Below the pieces are notes generated by a model. That model was given only the letters and a program-made list of their open reading frames with translations, made no database searches and had not been told where the DNA came from. A program made the translations under genes and the position numbers. A stretch of DNA of 64,000 nucleotides from Candidatus Poribacteria bacterium (GTDB taxonomy: Bacteria > Poribacteria > WGA-4E > PCPOR2b), in NCBI GenBank assembly GCA_965218095.1, contig OZ244587.1, forward strand, positions 1,856,001-1,920,000. Direction: 5' to 3'. Of the stretch, positions 1 through 64,000 are shown piece by piece (position 1 is the stretch's first letter; the number at the start of each line of letters is the position of its first letter).

Positions 1-1740
1 GAAAGATCTGTCCGACCTCAAGCGAGATCACGTCCTGCATTGCGTCGCTGTAGCGCAGGTAGTTGCGGCCGTCTTCGCGAATCAGTGCGACTCGTCCGTC
101 GTCCATCCACTTCGAGTCGAAATGCTCTCGGATAAATTCAAATATCGTTGGCTCGATGTCCACGCATTCGAGGCGATCGATGTCGTACATCAGAAAGCGA
201 CTCGCCGTTTGTCCAGTGCCGACGCCGACCACGAGAACGCTCCTGGGATTGGGATGTAAAAGCATCAATATGTGCGCAGCCATCACCTGCTGATTCTTAC
301 GGTCTGCGCCCTGCCACAACCGATCGATTTCGAGTGCGAGCGCGCCTTTGTTCCGGATGACCGCGAGGTTCGATCCGAACCCTTCGCGGAAGTCAACAAG
401 CCTCTCACGCTCACCAAGAAAGTCGGCAGGGATTCGAGTCCCTGCGGCGAGCGGAATCCCAATCCAGATGAGCAATGAGATGACGACAGCCGCCCCCCGA
501 AACAACGGAGAGAAGGTTCGATCGAGCCAGATCCAGGCGGAGAATCCGGTCGTCAGGCTCACACCTGTGATGAATAGGAGGCTAATCTTTAATCCGAACG
601 CGGGTAGGCCCACGAATCCAACCACAAGCGACCCAAGAATGCCTCCCAGGGTGTTAATCGCTGCCATCCGCTCTGTGCCGGTGCTTGCGTTCGATGCGTC
701 CCCGACGGCCATCCGCACCGCGAGGGGAAATGACGCGCCCGAAAGGACGGCGGCGGGCAGGAGCAAGATAAAGTAGAGCCCCAGTTCTCCTTCGACCCCT
801 CGCCAAATACTCCGAGACAGGGTCATCGGGGTTAGAACCGATAGCCCTGTGAGCATCTGGAGTGTGCCAAAATATCGGGCCCGCGCCGCCAATCGATCAA
901 AGAGGCGGGAGGCAAGCATGCTCCCGAGCACGATGCCGACCAGCACCACCGTCAGCGTCAACGTATAGGTGTAGACGGTATTGTGAATCAACAGCCCCAG
1001 ATAGCGTGTCCAGAGCACCTCGCCACCGAGGGCAACGAAGCCAACAGAAAAGAACAGTACCGAGATGAGCACCTGGCTGCCCGCGGGGGGCAATTGCGTC
1101 TCTCGGCGTGGGGTTTCAGGCGTCGCCGCTTTGACGGTCTGCAAGGATCCGACGGCTATCCCGCAAAGGATGTTCAGGCCGGCTCCAAGCCACACCGTGA
1201 GGCGGAGACCGATCGTCGGAAGCAGCACAAGTCCGGCGATGGCGCAGCCCAGTGCTGCTCCCAGCGTGTTCACGCTATAGAGCAAACCGACGGAACTAGC
1301 GATCCTTGAGTCGCTGACGACATACTAGCGGCAGAAGAGCGGGAGCGTTCCGCCCATGAGTATTGTTGGGGGCAGAACGACGAGCGAGACCAGAATGAAA
1401 CGCGCAAAGAATAAGGAGTGCGATGCGATCGGCAAAGGCCCGGTAGAGCTCTCCGTAGAGGTTATCCACGAGGTCGAACGCGTAAGGACTCACCAGAGCG
1501 AACAATCCGAGCACGAGCTCGATCAGCGCATAAAGCTTCAGCGGCCGCGCAGTCACCTGGCCAATGCGTCCGAAAAGATAACTCCCGCAGGCGAGCCCGA
1601 GGAAGAAGACCGCGAGGACTGTGCTGACGGCAAACGTCGTGGATCCGAAAATCAGAGAAGCCTTCCGCATCCACGACACCTCGTAGACCAATCCCGCGAA
1701 GCCAGAGAGGAAGAAGCAAATAATCGCGACGATGTTCTGG
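1..1740 (-). pseudogene. Fused MFS/spermidine synthase-like membrane protein, frameshifted near 1400, running off the window edge
   Basis: N-terminal FFLSGFAGLVYEVSW...FGSTTFAVSTVLAVF. A second frame gives TM helices, then SVLVVGVGTG and DGRNYL methyltransferase-fold motifs. No clear start codon. Confidence 0.8.
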
Positions 1741-2017
1741 GTACTGTAAGCCCCCTTCCAGGGCAGCGATGAATGTGCCTAGTGGTTGGAATTCAAAGTA
1801 TTACCCACATCTCGCCTTTCGTCTTTATTCTCCTTCAAAACTAGTAATCAAGTCCTTGCAGTATTTCATCGCAACCGGCAACAGTTCCGCTTCGCCAGGC
1901 GGCCCTAAGTGTTCAGGTTGCACCACGCCCCGGTAGCCGATGTCGTATAACCCCCGCATCACCTGCTCGATCTTCGCTATCCCCTTTCCCGGAAATACCT
2001 CTTACCTCAGGCAGCTC

Positions 2018-2845
2018 CTATCCATGAAAAACCTGCACTCGTTCGGCCTCTTTACCCGTCACCGTAGCGGGAGCAAGTGCACCCTTCCCGAAAATTACCG
2101 GAAACGTATCCCCCGTACGCACGGAGCGAGTTGCCGCATCCACATAGGTTGCGCTGAACGCTCGCCGGGGCACCAAAGTCGTGTTAACGCTCGAGCAGTG
2201 CAGCAAAAAGTTGTGCAGCAGAATGGTCTCTCCTGCCTCCGCTTCTAAGTCGATTACATCTTCGTCCCGGGCATATTTTGCCTGGTCTTCCTCCGAAGTG
2301 AAGTGCTTTTCGTTGAGAATGCCTAGATTATTGCTGCCCGGCACAATCTGCATACAACCACTGGCCACGGTAGCCGCATCGAGGGCAGTCCACACCGTGA
2401 TGATCGGATTGGTATCGATGCCCCAACCAACGCCGACATCCTGGTGCCAAGGCAACTCCGTCCCACGCGCGGCGGGTTTATTCATGAACATGGAGCGAAA
2501 AACCGAAACTTCTTCCCCGATGTAGCGGCGGGTAATCTGGCGGATGAGGGGATGCTGCATATAGGCGAGGAAAATCGGATCCTGTTCCAGGTCGTCAATG
2601 CGCCGATAGTTGAGGGTCGATTTTTCGTTTCCTATGGTACGCTTCCTCTTGGCCTCGGGATACTTGGGGTCAAGTTGAAAACGCATGTTATCGTAGCGAA
2701 TTCGGCCCAGCATAATATCGTCTATGCGCTGCTGCAGGGCGGCCAGTTCATCGGGTGACAGGAGTTTGCCTAAACGCAGGTAACCCTGTTCGATAAACTG
2801 CGCGTGGTGCCGGTCTTCAAACGAGAAAAGCGTTTCCGATCTCAT
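2018..2845 (-). CDS. PhyH-family Fe(II)/2-oxoglutarate dioxygenase
   Basis: EQGYL, WHQD, TVWTALD, GCMQIVPGS, distal His, RRA; AGGAG RBS upstream. Confidence 0.9.
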   Translation of the reverse strand: MRSETLFSFEDRHHAQFIEQGYLRLGKLLSPDELAALQQRIDDIMLGRIRYDNMRFQLDPKYPEAKRKRTIGNEKSTLNYRRIDDLEQDPIFLAYMQHPLIRQITRRYIGEEVSVFRSMFMNKPAARGTELPWHQDVGVGWGIDTNPIITVWTALDAATVASGCMQIVPGSNNLGILNEKHFTSEEDQAKYARDEDVIDLEAEAGETILLHNFLLHCSSVNTTLVPRRAFSATYVDAATRSVRTGDTFPVIFGKGALAPATVTGKEAERVQVFHG

Positions 2846-2899
2846 TTTGTCAATCTCCTTATGGGGGTGCTGACCAAAATCGTGTAAAAATGCACGAAT

Positions 2900-3515
2900 C
2901 TGGGTGTTACCCGAATGGCACTGACTTAAACCAAAAGTGGTAGATGGATGCCCGTCTTTTCTCGCTTTTTAAGGGGGAAAGAGAGAAATAAAACCGAGCG
3001 AACTCAAAACTCACATTATGAGTTGCCATCGGACGAGATGGAAGATTCTCCCCGGGCCACCTGCTCCCTTTCTCCCCCGCAAAAAATAGCGGACAAAACC
3101 TGTCAATGCTTGATTCTTCCTACAATAATCTCGTTAAGTCAGTGCCATTCCTTCATACTCTATTTTATTTCAGAAACCCACTAAACCATAGACGGCTTAA
3201 ATTGATACGAATAGGATAGAGTCATGTGGCTCCAATTATACCCATTTCCCCATCAATGTCAACGAAAAAATGTTGACGGAGGGAGTGAAATTTGTTAAAA
3301 TGCTTCACTACAAAATCCTCGTTATCAAGACGTTGGACAGCGCAAACATGACGACACATTGAGGAAAAATTTAGATGAAACTGGGCGATGACACAAAAGA
3401 CAATCATCAACGGATACAGAACTTATTCTTTTTAATCAAGCCGTGCATGCTCGCCTGAAGATAGTGGTCGTCCGCCCGGTTATATGGAGTATAGCAAAAT
3501 CAAGGTAACACCCAG
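2900..3515. mobile_element. Possible degenerate non-autonomous element with 12-bp terminal inverted repeats, enclosing the 2913-3150 MITE
   Basis: CTGGGTGTTACC at 2900-2911 and GGTAACACCCAG at 3504-3515; AT-rich interior with no convincing ORF. Confidence 0.45.
2913..3150. mobile_element. MITE with perfect 17-bp terminal inverted repeats (IS4-like ends)
   Basis: GAATGGCACTGACTTAA at 2913-2929 and TTAAGTCAGTGCCATTC at 3134-3150; no transposase inside. Confidence 0.7.
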
Positions 3516-3599
3516 TTCATCAGTTGCTTTCCAGGAACACAATACGCAAAAGTGTCCAAGATGTTAGCGAATAGTGCACACGCTCAGGGAGAATTACTC

Positions 3600-4274
3600 A
3601 TGAAAATAGTCAACGACGTTGAAGTTTTGACGACGATCCAGGAACTGGTCCATTCAGCTCATTCCGCGGTTCTCGTCATCGATATGCAGAACGGCGGTTT
3701 GAAAACACTTACCTACGAAGAACCCGGCTTTGAGAGGAGCGGCACTCAAGTTTCCAACTTGGCCGCCATCGTTCCAAACATCCAACGCCTGCTGATAGCG
3801 GCCAGGAATGCCGGTATATTCGTGGCCTACGCTGAATGGATCGACCGGTCGAAAGACGGAGTCCCTCTGGTGAACGGTCCCCACCTTTACTGCCACCGCG
3901 ACGACGTCGAGCCTCCCAACGTTATCGAAGACAGTTGGGAATCGCAGACGGTCGGAGAACTCGCGCCACAGCCCGGAGACTACGCCTTCCGCAAGAGTTG
4001 GTCCAGCGCTTTCCACCACACGGGGCTCGACGATGTTCTCAGAAGGCGCAACATCCGAAGCGTGATTACCGTGGGTTGCATCACTGGTGGCTGCGTCCTC
4101 AAAAGCGCGGTGGACGCCTCCCACCACAACTACTATCCTGTTCTCGTCAGAGACTGCGTCGGTTCTTACAACCAAGAGAGCCACGACCTGGCATTAAAAT
4201 GGCTCGAAACCAAGTTCCCTGTCTTTGACCGCGAGGAGATTGAGGCCACGTGGCTAAGATACGGCAAATGCTAA
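3600..4274 (+). CDS. Isochorismatase-family cysteine hydrolase
   Basis: AVLVIDMQN, K-SWSSAF, TVGCITGGCV (catalytic Cys), VRDCV. Confidence 0.88.
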   Translation: MKIVNDVEVLTTIQELVHSAHSAVLVIDMQNGGLKTLTYEEPGFERSGTQVSNLAAIVPNIQRLLIAARNAGIFVAYAEWIDRSKDGVPLVNGPHLYCHRDDVEPPNVIEDSWESQTVGELAPQPGDYAFRKSWSSAFHHTGLDDVLRRRNIRSVITVGCITGGCVLKSAVDASHHNYYPVLVRDCVGSYNQESHDLALKWLETKFPVFDREEIEATWLRYGKC

Positions 4275-4323
4275 GACCGACTTGGCACGCCTCACGCTCC
4301 GACGTCCCCCCCGGAGGCCACAC

Positions 4324-5106
4324 ATGATCACCAACGACCACATGCAGCAGTACCACGGTGAGGGCTATCTGTTGCTCAAGGACGTGGTGCCGCCGGTCCG
4401 CCTGCCCGAGGTTCGGGAAAGTTACGACCGGACCGTCCACGAGGCCCTGTGGCTCGACCTGGCGGATAAGAATCCGGAGACGGGCGGGATCAAAAAACAC
4501 CGCGCGCAAAACCCGCACCATCCCGCCCTCGTCCAGGGTCCGCTCATGGAAGTCCTGTGCGCCCCGGCGCTGGTTGATTTCTACCGGCGCCGGGGCGGAT
4601 CGGTGTTTGCTTTCTATAGTGCCGTACTCTTCGTCATGAGGGAGGACTACGACCACCCGGGTGCCTGGCACTGGGATTCGTATGGGCTGTGGGGCAAGGA
4701 CTCGGCCAAGGAGAAGGCAACCCGCACACTGCCGGTCTGCCCTTCTACCCAGATCCTCGTGGTGTTCGAGGACGACGACTGTTTCTGGTTCGTGCCAGGC
4801 TCGCACAACCGCGCCAACACGCCGGACGAGGAGGCACGGTTTGAACAAAACCTGATCGCTGCCACGGAGATCTTTCCCGGCGCCGTGCCGTTCGACTTTC
4901 GGGGCATCCACCGTGGCCTTAAGCCCCTGGGCCGCACGCGTCGTGCACTGTTCATGGTCTACGGCGTACCGGAGGAGATGCCGTACTCGAAGTACACCGA
5001 GTGGTCCGCGGATCCCGCCTTTGCGGACCCTTCCTATCTTGCCTCGCTGCCCGATCCCCTGCGCCAGTCGATCGAGCAGACCATCAAGGCATGCAAGAAC
5101 GCCTAG
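4324..5106 (+). CDS. PhyH-family dioxygenase (divergent)
   Basis: GEGYL, WHWD, FVPGSH, IHRG, RRAL; GGAGG RBS before ATG 4324. Confidence 0.8.
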   Translation: MITNDHMQQYHGEGYLLLKDVVPPVRLPEVRESYDRTVHEALWLDLADKNPETGGIKKHRAQNPHHPALVQGPLMEVLCAPALVDFYRRRGGSVFAFYSAVLFVMREDYDHPGAWHWDSYGLWGKDSAKEKATRTLPVCPSTQILVVFEDDDCFWFVPGSHNRANTPDEEARFEQNLIAATEIFPGAVPFDFRGIHRGLKPLGRTRRALFMVYGVPEEMPYSKYTEWSADPAFADPSYLASLPDPLRQSIEQTIKACKNA

Positions 5107-5521
5107 TTTAAGTCATTGTGCAGTTTAAAGGTCAGAAGGCTTATATCGCGTACGTCAAACTCGTGCCTATGAACGCGGCGGAAGCTGTCGAGTTGAAGAA
5201 GCAACGTCAATGCAAACGGAGGCGAGTATTATATCGGACTCAGTGTTTTCCGTACATCCTCTACTTTGTCGACGAAGGGGTTTATCGACTCGAATCCTCT
5301 CCGCCTCGGGGGCTGTCGGTCCCCGTTAACCTGTTGGCGGGCAGCTATGCGGCCGATTCGATCCGTGGCGAGGTGAAACCGCCCGTCTGCCGACGCTTGA
5401 AAGCGACGGTACGGCTTCTCTGCTCATTCCCAAATTCAGTGAGGATATGGCCGTCTTGCTTGATCGCGCGGGTTAATTCGCTAATTGACCGCCCGGCACG
5501 ATGGGGGGCTTTGACGATATA

Positions 5522-5563
5522 AAAATGGCTTAAACCCCTATGCTAACTGGATTTGAGCCATTT
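5522..5563. terminator. Stem-loop between convergent genes (possible bidirectional terminator)
   Basis: AAAATGGCTTAAA ... TTTGAGCCATTTT inverted repeat. Confidence 0.4.
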
Positions 5564-5696
5564 TGCTGTACGATAACGAGTAAGTCCACATCACTGTCGA
5601 ATTTGTTGTTTCCTCCCACCCACGAACCAAATAGAATAATGCCCAAGGCCCGTTTTCACATCCGTGAAATCGGGAGACTCTCAAAGTCGCAGGTCT

Positions 5697-6743
5697 TCAG
5701 ATTGTAAAGAAGAAGGTTTCAGAACGCATTGTCGCCAAGCCGATTTGGGAGAATCCGCCTCGCCCGCGGCCCCCAAGACGCTTATCCGCCACAGCCCGCG
5801 GCTCACCGCTGCTGCGCCCTTCGTACCATATGTAGTACACATCGTCGACTTTGATCGTTGTGCCATACCAAATTCCACAGTCATCCCACTCACCCTCGGC
5901 GCCCCGCTCAAAGATGGGATTCCCCTCATATTTCGTCCAATGGATCAGGTCATGTGACGCAGCTACACCGAAGTACCACGGGGTGTCCTCGTGCCGGTCG
6001 CTGCCAGCGTAGACCATGTACCAGATGCCCTTATCGCGGAAGATGCGGTGCGTGGTCACGGATAGGCTTTCCCAGCTCCCCGGTGGACCAACGGTCAAAA
6101 CCATCTGGCGTTGGATATGGTCAAAACGGCAGGGATCAGGCGAGCGCACCAGGAAGATGTCGGTGCCGCCGCGTTCGTTGTACCCAGAGTAGAAAAGCCA
6201 GTACTCACCGGCGTGAAAGATAACTTCCGGGGCGGCGGCAAACGCCGGTATAACCGGCTCAGTCGCCCAACGCCGAAAGCTCAACCCATCATCCGACACC
6301 GCCAGGGCAATGCTTTTGGCCGCGTGCCCCCACGAACCGCCTCTACCTGTTTTCGTGGTGCTTTCGGACGCGCGTCGAGGCATCGGAACCGCTGTGTAGT
6401 ATAGCAAGAATGCCCCATCAACGATCAGCACGGAGGGGTCAATGGCGCCCATGTCGTCAATGCTGCCCGGCTCGCCGGGCACCGTGACCGGATTGCCGGG
6501 ATATTCGCGCCAAGTGACCCCGTCAAACGCGTCAACTGGGCAGGTAAGCAAGCCGATATACGCCTTGACGATGCCATTTTCATCTTTGCATTGACCGCGA
6601 AAGTAGAGACGCCATTCGTCCTGCCATTGCACGATATCTACATTGGCTGTCACATTGTCTCGCCAAGTGTTGGGTACAACTGGAATGGTTGGGTTCGCTG
6701 GATGCCGCTTTAGAAAACCTTCTGACATGTTTTTAGCCTCCAT
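5697..6743 (-). CDS. Five-bladed beta-propeller glycosidase-like protein (GH130/GH43/GH32-like)
   Basis: Repeated blades: DPSV..LLYY, LAVSDDG, ASHDLIHWTKYEGNPIF, WDD. Confidence 0.75.
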   Translation of the reverse strand: MEAKNMSEGFLKRHPANPTIPVVPNTWRDNVTANVDIVQWQDEWRLYFRGQCKDENGIVKAYIGLLTCPVDAFDGVTWREYPGNPVTVPGEPGSIDDMGAIDPSVLIVDGAFLLYYTAVPMPRRASESTTKTGRGGSWGHAAKSIALAVSDDGLSFRRWATEPVIPAFAAAPEVIFHAGEYWLFYSGYNERGGTDIFLVRSPDPCRFDHIQRQMVLTVGPPGSWESLSVTTHRIFRDKGIWYMVYAGSDRHEDTPWYFGVAASHDLIHWTKYEGNPIFERGAEGEWDDCGIWYGTTIKVDDVYYIWYEGRSSGEPRAVADKRLGGRGRGGFSQIGLATMRSETFFFTI

Positions 6744-7683
6744 TTCCCTCTTCTATCTTGCGGATAAGCGCCTTGAGGTTCGCATAATTCGTGCGCATTG
6801 CTTCTTCATGTGAGCCGCCGGGCGGAAGAAAGTGAGTTGCGACTGCGAGAACGGCGTTACAGTGGTAGTCGCGCAGATTTCGCAGAATCGTCTGATAATC
6901 GACATCACCGGCGCCGATCGGCCGGTACTCAAATTTGAGGTGAAGCCCATCAAGTACATGCAGATCTTTCAGGTGGAGCCCATGTAGATAAGGCTTCATG
7001 TTATAAAATCCCGCTGTCGCTACATCCCACTCACCGCAGTTCAGGTTGTCGGCCGGCCCCCACAAAGCCTTGATCCGTCTGGAGTTCAGGCGTTCGGCGA
7101 GACGGCGCAAATTGCCGGTCGTATTGGTATAGTTCCAAGGCTCCATGGTGAGGATAACATCAACGTCGTAGCGCTCCGCCTGCTCCACCACCATGGAGAA
7201 AGCTTTAACCAGCTTTTCCATGTCGATATCAGCGATGGCACCGCCCCGCGTTAGCCATCGCATCGGCCAGGTGGGTTTGCCCGCGGTGTACTCGCCAGGC
7301 CAAGCGAAAGTGTGGGCGCAAACCGCACTTACACCCAGTCGGGCGGCGATCTGCATCGAGCGAATCAGGTCGTTTAGCTCCTTGCGAAAGTCTGGGTGCT
7401 CCCCCATCGTCTCCAAAGAAAGATTGCTCAAATGAATCTGCTTGAAGGGATTGCCCGCGCTGATGAGGAACAGCTTTAGATTGTGTCGGGCGACGCGTTC
7501 AGCCATGCGATCCACCTCAATGTCGCTCATCTGGGCAATGGGCGGTTCATTGAGCAGGCGATTAAACCAGACATATTCCGCCCCGATCTCTTTAGCCGTT
7601 GCTAACGCATCATCAAAGGGCAGATGTAATTCTGGGAGGTACATACCAAGTTTGAATCGATAGTCGGTCATTTGTCGTGACAT
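6733..7683 (-). CDS. Sugar phosphate isomerase/epimerase (xylose isomerase-like TIM barrel)
   Basis: LTMEP, HLKD, IGAGDVDY motifs; stop overlaps the next gene's start. Confidence 0.8.
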   Translation of the reverse strand: MSRQMTDYRFKLGMYLPELHLPFDDALATAKEIGAEYVWFNRLLNEPPIAQMSDIEVDRMAERVARHNLKLFLISAGNPFKQIHLSNLSLETMGEHPDFRKELNDLIRSMQIAARLGVSAVCAHTFAWPGEYTAGKPTWPMRWLTRGGAIADIDMEKLVKAFSMVVEQAERYDVDVILTMEPWNYTNTTGNLRRLAERLNSRRIKALWGPADNLNCGEWDVATAGFYNMKPYLHGLHLKDLHVLDGLHLKFEYRPIGAGDVDYQTILRNLRDYHCNAVLAVATHFLPPGGSHEEAMRTNYANLKALIRKIEEGNGG

Positions 7684-7790
7684 TTTCCTCTCTCAACAGA
7701 AAGGCTCACTGTTGTCTGGTTATTTGTCTGTTTTTTTCGATTGCAATTATAACTCTACATTGTATCCTTATGTATTCTTAACGACTTGTG

Positions 7791-8608
7791 CTAGGTTCTG
7801 TTGACATTTGAGTATAAGGTTGTGGCATAATAGAAGAATGACGCCAATAACCTTACCTGATGAACAATGGAATAAGATATACCGGTTTCTTCTTAGCTGT
7901 CCCACCATCTATGTTGGCGACGAAGCTGTCCTGTGGGTGACTCGTAGCGGGGCTCAATGGAGACTTCTACCAGACACCTATGGCAAATGGAACACCCGCT
8001 ACAAGCGGTTTGCTCGATGGTGCGACAAAGGTATCTTCACACAGATGCACCCCCACTTTGCCTCTGACCCCGATATCGAGTCGCTTATTGTGGACAGTAC
8101 CATCTCCCGTCTGCGGCGGGTTGCGGCGGGTGCCTTAAAAAGCTGGCGCCTTAAAAAAAACGGTGGCACTGAAAACCAAGCATTAGGTCGGTCTCGGGGC
8201 GGTTTCAGTACAAAAATTCACATCACCGTTGACGGACTAGGCAATCCCCTAAGAATTCATCTGACACCCGGTCAGAGACATGACATAACTGAGGCGGAAG
8301 GGTTGATAATCGGATATAACAGTGAATATGTGATTGGAGACAAGGGGTACGATTCGGACGCTTTTATCGCGGTTATTGAGGCGAATGGAGCGATTGCGGT
8401 GATACCGCCAAAAAGTCATCGTGTTAACCAAAGAACGTATGACAAACACTTATACAAAGAGAGACATCGGGTTGAATGTTTCATCAACAAGATAAAATGG
8501 TATCGCCGCATCTTCTCTCGGTTTGAGAAGCTAGCTGTCCGTTATTTTGGATTTCTCAGCTTTGTCTCCACTCTTATATGGCTCCCTTGAAATGTCAACA
8601 GAACCTAG
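7791..8608 (+). mobile_element. IS5-family (IS427-like) element, copy 1; transposase 7838-8590 with a 24-bp in-frame deletion
   Basis: TIR GGTTCTGTTGACATTT / AAATGTCAACAGAACC with CTAG at both ends; [28 protein letters not shown]. Confidence 0.95.
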
Positions 8609-8647
8609 CACAAGTCGTTAATTATTAAAAAGTAATGACTGTAGAGA

Positions 8648-9437
8648 TTAGGTTCTGTTGACATTTCATCGTAACCAGATAATCGCAGCAACGAAACTCA
8701 GAAACCCCAAATAGCGACCCGCCAACTTATCAAAACGACTGAAGATACGCCTATAGTGCTTGATTTTGTTGATGAAGCATTCCACCCGATGTCTCTCTCG
8801 GTACAGATGCGTATCATAGTCTCGTGACTCACGGCGGTTGATACGGGGACGAATCACTAGCTCTGCACCCATACGGGTTATCAACTGCACCAATGAATCC
8901 GCGTCATACGCTGAGTCGGCTATCACATACTCACTGCTATACCCTTCTGCACAAGTCATGGCGTGGCGTTGTCTAGCCGTCAGCGCAAAACGTAATGGAT
9001 TGCCTAAGCCATCAACCGTGATGTGAATTTTGGTTGAAAATCCACCCGCATTACGTCCGAGTGCCTGTGAGGCTTGACCGCCACTTGTTTTCAAACCCCC
9101 TGCAGCACAGGGGTGAGCGCGGCAGATGGTACTGTCACCATATCTGGGTCGTTGACAAAGTGTTGATGCAGCCGTTGGAAGATGCCTCTATCGCACCAGC
9201 AAGCAAATCGTTTATAGACGCTGTTCCAACTGCCGTACTCTTTTGGTAGGAGTCGCCATTGACTACCACTACGAGTTATCCAAAGCACTGCTTGGACAAA
9301 ACGTTTTAAGTTCGCTTGCTGTCCGGTGTAGACATCGGAACAGGTTTGCAGGAATGCTGCTATTTTTGACCATTGATTATCGGATAAGGTAAGTGTTGAC
9401 ATATCGTTATTATGCCATAAATGTCAACACGTCCTAT
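8648..9437 (-). mobile_element. Second, diverged IS5-family element with split transposase (9091-9402 and 8666-9094)
   Basis: Same TIR at 8651 and variant AAATGTCAACACGTCC at about 9419-9434; [24 protein letters not shown]; small internal deletions. Confidence 0.9.
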
Positions 9438-9514
9438 ACAAATGAGCCGCTCCGAAAGCCAGTGGGCGTGAATTTCCTTGAGTAAATTCCTTTCTGGCTT
9501 GGTTTTCTGCGTCC

Positions 9515-10290
9515 TTATTCAAACGTCGCTGGTCGCAGTTGCGCGGACATCCCACCATCCACATAGAGAACTTGGCCAGTCACAAACGTGGCCTCGTCGC
9601 TGGCGAAATAGAGGATTGCACTGGCAATGTCCGCCGGTTCACCCAATCGCTCCAGGGGCACCATTTACACGCTTGTGCGATTTTCTCTTCGCTTCCGATA
9701 ACAGATGACCAAGCTGGCGTGATAATCGATACGGGCCCAACCGCGTTGATCCTTATATTCCACGGGGCAAGGTCGAGGGCCATCGCCCGCGTCGCCGCCT
9801 CTAAGCCACCCTTGCTGGCGTCGTAGGCAACCATCTTGCGGTGGGCTTGGCTCGCAGCCACACTGCTGATGTTGACGATGGCGCCAGGCTTTTCCTGTTC
9901 CACCATCAGCCACGCTGCCTGCTGAGAACACATAAACATGCTTTTGAGGTTGTTCGCCAACACCGTATCCCAAAATTCCTCCGTCATGTCCAAGAAGTGG
10001 GCTACGGGTGTGCTCCAGGCCGCGTTGTTTACCAAGATGTCCACCGTGCCGAATACTGCCTGTGTCTTTTCGAAAAGTTGAGTCACTTCGTCCGACAGGC
10101 TCACGTCTGCGAGCACCGCCAGCACCCGACTGCCGAGTGCCTGCAGCGATTGTTCGGCTTCACCTAACGTGGCCTCATCGCGATCATTAACGACAACTGT
10201 CGCACCCTCTTGCGCAAACCGCTCGGCGATTCCACGGCCAATGCCCTGCCCCGATCCGGTTACGATGGCAACTTTGTCTTTCAAGCACAT
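9515..10290 (-). pseudogene. SDR-family (FabG-like) oxidoreductase, frameshifted near 9665
   Basis: TGSGQGIG, LVNNA, YDASK. The C-terminus [20 protein letters not shown] lies in another frame ending TAA at 9515. Confidence 0.85.
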
Positions 10291-10329
10291 GATTCTTTTC
10301 CTCTGACTTTGAGCTTGTTGTGAATATGG

Positions 10330-11649
10330 CTAATCTAGCTGGAAGAATGTGCCTGCAATATGGCGCACGACCGCGTATTCCGGCACGGGCTCATCTCCGT
10401 CCTTGCTCGTGAAGTAATACGCCACAAAGAAACGTCCGTTCTCCAGCTCTGTCATGACCGGGTAGCCGCAATCCCAGGTGTAGGCGTCACCACGTAAAAC
10501 AAACTCGTCACTCCAGGTCTCTCCCAGATCGTCGCTGACCACGCCGAGAATACCCCGGCCGCCTCTCGCAGGATACTCGCGCCGGGCGAAAACGATGATA
10601 ATCCGCCCGTCCCGGGTCACCCGTGCACAGGGAGATCGATAGCGGGGACCGCTGCGATCACCGGGGGCGTGATCCGGTTCGGGGCCGGTCAGGGGACAAG
10701 CGTAAGTGCCAGGACTGATGATGGGGCGCGGTGCCGACCAGTTCATTCCTTCGTCTTCGGAGAACACCACATAGGGATGGTTTTCGGGCATGCGGTGCAT
10801 GCTGCAAAGCAGCCGCCCATCGGGAAGGCGGTGCACCCCCGAATAGGTATAGCCATGACTATGATCTGGCGTCGCGCCGTGGGCGATCTCGCTGACAAAC
10901 TCTCAAGAAAGACCATTATCATAACTGGCATAGAAACAGGTAACGTTGCGATTATTGGTGGTACCAACGATGCCGAGAACACCGTTGTCAAGGTGCACAT
11001 GGCCGAGGTTGACGGTAAGGAACCCGCCCTCGGGTGCCCAGCTTGGCCCATCAATAAGCGTAGCGTGACTCTCCCAGGTGCGACCCCGATCTCTGCTCCG
11101 CAAACAAAATGCAGGCATGAAATAAGACTTCCGCCGACCGAGGTGAAAGGTCTTGTCCGGGTCGAGGCTGGGGTGGTCGTCAATGTCGCAGCCACCTAAG
11201 GGCCATTTGAGGTGCTCCCCCGCTGGACTGAAGTGCATAATGGCATCCGGATCCGAAAGATTGATCTGTTCGCGCTCTCCTGGGTCTACCGGCTGCAGCC
11301 AATCTAGAATTTCCCCTAGCGGCCTGTCGTTGTTCCAGATCCAGTGCTTCTCACTCTCAGGCCACGTTTTCCCATTGTCGAAAGAGCGATTGATCATGAT
11401 GCCTGATGTCTGCCCATACGGCATTTGCGAAAAATTATGCGCACCGATTGCCTGCCAGTCGGGCGTCTGGTAGTCTATCGTCTTCACCCGGTGCGCCACG
11501 GCGATCTCGCCATCGTCGAAGTTCCAGATGCCCCCTCGGTTGGGGTGGCCGGCATACGTGTTCTCATCGTAGAAGACGCAAACGTGCTGGACATCGTGCA
11601 CCTGAACTTTCTTTGCGCCAACTCTTTTTCTCGAAACGTTATGTGCCAT
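10330..11649 (-). pseudogene. Asp-box/BNR (sialidase-like) protein, paralog A, with one in-frame TGA at 10903
   Basis: SFDNGKTW, SRDRGRTW, SEDEGMNW, SDDLGETW; one reading frame interrupted only at SYDNGLS*. Confidence 0.85.
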
Positions 11650-11815
11650 CTTCGTTTGTTCCTTTCTTGACTGGGGTTTCCAGTTACCCACTATCACATT
11701 TCGGAATTCACCGACAATACCATTCTTGCTACTATCTGTAGTGGTCAAAAAGATAGTAGACACCCGAGCGGCGTGTGTGTCGATCATCATGTTGACTAAT
11801 ACAATTCTTGCTATA

Positions 11816-13144
11816 CTATCCCAGCTTAAAGAATGTGCCGGCGATGTAACGGACACAAGCTTGCTCCGGAACCGGTTGGTCACCATCCTTGCTCGTGATG
11901 TAGTAGACTGTGAATATGGTTCCATCGGCTAGTTCCGTCGCCACGGGGTAGCCACAATCCCAGGTGTAGGCATCGCCCCTGATGACGAATTCCGCGCTCC
12001 AGGTCTCGCCGAGGTCATCACTCACCACGCCAAGAACGCCGCGACTGCCATATTCCTCATACGAGCGCCTCCCAAAAACGACCACAATCCGTCCATCCTG
12101 CGTGACCAGCGCACAAGGCGATCGGTAATGCGGCCCTGAGTGATCTCCCGGCGCATGGTCGAGTTTCTTACCTATCGGGGCAGGACGGGACGCTCCCGGG
12201 CTGACATCAACGATGAACCGAGGCGGTGACCAGGTCCGTCCACCATCTTCAGAGAACGCCACGCATGGGCAATTCTCAGGCATCTTGTGCATGCAGCACA
12301 GCAGGCGGTCGTCCGGCAGATGGTGCACTCCCATGTAGGTGTAGCCGGTAGGCGAGTCGACGTCCCAATCCGTGTCAGCGGTGACAATTTGGCTGGCGTA
12401 GTCCTAAGATAGGCCGTTGTCACGGCTCACGTAGAAACAAGAGGTCACCCGGCCATTTTTGCCACGTGTGGTGCCGACAATGCCCAGAACGCCGTTATCG
12501 AACCGGACGTGGCCCAGGTTTACGGAAAGAAACCCATCACCCTACTGCGGCGGCATAATCACGGTGGGACGGCTTTCCCAGGTGCGTCCCCGGTCCGCAC
12601 TTCGCAGACAGAACGAAGGCTCCGGCACCATCTTACCAAAATAATACCTTCCCGATCGTGGGTCAGTATTGGCACCTGTACCCCCAATCGGCCATTTCAG
12701 GTATTCACCGTTGCAAAAGTGGCTGATGGCATCTAGCTGCGATAGGTCAATCTGTTCCCGCTGCGACGCGGGCGTCGGTTGCAACCATTCCAAGATCTCT
12801 TCCAAGTATCGGTCGTTATGCCAGATCCAAGTCCGCTCGCTCTCCGGCCAGGTCCGGCCGTTGTCGAACGAGTGGTTGAGGATGACGCCCGCCCCTGGCA
12901 TCGTCGTGTAATCATGCGGATGCCACAGCTTGACACCTTCGGGGGCTTCCATGCCTTCGTCTGTGTATTTCACCGACTTGACCAGGTGCGCCACGACAAT
13001 CTCGCCGTCGCCGAAGTTCCAGATGCCCCCTCGGTTGGGGTGGCCGGCATACTTGTTTTCATCGTAGAATATGCGAACGTGCTCCACGTCCTGCACCTGG
13101 ACTTTCTTTACGCAGACTCTTTTTCTCGAAACGGTGTTACCCAT
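11816..13144 (-). pseudogene. Asp-box/BNR (sialidase-like) protein, paralog B, with in-frame TAG at 12542 and 12404
   Basis: Colinear with paralog A (AGHPNRGGIWNF, RGDAYTWDCGYP); ORF pieces 12542-13144 and 11816-12334 share a frame. Confidence 0.85.
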
Positions 13145-13327
13145 CTTCGTTTGCTCCTTCCTAAGCTAGGGGGGCCACAGAATGGTTCCTGACAAGGGTA
13201 GGTTTTTAGACCGTAGGGTCGAAATGTTTATAGGGAGCTGTTGCAGAGTCGAACAGATTACGACGAAATTCTCATGTTACACTTCTGGTTAAAGTGTATC
13301 ACTCCTGTGACCGAATGACCCATTCCG

Positions 13328-13651
13328 TCACAGTCTATTTTTGCTTTCGTATTCTTCAACAGCTTTCAAGGCGTCAGGTGTGTTAATTTTACCCAATGCG
13401 ATAGTAACTATGAGACGAACCCGCGCTTTCTCATCACTCAATATTTCTATCAACGGCTCTACAGCCTTTGTATCACCAATCTTACCCATTTTCCAAACGG
13501 CATATTCTCGAACAATTGGAAAGTCTGAATGTAGGGCTTGTGTAAGATTCTGTAGATTCTCCTTATCCTTACTATGTAGGGTTTGTATTAGATTCCATAA
13601 ACTATCTTCACCTCTGATTGAAAAATTCGTGATTTTGCATACACTTTTCAA
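13328..13651 (-). CDS. HEAT/PBS-lyase repeat protein (probably a fragment)
   Basis: VREYAVWKMGKIGDTKAVEPLIEIL, VRLIVTIALGKI. Confidence 0.7.
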   Translation of the reverse strand: MKSVCKITNFSIRGEDSLWNLIQTLHSKDKENLQNLTQALHSDFPIVREYAVWKMGKIGDTKAVEPLIEILSDEKARVRLIVTIALGKINTPDALKAVEEYESKNRL

Positions 13652-13826
13652 CTCAAAACGGTAAGAAATTCGGGTTGTAACCTTCCGAAGGTTGGTGACA
13701 AAAAATCGAGCTTTACACGGTGTAAGAGACCTACTCGTGAGGAATGATGCGGTGCTTCAGTTCTTCCATGCTGAGCAGAACATCAGACTCCTCAGTTGCT
13801 CTGCAAGCAACCAGCCCTCATCAACA

Positions 13827-14030
13827 TCATGATGGGGAGACATAGACGGCGTATACACGGATGTCCTCTAGCCTCACGCTCCCATAGTTGACCCTCACGC
13901 GGATCGGACCATCGATGCCAGCGAGGTTCTCTTCGTCGCGCCACGCAACCGCCTGCTTGAATCCCAATTCTGCGAGGGGGACACAGGCTTCCCCTGAATA
14001 GCCCGGTATCACGCAGAACTGCTCGCCGCA
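13827..14030 (-). pseudogene. Orphan C-terminal fragment of a larger (glycosidase-associated) protein
   Basis: IPGYSGEACVPL...AVAW...GPIRVRV...RVYAVY resembles a C-terminal beta-sandwich tail; no N-terminus. Confidence 0.4.
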
Positions 14031-14059
14031 GTTGGAAGAAGTGCGGTGAATGACCAGCG

Positions 14060-14866
14060 TCACGGTTGAATGCCACATATCTTTTTCATGTGGCTGTCCA
14101 TCGCCCGCACATGATCAGCATGAAATCGACTGGCGCTGTTCTCGGTCAATGCGTCGAGTGGCTCCTGGCCGTCGCATTTTAAGAAGTGAATGAACATCAC
14201 CTTGCGCGGCACGTCGCGCATATTTTCTGAACGATCGTGTACCAAGAACGCGTGAAAAAACAGCGCACTGCCCGCGGGGACGCACATCTCCATAGGTTCG
14301 GGCAAACCCGGCAGGCCATTAAAATCCTGCGCCAATACGCGCGCTCGCAGTGCGGGATCTTCCAGACATTGCTTTACGAATCGATGGCTGCCGGGCCGCA
14401 GCATGAACGCGCCGCCGCCAGGCTCAACAGTACTAAAGTGCAGCACACAGTTGACGTATCGCTCATCACCTGGCTCGGGCAGATTGTGGGGCCAGTCCAC
14501 ATGGTAACCCGGGTCCAAAGCCTCCGCGCCCGGCGGGCTCTTGTAGGTCGCCACTGGGATCGGGGTGCAGTGGATGCGTAGCGGACTGCCCAACAACGCC
14601 TCAGCAGCTTCGATCAATCGAGGATGCCCCGCGAAGTTGGCCAAACGCGGCTCGCAGAACTGACCTGTAAGAGCTTTGCGGCCGTTCAACTGAACCCCAT
14701 TCTCGCCCGATACCAGTGGCGGCTGAGCATCCGGTGGGAGCAACTCATCGAATAGCGCTCCGGTGCCGGAGAGTTCATCATTCGACAGAATATCGTCGAC
14801 GATGAAATAGCCATCGCGTTCGAATGGGGCGCGGTCAATTTGGTCGGCGATCGTCATGATAGACAT
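14060..14866 (-). CDS. PhyH-family dioxygenase
   Basis: RDGYF, YHVD, LRPGSH, VPAGSALFFHAFLVH, RK. Confidence 0.88.
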   Translation of the reverse strand: MSIMTIADQIDRAPFERDGYFIVDDILSNDELSGTGALFDELLPPDAQPPLVSGENGVQLNGRKALTGQFCEPRLANFAGHPRLIEAAEALLGSPLRIHCTPIPVATYKSPPGAEALDPGYHVDWPHNLPEPGDERYVNCVLHFSTVEPGGGAFMLRPGSHRFVKQCLEDPALRARVLAQDFNGLPGLPEPMEMCVPAGSALFFHAFLVHDRSENMRDVPRKVMFIHFLKCDGQEPLDALTENSASRFHADHVRAMDSHMKKICGIQP

Positions 14867-15254
14867 GCCCTCAAAACAATACGTTTCATTACTACCTCGG
14901 CTTTGTTAAATTACAAGTCAAAATCGAGCTTCGATCCAGTAATGGTGCGGGATTAAACATCGGATGGGTGCCTTCTATCCCGGCTGTTGGCAGTCACTGT
15001 AAACTTGGACCGCTACTCTACCTCCAGCCGTGTCAATGTTTAATTCCAGTGTTGGTAAGGCTTTAGACAGCATTTCAGTCAAAATTATGACAAAGCCGAG
15101 CTACTCTCCCCTCTTCCAGATTGTCTGCGTACGAGGAATTTCGGTATTATATCACAGTTGGCAACATGAGCGAGAAAAAAATGAATGGTGATTCTGTCGT
15201 CACTGCTTATCCTCAAAATCCCGTATCGCTATCGCTAATTCTAAGTCCGATAAA

Positions 15255-15548
15255 TTAGGTTATCAGCCGTTTTATTAGCGTGTGAAATCGGAGCGCTAGC
15301 TGAGTACCTAACGGTTCGAAAATAGCCGCCCGTTTTTCGGTCATGGGGTCAACTAGATCTTCGGCGACTTCACATGTCACGTGGGTGCGACCATCTGGAC
15401 GACCTTGGAGTACAATACGCCCTAGATCGCCTAGCTGTATATGCCGGAACACCTAGGCTCAGCCACTTTTCAGGCGTTCTTTTCTAAAAGATACGTCCTC
15501 AGGCAACTTAAACCCGCTGTGAGTTTTTTGCATTCCTCTATTCTCCAT
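15255..15548 (-). pseudogene. Hypothetical protein remnant with two in-frame stops
   Basis: MENRGMQK...ERLKSG*A*VFRHIQLGDLGRIVLQG in one frame. Confidence 0.5.
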
Positions 15549-15807
15549 CGGCTACGGTTGTATAGCAGCGGGGCTTCCCAGAAGTGTTGGGCTCTTCATG
15601 TATCAGAAAGACGTTATGGAGCGTGGTTTCCGGCGTTTTCGTTACGAAGACGGACAGATAAAGCAGCCCCGCCGTTTTGTCATCGGATATGCCCCGCAAA
15701 ATCAGAACTATTGTAACAGAAAAGACAAGATCTGATCTACAAATTTCAGCGATTCTTGGGGACAAACACTTCAAACCAACTCTTGCACAATTCAATAGGT
15801 ACCCTTT

Positions 15808-16666
15808 GGTAGTGTTATAAAAGTGTTGCTTTCCACGGTCCAGTTGTGTTATCGTATAGTAGATGTCAAAAGAAATCATTTGCATACAGGGGAGCGCATG
15901 GCACTCAAACCCATTGAATGTCCCACTTATGGCACAGATGATGTTGTCAAACACGGCAAAACCAAAAAGGGGGAACAACGATATCTTTGCCAAAATCCCA
16001 AATGTCGTTGCCAAGCATTTGTACTGGAAAATGCTCACAAGGGATGACTCCCATAAACCAAAGCCAAAATTATCTCCATGTCGATAAATGGAAGTGGGAT
16101 TCGCGACATCGCGCGTGTGCTGGAGATTAGCCCAGCCACAGTCATCAATGAAATAAAAAAAACAAAGTCGCTCCAACAAGTCAATAAACCACTCCTTGCT
16201 CGGATGAATTGTTCCCAGACCGCCGTGGAGATCTGTTGTGTGAATATTGCAGAGATTGATTTCTGGCAAAGTTTTGTGGGCAAAAAGCAAATCCACGGTG
16301 GTTGTGGCATGCCATCGACCATGACACGGGAGAGGTACTGGCTTACACATTAGGAACGCGCGAAGACAAAGTCTTTTTAGAATTGAAGCAATTGCTAGCG
16401 CCTTTTGGCATCACCCGTTTCTGTACCGATAAATGAGGTGCCTACACCCGCCATATCGAAGAGCAGGCACATCGAATCGTGAAGATACTCACCGAGAAGA
16501 TTGAAAGAAAACACCTCACGCTCCGAACCCGTATCAAGCGGCTGGCTCGAAAATCCATCTGTTTCTCGAAGTCCGTTGTGATGCATGACACGATTATTGG
16601 ATTGTTTATCAATCGCGAGGAATTTGGTCTTACCATTTAGCCAATCAACACATTTATAACACTACC
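15808..16666 (+). mobile_element. IS1-family element, inactivated
   Basis: TIR GGTAGTGTTATAAA / TTTATAACACTACC; InsA-like VVKHGK..QRYLC, NGSGIRDIARVL; InsB-like IERKHLTLRTRIKRL; internal stops. Confidence 0.92.
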
Positions 16667-16708
16667 CGGAAACTCTTGCAGACAATTCACACAAAGGAAG
16701 GTAACAAA

Positions 16709-17698
16709 ATGGCACATCTTACCCAAGCCCAAGTGGCACACTTTAAGGAACAGGGGTACCTGGTCGTTGAAGACTTGTTTGACCCCAAACAAGACCTTGA
16801 TCCAGTCATTGAGGAGTATGGAGGTGTCTTAGATCGGCTTGCCCAAGATTTATGTGATAAAGGCGAGATCTCTGAGACGTATGATGACCTGCCGTTTGGT
16901 GATCGACTGACCCAAATTTGCGCCGAATCTGGCAAGGTGCATGCGCAGTATTTCGACTTTTCGTTGCCACAGAAGAATGTGCAGGCGGATATCCCGATGT
17001 GGGTGGGACCTCAGGTTTTCCAGCTTCTGCGTAACGAGAAACTTCTCAATGCCGTCGAATCGTTGATCGGCCCCGAAATTTACTCAAACCCGGTGCAGCA
17101 CGTACGGCTGAAGCCACCGGAGCACCTATGTCCCATCAATGAAGAAACCGGGCGTGTCCAGCTAGGCGCGACCCCGTGGCATCAGGATAGCGGTGTTGTT
17201 ACACCAGAGGCGGATGAAACCGATATGCTGACGGTTTGGTTCGGCCTGTGGGATGCTACCATTGAAAATGGCTGTCTCGAAGTTATTCCCAAAAGCCACC
17301 GTGAGGGATTGCTTCAGCACTGCTATGCGACTGCTACCCCGTCAAGAGGATTTGCGGTTCACATCCCAGATCAATTTCTGCGTGCCGAAGATCGCGTACC
17401 GATTCCTCTCAAGCGCGGCGGTGTCTTATTTTTCCATCGTCGGAATTGTCATTGCTCTCTTCCAAACAACAGCGACAATATTCGTTGGAGCTTTGACCTG
17501 CGCTATAACCCAACGGGTCAGCCAACCGGGCGCAGTGCGTTTCCGGGCTTCGTTGCGCGCAGCCGCTCCAATCCAGCGAGTGAATTACACAATCCTGAGG
17601 AGTGGGCAAATCTGTGGTATGAAACGCGTAGCCGGCTCTCCCAGAGTGAAAACCCCACCTTCAACCGCTGGAAGGTCGACGATCCGGCCTGTGCTTGA
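16709..17698 (+). CDS. PhyH-family dioxygenase
   Basis: EQGYL, PWHQD, ENGCLEVIPKSH, HCS, RWSFDLRY. Confidence 0.92.
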   Translation: MAHLTQAQVAHFKEQGYLVVEDLFDPKQDLDPVIEEYGGVLDRLAQDLCDKGEISETYDDLPFGDRLTQICAESGKVHAQYFDFSLPQKNVQADIPMWVGPQVFQLLRNEKLLNAVESLIGPEIYSNPVQHVRLKPPEHLCPINEETGRVQLGATPWHQDSGVVTPEADETDMLTVWFGLWDATIENGCLEVIPKSHREGLLQHCYATATPSRGFAVHIPDQFLRAEDRVPIPLKRGGVLFFHRRNCHCSLPNNSDNIRWSFDLRYNPTGQPTGRSAFPGFVARSRSNPASELHNPEEWANLWYETRSRLSQSENPTFNRWKVDDPACA

Positions 17699-18017
17699 GC
17701 ATAGGTGTATGGGAGTGAGGGGGCGAGGAGCGAGGCAAGAATCTCGTCGCCTCACAGACCCGCTCGTGGTCGGAATCCTTATATCGAACTGACGATCAAG
17801 TCCGCAAGCGTATTGTCATCGTTGCTCGGCACCGCCGCCGGAATCCGCAGATCTTCTAAATCCGCCTCCACAACCTCCGGCACCTCAGTTGTATTAATGA
17901 TATTTCGTTCTGGCATGTTACCTGCTCGCAACCCACATTGGTGGTCTCGATCGTAGAGGTAGGGCTTGTCCCCCGATGAGGCATCGAGACTAAGAAGCCT
18001 ACCTGCGTTGATAGAGC

Positions 18018-18073
18018 AAAAAAAAAGCGCAAAGATCCGTGTCACGCCTGATACCTGACACAAATCTTTGCGC
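18018..18073 (-). terminator. Rho-independent terminator
   Basis: GCGCAAAGAT..GTGTCA / TGACAC..ATCTTTGCGC followed by T9 on the minus strand. Confidence 0.75.
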
Positions 18074-18156
18074 CAAAATTAACTACAAATCCTGACAATT
18101 ATGATTGCGCCCCGATAGGATCGGGGCGATAGTATTCCCCCCCGTTTATCGCAGAA

Positions 18157-18185
18157 ATTATATCAAAGCCACGAAAAGATGTCAA
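18157..18185 (-). promoter_or_regulatory. Perfect-consensus sigma70 promoter
   Basis: TTGACA-N17-TATAAT on the minus strand. Confidence 0.8.
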
Positions 18186-18188
18186 GAA

Positions 18189-19030
18189 CTAGGTTCTGTT
18201 GACATTTGAGTATAAGGTTGTGGCATAATAGAAGAATGACGCCAATAACCTTACCTGATGAACAATGGAATAAGATATACCGGTTTCTTCTTAGCTGCCC
18301 CACCATCTATGTTGGCGACGAAGCTGCTACACGCCGCTTCGTCGAAGCGGTTCTGTGGGTGACTCGTAGTGGGGCTCAATGGAGACTTCTACCAGACACC
18401 TATGGCAAATCGAACACCCGCTACAAGCGGTTTGCTCGATGGTGCGACAAAGGTATCTTCACACAGATGCACCCCCACTTCGCCTCTGACCCCGATATCG
18501 AGTCGCTTATTGTGGACAGTACCATCTGCCGCGCTCACCCGTCTGCGGGGGGCGCCTTAAAAAGCTGGCGCCTTAAAAAAAACGGTGGCACTGAAAACCA
18601 AGCATTAGGTCGGTCTCGGGGCGGTTTCAGTACAAAAATTCACATCACCGTTGACGGACTAGGCAATCCCCTAAGAATTCATCTGACACCCGGTCAGAGA
18701 CATGACATAACTGAGGCGGAAGGGTTGATAATCGGATATAACAGTGAATATGTGATTGGAGACAAGGGGTACGATTCGGACGCTTTTATCGCCGTTATTG
18801 AGGCGAATGGAGCGATTGCGGTGATACCGCCAAAAAGTCATCGTGTTGACCAAAGAACGTATGACAAACGCTTATACAAAGAGAGACATCGGGTTGAATG
18901 TTTCATCAACAAGATAAAATGGTATCGTCGTATCTTCTCTCGGTTTGAGAAGCTAGCTGTCCGTTATTTTGGATTTCTCAGCTTTGTCTCCACTCTTATA
19001 TGGCTCCCTTGAAATGTCAACAGAACCTAA
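18189..19030 (+). mobile_element. IS5-family element, copy 2, single fused transposase ORF
   Basis: Near-identical to copy 1; same TIRs; flanks CTAG and CTAA. Confidence 0.95.
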
Positions 19031-19037
19031 TATCCAT

Positions 19038-19365
19038 TTCATCTTTCACTTGAATCGGGTCCATAGCGATTCGGTCCTTCTGTTCCTTTACCAAATACGC
19101 CGATCCCTACGATTCCTGCGAATGGACAAAGCATCCACAAACCGGATTTATTCTGATCATGGAAACGCTTGATTGTGCGGATTGTTAACGACCAAAACTA
19201 TAAAACCCCTAAAAGCACCGCGATATCAACAGATACGGACTTAAGACAGAAATCGCAAAGCCAAACAAAGAGTAGACTACCAAATAGACTAAGCATATAG
19301 GTTGGACAGCTCATACGGCCATTCCATGAAAACCAAAAACTCAAGAAATTGTAAATAGTTTCCAT
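19038..19365 (-). pseudogene. DUF805 (YhaH-like) membrane protein, disrupted
   Basis: FSWNGRMS...L*FWSLTIRTIKRFHDQNKSG in frame across TAG 19198; GPNRYGPD in a shifted frame. Confidence 0.7.
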
Positions 19366-19626
19366 CCCTTCATTTACCCTTCCCTTCCGAAATATCCGAT
19401 AATATCTTACTTTTCGATCGAAATTCGTTTGCTGATATGATAAAATAGTCGCGTACAAGGGTTTCCCCTGGCGACAAACCAGGGAAAACCCAAGCCGCAT
19501 AACCATCCAAGTTATGAGCGAACCCATGGTTACACGACTTTGAACTATTATAACGCATTTTTGTCCCAAAAACCTCTTAAAAGACCACAAATCTGCGGTA
19601 ATACACTCAAAATTGTCCAATTCATA

Positions 19627-19680
19627 CCCAAAAAAGGGGGGACCGCTCATATATGTGAGCGGTCCCCCCTTTTTTTTGGG
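19627..19680. terminator. Strong bidirectional terminator hairpin
   Basis: AAAAAAGGGGGGACCGCTCA...TGAGCGGTCCCCCCTTTTTTTT. Confidence 0.85.
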
Positions 19681-19773
19681 TCCAGGCGTCGCCTGCCACG
19701 ACCCTGTTTTTCCCATTAACCTGTATCAGCGTGATACCACGAAAAAACAGGTGAGCGGGCGACATATCCTTCT

Positions 19774-20160
19774 TTGGATCGCTATGTGATCACCTCCTTT
19801 GCTGGTTGGTATATGGCGAGAAGACGGGCTGCTCATCAGCCAGCGGGCAGCCTACCCATTATATCATTTTTTTCTTGGTCTAGGATAGTTGATAAGACGG
19901 ATGACACTGCTGGAAGTCCGGAAGAGTGCCTCAAAGTCATCAAGAATTGGTTTAAAGCCCGTTGCAATGGGTGGTGGGAACATCACTGCGGATTTAGCTT
20001 AGAGACGACGGACAATCCGGGATGGTTGGCTTCCTTTGAGTTATACACGACTGAAGCTGAAGCCAACTTGATATTAGCTAATCCACTTAATCGAAACGAT
20101 GTGGATGTGAGTGTACAAAACGGGCGTCATATATTCCGAATCCTTGTCTGCGTGCCTTGA
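19774..20160 (+). CDS. Imm53-like immunity domain protein (start uncertain)
   Basis: WFKARCNGWWEHHCGFSLETTDNPGW fits the Imm53 pattern W...C(D/N)GxWEHxxG...TxDNPGW. Confidence 0.7.
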   Translation: MDRYVITSFAGWYMARRRAAHQPAGSLPIISFFSWSRIVDKTDDTAGSPEECLKVIKNWFKARCNGWWEHHCGFSLETTDNPGWLASFELYTTEAEANLILANPLNRNDVDVSVQNGRHIFRILVCVP

Positions 20161-20689
20161 AGCATGCTCCTCGATAATTGTCGGTGCCGAGCGCCTCTTG
20201 GTGGACGCACGAAAGAGTGTGCCTGAAGGCGAGTACCCATTACCTAGAATTATTATTGGATGGATTGAGGATGGTGAGAATCCGAGGTTGTGTGATGGAG
20301 GGTTGTTTGGCAAAGCCGACTCGGAAATTTCAAATGTGCTACGCGTTCTCGGGTTTGCCAACACCGTAAAGATTCTCTCCGATGAAACATTCGATTTCGA
20401 TCTAGATGCAGTTAGTTCAACAAAATCGTCGTCTACGACGCTAATCTTGATTCGGACGCTTCCCATAAAACCGGTCGAATTTCCTTGTCTCCGTACTGGT
20501 TTTGCCGTGTATGAACAGCGGGAGGATCAGTTTGTTCTGGCATCTTCAGTCTGCAAGTTTCATCATGAGAGCGGCAAAATCGCCATTAAGTCCACCTGCG
20601 ATGAACAAGGGACTGTTGGTATTCACTACTGGTTAAAAATCAGGGATGTCATGACTGCGGGGTCCGTCAACGTTGTTTTGCAGAAGTGA
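20111..20689 (+). CDS. Hypothetical protein, possibly a frameshifted continuation of the Imm53 ORF
   Basis: 192-codon ORF overlapping the Imm53 3' end and followed by a terminator. Confidence 0.45.
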   Translation: MYKTGVIYSESLSACLEACSSIIVGAERLLVDARKSVPEGEYPLPRIIIGWIEDGENPRLCDGGLFGKADSEISNVLRVLGFANTVKILSDETFDFDLDAVSSTKSSSTTLILIRTLPIKPVEFPCLRTGFAVYEQREDQFVLASSVCKFHHESGKIAIKSTCDEQGTVGIHYWLKIRDVMTAGSVNVVLQK

Positions 20690-20717
20690 CTGCCACATAC
20701 GGAACGAAATCACAAAC

Positions 20718-20754
20718 GGAAAACCCCCGGCGTTCCTAACATCGGGGGTTTTCC
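20718..20754 (+). terminator. Terminator-like hairpin
   Basis: GGAAAACCCCCGG...TCGGGGGTTTTCC. Confidence 0.6.
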
Positions 20755-20942
20755 ATATCCACGAATTGTCACCGCATCGGTAGAAGGAATGGAGAATCCG
20801 CGATGAAGCAGATCTATATGATTCTTTTAGCCTTTTTGCTAATAGGCCCCAAAGCCGGAGAAAGCCAAATGGATGCCCAAACCCTCATCCGCCTGCTAAA
20901 TTTTCAGACAACGCTCATCCAAGATACCGAGATCAATTTCCT

Positions 20943-21734
20943 ATGGTATACGTCGACTATCCCATCATCGGGGACGCCAAGCTAGTGCTGCAGCAGTTCA
21001 TAGAGGCCTGCAAAGACCTCCAAACCCAAGCATCAGCCGGAACGATAACAGTCGTGGAAGAGATCGCATTCGTTAGGCAAGAGTGGTTGAAGCAGTGGAT
21101 GCCCAAGCTCACATCGGATGGAGTCCCCATCACTCCCTACTGCGTCATCTGGGAGTTCATGAACAATGTTGACCCGGCAAAAGCTATCGTCACCCACGAC
21201 TCTGGAAGCCCTCGCGACCAGTTGATGCCCTTCTATCAGTCGGGAGGCCCTCGAACGTACCTGGGCTAGGGCAAGTCCCACGGGCTTGGACTTAACATCG
21301 GTGCGAAACTCGCCGCGCCCGACAAATTCGTGGTTAACTTCATGGGGGACGCCGCATTCGGGATGACGGAGCTGGACTTCGAGACGACTACCCGAAATAA
21401 CATACCGGTCCTCACCATAGTGCTTAACAACTCCACCATGGCTATAGAGACAACGCATATGGCCCGATCCCATGAGCGATACGGGACCCGGGACATTGGC
21501 GGAAACTATGCCGATATGGCGCTGGCTATGGGCGGATGGGCGGAGCAGATAGAAGACCCCGCAGACGTTGGCACAGCAATCCGGCGCGCCAGGAAGGCCA
21601 CCGAGGATGGGCAAGCGTCGCTGCTCGAATTCATCACCAGCGAGGAGATCGCCTTCTCACACAGGCGCCCCTTCTCACAGCTCACGATCGGGGATTCTTC
21701 GCATCTGAAACCGCAGAGACCGCTGAGTGCGTAG
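20943..21734 (+). pseudogene. 3' half of a thiamine-pyrophosphate enzyme (acetolactate synthase-like), in-frame TAG at 21267
   Basis: THDSGSPRDQ, MGDAAFGM...LNN TPP motif; 5' half replaced by an unrelated signal-peptide fragment (20803-20985). Confidence 0.85.
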
Positions 21735-21833
21735 AGAAATTCCGATTTAATACTTGTAGGACTTACGCAGCCGATGTGCAGAACCTGCGATTTCACCGTA
21801 TCGTGAATCTTGTATCCGTGTTTGTATCCCTGA

Positions 21834-23756
21834 TTAGGCATTCCGAAAATCAAGCATTGCTTGCCGATACGCCTCCGGCACCCCGATATCAAAGCGCCTC
21901 CCTTTGACGAGGTAACCAGAGAACTGATCTTCTTTCCGCAACTTATCCAGACAAGAGGTCAACTGAAACTCGCCGTGCTCGCGAAAATTATGGGTGATGT
22001 TTTCTTCCAGGTAGTCAAAGATCTGCGGCGTCAAAACATACATACCAAACACAGTGAGGAAATGATCTGCGTCCATCCCATCCACATGAAGATGCTGTCG
22101 GGCATACTCTGCATCGGGCTTTTCGTAGAACTCTGTTACTGAAAGGATCGAGTCCGGCTCCTGCCAGGCGCCGGTCACACAACCGAAGTGGTGAAGTTTA
22201 TCTACATGTGTGACCTTCAACCCGACTACGCTATGCCCGACACGATCATAGATATCCAGCAGTTGCCTTGTGCATGAAATCTCATTATCGGACGCATAGA
22301 GGTGGTCTCCCAGCATGAGCAGAAACGGTTCACCATTTACCCATTTTTGCGCACAAAAGACAGCGTGTCCGAATCCATCCTGAACGTCTTGTGTGACAAA
22401 CGAAATGCGACATCCCAAGTTCATCAGGTGCCGGCAATATTCTTGATCTTCCTTCGACAGTTTGTTGAAATTCTCGATTGCCGGCGGCGTCTTGAAGAAC
22501 TCTTCGAAGAGTTCCCGATCCCTGCTTTGCACAACAAGGCAGACCTCTTCAATTCCAGCATTGATTGCTTCTTCGACGATTGCCATAATGACGGGCTTGG
22601 GTCTACCGTCTCGGTCAATGATAGGGAAAAGCTCCTTCTTGATTGCCTTCGATGCGGGAAATAAACGAGTACCAAACCCCGCAGCCGGGATAACCGCTTT
22701 TCGCACACGCCGTCCCGCCTGAATGACCAGCTTTAAGCAAGACATCTTCAGGTCTCGCTCTATGATTTCGATGACCTTCTGCTGGCTCTCCTCATCTTTA
22801 ACGATAAATTGCGCGGAGCCATCTCCCTGCGATCCAACCCCTTTCCCGCCTAATATGTACGGCTGAATCAGCGCGTAGTTGAGGACTTTGTGAAGCACGG
22901 GGGCAGTCAACTGCAACGGACAGGCAGGTTGAAGGTGCGTATCGAATTCCGCCTGTGCCTTTTTCATCAATTCTCCAACGCTGGCTGCATCCCCTTGGTG
23001 CAACGCTTCGTGTGCTTCGTGGGTTATATTCGCACTGATTGGGCCCAGATATTTCTGGACGTTCCTTTGCATCTTGTTCTCAGCAAAGGGATAACAGTGG
23101 TTCAGTTGATTCAGTATCTCCCGCGTATCCTTACCCGCACCCAGATCGACGATAACGAAATGCAGGTCTTTCGGCACGTTGATCTCTTCGACATCGATCC
23201 GGTCCCCGTCAAAGGTCATCATGATAGGGCGACTCCCATACGCGCAGCCTTGATCCATCCGACCACAACGGGAAGGCGTAGTGATCTCGCCGATGTAGGC
23301 ATACTCCATTTCACCACGGACGGTCATTTTCAGGTCATAAACGCGGTTGAACCCGCGCGCAACAAGAACACAGATCGCCGCGCTTGATGAGAGGCCCTTC
23401 TTAACGGGAAGGTCGGTGAGGTAATTATCGATCTCCAGACCATGCACATGGTAGTGCATCAGAATTTGGTAGGCGACACCAGCGGCATAACTGAAAAAGC
23501 CCCCCTTTTCTGCTTCGGCAAGCAGCGTGTCACTTTCCATGGGCAATTCAAATGGTCCCTCGCGTGTGCCGTCACTCAGTGTGGTACGTAAAATCAGCTT
23601 GGTTGGATGAGGCTGCACTTCGGCATAAAGCCCTTGATTGGTGCCGGTGATGATTGTGTACCCTTTTTCTAAATCGGCGTTGGTACGACGATAGCCGCCG
23701 GCCCAATCGCTATGCTCACCAAAGAGACAGATACGTCCGGGCACAAAAATCCTCAT
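21834..23756 (-). CDS. GHMP (galactokinase-like) kinase fused to a GalU-like sugar-1-phosphate nucleotidyltransferase
   Basis: PGRICLFGEHSDW, PVKKGLSSSAA, GSQGDG; then KAVIPAAGFGTRLFPASK, DGFGHAV, EKP, RFDIG. Confidence 0.9.
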   Translation of the reverse strand: MRIFVPGRICLFGEHSDWAGGYRRTNADLEKGYTIITGTNQGLYAEVQPHPTKLILRTTLSDGTREGPFELPMESDTLLAEAEKGGFFSYAAGVAYQILMHYHVHGLEIDNYLTDLPVKKGLSSSAAICVLVARGFNRVYDLKMTVRGEMEYAYIGEITTPSRCGRMDQGCAYGSRPIMMTFDGDRIDVEEINVPKDLHFVIVDLGAGKDTREILNQLNHCYPFAENKMQRNVQKYLGPISANITHEAHEALHQGDAASVGELMKKAQAEFDTHLQPACPLQLTAPVLHKVLNYALIQPYILGGKGVGSQGDGSAQFIVKDEESQQKVIEIIERDLKMSCLKLVIQAGRRVRKAVIPAAGFGTRLFPASKAIKKELFPIIDRDGRPKPVIMAIVEEAINAGIEEVCLVVQSRDRELFEEFFKTPPAIENFNKLSKEDQEYCRHLMNLGCRISFVTQDVQDGFGHAVFCAQKWVNGEPFLLMLGDHLYASDNEISCTRQLLDIYDRVGHSVVGLKVTHVDKLHHFGCVTGAWQEPDSILSVTEFYEKPDAEYARQHLHVDGMDADHFLTVFGMYVLTPQIFDYLEENITHNFREHGEFQLTSCLDKLRKEDQFSGYLVKGRRFDIGVPEAYRQAMLDFRNA

Positions 23757-24001
23757 TATTTTGACTCCAACTTGTGTTATCTTCTCTAGTGTACGATAGG
23801 CTCCCTGACGAGATCTGATTTGAAAGAGATTTGAGAAAATCGATACAATCACGCAGAAATCAGGCTTCTCATGGGGAATTTCTAGAGGCTCTAAAAATCC
23901 GTGTCCTCTCTCAAAGAATATGGTATAACACCGTCATTATACGGATTGGAACACAAAATACAAGAACGAAATCCATGAAAGAAACGAAAGGAGAAAGTAC
24001 C

Positions 24002-24307
24002 ATGGCGAAGGTCGCGCTAGACCAAGTATTGGAGCAAGTGAAGATGTTGATGCTGGATGAGAAGCGTCAGTTGCGGCAAATGTTGGATGATCTATTGGAA
24101 TCATCTCCTCCAGAATCACTTGAGGAAGAGCTCGCACGAAGACTTCAAAAGGCCGGGCTAATTATCACTAGACCTCCCCCTATCACCGATTTCACGCCTT
24201 ATCAAAACCGCAAATTGGTTAAAGTTAAAGGAAAACCGGTGTCCGAGGTTCTCATTGAAGATCGTGATAAATGGCAGCATATTTCTTCGACAGCAGTGCG
24301 CTTGTGA
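24002..24307 (+). CDS. Putative antitoxin of a VapBC-type pair (3' end runs into the toxin)
   Basis: Ends in VKVKGKPVSEVLIEDR, directly upstream of a PIN gene. Confidence 0.6.
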   Translation: MAKVALDQVLEQVKMLMLDEKRQLRQMLDDLLESSPPESLEEELARRLQKAGLIITRPPPITDFTPYQNRKLVKVKGKPVSEVLIEDRDKWQHISSTAVRL

Positions 24308-24620
24308 AACGCTACATAAGTGAGATTGGTTCGGCACGGGTTATGGGCATCACAGGCCCTGCGACGGACAACTCCATCCATATTGTGCGCATTACGGGGG
24401 CAGAAGCGGGTTGGACGGAGTAGCAATATCTCTGTGACCGAAGCAACCAATGCCATTTCGGACTTTCGCCATGATTTCACCAATGGGTATCACATCGTCG
24501 AAGTTTACATCTGGGCTGATTCAGCACGCCATGACCTTAGCCGAGACACATGCCTCATGTGGTTACGATGCTGTGCAGTTAGCCGCGGCTTTGACGGATC
24601 TTATCACCAAAACCTCACCA
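24271..24620 (+). pseudogene. VapC/PIN toxin, disrupted
   Basis: MAAYFFDSSALVKRYISEIGS; later GYDAVQLAA in another frame. Confidence 0.75.
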
Positions 24621-24678
24621 GCATTGTAGATTTTTTTTGTTGTAGACCGGGGCGACGGTGGGAGTGAGGGAGGCAATT

Positions 24679-24797
24679 GTCTGAATCGCGGATTGTTGCA
24701 GATTTATGGATTTCGCGAATTAAGGCTTTCGCCGGTACAGGTTTTAATCCGCGAAATCCGCGAAATCCGCGTTATCCGTTTAATTCGCGATTCTGAT
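24679..24797. repeat. Intergenic palindromic repeat with AATCCGCG units; related half-copy near 28932
   Basis: TCTGAATCGCGGATT ... AATCCGCGAAATCCGCGAAATCCGCG ... AATTCGCGATTC; GTCTGAATCACGGATT at about 28932. Confidence 0.6.
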
Positions 24798-24820
24798 AAG
24801 GGAATACCGACAAACCACCA

Positions 24821-27800
24821 TCAAAACTGGACGCCCGCAAAGAATCCGGGCCAAACACAAATGGTTACATCGACATCGTCCGGTCGGACCACGTGGCCGA
24901 ATCCGTATCCAAAATCCGAAGTGTCCTGTCTATCTGAGACGAGGAGGTTGAGCGAAATCCCACCAAAGACACTAAACCACTTGTGCTGTTCCCAGCCGAC
25001 TGCGAAGCGTAGTTTGTTCAAGAGGCTGTGTTCATCCTCCCACCAGTCATCCCAATCCCAATCATCGGTATAAAGCACCGGGCGAATCGTGGCATCAACG
25101 TTGAGAAAAAGTCGCTTACCGAGTGGAATATGCCCACCCATACCAAACCCCCACGACCATCTGCCCAAATCGCCGTGTGGATAACTGCCGACCACGAACA
25201 GGCTATAAACGTGTCGGCTACCGAGACGAATCCCAAGGTTTGCAACCTCCGTATCGCTACCCCACAATTGCAGGTGCAGTGGATTGTCCCTAACAAAGCT
25301 GATTAATCCGATCGGGATGCCGGACATCCGTCTGGAGACGTTGAGAAGCCCTACCTGCGACGTTCCCACATGTCCAGCGATATTGAGAAGTCCAATCTGT
25401 GTCCCAATCCCACCGGGCGCAATATTGACCATGCTAATCTGTGTGCCGGCAGTCGAGATGCCCGCGTTTTGGTGCCAGCCAAGCGCGATATTGCTGATTA
25501 GGCTGAGTTGCATCCCCTCCAAATGCCCGGTAATGTTACCGCCGACTGCGGTTTGTAGACTTCGACCTTGCACATTCCCTCCGACGAAGTTCAGTCCGCC
25601 GGCTGCCTGCCAGCCGCGAAGGTCGCGGGCGACGAGATTACCCCCGACTGCGGCTTGAACTCCCCGCGCACCTCCACCGACCACATTGCCGCCTCCTACC
25701 ACTTGGAAGCCGTCAAGGTTGCCGCCGCTAACGTTGAGACCCACCGAGGCTTGGAAACCCTCCACGTTTCTGCCGGCGATGTTGGCACCGATTGCGGCTT
25801 GTAGACCGCGACTTAGCACATTCTCTCCGACGAGGTTTAGTCCGTAGGCGATCTGCAAACCCTGAAAGTTGCGCGCTGCAAAATTACCCCCGATAGCGGC
25901 TTGAATGCCTCGCACACTTCCACCGGCAGCATTGACCCCTACTGCCGCTTGAAAGCCATCAAGGTCGCCGCCGATGGCATTGAGACCACCCGAGGCTTGG
26001 AAACCCTCCACGTTTCTGCCGACAGTGTTGAACCCGGTTGAGACTTGAAAACCATCTACATTTCCACCGACGATATTGCCCACCCCAGCAAATTGCGCGC
26101 CCCGCGCTTCAAGGCCCTTCATGTTCAAAACCCCTCCCAATTCGATGCCATCAAGTTTCGTATGATAGCCCGCAATGATGTTGAGGGAAAGGTTCGTTGT
26201 GACATTGCGGTTGAGGGCACGAACTCCGACAGTGCTTATCCACGGAATCAGTGAAATCGTCACAGGCAGATGCAAATCGCTATCTTTTGCGGTTCGCGGC
26301 ACAACACCACCATCCTTCTCTAAAGGGGAGAAGGGTTCTAAGTCGCGGGTGGGTTGAGGTGGAGGAACCTGGGTAATTCGGGGGGGCAATCCCTCATTGT
26401 TGATTACCGGCGGATCAATCCCTTGGTGGTTCAGCAGTGAGATATATTTCCCGTTATAAAAAACACGGGGTGTAATCTGCTGTGGGTAGCGTAGCTCATC
26501 GGACAGGTGGGAATGCCATTCCTCGATGCCGCGTGTCACATAATCCAACAGCCCCAACACCGTGACGGTCCCATCGGGGCTCGCTGCGCCCCGGTCTTGA
26601 TAGTCACCGCTCAACCCTTTGAGCAGGAAGTAGGTGAACAGCCCATGTTTCAGTCGCGGAACTTCAGGCGCCCACTGGTTGCTATCACACGCAGTGAAGA
26701 TGATGTTACTCTCTTCACTATAACGTGACAACGCCGCAACAAAGTGCTCCTTCGGTGCTACCCGACACGCATCGACGATGACAAAACGGTGTTTCGCGTT
26801 TGCGCGATTGAGAATCGCAAACAGATTTTCGAGACTCAGTCCACTGTCCACGAGTGGATCGGTGACATCCATCGGCAGAAAGTAACCTGTTCCATCGACA
26901 TCCTCTCCATGCCCGGAGAGATAAACGGTCAGCAGATCTACCGCTTCAAGCTGAGCGTGTCGTTGGAGCTGCTCAATCACATTCGCCTTCGTCGGCTGAA
27001 TCAGGCTATCGGGTGTCATCAACGTCACATTGACGCCTGCGTCTTGGAACACCTGCGCGACCGCTTTGGCATCATCAGCGGCATACTTGAGCGACTGGAA
27101 GGGGGACGGATAGGCATCCACACCGATAACAACCGCCCAATGTCGCATATTGACACCGCTCGCAGCCCCCAGCTGGAAATTACCACCACCGGCAAGAGCC
27201 AACGCCCGCTGACTCACCTCTATCGTCTGCCCTTTTATCGTCGTGAGGGTTAATGTTTTCTCCTGCTCCACCATCAAGTCGGTAGGGAGAAACGTCTCAT
27301 CGAAGCGGTTTTCTGGGCCCTCAAGGACAGGTTGCCACGCCAGATTCCACTGTTTGTGGTCGTTCTGGACGTGCTGAACGAGTTGTCGGTACGTCAGTTT
27401 GTCGTGCCGTTGCGCCCCAATCGCCTGATTTGCAGGACTTAGCAAGTGGGAGAACATCCGCCGATAGAGGGAATAGGTCATCGCGCTGACAGGTAGATAG
27501 GTTTTGCCAATCGGGATGCGTAGTTCGTGAACGACTTGATTGTAGGCAGCAGCCGCCAGCAGTAGTGCAAAATCAGCGGATTCATCTAAGATGTCCTCCG
27601 TATGGCTTACAGTCTGGGTAGGTTGAACGTTTGCCGTTGGGGTATCCGTCACCGGCGTGCCTTTGGGTCGTCCCAGACGAATCTCTCGGAGTATATCGCC
27701 GGAGTAGCATGTGTCGATAATGCAGGAAACCTCCCGCGTCGGAAGCTCTTGGAGTAAGATGTTGAGTTCATCATCCAGCAGGTACGTCTTTGGCGATGCC

Positions 27801-28225
27801 AGATTTGCGTCCACAGGCAATAGGGCTTCGTCGTTCCTATCCGGATATCGCCCCTTCGCTTCATCGCCCGGAAAAGTTCCGAGTTTGTCAATAATCTGCG
27901 TCCCGTGTCCGCTAAAATAGAAAAGCAGGCTATCAGAAGGGGTCAGGCGTCGGCTGAGTTCTCGAAATTTACGCTGAATCTGCGCCTTATTCGGATTGGT
28001 CAGGATGTGCATCTGCGTCTGTGTGACGCCGTGCGTAGAGAGGACCGCTTCCATCAGCTTCAAGTCGTTTGGCGGAGCGTCAAGCTGCAAGTTTGGATTT
28101 GCATAGTCCCAAACACCCACCAGGATGGCGTGTTGCTCGGCGTGGGCAAACTGTGAAAACATCACGAAAAGACTAAAGACCGGAAGCACCCATCGAATCG
28201 TTGACCCCAAGCTATTTTGAGACAT
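24821..28225 (-). CDS. Exported protein: two peptidase C14 (caspase-like) domains, a GxQ/N repeat stalk (LA_2272-like) and a C-terminal outer-membrane beta-barrel
   Basis: Signal peptide ending AHA; FSGHG...IIDTCYSG and LSGHG...IVDACR dyads; about 16-aa GxQxxxGxN repeats; amphipathic strands ending GFFAGVQF. Confidence 0.88.
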   Translation of the reverse strand: MSQNSLGSTIRWVLPVFSLFVMFSQFAHAEQHAILVGVWDYANPNLQLDAPPNDLKLMEAVLSTHGVTQTQMHILTNPNKAQIQRKFRELSRRLTPSDSLLFYFSGHGTQIIDKLGTFPGDEAKGRYPDRNDEALLPVDANLASPKTYLLDDELNILLQELPTREVSCIIDTCYSGDILREIRLGRPKGTPVTDTPTANVQPTQTVSHTEDILDESADFALLLAAAAYNQVVHELRIPIGKTYLPVSAMTYSLYRRMFSHLLSPANQAIGAQRHDKLTYRQLVQHVQNDHKQWNLAWQPVLEGPENRFDETFLPTDLMVEQEKTLTLTTIKGQTIEVSQRALALAGGGNFQLGAASGVNMRHWAVVIGVDAYPSPFQSLKYAADDAKAVAQVFQDAGVNVTLMTPDSLIQPTKANVIEQLQRHAQLEAVDLLTVYLSGHGEDVDGTGYFLPMDVTDPLVDSGLSLENLFAILNRANAKHRFVIVDACRVAPKEHFVAALSRYSEESNIIFTACDSNQWAPEVPRLKHGLFTYFLLKGLSGDYQDRGAASPDGTVTVLGLLDYVTRGIEEWHSHLSDELRYPQQITPRVFYNGKYISLLNHQGIDPPVINNEGLPPRITQVPPPQPTRDLEPFSPLEKDGGVVPRTAKDSDLHLPVTISLIPWISTVGVRALNRNVTTNLSLNIIAGYHTKLDGIELGGVLNMKGLEARGAQFAGVGNIVGGNVDGFQVSTGFNTVGRNVEGFQASGGLNAIGGDLDGFQAAVGVNAAGGSVRGIQAAIGGNFAARNFQGLQIAYGLNLVGENVLSRGLQAAIGANIAGRNVEGFQASVGLNVSGGNLDGFQVVGGGNVVGGGARGVQAAVGGNLVARDLRGWQAAGGLNFVGGNVQGRSLQTAVGGNITGHLEGMQLSLISNIALGWHQNAGISTAGTQISMVNIAPGGIGTQIGLLNIAGHVGTSQVGLLNVSRRMSGIPIGLISFVRDNPLHLQLWGSDTEVANLGIRLGSRHVYSLFVVGSYPHGDLGRWSWGFGMGGHIPLGKRLFLNVDATIRPVLYTDDWDWDDWWEDEHSLLNKLRFAVGWEQHKWFSVFGGISLNLLVSDRQDTSDFGYGFGHVVRPDDVDVTICVWPGFFAGVQF

Positions 28226-28889
28226 TGTGCGCTCCTTTCGTAAAATTTTCCAGCAGTTCTAAAAAACGCCGCTGCTCGAGCGATAGCTTCTCCGCCAAGG
28301 CGTCGCGCTCAACGGTGGTAAGCGAACCCAATTTGAGTCGAGATTGGTAGAGTTCGACCAGTTTGACGTGCATCGCGAGGTCTTCGGGATGCATCTTCAA
28401 AAACGTTTCAACCGCTTCGATTGAGGCGGCGAGTTGTCCTGCGTTCGTTGGTTCGGGCACAATGAGAAACTCCAACATCCCCTCCGCTGAGAGGGGCGGG
28501 GGCCCCGTATTTTCACCGCCCTTTCGTGCGCCCCACTCTATCGACAGATTGAGCGGGGAGAAAATCGACACAGCGAACATCAAAATCACCACCGCGCCTG
28601 CCGCCGAAGGCACCCACAACGGTATCCGCATTCCAAACCACTTCCGGATGCGCGTCCAAAATGACGGTTGCTCAAGTGGCGGCACCTGTGGTGCTTTCAT
28701 CGGAAAGTGTCCAGCTCGGACGGCTGCCCCGAGGTCGTGCAGCGATTTTTCTGTCTCTTGCAAAATTGTATGTCTCCGCTCGCATGCTTCACATTTGAGA
28801 AGATGGGCGCGGATGGGTTTCGATGCGCGAGCGGACAAATCTTTATCAATGTAGTGGAGCAGTTTTTTCTGCACACGACTGCATTTCAT
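28212..28889 (-). CDS. Zinc-binding (zf-HC2/ZAS) transmembrane anti-sigma factor
   Basis: MKC...HLLKCEAC (HxxxCxxC), one TM helix, helical C-terminal domain; stop overlaps the caspase gene start. Confidence 0.85.
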   Translation of the reverse strand: MKCSRVQKKLLHYIDKDLSARASKPIRAHLLKCEACERRHTILQETEKSLHDLGAAVRAGHFPMKAPQVPPLEQPSFWTRIRKWFGMRIPLWVPSAAGAVVILMFAVSIFSPLNLSIEWGARKGGENTGPPPLSAEGMLEFLIVPEPTNAGQLAASIEAVETFLKMHPEDLAMHVKLVELYQSRLKLGSLTTVERDALAEKLSLEQRRFLELLENFTKGAHNVSK

Positions 28890-29211
28890 CGGTGTTCAAC
28901 CTCCTTTTATGATGGGCTGTGGGCTATTGTTGTCTGAATCACGGATTAAACAGATGACGCAGATGACACGGATTAAGAACCAACTCTATCGGGTGGTAGG
29001 ACGCGCTGTGTACCCCTTATGGAAGCGCATAGAAGCCGCGGGGGCTGTGTCGCCGTTTTCAAAAACCTGATTTTCCATGAGAAAGAGGCACCCCCGGAAT
29101 AATGAGCACCCCTCAAATCGATAAATCCTTTGCGCCTTTGCGTCCCCCGAAATCGGGATTAAGAAACTCGCGCCCTTGCGTTGAATGCTTGAATTTATGA
29201 TTGAAAATTGC

Positions 29212-31527
29212 TTAAAACGTCATCGTCACACCGAGATAGGGAAAGAACGGCAATTGATGGAATGCCTCCTTTTCGATGGACGCATTGGAGTTCAACTCGC
29301 GGGTGTACTCGCGTCGGTAGGAAAACTCAAGGACGTTCTTGTGGTTATAGACGTTGAACAATTCGAGGAAAACCCCCATCTGCCAACAGTTGAAGATGAA
29401 CGACTTTTTGATGCGGATGTCGAGCCGATGAAACGGGGGCACGCGCAACGAATTGACCTCGCCCAAGATGGGGACATTAGAAACCACTATCACCTCACCG
29501 TATATCGCATCCGTTTTCTGCACCTTACGCTCCTCGAAGTCGATCGTGGGCGTGTACGGATTCCCTGTCGAATAGCGCCATTTTACACCGATCTCCCATG
29601 TGGGCGACAGATTGTAACTTCCCACGAGTGTTGCCACATGCGTCTGATCGAAAGAGTAAAGGTGCATGGGGGCGTCGGGATGTTCGCGCCGCCGCGAGCG
29701 TGAATAGGCGTAACTGAGAAAGCCGAAGAACCGCTTGCCTTGACGATGCCGCAGAAGAACCTCCGCCCCCCGTGCAAACCCTTCGCCCTGATTGAGATAT
29801 TTCGACACGTTATCCGTCATGATGATTTTGTCAAGGTCTTTGTAATAGCCCGCGAATTTCAAGTGGATTGATGGCGAAATCTTCCGCTCGACTTCGAGAA
29901 CGTAGTGCGTAGCAGTACTCGATTTGACATTGGGGTTACCGATGTCGGGCAAAATGTACCGCGGTTGTGGTCCCTGATTGTATTGTCCATACAAGAGGCG
30001 AATTTCTGACCTGTCTGACACCTGAAATTGGAGACTTGCCCGTGGGCCGACCGATAGCTCGTCCGTGGAGTTCAAATAGGTGGGCCGAACCCCAAACGCG
30101 GCGGAGACGAAAGGAACGGGAGTGTATCGGGCTTGCAGATAACTTTCGAGATGCGTAAAACGTCGCGACAAGTCCAGTTTTTCCAACTTATCTTCATCTA
30201 ATTCAACACCTGCAAAGAACGAGAAATCTTCGTCAAACCTGTCAGGGTCGGAGAGGAGACTCGATACGCTCCTGACCCCGCTTGAAAAGAGGACGCCTGA
30301 CTCTAGTTGATACCTCGAATTCAATTTGTAAATCAAGTCCTCACGAAGTTGATACGTCGGCTGGTCGTCTTGAAAGAAAAAATAAGTTGCATCATCCACA
30401 CCGTGTGCGACTCGGGAGAGGTTATAAGACCGGGAGAGTGTCAAATTTGAGGTGAGTCGATCGGTGAGATGGGAGCGAAGATGAATCCCCTGAGCATTGA
30501 ACCCGTTCTTATAAGAATAGTACTCAAGTTCAGCACCTTCCTCAAACTCCGCTTCAATATTGAAGAAGTCGCTCGTGGCAAACGCATTGAAGGTTAGCTG
30601 ATGCTTCTCGCCCAGGTCATAGCTGAACTGCGCCTGATAGTCCCAAAAACGCGGGAATGCCGTATTCGGGCCCAGTTCCTCATCCGCATCCAGATTAATC
30701 AACAACGGCAGCAACAGGTCAAGATAACTCCGCCGCCCTGCAACATACCACGCGCCACGAGCCCCGATTGGCCCTTCCACCATCCCCTCGGAATAGAGCA
30801 TGTTGATATTGAACTTGCCCGCGACTCGCTCCTGATTGCCATGCCGCGAGTGGATGTCAATAACCGCCTGTGCATCCGAGCCAAATTCCGCACCGAACCC
30901 ACCGGCGTAGACGTCTATCCGCTTGATAACCTCGGTACTGATGGTGGAGACGATTCCGAAGAAATGGTATGGATAGCCTATCGGTAAGCGGTCGAAATAA
31001 AAAACGTTATCTTCCGGGGCACCGCCGCGAATGTAAAGCGAACCGTCGAAATCGTTGGCAACAATGACCCCCGGCAACGATGGCAATGCCCGCAACGCAT
31101 CGCCCGCTGTCCCTGGCATCCGCTTGATTTCAAGGCTTTGCAGACTCTCCTGACTCACTGTCGCCGGAAATCGCTCTGCCGTCACAGGCACTTCCTGCAA
31201 CAAAAGAATTCGTTCAAGGTAGATTTCGACTTCCGTGACTTCTCCCGGCTTGACGGTGGCGGTCGTCTGGTCTGCCAAGCGATAGCCTTCTGCTGAAATG
31301 CTGAACGTATACTCACCCGGCCGCAGGTTTTCAAACCGAAATTTGCCTGCCAAATTTGTCACTGTCTCTTGATTGACCTCCCGCAAGCGAACCTGCGCCG
31401 AAGTGATATGGTCACGGCTGCCTTGCCTGTAAACCGTTCCGAAAACCTCGCCCGTTTCACCTGCGAACGAAACAGGAATGACGGACAGATACAAACTTAT
31501 CGTCAATATCAACATGCGGTGTTTCAC
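29212..31527 (-). CDS. TonB-dependent receptor with N-terminal carboxypeptidase-regulatory-like domain
   Basis: Signal peptide, GEVFGTV..GKFRFENLRPGEY, plug LPGV...LYIRGG...IKRIDVYAGGF, NVYN, terminal F. Confidence 0.92.
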   Translation of the reverse strand: MKHRMLILTISLYLSVIPVSFAGETGEVFGTVYRQGSRDHITSAQVRLREVNQETVTNLAGKFRFENLRPGEYTFSISAEGYRLADQTTATVKPGEVTEVEIYLERILLLQEVPVTAERFPATVSQESLQSLEIKRMPGTAGDALRALPSLPGVIVANDFDGSLYIRGGAPEDNVFYFDRLPIGYPYHFFGIVSTISTEVIKRIDVYAGGFGAEFGSDAQAVIDIHSRHGNQERVAGKFNINMLYSEGMVEGPIGARGAWYVAGRRSYLDLLLPLLINLDADEELGPNTAFPRFWDYQAQFSYDLGEKHQLTFNAFATSDFFNIEAEFEEGAELEYYSYKNGFNAQGIHLRSHLTDRLTSNLTLSRSYNLSRVAHGVDDATYFFFQDDQPTYQLREDLIYKLNSRYQLESGVLFSSGVRSVSSLLSDPDRFDEDFSFFAGVELDEDKLEKLDLSRRFTHLESYLQARYTPVPFVSAAFGVRPTYLNSTDELSVGPRASLQFQVSDRSEIRLLYGQYNQGPQPRYILPDIGNPNVKSSTATHYVLEVERKISPSIHLKFAGYYKDLDKIIMTDNVSKYLNQGEGFARGAEVLLRHRQGKRFFGFLSYAYSRSRRREHPDAPMHLYSFDQTHVATLVGSYNLSPTWEIGVKWRYSTGNPYTPTIDFEERKVQKTDAIYGEVIVVSNVPILGEVNSLRVPPFHRLDIRIKKSFIFNCWQMGVFLELFNVYNHKNVLEFSYRREYTRELNSNASIEKEAFHQLPFFPYLGVTMTF

Positions 31528-31557
31528 TGTTGTGTCTCGCTATCTATTTCTCCTTTT

Positions 31558-31591
31558 AGAAACCGAGTTTTTTGCCAAAAACTCGGTTTCT
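31558..31591. repeat. Short intergenic palindrome (REP-like)
   Basis: AGAAACCGAGTTTTT-TGCC-AAAAACTCGGTTTCT. Confidence 0.6.
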
Positions 31592-31601
31592 GCGATATGT
31601 A

Positions 31602-32141
31602 CTAATCCCCAAAGAAATAGGACGCCAAGCATGTTGCGAGTTGTCCCCTTGCATGATGGAGACGACTTTTCACCGTCCCCTGCCGGATGCCGAGCCGTTT
31701 GGCAATCTTTTTTTCCGGGAGTTCCTCGACGTAGAATAGCCAGACCACCTGTTGATGAATAAGGGGAAGTTCCGAGATGGCGTCCCGAACGACCGTCAAC
31801 TTTTCTTGAAAGAGGACGTGTGTCTCCGGTGCGCGGGAATCTGATGGTATCTGCCCAGCCTCAAAATTTTCGTCGTCAAGGCTACCGAGTGCATGTCTGG
31901 CAGCAGTGCCTTGACGACGCGACCAGTTCCGAACCACATTTTTGGCAATCTCGTGTAGCCACGCCAGAAACGCCGCTTCGGATCTGTCCCTGACCGTCTC
32001 GCGGTTTTGGTGCGCAATCAGAGCGACTTCGTTGTTGATATCCCTCCGGTCTTCCGGTTGGCTGTGTGTGTAGTAGACGCGACACAGTTCATCAACGAAT
32101 TGTGCAATCTGGGCGTGATATTTTCCGATATCCCTTGCCAC
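31602..32141 (-). CDS. ECF-type RNA polymerase sigma-70 factor
   Basis: FLAWLHEIAKN (region 2); ELP..QQVVWL...IAKRLGIRQGTVKSRLHHAR (region 4). Confidence 0.9.
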   Translation of the reverse strand: MARDIGKYHAQIAQFVDELCRVYYTHSQPEDRRDINNEVALIAHQNRETVRDRSEAAFLAWLHEIAKNVVRNWSRRQGTAARHALGSLDDENFEAGQIPSDSRAPETHVLFQEKLTVVRDAISELPLIHQQVVWLFYVEELPEKKIAKRLGIRQGTVKSRLHHARGQLATCLASYFFGD

Positions 32142-32162
32142 AATCTCCCCCTATCCCTTTAA

Positions 32163-32188
32163 GTGTCGCAGGGGATGAAAAGGTTTAC
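32163..32188 (-). promoter_or_regulatory. Possible ECF-type autoregulatory promoter
   Basis: GTAAACCTTTT...CGACAC about 20 nt upstream of the sigma start; resembles AAC...CG ECF promoters, spacing atypical. Confidence 0.3.
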
Positions 32189-32327
32189 TAGATTTTTCAA
32201 CAATGCTATCGTTTGAGAGTGTAGGAGTTAACGGTCCGCGCAACTCATTATTCCGCAAGACATCTGTCTTCTCGTCCCCATTGAGAGCGTTAAGATTTAC
32301 CAGCCCAACCTAGACTGACACAAGTCC

Positions 32328-32435
32328 CTAGGTTCTGTTGACATTTCATTGGGTAAGGTTATTGGCATCATTCTTCTATTATGCCACAACCTTATATATG
32401 CCACAACCTTATACTCAAATGTCAACAGAACCTAG
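32328..32435 (-). mobile_element. MITE: internal deletion derivative of the resident IS5
   Basis: Both TIRs with CTAG; interior is the IS 5' end with a 17-bp tandem duplication TATGCCACAACCTTATA. Confidence 0.9.
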
Positions 32436-33012
32436 ATAATCAGGGGCATGTGAGCGTGTATTCTAGAAGACAAGGAAGTGTTCGTTGGGGTGCACAAATC
32501 GGCGAACCCTCCGTAAGTGTGCTGACGCTGTAGAACTATACGACATCGAAAATCGAGAATAAACGTGAGTTGCCTGGAGAAGTTTACAAGCTACTCCCCT
32601 CTGCTGACTTGAAAGTGTTTGAACTCCTATTTCTCGATGGACGTCGGATGCTCTTCGAGGTCGTTCCTTAGACATTAACTAGATTGTTCTTTACTGTTTC
32701 ATCAGCTTTCATTTCAAGCATCGTGTCGAATCGCAATAGGTTCAATGACCGGCAAAATTCGTTCGTAATGACAGTAAGTCCTGTGACATTGAAATCAGAA
32801 TCGGATAAACCTTTTAATTCGCCGATGGAAAACGCTAACTACGCGGTTATCATCGATGAAGCAAGCGATTGAGGAAGAACTTATCCTTGATGTCCTGCAA
32901 AATTGCACCACGTACAGGTCGTACTACAAGCTCGCCAAAACTGTTGAGGGCAACCCTGATATAATATCAAGTGGCTGTATTGGAGCAGACACCATCTTCT
33001 AGGCGGATCGAC

Positions 33013-33330
33013 ATGAACAAAACGTGCATTGTCCGATGGACTGATGAGGAACATCAACAATTGAAATAATTCCTCTCCACAGGGCAGGGCTGCTGCCTAT
33101 AAGATTAAACATGCAAACATGTAAAAATCGATGCCAGTGCGACTGGAGCAATCAACAGATACGCAAGCCTTCTCAGACCAACCCAACACTGTAGCGGGCG
33201 TGCGACAGTGATTCGTGCTCGAAGGTCTACAGGATGCTATTAACCGCAAGAAGTGCCAAACACCACACTATCCCCCCAGGCACGGGAGTTGTTTGAACAT
33301 CATGGAAATCGGACTCAGTGTGTTTAACGC
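33013..33330 (+). mobile_element. IS630-family transposase remnant, heavily deleted
   Basis: MNKTCIVRWTDEEHQQL..AYKIKHAN N-terminus and HYPPRHGSCLNIMEIGLS catalytic-region motif. Confidence 0.7.
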
Positions 33331-33404
33331 AACAAAGCCTTTCTTAACTGAACACCGTATATTTAGTTACAAAAAATTTGCTGCATCTCAGGAGAAACTG
33401 GAAC

Positions 33405-34327
33405 ATGAACCTGCAAGAGCGAATGGAATTGGCTGGGCAGTGCCTTCTTGCCTGGCTCGATCCAGAAAAGGAATTCTTACCCGTCGGCGGCTACGAAGTC
33501 GCCCATAACGTGGGACGCTGGTGGGACGCAGTCCTGCGGCTCGAAGATTTTATTGGGTTTGTGATTCCCGCCGAACTAGAGGGGGCGATGCTCAGGAATC
33601 TTCAGCGGCTGACCGACAATCCAGATGGATTGCTCATGAACCGAACCAACACCCCTAGGATTACAGACAAGGCAAAGATTAATTCGCATAACTTCCGGGA
33701 AGCATTTATGGCCTTCAATGTCCTCGTCCGTTACCGCCAGAGTGCGTGGGCTAGGCGCGGGGGCCATCACCTCCTCGAAACTATGACCGGTGTTTGTGTG
33801 ACAACGGTCATTTTGACTTTGCAAAATTGCGTTGTTGGGGCCGAGTCCCCTTCACCGATGACCCATCGCATACGGAAACGGAACGCAATGGCTAGTTCGA
33901 CGGCACAGCCACTACTGGTCGCAGCTTGGAGGCGCCTGTTTGGTTTTTCGAGACCACGGGCGATGCCCTGGCTCTTGATGTGGCCCAGCGCATCGTACGG
34001 CATCACCTGATTCATTTGACAAATACGGACGGCTCCATGCGACAAGAGATCATCCATCCCGAAAATATTGGGCACAGCCATTCTTTTCAAGGAACGCTCC
34101 GCGGACTCTTGCTGTTTGGCCTGCTAAGCGGACAGAGGAAATACGTGCAGGAAGAGATGCCCTTCTCGGGCCAGCAGTACAGCTTCAAATGGCGTGGCGA
34201 CGAGATTGTGGAAGTATATTCCCACGAAGGACCGCTGCCATTTTATCCAGCGCTGTCAGATATCCTGACCAATGCGAACAAAACGCTCCAGCGGACGAAA
34301 CCCCTCCTTCGCGCAAAGCGTCGGTGA
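33405..34327 (+). pseudogene. Hypothetical protein, frameshifted and probably internally deleted
   Basis: AGGAG RBS and MNLQERMELAG; coding-like sequence continues across frames in ORFs 33378-34010 and 33926-34327. Confidence 0.55.
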
Positions 34328-34365
34328 GGCAGGGAAGGCCACGACGCTGAGCTTTGTCGTTACGT
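34273..34365 (+). other. Integron attC-like recombination site
   Basis: GCGAAC-N5-GCTCCAGCG ... CGCTGAGC-N6-GTTACGT: R''/L''/L'/R' boxes with one unpaired base. Confidence 0.7.
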
Positions 34366-34367
34366 AT

Positions 34368-34597
34368 CACCATTTTCCGCCGTTTTCCCCGTGGAGACTC
34401 CTCACTGCCTAATCAAGCTCTTCTCTTTCTACGATGAAACCGCCTTCGACCCCTTTGGTGGTATAGGTACGGCAGCAATCGCCGCGATAGAATTGGGACG
34501 GCGGAGAATTTGCTTTGAGCAGAATCCCGACTCCGTGACAATCATTCAGGACGGCTACGCTGTACCTCGTAACTACCAATGTGGACTAGCACACTGA
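34368..34597 (+). pseudogene. C-terminal fragment of an N4/N6 DNA methyltransferase
   Basis: FPVETPHCLIKLFSF..DPFGGIGT..AAIELGRRRICFE (SAM-binding motif I). Confidence 0.7.
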
Positions 34598-34783
34598 GCA
34601 CGAATTGCTAACTTTCCACTGGCTGCGGATTTCTCAACCTTCTGCAAGATATTGGCTTTGTACTTGATTGAATGTTAGGAATGTAACTGTGACGGAGAAA
34701 ACCTCCAGTGTTCGAGGTGAGTGCATTGTAGACAAACTCAAAATCCGTCTAAAGTATCGTTGGGGCGGTATAGGGAAGCCAAC

Positions 34784-36880
34784 TCAATTTGTCATCGCTC
34801 GTGTTGCATTCATGACCGCAATCAGCGCCACGCCCATATCCGCAAACACAGCTCCCCACATCGTTGCAATCCCCACAAGACCCAGTATGATGAACACGGC
34901 TTTGATCGCAAAAGCTAGACCGATATTCTCCCAGACAATTCTGCGAGTTTTCCTGCCGACTTCTATCGCTTCGGCGACTTTTGAAGGCGCATCAGTCATG
35001 ATGACGACATCGGCAGTGTCTATTGCTGCATCGGAACCAACACCACCCATTGCGATGCCGACATCGGCTCTGGAAATGACAGGGGCATCGTTAATCCCAT
35101 CGCCGACGAAGGCAATCTTATCGCCCTTTTGTGCGTTGCCAATCAGTTCCTCGATAGCACTCACCTTATCTTCGGGGAGTAACTCGGCAAGGGTATCGTC
35201 CAAACCCAGTTTTTGGGCGATACGCTCGGCGGCGGGTTGGTTATCTCCAGTCAACATAATGGTATGTTCAACGCCAAGCCGCTTCAGGGCTTCAATCGCC
35301 TCTACCGTATCTTCCTTGATTTCGTCTGCGATGACAATATACCCCGCGTAGCGGTTATCGACAGCGAAATGAACGACGGTCCCATTGACCTTGCAAATGT
35401 CGTGGTCAATGGCGTTTTCATGCAGCAGGGCGTCATTTCCTGCTAGAATCACTCGATTTTCTACTGTTGCACAGATTCCACGTCCTGAGATTTCTTTGTA
35501 GTCTTCAACGGCAGCAGCGTTTACGTCATCATCGTATGCTTCCTGAATGGATTGGGCAATAGGGTGATTAGAATGCGATTCGACAGTTGCCGCAAGACGA
35601 AGGAGTTCTTCTTCGGTGAAACTGTTCTTCGGAACGATTTCCGTCACCCGAAACACGCCTTTTGTCAGTGTGCCGGTCTTGTCGAAAACGACAGTCTTGA
35701 CTTTGGTGAGAACGTCCAAAAAGTTGGAACCTTTGATCAAAATCCCCCGCCGGGACGCCCCACCGATGCCGCCGAAGTAACCGAGCGGAATGCTCACGAC
35801 CAGGGCACAGGGGCAGGAGATGACCAGAAGTACAAGCGCGCGATAAATCCACGTGGAGAAACTCACGCCTGCAATCAGCGGCGGAAGCAGCGCGACAGCG
35901 AGTGCGCTGAAAACGACAACGGGTGTGTAGTATCGCGCAAACGTCGTAATAAATTTCTCTGTCTCCGCCTTTTTGCTAACCGCATTGTCCACAAGATCCA
36001 AAATCTTGGCAATCGAAGATTCCGCAAACGCCTTAGTGACTTTGACCGTGAGCGTTCCCGTTTTGTTAATCGTGGCAGCTAAAACGGGTTCGCCCGCTTC
36101 TACAGTTCGCGGCACTGGTTCTCCGGTCAGTGCAGAAGTATCCACCTGCGAACTTCCTGCGATAATTTCACCGTCTAGCGGAATTCTTTCACCCGCCTTG
36201 ACCAGAATCGTATCTCCAATCCCTACTTCTTGCGGGGAGACGTTTCGCAGTTCTCCGTCAACCATTAAGTTAGCAGAGTCGGGGCGGATTTCCATTAGAG
36301 ACTTAATAGCTCTTCGTGAGCGGCTAACGGAAAGGTCTTGGAAGAACTCACCAACCTGATAAAACAGCATTACCGTGACAGCTTCAGGGAGTTCATGGAT
36401 CGCAATTGCACCGAGGGTTGCAACGGTCATCAGGAAGTTTTCATCGAACACCTTCCCACGAAAGACATTCCGTCTTGCGCTCGACAGTACGGTCCACCCG
36501 CTTAGCAGATAGGCAGGGATAAAGACGAAGTATTCGCCGAGACCGTGGAGAGTTGTGTGAAGCCTGCTGTTAAAAATCAAACCCAATAACAACAGCGTAG
36601 CAGTAACCCCAATCGGCGCGAGTTTGCGCTTTATGCTGAATGCTTTGCTTTCGTGTGTGTGGTGATGGTCGTCGCCACCTACCTGAACTATTTCAACATT
36701 AGGTTCCACCTGTTTAATGACACGACGGGCGGCTTCAATTTCATCGGTGTCAAGATATAATGTGGAGACAGCAAAGTTCAGCGAAACGTATCGGGTGCCT
36801 TCTAGTCCTTTGAGGTTTTCCTCAATCTCCGCCGCGCAGTTCGGACAGTCCAATCCTTTTAATTGGTATTTCAACATCAC
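34784..36880 (-). CDS. cadA: Cd/Zn-translocating P1B-type ATPase
   Basis: GLDCPNC HMA domain, His patch, LTGE, SCPC, FDKTGT, HP, GDGINDAP. Confidence 0.92.
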   Translation of the reverse strand: MMLKYQLKGLDCPNCAAEIEENLKGLEGTRYVSLNFAVSTLYLDTDEIEAARRVIKQVEPNVEIVQVGGDDHHHTHESKAFSIKRKLAPIGVTATLLLLGLIFNSRLHTTLHGLGEYFVFIPAYLLSGWTVLSSARRNVFRGKVFDENFLMTVATLGAIAIHELPEAVTVMLFYQVGEFFQDLSVSRSRRAIKSLMEIRPDSANLMVDGELRNVSPQEVGIGDTILVKAGERIPLDGEIIAGSSQVDTSALTGEPVPRTVEAGEPVLAATINKTGTLTVKVTKAFAESSIAKILDLVDNAVSKKAETEKFITTFARYYTPVVVFSALAVALLPPLIAGVSFSTWIYRALVLLVISCPCALVVSIPLGYFGGIGGASRRGILIKGSNFLDVLTKVKTVVFDKTGTLTKGVFRVTEIVPKNSFTEEELLRLAATVESHSNHPIAQSIQEAYDDDVNAAAVEDYKEISGRGICATVENRVILAGNDALLHENAIDHDICKVNGTVVHFAVDNRYAGYIVIADEIKEDTVEAIEALKRLGVEHTIMLTGDNQPAAERIAQKLGLDDTLAELLPEDKVSAIEELIGNAQKGDKIAFVGDGINDAPVISRADVGIAMGGVGSDAAIDTADVVIMTDAPSKVAEAIEVGRKTRRIVWENIGLAFAIKAVFIILGLVGIATMWGAVFADMGVALIAVMNATRAMTN

Positions 36881-36907
36881 GTTTCCTCTCTGTCCAGTGA
36901 AGAAGGG

Positions 36908-37549
36908 TCAACAGATGAAATAAGCGAATATACCCAAAACAACCAGCACAGCACCGGTGATTCCCCGCTCATGGTGTTCCAGAAAATGGGAGCGGATCTT
37001 CTCGATTCCCCTTCGTCCCAAATCAACCAGCAGCAGCATGCCGAGCACTGTCACGACGAGGTAAATAATCGAAACAGCGCCGATGCCGAACCATCCCAAA
37101 GCGCTTGCCGAAAAATAGTAGGCCTCAATCTCAAGGCACGGCGAAAAGAACATCGCGGCGGTCAACGAGGTAATGATAGCGACCTTCGATTTCCGCGAGA
37201 TTTTGCCGCTGTCCACATGATGGTGATGATAATGGTGTCCGTGGTTATCTTTGAAATCTAGGCTGAGATAAATCACACCCAAACCCAATAAAATTGAAGA
37301 CGCCACGATGTGCGTAAAAACCTCGTAAGATTCAGAAAGTTTGTGGCCGATGAACCCGACAACAATCCCAATGAGAATTGTGCTCAGCGAATGAGCAATC
37401 CCGGTGATGGCTGTCACACCCAGTGTTTCTCGACGTGACCACTGTTCTGTCTTGCTGGTAGCAACCAACGGAATCCAATGGTTGGGTATCGCAGCGTGAA
37501 TAACGCTTAACAAAAAGCTGCTCGTGAGAACCTGTATAATGCCTCCCAT
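36908..37549 (-). CDS. His-rich Ni/Co transporter-like membrane protein (RcnA/HoxN-like)
   Basis: IHAAIPNHW, GIAH, HGHHYHHHH loop, SPC, about 6 TM helices. Confidence 0.7.
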   Translation of the reverse strand: MGGIIQVLTSSFLLSVIHAAIPNHWIPLVATSKTEQWSRRETLGVTAITGIAHSLSTILIGIVVGFIGHKLSESYEVFTHIVASSILLGLGVIYLSLDFKDNHGHHYHHHHVDSGKISRKSKVAIITSLTAAMFFSPCLEIEAYYFSASALGWFGIGAVSIIYLVVTVLGMLLLVDLGRRGIEKIRSHFLEHHERGITGAVLVVLGIFAYFIC

Positions 37550-37908
37550 CTCTGTTCTCCGTATTCATCCATAGTTGTTAAGGAAACGAAGGGTCCTACG
37601 ACCTCCCTGAACCCTTGGGAATGGCAACCACTGACCCGCATATCGTTCGCGGTGCTTTTACCGATGAACTATCTGAGAAATGCGGAATCTTCAACACCGC
37701 GATCATGTTTATATGTGCCACCCATCGATTTCCTATTTTTGCAAACACTGATTGGAGGGTTGACCTAACCCCACTTGTAGGAATAGTATATACAATCTAA
37801 AGAAATCCGGCAACCCTTTTTGTGACGAACGAGAAATCCCTCGCAGACTCACATACTCCCCATCTTCCTGCTCAATCCGATCATCATCGGTGCGGAAGAA
37901 ATAATCTC

Positions 37909-37937
37909 TTGACAAGATTTCTTGTTTTTGCTACAGT
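37909..37937 (+). promoter_or_regulatory. sigma70 promoter upstream of the J-domain/ndk genes
   Basis: TTGACA-N17-TACAGT. Confidence 0.65.
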
Positions 37938-38084
37938 AGAAATATATATGCAATGTGCCATAACATCGCCATAATAGACACTTGGGGGTGCTATTGCTGC
38001 GCTCCAGTGGATTGCTTCAAATGGCACACATTTTGCCCATGCAACCGGTGATGGATTCATATCACATTCGAGGAGGAAAATCAG

Positions 38085-38951
38085 ATGCGAGAAAGAGATT
38101 ATTATGAAGTGCTTGGTGTGAGCCGAAACGCATCTCCGGAGGAAATTAAACGCGCGTACCGCAAGATTGCAATGAAGTATCATCCTGACAAAAATCCGGA
38201 GGATAAGGCGGCGGAGGAAAAATTTAAGGAAGCCTCTAATGCATATCAGGTGTTGTCGGACCCGGAGAAGCGGAAAATTTATGACCTGCGGGGACATGCG
38301 GGAGTCCACGATGCTGGATTTCAAGGGTTCACAAATTTTGAGGATATTTTTGCCAATTTCGGAGATGTTTTCGGTCGAGAAATTTTTGGAGATTTTGGCG
38401 ATGTATTTGGAGATGTATTCACCCGGCAGGGCCCCGGCGGTTTCGGGACACAGCGTGGAGGTGATCTGCAAACAAAACTGACCATTCCTTTCGAGGAATC
38501 TGTATTCGGCGCTGAAAAACGTATCCAGGTAAACAATAGAGCCCTCACCATTAAAATTCCACCGGGTATTAAAGATGGACAAACGCTGCGCCTTAGCGGT
38601 CAAGGTGAGCCCACCGTGGGTGGAAGGCGTGGATCATTGCTTGTGACAATCTCCGTTCAGCCGCACCCAAATTTTCAGCGGGAAGGTTTGGATCTCGTGA
38701 CCCAGGCGTCGGTTCCTTTCACGCTTACCGCTTTGGGTGGAAAAATCCGTGTCTCAACGCTGAAGGGACATGTGCAGCTAAACATCCCAGCAGGAACGCA
38801 GCCGGGGCAGCAATTAAGATTGCGTGGACAAGGCATGACCGATGCGTCCAGGCGCAGAGGCGATCTTCGTGTACAGATTAAGGTCGAAATCCCACATTCC
38901 TTGACAAGAAAACAGAAGGAATTGTTGGAAGAATTTGAAAAGACCTTGTAA
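38085..38951 (+). CDS. DnaJ-class chaperone without zinc finger (CbpA-like)
   Basis: [15 protein letters not shown]-rich region, DnaJ C-terminal domains; no CxxCxGxG. Confidence 0.92.
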
Positions 38952-39022
38952 GTGGGAAGAATGAGTTAAGGGCTAGAATTACCAAACGCATTGCGCACTA
39001 TTTTCGTTAAGTAGGAGGCCAA

Positions 39023-39487
39023 ATGGAACAAGAAAGAACGTTAGTTCTGATTAAACCGGATGGTGTTCAGCGTAGGTTAATCGGCGAAATCATCGCCCGT
39101 TTTGAACGCAAAGGACTTAAACTGATTGGGCTAAAATTACTCAAACTTCCCCGTGAGCGAGCGGAGGCACTCTATGCACCACATCACGGGAAGTTTTTTT
39201 ATGACTACCTGATTCAATTCATGACATCGACGCCGATTGTGGCAATTGCCCTTCACGGGAGGAATGCGATTTCGCTCGTCCGGATGTTAATCGGTGCGAC
39301 GAAACCGACTGAGTCTGAACCCGGCAGCATTCGGGGCGATTTCTCGATTGACATCACCCATAACGTCGTCCATGCATCTGATTCCCCTGAGAACGCCCAA
39401 CGGGAGCTAGACATTTTGTTCAATCCGAGTGAGCTCTTTGAATATCAGCGGATCGATGAAGCGATTCTGTATAGTCCGGAGATGTAA
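39023..39487 (+). CDS. ndk: Nucleoside diphosphate kinase
   Basis: ERTLVLIKPDGVQR, PGSIRGDF, NVVHASDS. Confidence 0.97.
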   Translation: MEQERTLVLIKPDGVQRRLIGEIIARFERKGLKLIGLKLLKLPRERAEALYAPHHGKFFYDYLIQFMTSTPIVAIALHGRNAISLVRMLIGATKPTESEPGSIRGDFSIDITHNVVHASDSPENAQRELDILFNPSELFEYQRIDEAILYSPEM

Positions 39488-39751
39488 CAGCATCTCGCGG
39501 ACATAACGATTGAGGATTCTTGCGGTGGTTTCATTGAAACCACCTTCTCGTCTATGCGTTTTTTCTAAAGAACTCATGGCGGGTAGTTTCTTGGAAGTCT
39601 AATAGAGCGCAGCGAGGAATCCCCCCGTTAAGGTGCAAGAGATGCTTCCCTTCGTTGAGGCTGACGGGAAAAGCGCGCGTTTTACTCGCTATAAGTTCAA
39701 ATACATCTTCGGCTCAATGTATCCGAAATTCTACACAAAAGGGCAAAAACA

Positions 39752-40240
39752 ATGATCAAATTTGCACGCATGATAGTCATTTCCTCATACATGATTTTAC
39801 TGAGTTTTCTTATCTGGTTGCTCAGTTGTGGTGGTAGCAGCATTGAAAATCCGGTCCGCGGATCCGAGGAAATCGACGAAACGCTATCACAGGTGGATCA
39901 GCAGATACAATCCCTCAATGTCAATGTTGAGGTGAGCAAAACTACCGTCCAAGCGAGTGAAACAGTGGAAATGATGGCAACAGTTGACGAAATTCGAGGG
40001 ACAAACATCATCTTTAATTGGGTCAACACAACAGGTTATGGTATACTGAACCCCACAAACCAAAACACGGCGACCTGGACCGCCCCGAAAACGTTAGACA
40101 CGGTTGAAGTCAGAGTTGAAATTCTCCAGCTCATTGTCACAGCAATTAGCCAGGTAGTTTCAGTCAAAGAATCGGGGGTGGATACAGATACGGAAGTTCT
40201 GACAGCAACCAAAACCATACTACTCACAGTCACAAATTGA
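39752..40240 (+). CDS. Putative lipoprotein
   Basis: Hydrophobic N-terminus with lipobox LLSC; Ig-like ATWTAP. Confidence 0.65.
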   Translation: MIKFARMIVISSYMILLSFLIWLLSCGGSSIENPVRGSEEIDETLSQVDQQIQSLNVNVEVSKTTVQASETVEMMATVDEIRGTNIIFNWVNTTGYGILNPTNQNTATWTAPKTLDTVEVRVEILQLIVTAISQVVSVKESGVDTDTEVLTATKTILLTVTN

Positions 40241-40256
40241 TTCGGGAGAGTGATAG

Positions 40257-41111
40257 ATGACCGCATGTCCACCGGATGGTAGTCTCTACCCACGATGGCG
40301 TTTTTTTATCGCAAAAGCACAATATGTCGTAACCCTGCTCATCTTTATCTGCCTTTTGACGACAGATGCAGCCGTTGCCTCAACGAAAGCGTGGGGCTTA
40401 TGGCATCGTGTCCGTAAAGGGGATACTGTGTGGGAAATTGCGAATAAGTATCAGGTTTCCATTCGGTCAATCCTTCGGGCGAACCAGATTGCGTCTGCAC
40501 GCCGCCTTTCCATTGGGAAAAAGTTATTCATTCCTGGTGTTGTTTCCTCGCAACAGATCGATGGGACCTGGCATAGAATCAAAAGTGGGGATACTCTGTG
40601 GGCGTTTGCCCGAAAACACCACGTCTCAGTGAAAAGTCTGATGCATGTCAATAACTTGAAGTCTTCCACCACGCTTCAAGTGAACAAGACAATCTTCATT
40701 CCCAATCCCGGTGCAACAGGTTTCACTGCGCCATTGCGTGTTCCATTGATAGTGACCTCCGATTACGGCTATCGTTGGCACCCAATCAGCGGAAAGCGGC
40801 GGTTTCATCACGGCGTCGATTTCCGAGTAAAACGGCGATACCGTGTCTATGCATCAAAAGTGGGAACAGTTGTTCGTGCAGGGTGGTATGGTGGATACGG
40901 AAACGTCGTTGTTATTAAGCATACTGGTGGGTACACAACATGGTATGGACACCTGTCTACCATTCGGATCAAAGTTGGTCAAAAAGTAAGGCGCGGACAA
41001 GTTGTCGGTTTATCTGGGAGGAGTGGCCATGCAACAGGACCCCATCTGCACTTTGAAATTCGATGGAAAGGTAAAAGCGTCCATCCCGCTAACTACCTCC
41101 GGATGCCGTAG
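40257..41111 (+). CDS. LysM x2 plus M23 peptidase (peptidoglycan DD-endopeptidase)
   Basis: HRVRKGDTVWEIA, KSGDTLW; HHGVD, YGH, GPHLHFE. Confidence 0.93.
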   Translation: MTACPPDGSLYPRWRFFIAKAQYVVTLLIFICLLTTDAAVASTKAWGLWHRVRKGDTVWEIANKYQVSIRSILRANQIASARRLSIGKKLFIPGVVSSQQIDGTWHRIKSGDTLWAFARKHHVSVKSLMHVNNLKSSTTLQVNKTIFIPNPGATGFTAPLRVPLIVTSDYGYRWHPISGKRRFHHGVDFRVKRRYRVYASKVGTVVRAGWYGGYGNVVVIKHTGGYTTWYGHLSTIRIKVGQKVRRGQVVGLSGRSGHATGPHLHFEIRWKGKSVHPANYLRMP

Positions 41112-42546
41112 CCGTTGGCATCAGATCTGGGTTGGGAGCGTGGTACTCTGGCTGATGTGCGTTTTCATTGCTTCGGCTTCCTTTCGCCCTGAGATTGGTA
41201 CCAGAGCACTCGGTATGAGCGGGGCGTTTATCGGCAATGCGGATGATCCGACGGGGACGCTCTGGAATCCGGCGGGACTTGCAAGCCTTCAAACGGGTAG
41301 TTTGGTTTATGACCTTTCTCAAGGCGCATTTTCGTTCGGGTATCCCATCCACCGCGTCGGAACACTCGGCTTTAGCGCCTTAGATCTGAATGGTGAAGAT
41401 CGGTTTTTCTACGACCATCCGAACAATCCGGTCGGAACATTCGAGCGAGGATCTAATCAAGTCATCCTGTCTTATGCGCGGCCGATTGGCAGGGGGTTAC
41501 AGGTTGGCGGGAATCTTGGATATAGTCGCGCCCCGAACACCGGCAGCCGATGGAAACCAAGTTACGATCTGGGCGTCATTGTGAAGATGCCCCCGCGCTT
41601 AACCCTGGGGGCAAGGCTGAGAGACATTTCCGGGGTTGCCATCCCAGATGGAAACGGCAAAATTCTGAGGCAGTTCGATCAACAATTCGCCCTGGGAGCA
41701 ACGTGGAAGCCGGTTCGACCCCTTCAGTTGAGCGGCACATTGGACACAGCGTTGTGGCAATTCAAGGCAGGCGTGGAAGTTGGAGCCTACGGGCTTTCGC
41801 TTCGGTCGGGTGCGGCAATCGACCTCAGAGCGCCTGATCAAGCACCAAATTGGAGTTTGGGATTTTCGGTCAATTTACGCGGCAAACACCTCCACTACGC
41901 CTATTTGAACAACCCTGATTTGGAATATAGACATTTCCTTGCTCTCGGTTTTACATTTGGCTCACTCACACCCTCTCTAACTCCTCCTTCTGAAGTCGGA
42001 GAACCACTCCGCAACCTGCAATTGGAACAATCGCCAACCGATGATGGGAAGGACGCTGCTTCCCCAACCGAGCAGATTGCCAATCGGTATAGCCTTGAGG
42101 TTGAATTGATCCTCGCCATGATCAAAACGGAATCAAGTTTCAATCCCAAGGCGATCTCGAGCAGCGGCGCGGTTGGGCTGACGCAACTGATGCCACCAAC
42201 CGCACAAGACCTTGGGCTAAAGGTTCCAACCTATCGAAACATACGCAAGCCACAGCCAAATTCAGCGGTAGATGAACGCTTCGATCCCCGCAAAAACCTG
42301 GAAGCGGGGGTCAGGTATCTGAGTCTCATGTTGAAAAAGTACGATGGAAATTATGTTCTGGCGCTCGCAGCTTATAATGCCGGTCCGGCAAATGTGCGAA
42401 AAAATGTCCCGTTAATCCGCGAAACCGAACGACACGTTGGCAAAGTCCTCAACTACTATTACCAGTACAAAGCAGGTCTACAACTGAAAGATGCCGCCCT
42501 CCAGAAACTGGATGCGGTTCTCGCAGGGGCCCACCCCGATTTTTGA
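41002..42546 (+). CDS. PorV/FadL-like outer-membrane barrel fused to a lytic transglycosylase (SLT); true start probably further downstream
   Basis: GTRALGMSGAF..ADDP...WNPAGL; C-terminal MIKTESSF, GLTQLMP, AYNAG. Confidence 0.82.
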   Translation: MSVYLGGVAMQQDPICTLKFDGKVKASIPLTTSGCRSRWHQIWVGSVVLWLMCVFIASASFRPEIGTRALGMSGAFIGNADDPTGTLWNPAGLASLQTGSLVYDLSQGAFSFGYPIHRVGTLGFSALDLNGEDRFFYDHPNNPVGTFERGSNQVILSYARPIGRGLQVGGNLGYSRAPNTGSRWKPSYDLGVIVKMPPRLTLGARLRDISGVAIPDGNGKILRQFDQQFALGATWKPVRPLQLSGTLDTALWQFKAGVEVGAYGLSLRSGAAIDLRAPDQAPNWSLGFSVNLRGKHLHYAYLNNPDLEYRHFLALGFTFGSLTPSLTPPSEVGEPLRNLQLEQSPTDDGKDAASPTEQIANRYSLEVELILAMIKTESSFNPKAISSSGAVGLTQLMPPTAQDLGLKVPTYRNIRKPQPNSAVDERFDPRKNLEAGVRYLSLMLKKYDGNYVLALAAYNAGPANVRKNVPLIRETERHVGKVLNYYYQYKAGLQLKDAALQKLDAVLAGAHPDF

Positions 42547-42701
42547 TCGGTGTCCCTCCGGGTTCCGAATCCACGCTTTACGCTTTCCCTCCTCCCCAAT
42601 CTATCAATCCTGCCCAAAAAAGACCCAAATCTCAGTAGTAGCCTTACAAAAGTCCTCATCTTTGCTAAACTCGCAGCAGATAAGTACGTCTAATGAGCGT
42701 T

Positions 42702-42866
42702 CTAGGTTCTGTTGACATTTGACGGATTGAATCAATCTCCGTTCCGAGAGTCTTCGACCTGATGTACCTTGAGGCAATTTCGGACAACTGTTTTGGTTTT
42801 TGGCGGGTCGCACGATGATTACAGCGTTTGCCGAATTCGCGACAGCGAAATGTCAACAGAACCTAA
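42702..42866. mobile_element. MITE with the resident IS5 TIRs and an unrelated interior
   Basis: CTAGGTTCTGTTGACATTT ... AAATGTCAACAGAACCTAA. Confidence 0.88.
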
Positions 42867-42931
42867 TGAAAGCGCTTCATTGGTGAGGGCCCCAACGCCT
42901 ATCCGCCCGCATTAGAAAGGAGTGATTTCAG

Positions 42932-44674
42932 ATCCGCAGTTTATTAAGCCTTAGGAAGTACGTTGTCCGCTACCGATTCGCGGTTATTGCGAGTTTTTTC
43001 TTTGTGCTTGCGACAAATGGTGTCATTGTGATCAGTCCTAAGCTCCTGAAGTGGGTCATCGATGATTTGACGCGAACGATAACCCCGCGAAAGGTTTTCT
43101 TTTACGCCCTTCTTATTTTCGGCGTTGCCATTGTTGGCGGTGTGCTTCGATTTGGTCAGCGACAGGTTATCCAGAGCGCGGCGAGGCGGATTGAGTACCA
43201 CCTGCGGAACGACTTTTTCACGCACCTGCAAAAACTGTCCGCCGCCTACTATAACGATGTCCGTACCGGCGACCTCATGGCGCGAGCGACAAGCGACATG
43301 AACGCTGTCCGTATGGTTCTCAGCAGCGCAATCTCGTACACCGCAGATGCCATCGTCTTTTTTGCGCTGGCGCTGATCATCATGCTGCACATCGACGTGA
43401 CGTTGACGCTTTTCGCGCTGTTACCGTATCCAATCCTCGCGATCTTGATTCGAGAGCTTGGCAAGCGTGTCCACAAACATTACGAACGCATCCAGGAAGC
43501 CTTTTCCACAATGAATACTAAAGTGCAAGAGAACCTGTCTGGCGTGCGTGTTGTCAAAGCCTACACGCTTGAGGAGAGCGAGGTGGACGATTTTGAGAGA
43601 CTCAACCAGAACTTTGTAGAACGCAACCGCGCCCAGGTCCGGCTCATGACCTTCTTCTTTCCGCTGTTTCGATTTTTGCCGGGGCTCGGCGTCGTTGTTC
43701 TCCTGTGGCTCGGCGGCGCCCGCGTGATTGAGGGAAAGATCACGTTGGGTGACTTTGTGTCTTTCAACGCCTATTTGATGATGCTCATCCGTCCGATGAT
43801 TACGTTTGGATTCGTTGTCAATTCCTTTGAACGCGGCGCGGCTTCGATGGAACGAATTAACAAGATTCTCGACGTACAGCCGGAGATCTCCGATGGCGAA
43901 ACCGCACGCCATGACATCGAAACGATTCATGGCGAAATCGAATTCAGAAACCTCAACTTTGCTTATCCGGAAGGTACACCGGTGCTCAGGAATATTGACC
44001 TCAAGATCGAACGTGGGGCGACAGTTGCAATTGTCGGCGGGACGGGCTCTGGTAAAACGACCCTGGTCAACCACCTCCCTCGCATTCGCCAAACCGAGCG
44101 TGGGATGGTTTTCATTGATGGCGTCGATATCCAGGACATCCTCCTGCAAATCCTCAGATCCAATATCGGTTTTGTTGAGCAGGAGCCGTTTCTCTTTTCC
44201 GATTTCCTGCGAAGCAACATCACTTACGGCGTCGAAGAGGCAGGTGAAGTCGAGATCAAGGAGATGGCGCACACTTCCGATCTGCTAGCGCAGATCGAGG
44301 AGTTTCCTGATGGATTAGACACCTTCTTAGGTGAGCGAGGGGTCACAATCTCCGGTGGACAGAAGCAGCGGACGGCGTTGGCGCGCGCCATTATGGTCCG
44401 TCCGAAGATCCTCATCTTGGACGACGCTTTTGCTAGTGTGGACACCCATACGGAGGACACCATCCTCACACGCCTGAAGGAGATTATGGAAGACCGTACG
44501 ACTATCTTGATTTCCCATCGAATCTCGACCGTCAAATCAGCGGATCTGATCGTCGTTCTGGAAGATGGGGGGATCGTCGAGCGCGGCACGCATGAAGAGC
44601 TACTTGCGCACGACGGCATTTACGCACACATCTACAAGAAACAGTTGTTGCAAGAAGAGCTTGAGAAACTCTAA
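42932..44674 (+). CDS. ABC exporter half-transporter (YheI/MdlA-like)
   Basis: TMD, GGTGSGKT, ISGGQKQR, ILDD (degenerate site); frame open back to ATC 42932 after AAAGGAG. Confidence 0.92.
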   Translation: MRSLLSLRKYVVRYRFAVIASFFFVLATNGVIVISPKLLKWVIDDLTRTITPRKVFFYALLIFGVAIVGGVLRFGQRQVIQSAARRIEYHLRNDFFTHLQKLSAAYYNDVRTGDLMARATSDMNAVRMVLSSAISYTADAIVFFALALIIMLHIDVTLTLFALLPYPILAILIRELGKRVHKHYERIQEAFSTMNTKVQENLSGVRVVKAYTLEESEVDDFERLNQNFVERNRAQVRLMTFFFPLFRFLPGLGVVVLLWLGGARVIEGKITLGDFVSFNAYLMMLIRPMITFGFVVNSFERGAASMERINKILDVQPEISDGETARHDIETIHGEIEFRNLNFAYPEGTPVLRNIDLKIERGATVAIVGGTGSGKTTLVNHLPRIRQTERGMVFIDGVDIQDILLQILRSNIGFVEQEPFLFSDFLRSNITYGVEEAGEVEIKEMAHTSDLLAQIEEFPDGLDTFLGERGVTISGGQKQRTALARAIMVRPKILILDDAFASVDTHTEDTILTRLKEIMEDRTTILISHRISTVKSADLIVVLEDGGIVERGTHEELLAHDGIYAHIYKKQLLQEELEKL

Positions 44675-44692
44675 CACCAGGAGGTTTCATGA

Positions 44693-46495
44693 ATGTTTGG
44701 TAGTGGTGGCGGTGGCGGTAGTCGTCTCTACGACTATAGCGAAGAGGAACAAGACCTTGGTAAAGTTTACGACCGCGTGTTGATGAAGCGCCTGATTGCT
44801 TATCTGAAACCATATCGCCTTGAAGTTGTACTCATCGTGTTTCTGATGATCGGCAACACGCTGTCTGAGGTGATACTGCCACTTTTGATTCAGCGCGGCA
44901 TTGACCACTATATTCGACCAGGGATGCTGGTGGGACTGGAAACGATTGCGACTTATTATGTCCTTGCCCTGATGGCGAAATTCATATTCAGCTATTTTGA
45001 AGAGTACCGAATGCAGATGGTGGGGCAGAAGGTCATGTATGATCTGCGCATGAAACTCTTTTCGCATCTGCAACGGCTGGATGTCGGTTTCTTTGATCGC
45101 AATCCGGTTGGACGGCTGATGACCCGCGTGATGGGCGACGTCCAGATACTCAATGAGTTATTCACGTCAGGAATTGTCACGGTCTTTGCAAACCTGTTGA
45201 GCATCCTCGGCATCGTCGCAATGCTGCTATATTTGAATTGGAAGTTGGCGCTCGTGACCTTTACAGTGGTACCAATCATCTTCGCGGCGACGACCGTTTA
45301 TCAAGTCTACTCCCGCCGCGCCTTCCGCGATCAACGAAAATATCTCGCGCAGATCAACGCCTTTCTGAACGAAAGTATCGTCGGCATGACCACGATGCAG
45401 TTATTCACGCAGGAACCGCGTAGCTTCTTGAAGTTCGACGAGAAGAACCAACAATACCTCGGCGCGAATCTGCGCAGCATCTTCTACTTCTCGCTCTTCT
45501 CCCCGATGATTGAGGTCTGCGGTTCGCTCGCCCTGGCGGTTATCATCTGGTATGGCGGCGGGCAGATTCTACAAGACACCATAACCTTAGGTACGCTGGT
45601 CGCTTTTATTCAATACAGTCAACGCTTCTTCTGGCCCATTCGGGAGCTCAGCGAGAAGTACACAATCTTCCAGAACGCGATGGCGTCGTCTGAACGGATT
45701 TTTGACCTGATGGATACACAGCCGACAATTGTGACCCCGCCTCCGTCCAAGTTGAACGGCGAAATTGAGTTCCGCAATGTCTGGTTCGCTTACAACGCCG
45801 AGTATTATGTCCTGCGCGATGTCTCCTTCAAGGTGAAGGCGGGCGAAAAGGTCGCGATTGTGGGTCACACAGGGGCGGGCAAAACATCGATCATCAACCT
45901 GCTGTGTCGATTCTACGAAGTAAACGAGGGACAAATTCTGATTGATGGCACGGATCTTCGAAGAATGGAGTTGCAAGACCTCCGGCGTGCTATCAACATT
46001 GTGCAGCAGAATATCTTCCTGTTTTCCGGGACAATCGAGAAGAATATTAATCTGGACAATCCGGAGATTTCAAAGGAGGATACGATTGCCGCCGCAAAAG
46101 AGGTGCATCTGGATGGATTCGTTCAGAAGATGCCGGACGGCTACGCGACTGAAGTCAAAGAGGGCGGGGCGGGATTGTCCGTTGGTCAGAAGCAGCTTGT
46201 CGCTTTTGCGCGTGCGCTGGCTTCAGACCCTGAGATTCTCATCCTCGACGAAGCGACTTCCAGTGTGGACACCGAAACCGAACTCCTCATCCAGGACGCG
46301 CTCAGTCGCCTGATGGCAAATCGCACGTCGATTGTGATTGCGCACCGGCTGTCAACCATTCAGAACGCCGACAAAATCATCGTCATGCACCGGGGCGAGA
46401 TTCGAGAGATGGGGACGCATAACGAACTGCTTCAGGAGCGGGGCATCTATTATCGGCTGTATCAGCTTCAGTACAAGGGGCAGGAGGTTGGTTGA
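44693..46495 (+). CDS. ABC exporter half-transporter (YheH/MdlB-like)
   Basis: TMD, GHTGAGKT, LSVGQKQ, ILDEATS. Confidence 0.93.
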   Translation: MFGSGGGGGSRLYDYSEEEQDLGKVYDRVLMKRLIAYLKPYRLEVVLIVFLMIGNTLSEVILPLLIQRGIDHYIRPGMLVGLETIATYYVLALMAKFIFSYFEEYRMQMVGQKVMYDLRMKLFSHLQRLDVGFFDRNPVGRLMTRVMGDVQILNELFTSGIVTVFANLLSILGIVAMLLYLNWKLALVTFTVVPIIFAATTVYQVYSRRAFRDQRKYLAQINAFLNESIVGMTTMQLFTQEPRSFLKFDEKNQQYLGANLRSIFYFSLFSPMIEVCGSLALAVIIWYGGGQILQDTITLGTLVAFIQYSQRFFWPIRELSEKYTIFQNAMASSERIFDLMDTQPTIVTPPPSKLNGEIEFRNVWFAYNAEYYVLRDVSFKVKAGEKVAIVGHTGAGKTSIINLLCRFYEVNEGQILIDGTDLRRMELQDLRRAINIVQQNIFLFSGTIEKNINLDNPEISKEDTIAAAKEVHLDGFVQKMPDGYATEVKEGGAGLSVGQKQLVAFARALASDPEILILDEATSSVDTETELLIQDALSRLMANRTSIVIAHRLSTIQNADKIIVMHRGEIREMGTHNELLQERGIYYRLYQLQYKGQEVG

Positions 46496-46590
46496 CAAGG
46501 CGGCTCCGGCACGATATAGGTATTCCGAGCGCCCATATTAAACAATGTCCGGCAGTCTCGTCCATTGATCTTTTGACGTATTCTTCCCAT
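46468..46590 (-). pseudogene. N-terminal fragment of a retropepsin-like aspartic protease
   Basis: GGAGG RBS and MGRIRQK..TLFNMGARNTY (degenerate LFDTGA); truncated. Confidence 0.45.
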
Positions 46591-46743
46591 TTTTACCTCC
46601 CTGATATGATGGTACTGCTGCGTGAAATAAATTCCTGACAACAAGAAACCATCGAGCATAAAACGCCGATTCTACAAGGGTTTGAAGCCCATTCACCAAA
46701 ACTTAATTCACACAACAGTATGCATCGTACACACTAAAATACT

Positions 46744-46917
46744 GCGCTGCAACCGTATCGGTCCCGGATTTGATGGCACAGAGAACGAACGAGGCGCACA
46801 TCAGTCACCGGCATGTCGCCGATCGACTGGATGCACCGGTTGGGCGGGATCGCTGCCTGAACCGACCTGCTGAACGAAGCGAACCGCAGGCACTGCTCGA
46901 CCCTCCTGGCAGCCTCT
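46744..46917. ncRNA. Structured RNA candidate (possible 6S RNA)
   Basis: About 175-nt GC-rich intergenic block with complementary ends (GCTGC/GCAGC, GGTC/GACC) and a central hairpin. Confidence 0.35.
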
Positions 46918-46951
46918 ACCACAACTGTACCTAGCGCAATTTCCGCAATAA

Positions 46952-47992
46952 TTATTCACCCGTCATCCGCTGTAAGTCTACCTCAAGACTCTTAATTATG
47001 GCAAGGGTGCCCGGGTCTGGCTCAAGCTGGTATGCTTTTTTATACGCTTCGAGGGCAGCTTCCGGGTCTTGCAGGAAGGCGTGATGAATCTGTCCGATCC
47101 ACTGGTAGGCATCAATTTCAGTTGGATCTAGCGCCACGATTTTCTCATAAACCGCAAGCGCCTCGTCGTAAGCACGTTCCTCCCCGCCACGCCGGAGTAC
47201 AGCCGCTCTTCCGTAGAGCAGTCCAATAAGTTCCCCTTTGGCTTCTGTGAAGTCCGGATCGCGCCTGACCACCTCCTCAAGAACTGCGATCCCTTTATCT
47301 TCCAGCCCGGCAAGCTGTGCTTGCTCCTCGTCTGTGAGTTCCCGATCAATGAACTGGTAACCCTGAAGGAGACTGCGGTAAGTTCGTGATAATTGCAGTC
47401 GAGCTTGCAGACCGGTGGGCGCGGATTCAAACGGCAAGTTAATCAAGTCCGGATCATTTTCGACCGCCTTCTCGTAGTAAACAATCGCTTGCTCATATTG
47501 CTTGGTTCCTTGGTATAATACGCCTAATGAGTAATGCGCCTCTGCATGCATTGGGTCTTCCTCTACTACCTTCAAGAACTCTTTCACAGCCAACACTTGT
47601 TCACCCTTGTCACGCAGCAGTTTTCCGCGAAGTAAGTGGACATCAGCGTGATCAGGATTAATTTTTGCAGCACGTTCGAGGTGCGTTTCTGCGTCCTCTG
47701 CCCAGTTGCTGTGGAAGTAGATTTCCGAAACTCGCAGGCGTGCGTGCAGCAGCGACTCAGGCTTGATGCTGTGGGCGTCAGCTTCAAAAGCCTGGATTGC
47801 TCGCCAGTATTCAATCAGGGCTTTTGGTAGGTCCTGTTTTGCAAAGTCTTTATCCCCCTGTTCGATAAAGGCTTGCGCCTGTGACGAAGGCGGTAAAGTT
47901 GCCTCTACTCCGCCCCTTCTCGTGTTCAGAAATATCAGAGCGATGAGTAAAACCAGAATGACCGCTTCAAAATAAGGTAGCCATTTACGCAT
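46952..47992 (-). CDS. Membrane-anchored TPR protein
   Basis: N-terminal TM; repeated AHYSLG..Y / A..YEKA..DP TPR motifs. Confidence 0.88.
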   Translation of the reverse strand: MRKWLPYFEAVILVLLIALIFLNTRRGGVEATLPPSSQAQAFIEQGDKDFAKQDLPKALIEYWRAIQAFEADAHSIKPESLLHARLRVSEIYFHSNWAEDAETHLERAAKINPDHADVHLLRGKLLRDKGEQVLAVKEFLKVVEEDPMHAEAHYSLGVLYQGTKQYEQAIVYYEKAVENDPDLINLPFESAPTGLQARLQLSRTYRSLLQGYQFIDRELTDEEQAQLAGLEDKGIAVLEEVVRRDPDFTEAKGELIGLLYGRAAVLRRGGEERAYDEALAVYEKIVALDPTEIDAYQWIGQIHHAFLQDPEAALEAYKKAYQLEPDPGTLAIIKSLEVDLQRMTGE

Positions 47993-48028
47993 GTTTGATC
48001 ACTCCTCATTCATGGAGATTTCTCTGTT

Positions 48029-49906
48029 TCAATTAATCTTCTCCACGCGCGCCAAAAACTCCTTCGGCTCAACGAGCTTTTCGAGTCTTTTCTCCTTCAA
48101 CTGGTTCCCTTTAGAATCAAAGAAAAGAACGACGGGTAAGCCGACAATATTGTACTTTTGCTTCAGCCGTTCAACCTCATCTGAATTCCTGGTGAAGTCC
48201 AGCTTGACGTTTACAAATTTCGACAACTTTGATTTCACGGCTGGATGGGAATAGGTGTGTTCTAGTTCGTTGCAAGCCGCGCACCATGTCGCGTAGAAAT
48301 CGAGCATGACAGGTTTGCCTTCCCTTCGCCCAATCTCAAGGCCCTGTGCCTCGTCAGCGATCCAGACCAGGTCGCTCTCCACCATCGTGAATCCCCCAAC
48401 GAACATATAAATCCCAACGACCACCAATAAAACGCCAAACGCTTTGCGGAGTTGCACCGGAAGGGACAGGTCTTTGAATCGCCGGGAAAATTTGCCCAGT
48501 AAAACGCCAGCCAGCACGAACACACCTGCGATAGCGAAAAAACCGACGGAATTCTTGAGGAACGCACCTAATGGTGGGATAACCTCTTTGAGGAAATACA
48601 GCGCCACCGCGATGATTGCGACGCCAAATATGTTTTCTAAGATATACATCCAGCCCCCAGATCCCGGCAACGATGAAATGACGCCTGAAAAAGTGCCGAT
48701 CAGGATGAAGAGCAATCCCATGCCAAGTGCGTAAGTCAAAAGCAGCCAGAATCCAAGAAAGATGCTGCTTGTTGTGGCGACATAAGAAAGGACTGCGCCC
48801 AGCGCCGGTCCCGTGCAAGGTGCTGCGATGATGCCGGCAACAGTACCCATCGCAAACGCGCCAGCGAACCCGGCACCGCCGACGGTATTAAGCCTGTTCT
48901 GCACCGCGTAAGGTACACGGAGCTCAAACACGCCAAGCATAGAAACCCCAAGTGCAATCAAAATACCGCAAACAGGAATCATCACCCTTGGGTCTGCCAT
49001 TATTTGTCCAAAGACTGCACCCGTAGATGCGACAGCAATACCCAAGATTGAGTATGTCAGCGCAATACCCAATACATAAGTGACAGATAAAGAAAAAGAC
49101 TTCAAGCGGCTTGTTGACTCACCCGCACCGAAGACTGAAACCGTGATAGGAATCAACGGGTAAACACACGGCGTGAAACTCGTTAAAATTCCGCCCACAA
49201 AAACAAAGAGGAATGCCCAGAAGTAACCTTTCGATAACGCTTGGGAGAACTTCCCGGTTTCGCTTGTGGCAGGAGTGGAATCCGCTGGGAGGCTGAATCG
49301 AATGCTCGCAAAGATCGCGTCGTTCGTTGGTTGAATCGGTTGGTCCAACCCAACAATTTCAATCGGAACATCTACATCGATTGTCTTCGGCAATAAACAC
49401 ACTTCGTCGCTACACGCCTGATACGTCAACTGGAGGGGCAGCGTTATCTGCCCCAACGGGGTTGAGTTGCGTAGCGTTGCTTGAACGCCGATAACAGCTT
49501 GATCGTGATACACAGGGACTTTCCCACCAAGCGAGGCAATTTCAAGGACCTCCGCCTCTGGATACACAACTTCACTGAATGTCAGATCAGGAGTATCAGG
49601 CAGGATCACTTCCGTGGGGATTAAGTTTTCCCCGGCGGGATTCGCATTGGCGTGCCAGTCGGGTGCAAACTTCATCAAGATAGCAATCTGAAATGTGCTG
49701 CCGGGCTGCACTTTATTTACCGACAATACCCCGTGCGCTGTGACAATCTCGGCTGGCTCGGCACCTTTCTTAATCAGTCCGAAACTTGATAACTGTCCCA
49801 ATGCGGTCAGGGGTATGCCGATGTTTAGCGCACAAATAAGGCATAACAAAAAGTAGGCGCGGAAAACTGATTTTCTAATCATGTGTAAAACTTCTCCGGA
49901 TGTCAA
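48029..49906 (-). CDS. dsbD: Protein-disulfide reductase DsbD family
   Basis: N-domain CSDEVC, TM TPCVYP and APC, thioredoxin WCAAC. Confidence 0.9.
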   Translation of the reverse strand: MTSGEVLHMIRKSVFRAYFLLCLICALNIGIPLTALGQLSSFGLIKKGAEPAEIVTAHGVLSVNKVQPGSTFQIAILMKFAPDWHANANPAGENLIPTEVILPDTPDLTFSEVVYPEAEVLEIASLGGKVPVYHDQAVIGVQATLRNSTPLGQITLPLQLTYQACSDEVCLLPKTIDVDVPIEIVGLDQPIQPTNDAIFASIRFSLPADSTPATSETGKFSQALSKGYFWAFLFVFVGGILTSFTPCVYPLIPITVSVFGAGESTSRLKSFSLSVTYVLGIALTYSILGIAVASTGAVFGQIMADPRVMIPVCGILIALGVSMLGVFELRVPYAVQNRLNTVGGAGFAGAFAMGTVAGIIAAPCTGPALGAVLSYVATTSSIFLGFWLLLTYALGMGLLFILIGTFSGVISSLPGSGGWMYILENIFGVAIIAVALYFLKEVIPPLGAFLKNSVGFFAIAGVFVLAGVLLGKFSRRFKDLSLPVQLRKAFGVLLVVVGIYMFVGGFTMVESDLVWIADEAQGLEIGRREGKPVMLDFYATWCAACNELEHTYSHPAVKSKLSKFVNVKLDFTRNSDEVERLKQKYNIVGLPVVLFFDSKGNQLKEKRLEKLVEPKEFLARVEKIN

Positions 49907-49955
49907 AAACCTTTGAAAGGTTCACGCCCACTCAAAGGCCTCTGACAGGTGAGAC

Positions 49956-50396
49956 TTATTTTTTCAACGACTTATTAATCTCTGCACTCATTTCCTTTAA
50001 CGTCTGCTTGCTCGTCAGGCGAGCTGATATATTCCGCTTCTCACTACCCAGCAGTAAAATGAAGCCTGTTCCCTGATTTGCTTTGTAGGCTTCACCCATT
50101 CCGAGTGCTGAGGCAAGCAATTCCGACTGATAGTGAGTGGTTCGATTCGTGAAATCTAGGGTGACAAAGAGTACAGGCTTTCCATCGAACTTGTTTTGCA
50201 AATCGGTGAAGATGGCACCCATCTTTTTGCAAAAGCCTCACCAATCTGCGTGAAACTTTACGGCGATTATCTTTGGGGCAGCAGGTTCCTTGGCTGACTC
50301 CTCGCCAGACAAACCGATGGTCGTTACAATCAAGATGGTCGTTGCCATGATGGACAGGGCAACCAAAATCCATCGAAACTGAATGAGATGTTTCAT
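49956..50396 (-). CDS. Exported thioredoxin-like selenoprotein (UxxC), TGA at 50238-50240 read as Sec
   Basis: AAGGAG RBS, hydrophobic N-terminus, VKFHADW-TGA-GFC in frame with ORF 49956-50222; hairpin right after TGA. Confidence 0.8.
50194..50234 (-). promoter_or_regulatory. Putative bacterial SECIS element
   Basis: UUUUGCAAA-AAGAUGG-GUG-CCAUCUU-CACCGA-UUUGCAAAA starting 3 nt after UGA. Confidence 0.7.
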
Positions 50397-50660
50397 GGTG
50401 TTTCTCCTTTCGGTGTTTACGGTTTTGAGTTGTTTGTCTAGGACGCGCGAACTTCTTCTGTCCGTCAACGACAGTATTCGCGATTACAATGCCCGGAATT
50501 ATTTCAGGGACAGTCATCATTTAGAAGGCTGTAACTTTGTTACAAGAAGAGAGCAACGGGACAGGAGAAAAGAAAGAAAATCAATTGCGGATTGCGGGCA
50601 CCCTATTTGCTAGAGGCATCCACAATCCGCGCATGTATTACGTAACATCACGTTTCACAC

Positions 50661-52223
50661 TTACTTCGGTTCAAGGATAGCGCAGGGTAAAATCATCTCT
50701 TCCATCGAGATGCCACCATGCTGAAATCCCCCATGAAACTGACGTTTATAGTCGTTAAACTGATTTGGGTAAACAAAGTAATAGTCCTCTTTGGCAAGGA
50801 CGTAATTTTTTTCAAAGGGTTCATCAGGTAGCATGTAGCGTTCCGGCTGGGTAACTCTCAACCCAGCTTCCTCATCACATAAAAGCTCACCGCCTAACTT
50901 GAATCGAAGTCCATTGGTTGCAGGTCGGTCACCTGAGATTTTCGCTGCATGCTGACACAAGATCGAACCGTGGTCTGAAGTCAAAATCACCGTAACGCCT
51001 CGATCCGCAAGCAACTTCAGAATTTTATATAATCCTGAATGCTGAAACCAACCCTCCACAAATGCGCGAAACGCAGTTTCATCGGGAATGAGTTGTTTGA
51101 GTAAGCCAATCTCAGATCGTTTATGCGTCAGGAGGTCGAGAAAGTCAACAACCACCGCTGCTAAACTGATGCGATTGACATTGCTAATCCATTGCAGGTA
51201 CTCTATCTCCCCACGCATATCGAAGATCTTAAAATACTGTGGAGGGGGTTTGAGGTGAATACCATGTCGTCCCAGTTGCAATCGCATCAGGTCTTTCTCA
51301 TGGCGATTGACACTAGTGTTGTCATCATCAATTTCTACCCATAAATCCGGATAGCGCTGTGCAAACTGTAGGGGAAACAAGCCACTGAAAATCGCATTCC
51401 GCGAGTAGTTAGTCGCTGTCGGCAAAATCGAGTAATGATAGTGTGTGGAGATCTGAAAGTAAGGATGCAGGAGAGGCTTAATCTTTAGCCAGTGATCTAG
51501 CCGCATACAGTCGAGCACCACGAAGAACACCTGTTTGCCAACTTGCACCTCTGGAATGACGTATTTGTAGAGAACATCAACCGATAAAGCGGGGGAATCC
51601 TCGCCAACCAGCCAATCACAATAGTGTTCTTCGACATAGCGGGCAAACAGGGCGTTGCACTCCTGTTTCTCCAGCCAGTGCGTCTCACGCAAATCATCGG
51701 CTGTGTCTAGTTCATCTAAGCGCAAATCCCATTCGGCAAGCTGAGTATAAATATCAATCCATGTTTTCCAATCGACCTCCTGCTGTTTTAATGCGTTTCG
51801 TTTATTAAAGTCAATCACATATTCTTGAGCAGTGTAATCTTCTTTAACGGCATCATATTCTAGGAGAAACGTCAGTTCTGAGGCAATCTGTTTCGGACTC
51901 AACGGTTTCATTAAAAAATCATCAACGTGATGCATAATTGCCTCATTCATTATCTCCCTTTGCTCGTTTTGGGTTACCATAACTACCGGTAAATGTGGGT
52001 ATCTCTTTTTGATTTCCGAAAGGAGACGAATGCCATCCATATCGGGCATCCTGTGGCTAAGTAGGACCGCGTCATAACTCCCCTCCTCTAACAAAGATAA
52101 CCCATCTGAGCCCATCATTGCAGACGTAATCTGATACCCCTTTTGTTCCAAAAATAGAATGTGTGTGTCTAAACTGTTAATCTCATCATCAATCCACAAA
52201 ATCCTCCTTGTTTGTGCTTGCAT
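50661..52223 (-). CDS. PorX-like response regulator (receiver plus PglZ/alkaline-phosphatase domain)
   Basis: ILWIDDE receiver; VLDCMR, LPTATNYSRNAIFSG, TSDHG, FQHGGISMEEM. Confidence 0.88.
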   Translation of the reverse strand: MQAQTRRILWIDDEINSLDTHILFLEQKGYQITSAMMGSDGLSLLEEGSYDAVLLSHRMPDMDGIRLLSEIKKRYPHLPVVMVTQNEQREIMNEAIMHHVDDFLMKPLSPKQIASELTFLLEYDAVKEDYTAQEYVIDFNKRNALKQQEVDWKTWIDIYTQLAEWDLRLDELDTADDLRETHWLEKQECNALFARYVEEHYCDWLVGEDSPALSVDVLYKYVIPEVQVGKQVFFVVLDCMRLDHWLKIKPLLHPYFQISTHYHYSILPTATNYSRNAIFSGLFPLQFAQRYPDLWVEIDDDNTSVNRHEKDLMRLQLGRHGIHLKPPPQYFKIFDMRGEIEYLQWISNVNRISLAAVVVDFLDLLTHKRSEIGLLKQLIPDETAFRAFVEGWFQHSGLYKILKLLADRGVTVILTSDHGSILCQHAAKISGDRPATNGLRFKLGGELLCDEEAGLRVTQPERYMLPDEPFEKNYVLAKEDYYFVYPNQFNDYKRQFHGGFQHGGISMEEMILPCAILEPK

Positions 52224-52224
52224 C

Positions 52225-52794
52225 TCATATCACCTCCTCCCTATATTGTTGCAAGGTTACAGCTTGCAGTTCCGCACGGTATCTCAGACCGGCGGCTTCT
52301 GAACCCTGCATAGCCTTCAAAAGATTAGTTTTTAACTCATCGAAAGTCGCCCAACGCGCATCGGCAATCTCTTTTGTATCGACGGGCTGCAAATGCCCAC
52401 CTATCGCCTGAGCAGTGAATACATGAGATGTCCAGAACACCGTTTCATCCTCAAAAGAAAAATTGACATACACTTTGAGGAGATATTTCTGGAGTTGAAT
52501 CTCTAAACCCGTTTCCTCAAAAGCCTCACGCCGTGCACCGGTTTCAAACTTTTCCCCCCGTTCAATACCACCGCTGGGTGGACGGTAGACATTGGGAGGA
52601 TGGCTTGGTTTTCGGATAACAGCGATCTTATCGCCTTTGAAAATAAATAAAGTTACGTCGTGTGCTCTTCCGTTTCGCATGCTCCACTTGAGCAAGTCAA
52701 ATTCTCTTTGACTCATCGTGTATGCTGTGCGAAGAATACGTGGCACACCGTACTTCTCTTCAAGTTGATTCAAGACTTCTTGAGTGATGTACAT
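52225..52794 (-). CDS. NUDIX hydrolase
   Basis: GGIERGEKFETGARREAFEETG Nudix box. Confidence 0.9.
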   Translation of the reverse strand: MYITQEVLNQLEEKYGVPRILRTAYTMSQREFDLLKWSMRNGRAHDVTLFIFKGDKIAVIRKPSHPPNVYRPPSGGIERGEKFETGARREAFEETGLEIQLQKYLLKVYVNFSFEDETVFWTSHVFTAQAIGGHLQPVDTKEIADARWATFDELKTNLLKAMQGSEAAGLRYRAELQAVTLQQYREEVI

Positions 52795-52902
52795 GGTGTG
52801 AAACGTAATGCGTATTGCGTAATCAGGTATTATCTATTGCTAGGGAGAGAATCGCAAAAACTCCCCCAGAATTGGGGGCCGGGGGGCGCACACAAAGTCA
52901 AG

Positions 52903-54234
52903 CTAAATTCCTCCGACGAAACGCCCCGGATTCAGCAAACCCACCGGATCAAGACTGGCTTTGATTTTTTTCATTAGCTCCAAGCTGTGACCGACGGAAC
53001 CCCAAACATCAACCTGATGCTTGAGTGCGGTTGGGGCTGACTCGACAATAAGATTTCCACCGACATTTGCGGCAGCATCGCGTAAATTCGCAAGCGCACC
53101 TGCGACGGCTTGGACCGGAACATCACCGTCTGGAAACTCTGAGAAGGCAACGTAAACAATTCCATTCCCCATCAATCCCATCACTTGCACCAAGCTGTGC
53201 AAGTCATTGCCAGTGGTTAAGGCAATGTTGATAAAATCCTCAATGTCTGTTACTCGCAGGTTCGCTTTGCTCACGACAATTTGAGATGCCCAGCCACCTT
53301 CTGGAAAGGCACACATTGATGCCCGGAGAACCAGTTGAGACTCTCCTTCATACACTCCCACACCGATAGCTCCGTTTTGTTTCGCGTTTGATGTGATCTG
53401 ATCAATTTGCCATTCGACGGTTTCAGGATGTTCGTCCAGTCCAATTAGAACGCAAGGTTCCGCGACCTCCGTAAACGGGACGCCATTGATGAACAGATTG
53501 AGGAAGATCGGCAAAAGTTGAGAACTTGAGACATCCAATGCGGTATTGACCGCCTGTCCGATTTCCTTGAAGGTCAATAACACAGTGCGCTCAATCTCCG
53601 GCAGCGGTTGTAGTTTAAATGAGACTTCCGTAATGACGCCCAGCGTACCGAACGAGCCAGTATACAGCTTGTTGAGATCATATCCCGCCACATTTTTGAC
53701 GACCTTGCCGCCGCTCTTTACAACCGTTCCGCTCGATTGGACAACCCGCATGCCAAGCACGCGATCGCGAGTGGCACCAAAGCGCAGACGCGAGGGACCG
53801 CTGGAATTTGTTGAGGTTATGCCACCGATCGTTGCGTCGTCGGTGTAAGGCGGATCGAGGGGCAAATATTGTCTATGTTCAGCCAACTTTGCCTGGAGCT
53901 CGGCAAGCCGAATTCCTGCTTCCACAGTCACAGTTAAGTCAGCAGGCTCATATTCTAGCACTTGATTTAGCTTTGATGTCGAAAGGACAAGATCGACCTG
54001 TTCCGGCAGATTGCCGATGCCTAACTTTGTCCCATTCCCTGCGGGGATAACCGACAACTCGCCATCTGCAGCATAGCTCAACACCTCTTGAATTTCGTGG
54101 GTTGACGCAGGCAAAACGACAGCTTGGGGATCGACGCCATCAATTGCATAACGATTCAGTCGGTCATCAGAAAGCAGGCCGGCTTCGCTAACAATTTGAA
54201 CCAGATCCGCGTGCAACTGATTTGAATTAGACAT
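52903..54234 (-). CDS. glcE: FAD-binding oxidoreductase, glycolate oxidase GlcE-like subunit
   Basis: EYEPADLTVTVEAG, GGKVVKNVAGYDL, DPVGLLNPGRF. Confidence 0.85.
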   Translation of the reverse strand: MSNSNQLHADLVQIVSEAGLLSDDRLNRYAIDGVDPQAVVLPASTHEIQEVLSYAADGELSVIPAGNGTKLGIGNLPEQVDLVLSTSKLNQVLEYEPADLTVTVEAGIRLAELQAKLAEHRQYLPLDPPYTDDATIGGITSTNSSGPSRLRFGATRDRVLGMRVVQSSGTVVKSGGKVVKNVAGYDLNKLYTGSFGTLGVITEVSFKLQPLPEIERTVLLTFKEIGQAVNTALDVSSSQLLPIFLNLFINGVPFTEVAEPCVLIGLDEHPETVEWQIDQITSNAKQNGAIGVGVYEGESQLVLRASMCAFPEGGWASQIVVSKANLRVTDIEDFINIALTTGNDLHSLVQVMGLMGNGIVYVAFSEFPDGDVPVQAVAGALANLRDAAANVGGNLIVESAPTALKHQVDVWGSVGHSLELMKKIKASLDPVGLLNPGRFVGGI

Positions 54235-54241
54235 ATCGATA

Positions 54242-55182
54242 ACCCAAGTTGCGACCTATTCATCGAATATGTGAGTGAACTGAATATGTGAGTGAACTCA
54301 GAGCTGATTGATACTGCTAGCCAATACAAACAAGACCACTTTCAATTCAAATCCGTGTCGCGTTACTGCATGGATTGAACGTGGAAGCAGTTTGTTAATC
54401 AAACTGCCAGCCGTCTCAACAGACTTACGATGGTAATTAGCCAAGTAGGTCTCCCATGGTGGATACAGCCGCTTGGAATTCTTCTTGCGTACTGGCTTTA
54501 ATTCGACTCCGACTGATGTAACAATATCTTCTATCTCATAATTATTGTATGCTTTGTCACCATAGCCCGGTGGCAAGTCGAAGTCAAACCACTGTAACCC
54601 TTCAACGTCCCCTGTACTGGCTGGGGTCACAAAAAATTCAACAGGGTGTCGACTCGCAGTCACTAGCAGATGAACTTTCAAGCCATAGAAATACCGACGT
54701 TTGGACGCTTGATAGCCTCGATATGCCTTATCGGTGTAGATTTTTGACCGACGAATGCGGAACAAACAGCAATTGGTATGGTATCCAGTGCATAGATTTT
54801 CTGTTGATTAAGTTGCACATAGCTTCGTCCCAAGATTTTGAACAATGTGGTGAACATCGGTTTAATTCGATGAAGTCGTCGGTTGAATCGACTTTTTGAA
54901 AGCATCTTGGGTATATAGCCATGAGTCTTTAGAAAGTCACAAGTGGTTTGCAAGTTTGCCCCGAAGAACAACGCAGCGACGATGCCGGTGGTCATCACTT
55001 CGGCATCAGACATCTGCGTTTGTGGGTGTGGTTTTGAGTTGAGTGCTTCTAAGAGCTTGTCACAGAGATAGAAAATGGTTGCAATTTGGATGTCCATGGG
55101 TTTCTCCTTTGAGGTATTATGGTTTGGATTACCTCTACTTTAACGGAAAACCCATGGATTTTCAATTACTAGCAACTTGGGT
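54242..55182 (-). mobile_element. IS982-family element with frameshifted transposase (54678-55097 and 54298-54765)
   Basis: TIR ACCCAAGTTGC / GCAACTTGGGT; MSDAEV, SRFNRR, YFYGLKVHL, GDKAY. Confidence 0.92.
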
Positions 55183-55343
55183 TAGTATTATGGCAATTTC
55201 TATATTTTTTTTCTGTTTTAGGGTAGAAATGCGTTATAATATACCAAAGTCGCTCAACCAATGGGGGCGCTCATAATAATTCTTGGTTGTTCGGCTTGAG
55301 GCTATCCCCAGTGGGTAGCTGGGGGTAGCCACATCCACTCTAT

Positions 55344-55408
55344 ATTGTAGCAAATAATTATTGTAGCATTGTAGCAAATAATTATTGTAGCAAATAATTG
55401 TAGCAAAT
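55344..55408. repeat. Tandem repeat, 24 bp x2 plus partial units (TTGTAGC x5)
   Basis: ATTGTAGCAAATAATTATTGTAGC twice, then AAATAATTGTAGCAAAT. Confidence 0.85.
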
Positions 55409-55425
55409 ACGCAAAGTCTTGTCAA
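55397..55425 (-). promoter_or_regulatory. sigma70 promoter
   Basis: TTGACA-N17-TACAAT on the minus strand. Confidence 0.6.
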
Positions 55426-55478
55426 ACAAAAAAAACATCTGAGATCAGTCCGGATCAGATCCAGGTACTGATGGAGGT

Positions 55479-55802
55479 TTGGTTGTGGGGAGATGTGAGT
55501 GTTCGACTTTTATAGCTATAGCTTTTTTTGCAGGGTGTGCTGTTGGTGTTATCGATCACAAAGGTGGTTGGGAACAGTTCTGGGAGCAGTTTTGGTTTGA
55601 AACTTGGCACATCACACCGGAGCAAAAGGAAGCAAAACGGAGAAGGGAGAGCAGGGAGACCCTAGATGAACAGTGGAGGAAGAACGGATATTATGCGGGT
55701 CTTGAAAGTGGGATTGGATTTGCTATTGGTGCTCTTATGCTATGTCTAGTGCTCAACAAAATATATAAAATAAAAGAGATAAAAGGGGGTAGCGAGAAAT
55801 GA
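55479..55802 (+). CDS. Small hypothetical membrane protein
   Basis: Two hydrophobic segments; GGAGG near the start; AT-rich 3' end. Confidence 0.45.
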   Translation: MVVGRCECSTFIAIAFFAGCAVGVIDHKGGWEQFWEQFWFETWHITPEQKEAKRRRESRETLDEQWRKNGYYAGLESGIGFAIGALMLCLVLNKIYKIKEIKGGSEK

Positions 55803-55809
55803 AGAAGTA

Positions 55810-56043
55810 AAGCTGATCGCGCCAGTCGGCACGGTGGCGATCTTCAACTCGGCCCTCTGGCACGGGGCAACGATGAATCCGAACCGTATCCCGCGCGCCA
55901 ACCTCACCAGCTTCTGGTCCCGGCGCGTGTTTCCCGACGGTTCGCGCCGGGAGAACCGCTTGAGCCAAGACGCGTTCGACCGTCTCAGCGAACCGGCGCG
56001 ATGCTTGTTTGACCCGCCGGGTGACAACAACAGCGCCAAGTAA
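55810..56043 (+). pseudogene. C-terminal fragment of a PhyH dioxygenase
   Basis: APVGTVAIFNSALWHGATMN..PR; abrupt GC shift at about 55805. Confidence 0.65.
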
Positions 56044-56177
56044 CCTCGCTACGCAGGATTCAAAAAACCTGTGGCTGCTTGATGACTAGAGCGGCGAATT
56101 GACGAGGACTGTCACATTTCTTTACTCGCCATGAGTTCAAAACAAAACGTATGTCAGAAAGATTGAGGTAATCCACG

Positions 56178-57089
56178 ATGAAATACGATAAAGTCAATCG
56201 AATATTTGACTGCGATCCCACCCTAACCGACACACAGGTTCTGGAATTTTGCCGAAATGGTTTCCTACATCTTCCAGGCGTTGTGCCCGATGAAATTAAT
56301 CAACGATCCTGTGATTATTTGAATGGAAAGATACCCGCTAGCCCCAGTTTCATTCCTGAAGGACTCACAGCGGATGATTTAGAGAGAATTCGCAACTCTC
56401 ATGAACCAAGCACGATCCTTCTTGAGGATTGGTTTGTTGAGCATGTCCTTCTCAATCCACAATTAGCCGGTGCATTGCGGTCACTCTTGGGGAAGAACGC
56501 AGGCTTGCCAGTTCTGGTGAGTAAGCACAGTGTTGAATATCCAGCTCCGCCCCAGAGGTGGCATCATGATGCGGACCATATATTTGGGCCTGAAGTCAAT
56601 TTTCTCGAAGTCTTTTACTTCCCTCAGGATACCCCGCTGGAGATGGGACCAACTGAGCTGGTGCTGGGGTCGCATGTTCGCCCAACCACCTGTGATGCGG
56701 ACGATCCAGGGGTCCCAGCCATCGGCCCCGCCGGATCAATCGGTATCCACTCTCAGAGTATTCTCCATCGCCAGGGCGAATCCACGGAAACAGGGATGCG
56801 TCATATGCTGAAATACAGTTACTGGCGAACAGTACCTCCGGAACGAGATTGGATTGTTGAACCGGACTTTGACTTGCGGACGGCCGATTATGGCGGTCAT
56901 AGAGCGGCCAGGTATATTGCCCATATGTTCTATTGGTTATGCGGCAAGGGAGATGAATTTCGGATAATCGGTGGACAAGCGTGGCCTTGGAAAACTGAGA
57001 ACCAGATCGGTCCGTCGTATGGATTCGGGGTGAAGGAAGGGTACCTCCCAAACTGGCGGAGGAATAACCCTGATGATTACGCCGCTTGA
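56178..57089 (+). CDS. PhyH-family dioxygenase
   Basis: RNGFL, WHHD, GPTELVLGSH, ILHR, RHMLKY. Confidence 0.88.
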   Translation: MKYDKVNRIFDCDPTLTDTQVLEFCRNGFLHLPGVVPDEINQRSCDYLNGKIPASPSFIPEGLTADDLERIRNSHEPSTILLEDWFVEHVLLNPQLAGALRSLLGKNAGLPVLVSKHSVEYPAPPQRWHHDADHIFGPEVNFLEVFYFPQDTPLEMGPTELVLGSHVRPTTCDADDPGVPAIGPAGSIGIHSQSILHRQGESTETGMRHMLKYSYWRTVPPERDWIVEPDFDLRTADYGGHRAARYIAHMFYWLCGKGDEFRIIGGQAWPWKTENQIGPSYGFGVKEGYLPNWRRNNPDDYAA

Positions 57090-57231
57090 AATTCTTGCTC
57101 TACTGGTGCATAACAAAAAGAAGATATAAAACTGATTGACTTCTAACTAGGATGTGTGGTAGAGTGTGGTGTACTATCTTGCAAAAAGAAATCGTGGTGA
57201 GCTATAGTGAGTCGTTGCTTCACGCATGAGA

Positions 57232-58048
57232 CTAGGTTCTGTTGACATTTCAAGGGAGCCATATAAGAGTGGAGACAAAGCTGAGAAATCCAAAATAACG
57301 GACAACTAGCTTCTCAAACCGAGAGAAGATACGACGATACCATTTTATCTTGTTGATGAAACATTCAACCCGATGTCTCTCTTTGTATAAGTGTTTGTCA
57401 TACGTTCTTTGGTCAACACGATGACTTTTTGGCGGTATCACCGCAATCACTCCATTCGCCTTGATAACCGCGATAAAAGCGTCCGAATCGTACCCCTTGT
57501 CTCCATCACTGTTATATCCGATTATCAACCCTTCTGCCTCAGTTATGTCATGTCTCTGACCGGGGGTCAGATGAATTCTTAGGGGATTGCCTAGTCCGTC
57601 AACTGTGATGTGATTTTTTGTACTGAAACCGCCCCGAGACCGACCTAATGCTTGGTTTTCAGTGCCACCCTTTTTTTTAAGGCGCCCGCCGCACACGGGT
57701 GAGCGCGGCAGATTGTACTGTCCACAATAAGCGACTCGATATCGGGGTCAGAGGCGAAGTGGGGGTGCATCTGTGTGAAGATACCTTTGTCGCACCATCG
57801 AGCAAAACGCTTGTAGCGGGTGTTCCATTTGCCATAGGTGTCTGGTAGAAGTCTCCATTGAGCCCCGCTACGAGTCACCCACAGGACGGCTTCGACGAAG
57901 CGGCGTGTAGCAGCTTCGTCGCCAACATAGATGGTGGGACAGCTTAGAAGAAACCGGTATATCTTATTCCATTGTTCATCAGATAAGGTTATTGGCGTCA
58001 TTCTTCTATTATGCCACAACCTTATACTCAAATGTCAACAGAATCTAG
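57232..58048 (-). mobile_element. IS5-family element, copy 3, two ORFs joined at an A8 frameshift site
   Basis: Same TIRs and CTAG; ORFs 57645-58031 and 57250-57696 overlap at GCCTTAAAAAAAAGGG; 9-bp deletion before GDKG. Confidence 0.95.
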
Positions 58049-58512
58049 TAAAAAAACGCTGTTTTATCGTTTCTCCACGGGGTCAAGACCCTTTTCGTAT
58101 TCCTACTGATTTAGGGGTGACCCCTGCGACCTATATCCCGAAAGGCAGGATAATAACCTTGTAGCCGCATTAGGTCCTACCTGTCACCAAATAAGGAAAG
58201 CCATAAGTAGACGATTACAGAATATGGCAGAAAGTGAGTAGTCATGAGCGATTGAACCGGGTGACTAAAGTGCAAAAGTAGAATTGACAAGGCTTCAAGC
58301 ACTTGTGGGACGAGAAAAAGCGAGCAGAAAATTGACGAAAGAATCTCTCCCCATTGCCGCTTGAGAGCACCAATCGCTTTGTCTCGCTTCGGCCATCTTA
58401 TCCGATGTTTGACTTTGGCTAACAGAAAATACAACACGGCCCGGCATATGATGTGACCTCCCCAGAAGCGACCAAACCCAAAACTCAAGCTTACATTGAA
58501 AGGAGTTTTTCC

Positions 58513-60094
58513 ATGAAAACCTTACAGATCTTCTTTGTGTGTCTGATTTTAGGAATCGGACAGGTGACCGTAACCCACGCCGCCGAAGTTAAGTTCCTCC
58601 CGGAGGACATAGGCCAAGGTGACTGGTTTGGATTCTCCGTCTCCATCAGCGGGGACACCGTCATCGCCGGGACTCCGTTCAACGCGGGAACAGGCTCCGC
58701 CTATATCTCCGTATTCGACAATGGGAATTGGATACAGGAGGCGAAACTGGTCGCCGCCGACCTAGCTGCAAAAAACTGGTTTGGATTTTCTGTCTCCATC
58801 AGCGAGGCTAACGCCATTGTCGGCGCTCCACTTCACAATGTTGCCGATGTAAAATGGACAGGCGCGGCGTATATTTTCGTGCGTAAAGTAAAGGGTCAGC
58901 GAGCAGAATGGGAAGAGCAGGCGAAACTCATTGCCAAGGACGCAGGGAAAGAGGACGAGTTCGGATATGCCGTTGCCATCAGCGGGGACACTGCCATCAT
59001 TGGAGCGCATCTAGACAGCCATGAGGGGGCAGAAAAGGCTGGCTCTGCCTACATCTTCGTTCGCGAGAGGGACGGTTGGAAACAGCAGGCAAAGCTTATT
59101 GCCAGCGACGCCGCGGAAAAGGACGAGTTCGGGAGATCCGTCGCCATTCACAAGAACACTGTCATCATCGGAGCGCATCTAGACGATGATAGCGGCAGCA
59201 AGTCCGGCGCGGCGTATATCTTCGCGTGGGAGGGGGAGGCGTGGAGTGAGCAGGCAAAGCTTACCACCAGCGACGCCGCCGCACGTGACGAGTTCGGAAC
59301 TTCCGTCGCCATCAGCGGACGCTCCGTCATCGTCGGATCACCATTGGACGATGATGCCGGCAGCAAGTCCGGTTCGGCGTATATCTTCGCGCGCAACGGG
59401 GGCGTGGAGTGAGCAGGTGAAACTTACCGCCAGCGACGCGGCGGCAGGCGCCCAGTTCGGCGCCGCTGTCGCCTTCGACGTGAATCGGATCATCGTCGGG
59501 GCGCCATTGCACGATGCTTCCAAAGCGGATATGGGCACCGCCTATGCCTTTTTACGGGTTGATGGGGCGTGGGTTGAGCAGTCAAAGACCACCCACAAGA
59601 AAGCAGAGGAAGCGGATGAGTTCGGACATGCCGTTGCCGTCGTCACAGCCCATAGGAAAAATCTTCGTGCTGCAGGAGGACCATGTTGTGATTTCGGAGT
59701 CGATGGCGGGGCAGCGTATATGTATGATGCCACAAAAGATCTTAGTATACCTCTCTCCGTCGAGCCGGCTTTCTTGACGACGACTACGTTGGGGCAGGTC
59801 AAGCAGTCGGCATTGCTTCAAAACTTCCCCAATCCGTTTAATCCAGAAACATGGATGCCGTATGTGTTAGCCGCCGATGCCAAAGTGACCATTCGTATCT
59901 ACGATGTGCAAGGACAACTTGTCCGTCAGTTAGCGCCCGGTTTGCGACAAGCGGGCAGTTATCTCAGCCGAGAAACCGCGGCGTATTGGGATGGCAAAGA
60001 CCGATTCGGAGAGGCGGTTTCGAGTGGCATCTATTTCTACACGCTTAAGGCTAGCGCTTTCCAAGCCACCCGACGAATGGTCATCTTGAAATAG
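58513..60094 (+). CDS. Secreted FG-GAP repeat protein with T9SS-CTD/FlgD-Ig-like tail; frameshift in a G-run near 59400
   Basis: Signal peptide, repeated D.FG.SVAISG..IVGA...GSAYIF units, LLQNFPNPFNPETW...WDGKD..GE.VSSGIYFY...RRMVILK. Confidence 0.85.
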
Positions 60095-60224
60095 TATCAA
60101 ATGACCAGATGATGGTTGGAATGCTGATGTCTATTGCCTTCCAGCCATCACCCATGAGCGGGTTGGATTGGGTGAACTCGCATCTCCTTCGAGAAATGGA
60201 TACGCTTGGATATAAGCGTAACGA

Positions 60225-60253
60225 AGTATAGCAAAAAAGATAGCGGGTGTCAA
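60225..60253 (-). promoter_or_regulatory. sigma70 promoter
   Basis: TTGACA-N17-TATACT on the minus strand. Confidence 0.6.
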
Positions 60254-60320
60254 ACCAATCTTCAAGTAAAATTACGATGTTTTGTTGGGCAAAACGCTAA
60301 GCAACGTTTGTCCGATTTTA

Positions 60321-61213
60321 TCATTGGGGGTCTCCTGTAGGTTCGGAACGGAACAGGGTGTTGGCATCTTTACAGCTTTCTGATTCGGTTGCTAAGTTAG
60401 CGTCCATGTCATCAAGCGAATGTTGAGGAATCAGGTCAAGATATTGAGAGATGACGCGTTTGGAGAGCCGGGTAATCTGAGAGATTTTGTCAATATCCTC
60501 CGTAGCGGCACGAACCGTCTTAACGGACTCATAATCGCGAATGTATCGGTCAACCGCTTCTTTAGAGTGGCTGGTTTTGGCAGCAGATGCCCTTGGAGAT
60601 AGAGGGTAACAATCTCTTTCTTGTGGGTAATCGCTCCCGATAAATCATGGATATTGCCCCGGGTGGGCAAGAGTTTTCCACTATTTTTTTGCCACTCATT
60701 GACATAGTCGCTGACGATGGCATCACAGATATTGAGCAACACAGCTAGGTCGAGTTGGGTCAATAATGCGCCTTGGTCATAGGCTTGATAACACCATCGG
60801 ACTAATCAATTGATTCTGAGTTGCCGGGAAGTAAAACCGTTGCGAAAGGATTCAATATCCTCAGAAGCGAGGTAGGTCAGAACAACCAGCTTCATAGCGG
60901 TTTTGACGATTGACTTCCCTTTTTGTGGGTATTCATCAATCGGCACAGCCATCCGGACCAATTGCCCATAACTGAGCATTCGCTGATTAGGGATTTGGTC
61001 TCCTGTGGCGAGTTTCTCAAGGGGGAGGGCAATCAAGAAATAGCCTTCAATGGTTTTGACAATGTCATCAACAATGACAGCCGCCGTGACTTCTCCTTTG
61101 TCATAACCGTAAGAATTGATAAAGCGATGAATTAGTAGCTATTGCAGGGATTTATCATTGAGGCGTCTGAATTTCTTCTCGTTGACTTCGGTTCGAGTCA
61201 AGGGTTTACTCAT
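60321..61213 (-). pseudogene. Second DUF1670-like protein, disrupted
   Basis: ATG overlaps the upstream stop; stops near 61139 and at 60806; QAYDQGALLTQLDLA, PTRGNIHDL, THK repeat the motifs of the upstream gene. Confidence 0.7.
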
Positions 61214-62022
61214 GAGGGGTTCCCCTTTTCCGCATCAACCGGTTCCGGGTGAAGGAGTTGAGTCATTCGTTGTGTTTGTTGGTACTCATCATATAGCAAG
61301 AGATACTCCCGAATTAGTCGGTCCGATAGATGCGTAATGAGCCGTATCTGTCCCTTTGGAAAGCCTTGATGATGGAGGCTTGCTACCTGTGTGAAATCGC
61401 GCAAGTATCGCCAGACCGCTCGTTGGGTATGATTAGTCTTTTGCTCAATTTCAGTGAACTGATACCCTTTGAAGTACAATTCCAGAATCTGAGTCTTATG
61501 AGAGATGCCAGGCCCCATGTCATGTTTGGCACCGCGAGTCATAACAAAGTAACCGTCCTGTTTCAACTGTCGAATGTCGCGCTTGACGGTCGCTGGACTG
61601 GTGGTTAATAGCACCGCTAAATCTTCATAGCTGAGCAGGGCATCTTGGTCATAGGCTTGTTTGGTTAATCGGAGAATTCGATGGCGTCTGAGTCCAGAAA
61701 GCCCATAATCGGCTAACATCTCAAGGTCAGTTTGGACATCATTGAGAGTGAGTTGACATGAGACTTTTTTCGCTAACGCGATATGTTTGCCTGCCGGTTC
61801 ATCGGCTGCGACTGCCTCATAGCAGATTTGGCCTGACGTGAGTTCAATTTCGGCATGTTGAGCAAAGTAGGAAGCAATCTGTTTATAGTAGGCTTCGGCA
61901 ATCAGTGGCATTAGATTAAAGTCTGATGAAATCTTCTGAATGATGGCTGCCCTTGCGGTCTTTGATTGTAGACGGTTGATACCGTAGGCTGTATTGCTTT
62001 GTGGTTTCATATTGACCTCCAT
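61210..62022 (-). CDS. DUF1670-like HTH protein
   Basis: RLTKQAYDQDALLSYEDLA..TVKRDI, TRGAKHDMGPGISHK, RYLRDF. Confidence 0.75.
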   Translation of the reverse strand: MEVNMKPQSNTAYGINRLQSKTARAAIIQKISSDFNLMPLIAEAYYKQIASYFAQHAEIELTSGQICYEAVAADEPAGKHIALAKKVSCQLTLNDVQTDLEMLADYGLSGLRRHRILRLTKQAYDQDALLSYEDLAVLLTTSPATVKRDIRQLKQDGYFVMTRGAKHDMGPGISHKTQILELYFKGYQFTEIEQKTNHTQRAVWRYLRDFTQVASLHHQGFPKGQIRLITHLSDRLIREYLLLYDEYQQTQRMTQLLHPEPVDAEKGNPS

Positions 62023-62815
62023 GAGTGGATTGTAGTTGATGGCAATACCATCTCCTTTTAGTTTAGCTCATGGGGTCATTTGATACAAACTATAAATAGA
62101 AGGAGCGTATTGTAACGCGCACCGATTGTTTTGATTTGGCCCGCATCTCAGTAATGCAGGCTTTTTTCATAGAAAATTCGTGCCTCCCTATCAAGGGGAA
62201 TTATTTGCTATTGTGGAGAGCACGAAGCCAGATATCGTTATCTACACGAACGTAAGCGCAAGAAGTCGTATGGGCAACAGGTAGCGCGGGCTTCAAATCC
62301 GGTCAATGGAGTCGGCGCAGACCGGGTGGTGAGCGTCTAAATCATACCATTTGCAGCGAATCCAGACTTCGGAAGTTTTCCGCAGGATCGTTTCGATTCA
62401 AACCACGCGCAAAACTTCTGAAGGCTTAAACAGTGAAGGAACTCGCCCTTCTAGTGGCACCTGAGCTGCTCACGGATTTGACGTGTCGCTTTATCGATTC
62501 CCTGTTTTTGATGCAGCGTCAAAAACCTCCAGTCAATAGATTGGTGGCATGCATGAATTTTAGGAAGCAAAGTTGTTCTTACCTTTCGCGTAATCCCGAG
62601 GAAGTTTTTTTAATTTCGGAGTCCGAATCCGCACGTAGCACGGATCTAATAATCGGCCGTTTCACTTGAGAAACACGACCTTTGCGGTGATGTGGCAATC
62701 CATCGAATCGGGAGGGAACTCCTGCTACGACTGGATCTAAAAATTAGAAAAATTGTTCCGAAATAATGCGAAAGGTCAGCTAAAGGCTACACATTACGCA
62801 TTTCGGAGATGTTTG

Positions 62816-63880
62816 TTGGACTTGACAGATTACCGAAACCAACTGGATCAGATCGATGATCAGATTTTAGCCCTTTTGCATCGGCGGGCAGAGATCGTTG
62901 AGAAGGTTGGCGAACACAAATCGAGCATAGGTGTCGAGAGTATCTACGTTCCGCACCGTGAAAAAGAGATTATTACTCGGTTGAAGGCGCAGAACAACGA
63001 TCGATTTCCCGTCGGGGCTTTAGAAATGATCTACGCCGAGATTATATCTGCATGCCGTGCGCTCGAAAAACAGTTACGCATTGCATGCCTCGGCCCCGTT
63101 GGCAGCTTTGGGCATGCCGCAAGTTTGCACCACTTTGGGTCATCGGCGGAGTTCATCACGGTGACGCCACAGCCCGACATCTTTAGAGCTGTCGAATCTA
63201 GTAGAGCTGACTACGGCGTCGTCGCCATCGAAAACTCCAGGCATGGAACGGTCCGTGATGTTCTAGCAATGTTCCAGCACACAACCCTGCAAATCTGTGC
63301 TGAATGTTTCTTGCGGATTGATCAAAACCTGCTTTCAAAATCCCCTATCGGTCAAATCTCGAAGATCTACTCTCATCCACAGCCTTTTGCCCAATGCCGT
63401 GAATGGCTCCGCCAAAATTTGAAAGGCGTCCAACAGATCGAGGTTGCCAGCACTTCAGAAGCAGCGGAGTTAGCCGCCAATGAGACAGGCGCAGCGGCAA
63501 TAGCGAGTAAACTCGCCGGCGAGATTTATGGGCTGTCTGTGGTCAGTGGGTCCATCATGGATGACCCGAGCAATACGACGCGCTTTCTTATTATCGGGCG
63601 ACATTCAGCAGAGATAAGCGGAGAGGACCGAACTTCTATTCTTTTCGCCATCAAGGATAAGGTTGGCGCGTTGTGGGAAGTATTGAGCGTTTTGAAGAAC
63701 TATGAAATCAATATGAGTAAGATCGAATCCTTGCCCTCCCGTACCAAAGCGTGGGAGTATGTGTTTTTTGTGGACCTCGATGGGCATGCCGAAGATGAAA
63801 ACGTCCGACAGGCGCTTGCAGAAATTGGAGAGTTGTGCGTGTTGGTGAAAATCCTGGGGGCTTATCCACGGGGTTCTTAA
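62816..63880 (+). CDS. pheA: Chorismate mutase/prephenate dehydratase (P-protein)
   Basis: RNQLDQID CM domain, LGP, IENS, SHPQPFAQC, NTTRF, ACT domain IESLP. Confidence 0.95.
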   Translation: MDLTDYRNQLDQIDDQILALLHRRAEIVEKVGEHKSSIGVESIYVPHREKEIITRLKAQNNDRFPVGALEMIYAEIISACRALEKQLRIACLGPVGSFGHAASLHHFGSSAEFITVTPQPDIFRAVESSRADYGVVAIENSRHGTVRDVLAMFQHTTLQICAECFLRIDQNLLSKSPIGQISKIYSHPQPFAQCREWLRQNLKGVQQIEVASTSEAAELAANETGAAAIASKLAGEIYGLSVVSGSIMDDPSNTTRFLIIGRHSAEISGEDRTSILFAIKDKVGALWEVLSVLKNYEINMSKIESLPSRTKAWEYVFFVDLDGHAEDENVRQALAEIGELCVLVKILGAYPRGS

Positions 63881-64000
63881 CAAAACAGCAAAATTCTCTG
63901 CCTTCTATTTCCCCTCTAATTACCCTTTTCCGAACCATATAACAAGCGAAATCAGGTTTACCAAGCTATGCGTGAGCATGCACAGGATGAGTGATTTCGT

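Follow-up and report, generated by a model that had tools for sequence, protein, structure and literature searches.

The window analysed here, a stretch of 64,000 nt of DNA from Candidatus Poribacteria, a sponge symbiont, carries on its minus strand four uninterrupted open reading frames for an ECF sigma factor, a TonB-dependent receptor, a zinc-finger anti-sigma factor and a double Peptidase_C14 protein, which sequence comparison identifies as a conserved operon-like module. In the best reading of the evidence, put forward tentatively and at somewhat less than even likelihood, a tethered caspase cleaves the anti-sigma factor in trans, as a split version of Myxococcus DdvA, and the unit is a self-activating envelope signalling operon. 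Transcription of the operon is probably switched by an extracytoplasmic protease that the operon itself encodes. An earlier note on this DNA had described four intact, co-oriented genes, and their positions match our open reading frames exactly, all on the minus strand:

31602..32141, minus strand: ECF sigma factor P0004, 179 aa (Pfam Sigma70_r2, 24.3 bits; Sigma70_r4_2, 49.4 bits)
29212..31527, minus strand: TonB-dependent receptor-like outer-membrane protein P0003, 771 aa (Pfam CarboxypepD_reg and Plug)
28212..28889, minus strand: zinc-binding (CHCC) transmembrane anti-sigma factor P0002, 225 aa (Pfam zf-HC2 at residues 3-36)
24821..28225, minus strand: double-caspase anchored protein P0001, 1134 aa (two Pfam Peptidase_C14 stretches, signal peptide)

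Among 79 loci fetched, the cluster was found in seven (L001-L007), making eight loci with the window. Six other Candidatus Poribacteria species (L001-L006) have sigma factor, receptor, anti-sigma factor and caspase in the same order. L007, from a seventh and more distant species, has sigma factor, anti-sigma factor and caspase. The sigma factor, which scores 71.2 bits against TIGR02937 (sigma70-ECF; cut-off 42.9), has 72-81% identity to its counterparts in L001-L006 and 51% to that of L007. Only the four genes are common to the window and the other loci; the flanks differ, and in L001 and L005 the flanking genes lie on the opposite strand. Since six other species keep the gene order amid differing flanks, the four-gene arrangement is, by this comparison, not due to chance. 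The surroundings in the window comprise the following features:

34784-36880: P-type ATPase, 698 aa, intact, the next gene out on the upstream side
34328-34594: DNA-methylase C-terminal fragment, upstream of the cluster
21834-23852: GHMP-kinase/nucleotidyl-transferase, 672 aa, intact, the next gene out on the downstream side

The upstream stretch (32142-34783) is without a convincing gene and includes a MITE-like inverted repeat, and the downstream stretch (23853-24820) holds only small open reading frames with no Pfam match. The earlier description of the cluster as lying inside decayed DNA fits the gene-poor stretches on both sides and the methylase fragment, but these stretches are short and the next genes out are intact.

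The receptor has a signal peptide, a C-terminal Phe and a presumed barrel. Pfam finds CarboxypepD_reg and Plug only, in agreement with the earlier observation that it has no STN domain. It is 68% identical to the copy in L006 and 41-42% to those in L001-L005, and it is present in the operon in 7/8 loci, window included. Missing between sigma and anti-sigma factor in L007 and replaced in one clade by a type of 42% identity, the receptor is, on the sequence evidence, an exchangeable accessory outside the conserved core, to which the earlier note had assigned it. The same facts bear on a role of the receptor-like protein in secretion, in which it would act outward and export or release the caspase domains. 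The model for such action is Oar, which serves the protease PopC in Myxococcus and also has the CarboxypepD_reg plus Plug architecture, and the receptor is co-transcribed with a protease. Retention of the other three genes in L007, the caspase's own signal peptide and C-terminal anchor, and the swap of receptor type without matching change in the caspase leave secretion the least probable of the explanations considered, and a very improbable one.

Transcription and translation of the cluster are marked by three features:

32163..32188, minus strand: ECF-type promoter motif GTAAACC-N14-GACAC, 21 nt upstream of the sigma GTG start
28890..29211, minus strand: receptor/anti-sigma spacer, 322 nt, non-conserved apart from an AAGGAGG ribosome-binding site
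28212..28225, minus strand: anti-sigma/caspase overlap, 14 nt, ATGTCTCAAAATAG, with an AAAGGAG ribosome-binding site inside the anti-sigma 3' end

The promoter interval proposed earlier (32163-32188) coincides with a motif conserved across species, its consensus upstream of the sigma gene being GTRAACC-N14-RACAC (7/8 loci strict, L006 one base off), and the surrounding sequence is otherwise unalignable between loci. The strict pattern, GT[GA]AACC-N13-15-[AG]ACAC, occurs once upstream of the sigma gene in the window, L001-L005 and L007, and L006 matches a looser pattern only. Because no second copy of the motif was found in the cluster or its flanks, and no second strict match in the window, the four genes are probably one self-regulated operon; L004 has one extra strict match, on the opposite strand at 5472-5448. 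The spacer, 45-359 nt in the other six loci with a receptor, contains no terminator-like site flagged by the scan of its minus strand. The overlap noted earlier between the anti-sigma stop (TAG, 28214-28212) and the caspase start (ATG at 28225) is retained in 8/8 loci, shorter and of the form TTG/TGA in L007.

If one promoter drives all four genes, as appears to be the case, caspase and receptor belong by definition to the regulon, and they could be its output only. The sigma/anti-sigma pair would then sense an envelope or environmental cue via the three-helix periplasmic domain of the anti-sigma factor, and receptor and caspase would be mere products with no control over sigma; one possibility is an envelope or surface protease that degrades sponge-matrix or periplasmic proteins whose products the receptor imports. 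We regard this as a serious contender, about one step down from the preferred reading. Genes downstream of the anti-sigma gene in many ECF operons are merely regulated outputs, which counts against proteolytic control by the caspase, and the presence of the receptor in 7/8 loci points the same way. A purely output role leaves unexplained why the anti-sigma/caspase overlap persists at every locus despite a dispensable, exchangeable receptor.

The anti-sigma factor consists of the cytoplasmic zf-HC2 domain, a transmembrane helix (~94-110), a linker (111-144) and a periplasmic three-helix bundle (150-224). C3, H29, C33 and C36 are invariant in 29/29 aligned homologues, which bears out its earlier assignment to the zinc-binding HxxxCxxC type, and Pfam finds no FecR domain in it. 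Together with the STN-less receptor, this upholds the distinction drawn earlier from classical FecI-FecR-FecA. Both systems encode together an ECF sigma factor, a transmembrane anti-sigma factor, an outer-membrane partner and a TonB-dependent receptor; in Poribacteria, however, the anti-sigma factor is zf-HC2 rather than FecR, and the receptor has no STN and can be dispensed with or exchanged. The outer-membrane partner of the anti-sigma factor is likely the caspase protein, whose anchor domain has some relatives that bear STN in the caspase's place. The linker is strongly conserved (G120, K123, P132, L133, L139-F141 and P145 invariant in 29/29 homologues), and the same residues 111-144 are modelled as disordered (pLDDT < 50). 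All 158 matches to the anti-sigma family fall in this Poribacteria clade, and the pairing is therefore not yet traceable to the Myxococcota relatives.

The caspase protein is built from the following parts:

27446..28138, minus strand: caspase domain 1, residues ~30-260, dyad H107/C173, with D171 two residues before the Cys
26516..27148, minus strand: caspase domain 2, residues ~360-570, dyad H439/C487, with D485
25346..26200, minus strand: ~14 tandem 16-residue G-x-Q...N beta repeats, residues ~676-960, LA_2272-like
25542..26021, minus strand: 246-bp tandem duplication, 2 copies, 79% matches, equal to five repeat units
24824..25345, minus strand: C-terminal all-beta anchor domain from the structure model, residues ~961-1134, ending ...GFFAGVQF

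All non-gapped sequences among 128 orthologues retain both dyads and, two positions ahead of each Cys, the Asp; the two caspase domains carry intact catalytic dyads and are predicted to be active. In metacaspases, the D-x-C arrangement accompanies cleavage after Arg or Lys. Domain 1 has a disordered loop (175-230) after C173 with a conserved R183-L-G-R-P-K188-G189, and domain 2 has no long loop after its Cys. The repeats, mostly spaced by 16 and modelled as all-beta, score 21.6 bits against NF047436 (below the cut-off of 25), and the 246-bp duplication explains the extra length of P0001 relative to orthologues of ~1050 aa. With its large size, two protease domains and ~14 repeats, P0001 resembles an effector more than a dedicated signalling protease, again in favour of the caspase as output.

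The anchor model shows eight long strands over 984-1133 (block-mean pLDDT mostly > 90) and is barrel-like. From the signal peptide, this all-beta model and the terminal Phe we infer the outer-membrane location that the earlier note had given. At E <= 0.001, 4382 relatives of the C-terminal module were found, and in most of the 150 listed matches the similarity is highest in the anchor stretch (query 286-494). A Pfam scan of 50 of these 150, chosen mainly for length, found an N-terminal Peptidase_C14 in 38, no match in 7, only CarbopepD_reg_2 in 1, and in 4 an STN domain in the caspase's position, 2 of which also match FecR_C. [quoted passage not shown] Its occurrence in place of the caspase suggests for the family a periplasmic N-terminal domain in communication with anti-sigma factors, a feature for which the output-only explanation has no account. 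By this analogy, the caspase domains are more likely periplasmic than surface-exposed, which goes against the surface protease envisaged earlier. The NCBI name of the repeat family, which includes 'surface repeat', counts against the periplasmic orientation, and autotransporter-like display of the caspases at the surface may occur.

A possible tie between the two proteins is a common motif. The pattern [LWFIVM]G..KG occurs once in P0001, in the disordered loop past Cys173 (L-G-R-P-K-G), and once in the anti-sigma linker (W119-G-A-R-K123-G124), so that both share [LW]GxxKG; it is absent from the sigma factor and the receptor. K188 and G189 of the caspase loop are conserved in 126/126 non-gapped sequences. 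The background of 36 matches in 292,927 residues gives ~0.004 expected in a 34-residue linker, for a pattern that is short (six residues) and was chosen post hoc, and the L007 anti-sigma version, W-G-P-T-K-S, has lost the final Gly. A conserved disordered linker bearing a motif of the caspase loop is likewise unexplained if the caspase is output only. The resemblance would also be expected if the linker and periplasmic domain of the anti-sigma factor served as a securin-like or pseudosubstrate inhibitor, or as a chaperone, holding the co-translated caspase in an inactive state. If the caspase were then lost or titrated away, as by engagement with a real substrate, the anti-sigma factor would be freed or exposed to other proteases, and caspase occupancy would be signalled to the sigma factor with no cut by the caspase itself. 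Translational coupling suggests the matched stoichiometry that inhibition would need, and TonB-dependent transducers of cell-surface signalling are described as protecting the anti-sigma factor from proteolysis without signal (PMC11637429). Inhibition draws on the same evidence set as cleavage, which does not discriminate between the two, and we consider it unlikely.

Cleavage by the caspase, the preferred reading, would proceed as follows. The ECF sigma factor would be held at the inner membrane by the single-pass, zinc-binding (CHCC) anti-sigma factor, and secreted P0001 would be anchored in the outer membrane by its beta-repeat and barrel module, with the two C14 domains hanging in the periplasm. 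On an envelope cue, the caspase would cut the anti-sigma factor in the conserved, unstructured linker beside the membrane. The cut would probably follow Lys123 in W-G-A-R-K-G, a sequence that appears to copy the caspase's own L-G-R-P-K-G loop. An RseP-type intramembrane protease would then complete cleavage, and the freed sigma factor would act at the one promoter, which precedes the sigma gene, so that the levels of all four products rise, with the TonB-dependent receptor as exchangeable cargo outside the core switch. Cleavage, cut site, second protease and feedback loop are all what we infer, and the orientation follows from analogy. Indirect support for cleavage of the anti-sigma ectodomain by the caspase, as proposed earlier, comes from the coupling in 8/8 loci, the conserved disordered linker, the common [LW]GxxKG, the STN-for-caspase relatives and the DdvA precedent (PMC11506125). 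A protease switch with positive feedback would require a brake, which counts against it.

The logic proposed is that of RseA (sigma-E; DegS then RseP) and RsiW (PrsW then RasP): site-1 cleavage on the outside of the membrane, then cleavage within it, by which an ECF sigma factor is set free. Here, by contrast, the candidate site-1 protease is a caspase-fold cysteine protease, encoded in the operon by a gene overlapping that of the anti-sigma factor and apparently tethered to the outer membrane. The CHCC zinc anti-sigma factor DdvA of M. xanthus has as its periplasmic part a TPR-CHAT module of the caspase fold, for which cleavage of the linker in the dimer partner, ahead of RseP, is proposed (PMC11506125). 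DdvS-DdvA and the Poribacteria unit have in common an ECF sigma factor with a single-pass anti-sigma factor of Cys-His-Cys-Cys zinc type, an extracytoplasmic caspase-fold module with a His-Cys dyad and, as proposed cut site, a flexible linker joining the transmembrane helix to the periplasmic domain; an RseP-type follow-up is proposed for DdvA as well (PMC11506125; PMC6061681). In Poribacteria, unlike DdvA, the caspase is a separate protein, probably anchored in the outer membrane, of the C14 rather than CHAT family and with two domains; it is translationally coupled to a small anti-sigma factor whose periplasmic part is a three-helix bundle only, and the cluster has no attached defence island. 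In Craspase (type III-E CRISPR), an RpoE-type sigma factor is held by Csx30, the target of the Csx29 TPR-CHAT protease; as proposed here, cleavage of the inhibitor by a protease of the caspase fold thereby controls an ECF-type sigma factor. Craspase is, as described, cytoplasmic, RNA-guided and of the CHAT family, with no membrane or envelope component (PMC10028731; PMC11506125).

The control of a defence island by DdvS/DdvA (PMC11506125) brings up defence or programmed death, in which envelope attack, perhaps with the receptor as phage receptor, would activate the caspases to kill or arrest the cell and sigma would amplify the response. The PADLOC 'caspase' model recognises the caspase domains (E = 2.1e-34), as does, below its cut-off, the EACC1-associated caspase model (113.6 versus 140 bits), and exchange of the receptor cassette within the operon might befit a surface protein under conflict. 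PADLOC matches only the generic caspase domain, however, and none of the other three proteins; no defence genes consistently adjoin the cluster in the window flanks or the other loci, flanks that differ between species; and secreted caspases cannot reach cytoplasmic targets. Defence is thus improbable, more so than inhibition.

Linkage of sigma factors to caspases has a precedent that lowers the novelty of a layout the earlier note had taken as without characterised example: a 2012 survey (Asplund-Samuelsson et al.) lists sigma-70/metacaspase operons in M. xanthus, Anaeromyxobacter, Haliangium, Sorangium, Ralstonia and Fibrobacter (PMC3501461). Common to these and the Poribacteria unit is a sigma factor with a C14 caspase homologue in one predicted operon; the survey's account of them gives co-occurrence only, with no anti-sigma factor, anchor, promoter or mechanism proposed there (PMC3501461). 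Double caspase and inserted receptor are, as far as the search extended, specific to the Poribacteria clade. The closest named non-Poribacteria relatives of the caspase-plus-anchor protein come from Myxococcales/Myxococcota, in line both with the operons surveyed there in 2012 (PMC3501461) and with the earlier guess of myxobacterial relatives.

The four-gene unit is real and conserved. Its members are uninterrupted open reading frames arranged head to tail on the minus strand of the window, at exactly the coordinates that the earlier note had assigned to them:

31602-32141, minus strand: ECF sigma factor, 179 aa; Sigma70_r2 and Sigma70_r4_2, TIGR02937
29212-31527, minus strand: TonB-dependent receptor-like protein, 771 aa; signal peptide, CarboxypepD_reg, Plug, C-terminal Phe
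28212-28889, minus strand: anti-sigma, 225 aa; zf-HC2 at residues 3-36
24821-28225, minus strand: double-caspase protein, 1134 aa; two Peptidase_C14 stretches

A genome scan queried with an alignment of 12 caspase homologues matched 605 stretches, 455 of them encoding a relative, and the best 80 matches were taken, corresponding to 79 loci. Among these, full-length relatives of the caspase protein occur in seven (L001-L007), all of them Candidatus Poribacteria MAGs. Searches of all 79 loci by tblastn and phmmer with the sigma factor, the receptor and the anti-sigma recovered a clear sigma orthologue in each of the seven, the receptor in six (L001-L006) and the anti-sigma exclusively in L001-L007; beside the 72 distant caspase loci, the sigma matches were weak or non-adjacent. 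The joint conservation on which the earlier note had staked its proposal is thus found outside the window, with the order sigma, receptor, anti-sigma, caspase recurring in L001-L006 between flanks that differ. The flank ORFs of L001, L005, L006 and L007 gave no match to the window outside the four genes, and in L001 and L005 the neighbouring genes lie on the opposite strand. Shared gene order combined with flanks unlike the window argues for a module inherited as a unit while its surroundings changed. In L007, the caspase protein is 45% identical, and sigma, anti-sigma and caspase genes are adjacent with no receptor between them. Judged by the identities of sigma, anti-sigma and caspase, the window groups with L001-L005, L006 being farther and L007 farthest. 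An apparent sigma/anti-sigma fusion in L007 (ORF 8751-9950) was dismissed: the reading frame of the anti-sigma continues upstream across the sigma gene, whose own frame is a different one. Relatives of the anti-sigma numbered 152 by single-sequence and 158 by profile search; among the 120 matches listed per search, all are at least 49% identical over most of the query and the sole organism name is Candidatus Poribacteria.

Expression of the four genes as one operon under the sigma factor's own promoter is suggested by a motif found before the sigma gene and not before the other three, a spacer in which no terminator-like site was flagged and the overlap of anti-sigma and caspase genes. Within the 200 nt upstream of the sigma start, the eight aligned loci (window and L001-L007) are unalignable except for two boxes, GT(G/A)AACC and (A/G)ACAC, placed 14 nt apart. 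The strict promoter pattern is present there in the window (32188-32163), L001-L005 and L007; that of L006 is one position off and fits a looser pattern. No second copy was found by pattern scan before the receptor, anti-sigma or caspase genes or in the flanks. L004 has one extra strict match on the opposite strand (5472-5448), and a loose match at window 23349-23371 lies within an opposite-strand gene and was taken as chance. The spacer between receptor and anti-sigma ranges from 45 to 359 nt across loci (322 nt in the window), with the ribosome-binding site as its sole conserved part, and no terminator-like site was flagged on its coding strand. In the window, the last 14 nt of the anti-sigma gene, stop codon included, are shared with the start of the caspase gene (ATG). 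All eight loci have an overlap of these two genes, accompanied by a Shine-Dalgarno sequence that lies within the 3' end of the anti-sigma gene. Rfam RNA families had no match in the window. The main rival explanation enters at this point: caspase protein and receptor, placed under the promoter of the sigma factor, may merely be outputs of the sigma/anti-sigma switch. We give this only slightly less weight than the main reading, and it has to be weighed against the features of linker and caspase discussed below.

ECF factors form a very large family of alternative sigma factors, and for most ECF groups we know of no trigger. The sigma factor of the operon has the ECF (group 4 sigma-70) layout, consisting of regions 2 and 4 only in about 180 aa (Sigma70_r2, 24.3 bits, cut-off 24; Sigma70_r4_2, 49.4 bits, cut-off 25.7; TIGR02937, 71.2 bits, cut-off 42.9); against NCBIfam subfamily and equivalog models, every score was far below cut-off. 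The anti-sigma (PF13490, zf-HC2, 24.0 bits compared to a cut-off of 22.2) fits the class I ZAS type, having an N-terminal H-x3-C-x2-C plus a fourth ligand, with C3, H29, C33 and C36 invariant in 29/29 aligned homologues. From adjacency and family membership, it would be expected to bind and inhibit the cognate sigma factor. The system differs from FecI-FecR-FecA in that its anti-sigma is without FecR (neither FecR nor FecR_C was found in this protein, zf-HC2 being the sole Pfam match) and its receptor without STN. Closer likeness exists to DdvA, the zinc anti-sigma of Myxococcus xanthus, whose CHCC ligand set, according to PMC11506125, is the same. In contrast to DdvA, no TPR-CHAT is fused to the periplasmic end of the anti-sigma, and the caspase is a separate C14 protein.

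The receptor is a putative TonB-dependent one, judged by its Plug domain (36.7 bits, cut-off 23.9) and by its language-model neighbours (score 0.99-1.00), which belong to clusters of TonB-dependent receptors sharing its N-terminal domains. For the barrel there was no Pfam barrel model at E <= 0.01, and the NCBIfam TonB models were weak and below their cut-offs; a PDB sequence search returned no match. STN (PF07660) was absent at E <= 0.01 from the window receptor and at E <= 0.001 from those of L001 and L006. The slot between sigma and anti-sigma is either empty (L007) or holds one of two deeply diverged receptors, both of CarboxypepD_reg plus Plug architecture and lacking STN. The window and L006 receptors are 68% identical and those of L001-L005 are 88-92% identical among themselves, whereas identity between the two types falls to 41-42%, compared to 63-85% for the rest of the operons. 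The empty slot in L007, together with two types that break the identity pattern of the other genes, suggests that the receptor is an accessory component that can be exchanged. An outer-membrane receptor has apparently been replaced as a cassette within the operon (window 29212-31527 compared to L001-L006), most simply in the L001-L005 lineage, the direction of change being unproven. An Oar-like role of this exchangeable receptor in export, with its Plug and CarboxypepD_reg domains, is a less likely explanation.

The caspase protein starts with a Sec-type signal peptide ending AHA and ends in GFFAGVQF. Its AlphaFold2 model, built from a 90-row alignment (mean pLDDT 74.5), comprises two caspase folds, an all-beta repeat region and, from 984 to 1133, eight long strands whose block-mean pLDDT mostly exceeds 90; the loop 175-230 directly after Cys173 and a Pro-rich linker (599-650) are disordered. 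The repeats have a 16-residue period. Near-full-length orthologues span 1001 to 1145 aa with variable repeat number, and the window protein exceeds the common 1050-aa orthologues because of a 246-bp tandem duplication (25542-26021, 79% matches) that adds five 16-residue units. The caspase assignment is secured by PF00656 (125.4 bits, two stretches) and by Foldseek matches of the model to MALT1, plant metacaspase 9 and Geobacter GSU0716 (E about 1e-5). In an alignment of 128 orthologues (121 proteins and L001-L007), H107, C173, H439, C487, D171 and D485 are retained in every non-gapped sequence, and given these conserved dyads and Asp residues, both domains look catalytically competent. The D-x-C arrangement goes with cleavage after basic residues; the position of D171 and D485 two residues before each Cys therefore suggests cleavage after Arg or Lys. 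A role in defence or suicide is less likely, the PADLOC scan having returned the generic caspase model only. The EACC1-associated caspase model (NF047832) scored 113.6 bits, below its cut-off of 140. The LA_2272 surface-repeat model (NF047436) likewise stayed below cut-off (21.6 bits compared to 25; one stretch, 927-951).

The anti-sigma model (mean pLDDT 67.5) has cytoplasmic helices, a TM helix at 94-110 and a periplasmic part of about 115 aa, composed of a disordered linker (111-144, pLDDT below 50) and a confident three-helix bundle (150-224). The periplasmic part has no Pfam match. When the anti-sigma model was compared with PDB structures, no fold reached E <= 0.001, the best matches being generic three-helix bundles (spectrin repeat, MIT; E >= 0.1). 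An atlas lookup of the periplasmic part yielded TPR-like leads only, at 0.80, a score within the range of shuffled sequences. The low-confidence segment is among the best-conserved parts of the protein, with G120, K123, P132, L133, L139, E140, F141 and P145 invariant in the 29 homologues. Conserved unstructured segments adjacent to the membrane are typical of docking or cleavage sites, and the anti-sigma linker may be one of them. The linker reads W119-G-A-R-K123-G124, and the loop after Cys173 in caspase domain 1 reads R183-L-G-R-P-K188-G189, of which R183, L184, G185, K188 and G189 are conserved in 126/126 non-gapped caspase sequences. In L007, the loop reads R-L-G-P-A-K-G and Ser replaces the last Gly of the anti-sigma motif. 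The pattern [LWFIVM]G..KG occurs once in the caspase protein and once in the anti-sigma, at precisely these two places, and is absent from sigma factor and receptor. Its background frequency is 36 in 292,927 residues (ORFs >=150 aa, 72 unrelated loci), corresponding to about 0.004 expected matches per 34-residue linker, for a pattern chosen after being seen; the common motif is suggestive only. The loop after the catalytic Cys is the place of self-processing in caspases and metacaspases. A copy of this loop in the anti-sigma would accord with a role as substrate or pseudosubstrate. The variant in which the linker serves as pseudosubstrate or inhibitor draws on the same likeness and is less likely than cleavage. 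Co-folding of caspase 28-600 with anti-sigma 111-225, both given as alignments, scored 0.00 in two runs without controls and is evidence neither way.

The C-terminal repeats and barrel-like domain of the caspase protein, here called the anchor module, are widespread. Exhaustive HMMER search with residues 641-1134 gave 4382 representative proteins at E <= 0.001, of which 2981 reach E <= 1e-10, with the last 210 residues or so as the best-matching part in most of them. Among the 150 relatives listed, 50, picked mainly for having room for an extra domain, were scanned: 38 have an N-terminal Peptidase_C14 and four have STN (two of these with FecR_C in the same stretch, one with CarbopepD_reg_2), while one has CarbopepD_reg_2 only and seven have no Pfam match. 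Four anchor-family sequences were inspected, and each has a signal peptide at the start and a Phe at the end. Among 10 clusters, only some of which are named, the named caspase clusters are Myxococcales/Myxococcota 'caspase family protein' and a named STN cluster is from Rhodocytophaga aerolata. For anchor and repeats there was no usable Pfam match at E <= 10, and the PDB sequence search was empty; a fold search with the complete model of the caspase protein returned mainly caspases and is uninformative on the anchor. STN is a periplasmic domain and, in cell-surface signalling, the part touching the anti-sigma factor. By analogy, its presence where the caspase sits elsewhere is our main argument that the head domain of this family faces the periplasm and deals with anti-sigma factors. 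In this module, which has thousands of relatives, the interchange of caspase and STN as heads suggests that both serve communication with anti-sigma factors.

Based on this collective evidence, consisting of several independent but indirect lines, the interpretation of the earlier note as a protease-linked envelope signalling unit is plausible. The best-supported reading of the operon, which we hold tentatively and somewhat short of probable, is a split form of the DdvA arrangement. In such a system, the zinc anti-sigma would hold the ECF sigma factor until an envelope cue prompts cleavage of the anti-sigma linker by the periplasmic caspase, which would be tethered to the outer membrane and is translationally coupled to the anti-sigma; an intramembrane protease would then complete the release of the sigma factor, which would boost transcription of its own four-gene operon. 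Jointly with the distribution of the anchor module, a broader reading can be formulated that we regard as unlikely: the anchor module as a general outer-membrane platform with swappable heads and the caspase head as a trans-acting protease gate. The repeat and barrel module may present a periplasmic head to inner-membrane anti-sigma factors, the head may be STN in Bacteroidota relatives and caspase in Myxococcota and Poribacteria, and the caspase head may act as the site-1 protease, recognizing in the anti-sigma linker a motif that replicates its own activation loop ([LW]GxxKG). If true, this would constitute previously undescribed protease-gated, self-amplifying envelope signalling in several phyla, with DdvA as a fused cousin.

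In fused form, ECF signalling gated by a protease of the caspase fold has been described before, and the neighbourhood of sigma factors and metacaspases has been known since 2012. DdvS/DdvA, with its fused CHAT module, provides the mechanistic precedent (PMC11506125, PMC6061681). Asplund-Samuelsson et al. 2012 (PMC3501461) noted that, of five metacaspases in M. xanthus, four are predicted to share an operon with a sigma-70 factor, and reported such operons also from Anaeromyxobacter, Haliangium, Sorangium, Ralstonia and Fibrobacter; a supplement lists the proteins with no anti-sigma annotation. CHAT proteins in the genomic context of group ECF54 are mentioned in a review (PMC8999054), and the main text and part of one supplement of the ECF reclassification paper (PMC7826278) leave caspase and Peptidase_C14 unmentioned. 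In literature that largely excludes subscription journals, we found no description of a C14 caspase as separate envelope partner of an ECF anti-sigma. If true, a separate tethered caspase-fold partner of a zinc anti-sigma would be a new way to open an ECF switch, and one of the numerous bacterial caspase homologues still uncharacterised would acquire a defined function. The operon would also be a simple two-protein test bed for a cleavage step so far only proposed for DdvA, and is a candidate route for sensing the host environment in uncultivated sponge symbionts.

The description of the surrounding DNA as decayed applies to the immediate flanks, with no convincing gene at 32142-34783 and about 1 kb downstream holding only small ORFs without Pfam match; further out it fails, the genes there being intact. 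Upstream, the match of an 89-codon frame (34328-34594) to the N6_N4 DNA-methylase Pfam model (E = 1.2e-11) is confined to the C-terminal 60 positions of the model, and the frames upstream of it at 33348-34594 had no match. Most likely, a methyltransferase gene has been truncated or frameshifted here. Two 17-nt direct repeats in tandem lie between the arms of a perfect 19-nt inverted repeat (CTAGGTTCTGTTGACATTT and its complement, 32328-32346 and 32417-32435), with about 190 nt separating them from the sigma gene downstream. The element (32328-32435) resembles a mobile element of the miniature inverted-repeat type, and no counterpart precedes sigma in the other loci. The gene that follows the cluster directly on its downstream side (21834-23852) is intact and encodes 672 aa, in which a GHMP-kinase/galactokinase-like half is fused to a nucleotidyl-transferase half at the C-terminus; the product is presumably a sugar-1-phosphate activating enzyme with both functions. 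A few kb from the cluster, an IS4/IS5-family transposase (DUF4096, DDE_Tnp_1) near a small Imm53-domain ORF (window 18206-19012 and 19774-20160) points to DNA that is mobile or related to polymorphic toxins.

Additional sigma-like proteins were noted in other loci. Directly downstream of the caspase gene, L006 (13797-16688) encodes a 963-aa protein whose N-terminus matches the ECF sigma factor (phmmer E = 9.8e-10) and whose remainder is WD40 repeats, amounting to an ECF sigma factor extended by a large beta-propeller. In the cyanobacterial loci L014 (650-2074, minus strand) and L029 (8413-9645, minus strand), from Iningainema and Scytonema, proteins of 410-474 aa with only sigma-70 region 4, at the C-terminus, divergently adjoin the distant caspase gene, and similar region-4 proteins lie within about 6-9 kb of that gene in L019, L021 and L058. 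These proteins may represent a separate association of sigma-like proteins with caspases.

Follow-up and report, generated by a model that had tools for sequence, protein, structure and literature searches.

The gene at 24821..28225 (minus strand) of the window, the 64,000-nucleotide stretch of Poribacteria DNA analysed here, is the two-caspase version of a widespread uncharacterised family whose members combine a caspase, an LA_2272 solenoid and a small barrel. It is a single ORF encoding 1134 amino acids, and it lies last in a cassette in the order ECF sigma factor, TonB-type receptor, anti-sigma factor, caspase protein. The leading interpretation, to which a probability of about 0.4 is given, is that the product is an outer-membrane-anchored, periplasm-facing protease that takes part in regulated proteolysis within an ECF envelope signalling unit.

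Two caspase domains on an exported protein

A ribosome-binding site (AAGGAG) is located 7 nt 5' of the ATG, which lies at 28225, 14 nt within the upstream anti-sigma gene. The features of the gene, in protein order, are:

28139..28225, minus strand: Sec-type signal peptide, residues 1-29 (AHA↓EQ cleavage motif; from sequence reading)
27452..28132, minus strand: caspase domain 1, metacaspase-like Peptidase_C14, residues ~32-258 (Pfam, PDB matches, conservation)
27905-27907, minus strand: His107 of domain 1, within SGHG (residues 105-108)
27707-27709, minus strand: Cys173 of domain 1, within DTCYSG (residues 171-176)
26528..27139, minus strand: caspase domain 2, Peptidase_C14, residues 363-566 (second Pfam stretch; NCBIfam EACC1-associated type)
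26909-26911, minus strand: His439 of domain 2, within SGHG (residues 437-440)
26765-26767, minus strand: Cys487 of domain 2, within DACR (residues 485-488)
26276..26434, minus strand: poorly conserved Pro-rich linker, residues ~598-650 (sequence; low pLDDT at model start; variable alignment columns)
25286..26275, minus strand: LA_2272-type beta-solenoid of ~17 rungs, residues 651-980 (periodicity, AlphaFold2 model, structure matches)
24824..25285, minus strand: 8-strand outer-membrane beta-barrel, residues 981-1134 (AlphaFold2, Foldseek, VIA-align, DSSP)
24821-24823, minus strand: stop codon of the caspase gene (protein end WPGFFAGVQF)

Residues 1-29 read as a basic n-region and a hydrophobic core followed by AHA↓EQ, with A29, E30 and Q31 unchanged across 28 aligned orthologues, in line with the signal peptide proposed by the initial annotation. 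The protein thus carries both a Sec signal peptide and an aromatic C-terminal end (GFFAGVQF), a pair of signals common to all outer-membrane barrels that does not discriminate in favor of a type Va autotransporter.

Pfam Peptidase_C14 matches the protein in two stretches (E 3.7e-36 and 125.4 bits for the whole protein), the best of which spans residues 32-258. This first domain matches solved metacaspases by sequence (7qp0, E 1.1e-6; 8a53, E 2e-6), and its SGHG and D-x-C-x-SG motifs line up with the same motifs of both structures; a basic stretch, LREIRLGRPKG, lies C-terminal of its catalytic Cys. It is predicted to adopt the p20-type fold of Peptidase C14 with the catalytic motifs SGHG and DxCxSG. 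Asp54, in an N-terminal 'ND' motif, and Asp171, two residues before the catalytic Cys, are retained, and would presumably suit a pocket that selects Arg or Lys; together with Asp485 of domain 2, their position near the active site hints at a preference for a basic P1 residue. Among metacaspases and orthocaspases (C14B), yeast Mca1 (7qp0), Arabidopsis MC9 (8a53) and Microcystis MaOC1 share with domain 1 the p20 region including the catalytic motifs. Unlike these, the Poribacteria protein is exported, tethered to the outer membrane and fused to a second, different C14 domain, and a tandem outer-membrane-tethered arrangement was not found among the metacaspases characterized in the literature retrieved.

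The second domain is likewise predicted to have a p20-type fold with the catalytic His and Cys of Peptidase C14. It aligns with positions 2-207 of the 211 in the NCBIfam model caspase_w_EACC1 (NF047832) at 113.6 bits, below the 140-bit cut-off; with no EACC1 domain reported, membership of the EACC1-associated caspases was rejected. Moreover, EACC1-associated caspase systems are cytoplasmic, whereas the 1134-aa protein is exported. A sequence search of the PDB gave no match to this domain. The two domains are considered distinct because they share only 32% identity across 88 residues, which agrees with the initial reading of a metacaspase-like domain (SGHG/DTCYSG) followed by a different C14 domain (SGHG/DACR). 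Both caspase dyads, also described there as complete, are intact and invariant: across 121 homologues, all at least 60% identical to the query, His107 is found in 118 and Cys173 in 119, the remainder being gaps, and His439 and Cys487 are each found in all 121.

Solenoid, barrel and membrane orientation

The Pro-rich linker and the GxQ..N repeat region that follow the caspases had both been recognized initially, and both could be located. GxQ returns every 16 residues between 709 and 871 and, with variations, onward to 941, consistent with a solenoid of ~17 rungs and a 16-residue period. In the AlphaFold2 model, built on an 83-sequence alignment (pLDDT 88.1), the solenoid has pLDDT values of 80-95. 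VIA-align matches it to 3p4g (Z 21.2, rmsd 3.4, 239 residues aligned), and it also resembles passengers of autotransporters and two-partner secretion (TPS) systems (Ag43, pertactin, TibA, EtpA and HMW1; Z 13.8-16.8), an observation that counts against a periplasmic protease. The LA_2272 repeat model (NF047436; cut-off 25 bits) is matched at 28.2 bits in the genome scan, which places the protein in the family; the scan of the whole protein gave 21.6 bits. Of 28 relatives scanned, 26 match the model with E no higher than 0.001, and 18 of these reach or exceed the cut-off. The NCBI family name calls LA_2272 a 'surface' repeat, which also counts against the periplasmic explanation.

The C-terminal barrel ending in Phe is recovered in the same model as an 8-strand fold, with strands at 984-990, 995-1002, 1006-1015, 1022-1034, 1039-1052, 1067-1081, 1084-1097 and 1120-1133. 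DSSP gives an additional ninth short strand at 1109-1113, which was assigned to a variable loop because most relatives are gapped there. The best Foldseek matches of the barrel are OprF-N, OmpW, OmpA, OprH, OmpX, NspA and a designed 8-strand barrel. With the OprF N-terminal domain (4rlc), VIA-align aligns 126 of 135 residues (Z 14.3), and with a designed transmembrane barrel of eight strands (6x9z) 108 of 120 (Z 14.1, rmsd 1.7); OprH, PagL and CarO are further matches. By sequence the query barrel falls below Pfam OMP_b-brl, which is reached by the barrel of one relative, L054 (29.5 bits, cut-off 28.7). Structure matches and loop statistics on 88 sequences point to a small 8-stranded barrel of the OmpA/OmpX/OmpW-like kind, and the model has no helical plug or pore-filling segment.

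Pertactin, Ag43 and other type Va autotransporters likewise combine a signal peptide, a solenoid and an aromatic-ending C-terminal barrel, and Z scores of 13.8-14.9 relate the Poribacteria solenoid to the structures of Ag43b, pertactin and TibA. However, their barrel has 12 strands and ~250-300 residues, in contrast to the 8 strands and 154 residues found here; the Poribacteria protein lacks the pore-filling helix and the Pfam Autotransporter domain, and its enzyme domains are N-terminal of the solenoid and most likely periplasmic. A search of residues 626-1134 with the Pfam Autotransporter beta-domain (PF03797) gave no match at E up to 10. Given the strand number, the missing PF03797 match and the 8-strand barrels that head the structure matches, a type Va assignment was rejected. 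Structure prediction thus upheld the barrel and the solenoid, whereas the 12-strand autotransporter type was not recovered.

The connections between strands bear on orientation. Aligning 88 C-termini from the family gave median lengths of 4, 6, 8 and 21.5 for connections 1-2, 3-4, 5-6 and 7-8, the last three ranging over 4-20, 5-19 and 15-42, and medians of 3, 4 and 2 for connections 2-3, 4-5 and 6-7; Poribacteria-specific insertions (1054-1059 and 1109-1110) are located in the long loops. Canonical outer-membrane proteins have long loops, short turns and both termini in the periplasm. The barrel matches this topology, which would therefore place the N-terminal domains in the periplasm. Additionally, of 68 relatives scanned, 14 bear an STN domain N-terminal of the same solenoid-barrel module; in TonB-dependent transducers and secretins, STN lies in the periplasm. 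Judging from loop lengths and STN-bearing siblings, the caspases are probably on the periplasmic side and not at the cell surface. The autotransporter-like surface display put forward initially is not supported, given these two observations, the 8 strands and the missing PF03797 match, and if the proteases face the periplasm there is no support for a role on host proteins.

The ECF cassette and the protein family

The ECF sigma/anti-sigma operon context, absent from the initial annotation, is formed by three genes upstream of the caspase gene:

31602..32141, minus strand: ECF-type sigma-70 factor, 179 aa, first cassette gene (Sigma70_r2, r4_2; TIGR02937)
29212..31527, minus strand: TonB-dependent-receptor-like outer-membrane protein, 771 aa (CarboxypepD_reg and Plug domains)
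28212..28889, minus strand: anti-sigma factor, 225 aa (zf-HC2 at 24 bits, cut-off 22.2; alignment of 25)

The sigma factor matches TIGR02937 at 71.2 bits (cut-off 42.9), and a search of the receptor for STN found none at E ≤ 0.01. The anti-sigma factor consists of an N-terminal zf-HC2 domain, one transmembrane helix (~89-110) and a periplasmic domain of ~115 residues, which is its most conserved part in the alignment of 25. The last 14 nt of its gene overlap the start of the caspase gene, which is, on sequence grounds, translationally coupled to it. Among 27 Poribacteria loci, ECF sigma and anti-sigma genes lie directly 5' of the caspase gene in 25, an ECF sigma gene is present in 26, and the receptor gene separates sigma and anti-sigma genes in 22; one locus (L027) ends upstream of the anti-sigma gene, and in another (L002) an anti-sigma match lies upstream and ends well before the caspase start.

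Outside Poribacteria, four caspase loci were informative, all on unrelated metagenome contigs. In three (L042, L043 and L067) a single-caspase relative has an ECF sigma gene and a single-pass membrane protein gene directly upstream, and in the fourth (L031) a TonB-dependent receptor gene lies upstream, 710 bases from the contig end. An HMM of the 25 Poribacteria anti-sigma sequences matched no ORF in 80 metagenome loci, and the membrane proteins beside caspase relatives in other phyla are, by this search, without detectable homology to the Poribacteria anti-sigma factor. These non-homologous membrane proteins, like the STN-less receptor of the cassette, count against a signalling explanation. 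Operons pairing sigma-70 factors with metacaspases were listed in Myxococcus, Anaeromyxobacter, Haliangium, Sorangium, Ralstonia and Fibrobacter (Asplund-Samuelsson et al., 2012, PMC3501461); the same pairing is seen in L043, where an ECF-type sigma factor plus a caspase-module protein are encoded beside a Fib_succ_major-domain gene, and the accessible text of that study gives neither a solenoid-barrel anchor, nor a tandem caspase, nor a function.

The cassette also recalls FecI/FecR/FecA signalling, in which an ECF sigma factor, a single-pass anti-sigma factor and a TonB-type protein are encoded together; an ECF sigma factor and an anti-sigma factor with one transmembrane helix are both found here, and sibling module proteins bear STN and FecR_C-like domains, one of them (L073) following genes for an ECF sigma factor and FecR. 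Full FecIRA-type cell-surface signalling was nevertheless rejected, as the receptor lacks STN and the anti-sigma factor is of the zf-HC2 type rather than FecR. A functional link between the caspase protein and the ECF pair appears rather likely, although the same adjacency would be expected just as much if the caspase gene were a mere target of the sigma factor.

The solenoid-barrel module itself is widespread (4383 representative clusters). Among 68 relatives of at least 550 aa scanned for domains, 43 carry a single Peptidase_C14 and 17 carry STN, FecR_C or CarboxypepD_reg (STN in 14 of these), so that one caspase is the most frequent cargo; the His and Cys motifs are retained in all 42 single-caspase relatives checked. 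The two-caspase form is found almost only in Poribacteria, in 34 of 176 genomes of the phylum. The one-caspase form is therefore common, whereas characterization in the literature, the other part of what would have made the architecture unremarkable, was not found: no published description of a caspase-solenoid-barrel architecture was retrieved, nor any structure or function in print for the LA_2272 repeat and VC2662 families, whose models (NF047436 and NF047437) name the repeat only. LA_2272 appears once apiece in the accessible parts of two Leptospira surveys.

Proposed mechanism, alternatives and implications

In the proposed mechanism, the 1134-aa protein would be exported by Sec, and its C-terminal 8-stranded barrel would insert in the outer membrane. 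The ~17-rung solenoid would form a rigid periplasmic stalk, ~80 A long at 4.8 A per rung, at whose far end the flexible Pro-rich linker would carry two different Cys-His caspase-fold proteases, domain 1 being metacaspase-like and domain 2 the resident caspase of the family. The tethered caspases would cleave the anti-sigma factor in its conserved periplasmic domain, or the anti-sigma factor would hold them in check, and caspase activity would in this way be coupled to release of the ECF sigma factor. That the anti-sigma factor is a substrate or partner of the caspases is a tentative part of this scheme. Still more speculative, and on balance unlikely, is its extension to the whole family, in which caspase-solenoid-barrel proteins would fill the vacant roles of protease and sensor in a widespread class of ECF sigma pathways, converting an envelope or receptor signal into anti-sigma cleavage, with domains 1 and 2 acting in series on one chain as a two-step cascade in Poribacteria. 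The known site-1 proteases of anti-sigma factors (DegS, Prc/CtpA and PrsW) are serine or metallo enzymes, not caspases. Caspase-fold proteases do control sigma factors in the cytoplasm, and one protease can activate another, according to the accessible text of a report on CRISPR-linked systems (bioRxiv 10.1101/2023.06.23.546230): type III-E Craspase/Csx30/CASP-sigma encodes a caspase-fold protease with a sigma factor and an inhibitor, as does the Poribacteria cassette, and in type III-B SAVED-CHAT activates PCaspase. By analogy, these systems may serve as conceptual precedent for a caspase-released sigma factor and a two-protease cascade, whereas they are cytoplasmic and made of separate polypeptides and the Poribacteria proteases share one exported chain, with no CRISPR or nucleotide sensor involved.

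A somewhat unlikely alternative makes the protein an ECF-regulon effector outside signalling. It would be either a periplasmic protease that stress induces to turn over envelope proteins, or an effector of self-destruction or defence that breaks down envelope proteins once the sigma factor becomes active. It is common for ECF sigma factors to drive transcription of the operon they belong to, and the caspase gene, last in the cassette, would therefore be induced along with it; two protease types would also broaden the substrate range. Bacterial caspase homologues have repeatedly been tied to cell death and defence in the portions of two reports that were available (PMC3501461; bioRxiv 10.1101/2023.06.23.546230). 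Against this, the tight translational coupling to the anti-sigma gene suggests a stoichiometric partnership instead of ordinary regulon membership, to which the recurrence of the sigma, membrane protein and caspase trio in other lineages also points.

An autotransporter-like surface protease, whose barrel would export the solenoid and caspases toward host or environmental targets, possibly after self-release, is improbable. The signal peptide, the autotransporter/TPS-like solenoid and the Phe-ending barrel all suit it, the Pro-rich linker is a possible release site, and short sponge metatranscriptome contigs overlap the gene. However, we know of no secretion route that takes a 950-residue passenger through an 8-strand barrel, here of 154 residues and plugless. 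The absent Autotransporter match, the STN-bearing siblings, the periplasmic loop pattern and the ECF/anti-sigma context likewise speak against surface display, as does the near absence of the gene from the phylum's largest family (1 of 112 genomes). Least probable by far is a purely structural envelope protein, in which solenoid and barrel act as a spacer or tether and the caspase folds bind instead of cleaving: enzyme-free, module-only relatives are common (73 of 149 listed representatives checked are <550 aa) and repeat number varies (ortholog lengths 995 to 1138 aa), but neither the two His/Cys dyads nor the motifs flanking them vary, and no single-caspase relative checked has lost its motifs.

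To our knowledge, bacteria have many caspase homologues, only a few of them with an established role, and those few act in the cytoplasm. In the large unnamed family described here, a solenoid stalk anchored by a small barrel holds caspases in the cell envelope; caspase-module genes recur beside ECF sigma/anti-sigma pairs in at least two unrelated contig groups, and the Poribacteria version carries two different, intact caspases. Surface display with attack on host proteins should not be carried forward without topology evidence. If the caspases act on the anti-sigma factor, they would represent a new protease class in regulated proteolysis of anti-sigma factors and would offer a simple model for caspase cascades in bacteria; if they act as effectors, they would instead be candidates for envelope-directed self-destruction. 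If the extended, family-wide reading is true, it would amount to caspase-gated transmembrane signalling in the bacterial envelope.

A tandem-caspase chain on a solenoid and an eight-stranded barrel

The caspase gene encodes an exported-type chain, and its ATG, preceded at 7 nt by an AAGGAG ribosome binding site, lies 14 nt inside the anti-sigma gene before it. The N-terminal features are as follows.

24821-28225, minus strand: caspase gene, a single ORF of 1134 residues
Residues 1-29: putative Sec signal peptide, read from the sequence, ending in AHA with EQ after the cleavage site
Residues ~32-258: caspase domain 1, metacaspase-like, with SGHG and DTCYSG motifs
Residues 363-566: caspase domain 2, matching the NCBIfam model of the EACC1-associated caspase type over nearly its full length
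Residues ~598-650: Pro-rich linker between domain 2 and the repeats

Every element that the initial annotation had listed (signal peptide, two C14 domains, Pro-rich linker, repeats and barrel) was found. The residues of the signal-peptide cleavage site are invariant among 28 orthologues, and Pfam matches Peptidase_C14 twice in the protein (E 3.7e-36, two stretches). Domain 1 matches solved metacaspases by sequence (7qp0, E 1.1e-6; 8a53, E 2e-6), its SGHG and DTCYSG aligning with their catalytic motifs. Domain 2, which is 32% identical to domain 1 over 88 residues, reaches 113.6 bits against the EACC1-associated model, under the 140-bit cut-off, and has no match in a sequence search of the PDB. 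Among 121 homologues, each of at least 850 aa and at least 60% identical, the domain 2 dyad (His439 and Cys487) is present in all 121, and in domain 1 His107 is kept in 118 and Cys173 in 119, the remainder being gaps. Because all these homologues are at least 60% identical, the invariance shows purifying selection inside one clade and not deep conservation. Directly after Cys173 comes the basic, invariant stretch LREIRLGRPKG, followed by a variable segment; this is the position at which caspase-family enzymes are commonly autoprocessed, and a protease of basic specificity may cut the stretch.

The GxQ repeats have a period of 16 residues over 709-871, continuing with variations as far as 941, and correspond to the NCBIfam LA_2272 repeat, which scores 28.2 bits in the caspase gene, above the cut-off, and is at or above the cut-off in 18 of the 28 relatives scanned. 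A single-sequence AlphaFold2 model of residues 631-1134 was set aside (pLDDT 49.7, barrel unresolved); in Foldseek it returned weak beta-helix rows only (best E 1.7e-2). Prediction from an alignment (A1) that joined the query part to the matching parts of 15 Poribacteria orthologues and to 67 short relatives consisting of the module only gave for the same residues a model with mean pLDDT 88.1 and pTM 0.65, which was compared with 48,161 PDB representatives. Its residues 20-350 (protein 650-980) match beta-solenoids, including the Marinomonas antifreeze protein 3p4g (Z 21.2, rmsd 3.4, 239 aligned) and, at Z 14-17, the TPS domains of HMW1 and EtpA, Ag43b, pertactin and CsgA. Its residues 351-504 (protein 981-1134) match eight-stranded membrane barrels, namely the OprF N-terminal domain 4rlc (Z 14.3, 126/135 aligned), the designed eight-strand transmembrane barrel 6x9z (Z 14.1, rmsd 1.7, 108/120) and also OprH, OmpA, PagL and CarO. 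Foldseek ranks 4rlc first for the barrel (E 3.6e-3), then OmpW, OmpA, OprH, OmpX and NspA, with none reaching E 0.001; the intimin barrel stands at rank 2, yet with a TM-score on the target of just 0.25. Additionally, the barrel of one relative reaches Pfam OMP_b-brl (29.5 bits, cut-off 28.7).

The module family and its N-terminal partners

With the E limit set at 0.001, an exhaustive HMMER search with residues 631-1134 as the query recovers 4383 representative clusters, and a limit of 1e-10 leaves 2988; among the matches listed, in proteins of 148-1056 residues, the module mostly reaches the C-terminus or nearly so. Pfam scanning covered 68 of the 76 listed representatives of at least 550 aa and found one N-terminal Peptidase_C14 in 43 of the 68, STN, FecR_C-like or CarboxypepD_reg domains in 17 (STN in 14 of those) and no Pfam family in eight. 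The usual form of the protein is thus the one with a single caspase. The single-caspase relatives, like domain 2, match the EACC1-type model, and the His and Cys motifs are kept in 42 of the 42 checked. In the Poribacteria lineage the metacaspase-like domain 1 seems to have been added at the N-terminus, for which the preference of phmmer scores for domain 2 (ahead of domain 1 in 28 of the 32 representatives matching either, most at 12-30 bits) is suggestive only.

Related genome loci are labelled Candidatus Poribacteria in 26 of 27 cases, and 34 of 176 genomes of the phylum carry a match at E up to 1e-20, distributed over its families as 20/28 in f1, 7/11 in f2, 4/8 in f8, 1/1 in f6 and just 1/112 in f4. 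Identity is 60-97% across the best 120 near-length relatives, which range in length from 854 to 1145 aa. A more distant relative, P0211, is 36% identical overall; its gene call is truncated and begins directly after the domain-1 cysteine motif, and it aligns from the remainder of domain 1 through domain 2 and the repeats to the barrel. The module is single-copy in the window's own genome; a module-only paralogue, seen as open frames of 431-451 aa that are 47-49% identical to residues 806-1134, occurs in addition in several genomes of genus g7 (G040, G044, G045, G046, G049, G050, G052 and G055) and was not found in the window's own.

In a second large branch of the family, STN, FecR_C-like and CarboxypepD_reg domains replace the caspase on the module. 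STN-branch representatives include P0159, P0181, P0185, P0198, P0213, P0216, P0219, P0228, P0236, P0238, P0244, P0249, P0250 and P0253, and a protein atlas places the branch mostly in Bacteroidota. Proteins of this branch resemble TonB-dependent transducers whose plug and 22-strand barrel have given way to a solenoid and an eight-strand barrel.

Probable orientation of the module in the outer membrane

DSSP assigns eight long strands to the modelled barrel, at residues 984-990, 995-1002, 1006-1015, 1022-1034, 1039-1052, 1067-1081, 1084-1097 and 1120-1133, plus an extra five-residue strand at 1109-1113. Positions 1054-1059 and 1109-1110 are gaps in most of 88 aligned family C-termini, so the short strand 1109-1113 belongs to a variable loop.

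Lengths of the barrel connections, as medians over the alignment of 88 family C-termini, with ranges where lengths vary
Connection 1-2: median 4, no range
Connection 2-3: median 3, no range
Connection 3-4: median 6, range 4-20
Connection 4-5: median 4, range 3-14
Connection 5-6: median 8, range 5-19
Connection 6-7: median 2, range 2-3
Connection 7-8: median 21.5, range 15-42

In canonical outer-membrane barrels the odd connections are long and variable and the even ones short, with the loops facing outward and both termini periplasmic. In TonB-dependent transducers and secretins, moreover, STN acts as a signalling domain in the periplasm, and no route is known by which an eight-strand barrel exports a 950-residue passenger. 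Loop pattern, STN-bearing siblings and this last consideration together lead us to read the solenoid and both caspases as quite probably periplasmic. The initial annotation had instead proposed an autotransporter-like protein that, if displayed on the surface of a host-associated bacterium, could act on host proteins. The solenoid's resemblance to the passengers of autotransporters would fit such display, as would NCBI's use of 'surface' in naming the family; however, the barrel (981-1134) has eight strands, no Pfam Autotransporter domain is matched even allowing E up to 10, and the autotransporter reading fails on these grounds, leaving surface display improbable. Attack on a host is likewise not upheld, having no support if the proteases face the periplasm.

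The ECF cassette and the proposed function

Three further minus-strand genes form a cassette with the caspase gene.

28212-28889, minus strand: zf-HC2 anti-sigma factor, upstream of the caspase gene
29212-31527, minus strand: TonB-dependent-receptor-like protein, CarboxypepD_reg and Plug without STN
31602-32141, minus strand: ECF sigma factor, upstream of the receptor gene

By tblastn across the 27 related genome loci, the anti-sigma factor is found in all 27, adjoining or overlapping the caspase start in 26, the ECF sigma factor in 26 and the receptor in 22. The sigma gene stands immediately before the anti-sigma gene in three loci, in one more the receptor match lies upstream of the sigma gene at just 25% identity, and one other locus is truncated. 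The best conserved part of the anti-sigma factor is its periplasmic part (~111-225). Between the receptor and anti-sigma genes, an alignment of 24 upstream regions shows conservation of the ribosome binding site alone and no conserved internal promoter, and the four genes are therefore probably one operon. Downstream, at 21834-23852 on the minus strand, lies a 672-aa fusion of a GHMP/galactokinase-like kinase and a nucleotidyl transferase, which looks like a sugar-1-phosphate activation enzyme; the GHMP-kinase gene is conserved in 0 of the 27 loci and falls outside the conserved cassette.

The window caspase is closer to loci L001-L017 (68-84% identity) than to L018-L026 (58-66%), whereas for the receptor (29212-31527) the order is reversed (65-68% to L018-L022 and L026, 39-42% to L001-L017), a discordance of sequence similarity which hints that the receptor gene was replaced or recombined. 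One Poribacteria genome holds a second sigma/anti-sigma/caspase copy (L024:8001-12618, on the contig shared with L023), whose caspase gene is split exactly between domain 1 (356-aa ORF) and domain 2 (713-aa ORF) by an insert of ~1.4 kb with two transposase-like ORFs (9137-9685 and 9654-10397), presumably IS630-like from their appearance.

Contigs from three RNA libraries cover parts of the caspase gene. That from X11 (219 nt) is identical to window 24794-25012, and those from X16 and X21 differ from the gene by about 8-10% and thus derive from relatives; because depths are low and DNA carry-over is possible, the contigs are weak evidence and prove neither transcription nor habitat. Parts of the operon that no RNA-library contig covers carry no information either way. 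At four intergenic spots of the cassette (24676-24763, 28926-28979, 31558-31592 and 32346-32396) summed contig depth rises to ~2500, against ~15 at neighbouring genes, and many contigs there continue into unlike sequence, which suggests a short repeat dispersed in the window's and related genomes. Allowing up to 2 mismatches, the window holds two copies of the motif TAATCCGTGATTCAGAC (chance expectation 0.01).

Outside Poribacteria, metagenomes were scanned with an IUPAC DNA pattern for GxQxGxxN-x6-GxQxG[LIVM]xN; 80 of the 119 matching stretches were taken, and in all 80 an ORF matched the module HMM. Context was looked at in the 19 loci where the module protein has 370 aa or more and is preceded by 1.5 kb or more of sequence, four of which (L031, L042, L043 and L067) bear a caspase. 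In L042, L043 and L067 an ECF sigma gene and then a single-pass membrane protein lie immediately 5' of the caspase-module gene, and in L031 a TonB-dependent receptor lies upstream of it, 710 bases from the contig end. In L073 (131-3223) the order is ECF sigma, FecR, module protein, the last being one in which Pfam finds no domain; an ECF sigma gene lies just downstream of the module gene in L084, and L090 and L092 adjoin TonB-system genes. The Poribacteria anti-sigma HMM has no match in the ORFs of the 80 loci, and the membrane proteins of L042, L043 and L067 bear no detectable relation to that factor. In the periplasmic part of the L042 membrane protein (5560-6378), DUF4384 matches weakly (18 bits, under the cut-off of 27); DUF4384 often accompanies Peptidase_C14. 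In five loci on Bacteroidota-like contigs (L036, L052, L056, L107 and L108), proteins of 501-904 aa have both LA_2272-type repeats and Pfam DUF3943, and a DUF4421 protein adjoins one of these proteins; no sigma-factor link was seen at these five.

The cassette thus joins an exported chain with two intact caspase-type sites, a rigid solenoid and an eight-strand barrel to a conserved, translationally coupled ECF/anti-sigma operon. From gene order and topology rules, regulated proteolysis within the ECF signalling unit is the most likely function, and we put the probability of some functional tie between the caspase protein and the ECF pair at roughly 0.6. The barrel would anchor the chain in the outer membrane, and the solenoid, with ~17 rungs and a length of roughly 80 A, would carry the proteases across the periplasm and within reach of the anti-sigma factor, which sits in the inner membrane with a domain in the periplasm; the caspases might then cut that factor, or it might restrain them. 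This specific role of the anti-sigma factor, as substrate or restraining partner, is proposed tentatively. The main rival, somewhat unlikely in our estimate, would make the protein no more than an envelope protease, or a self-destruct effector, that the ECF factor induces. Complex prediction with caspase region 30-630 and anti-sigma residues 111-225, both with alignments, gave 0.00 and 0.00 and weighs neither way.

Precedents come from the cytoplasm, where, according to the accessible portion of a preprint on CRISPR-linked systems, caspase-fold proteases release sigma factors and one such protease activates another (bioRxiv 10.1101/2023.06.23.546230). A 2012 survey noted metacaspase operons with sigma-70 genes in Myxococcus, Anaeromyxobacter, Haliangium, Sorangium, Ralstonia and Fibrobacter; its accessible portion describes no outer-membrane anchor and puts forward no function (PMC3501461). 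No paper found by literature search describes the solenoid-barrel module or caspases anchored in the envelope, or says what they do, and the only names for the module are NCBIfam repeat models. The tandem-caspase protein is a new form inside a large family that is without published characterisation, and the interest of this module family lies in the testable link that it offers, in the envelope of bacteria, from caspases to ECF signalling.
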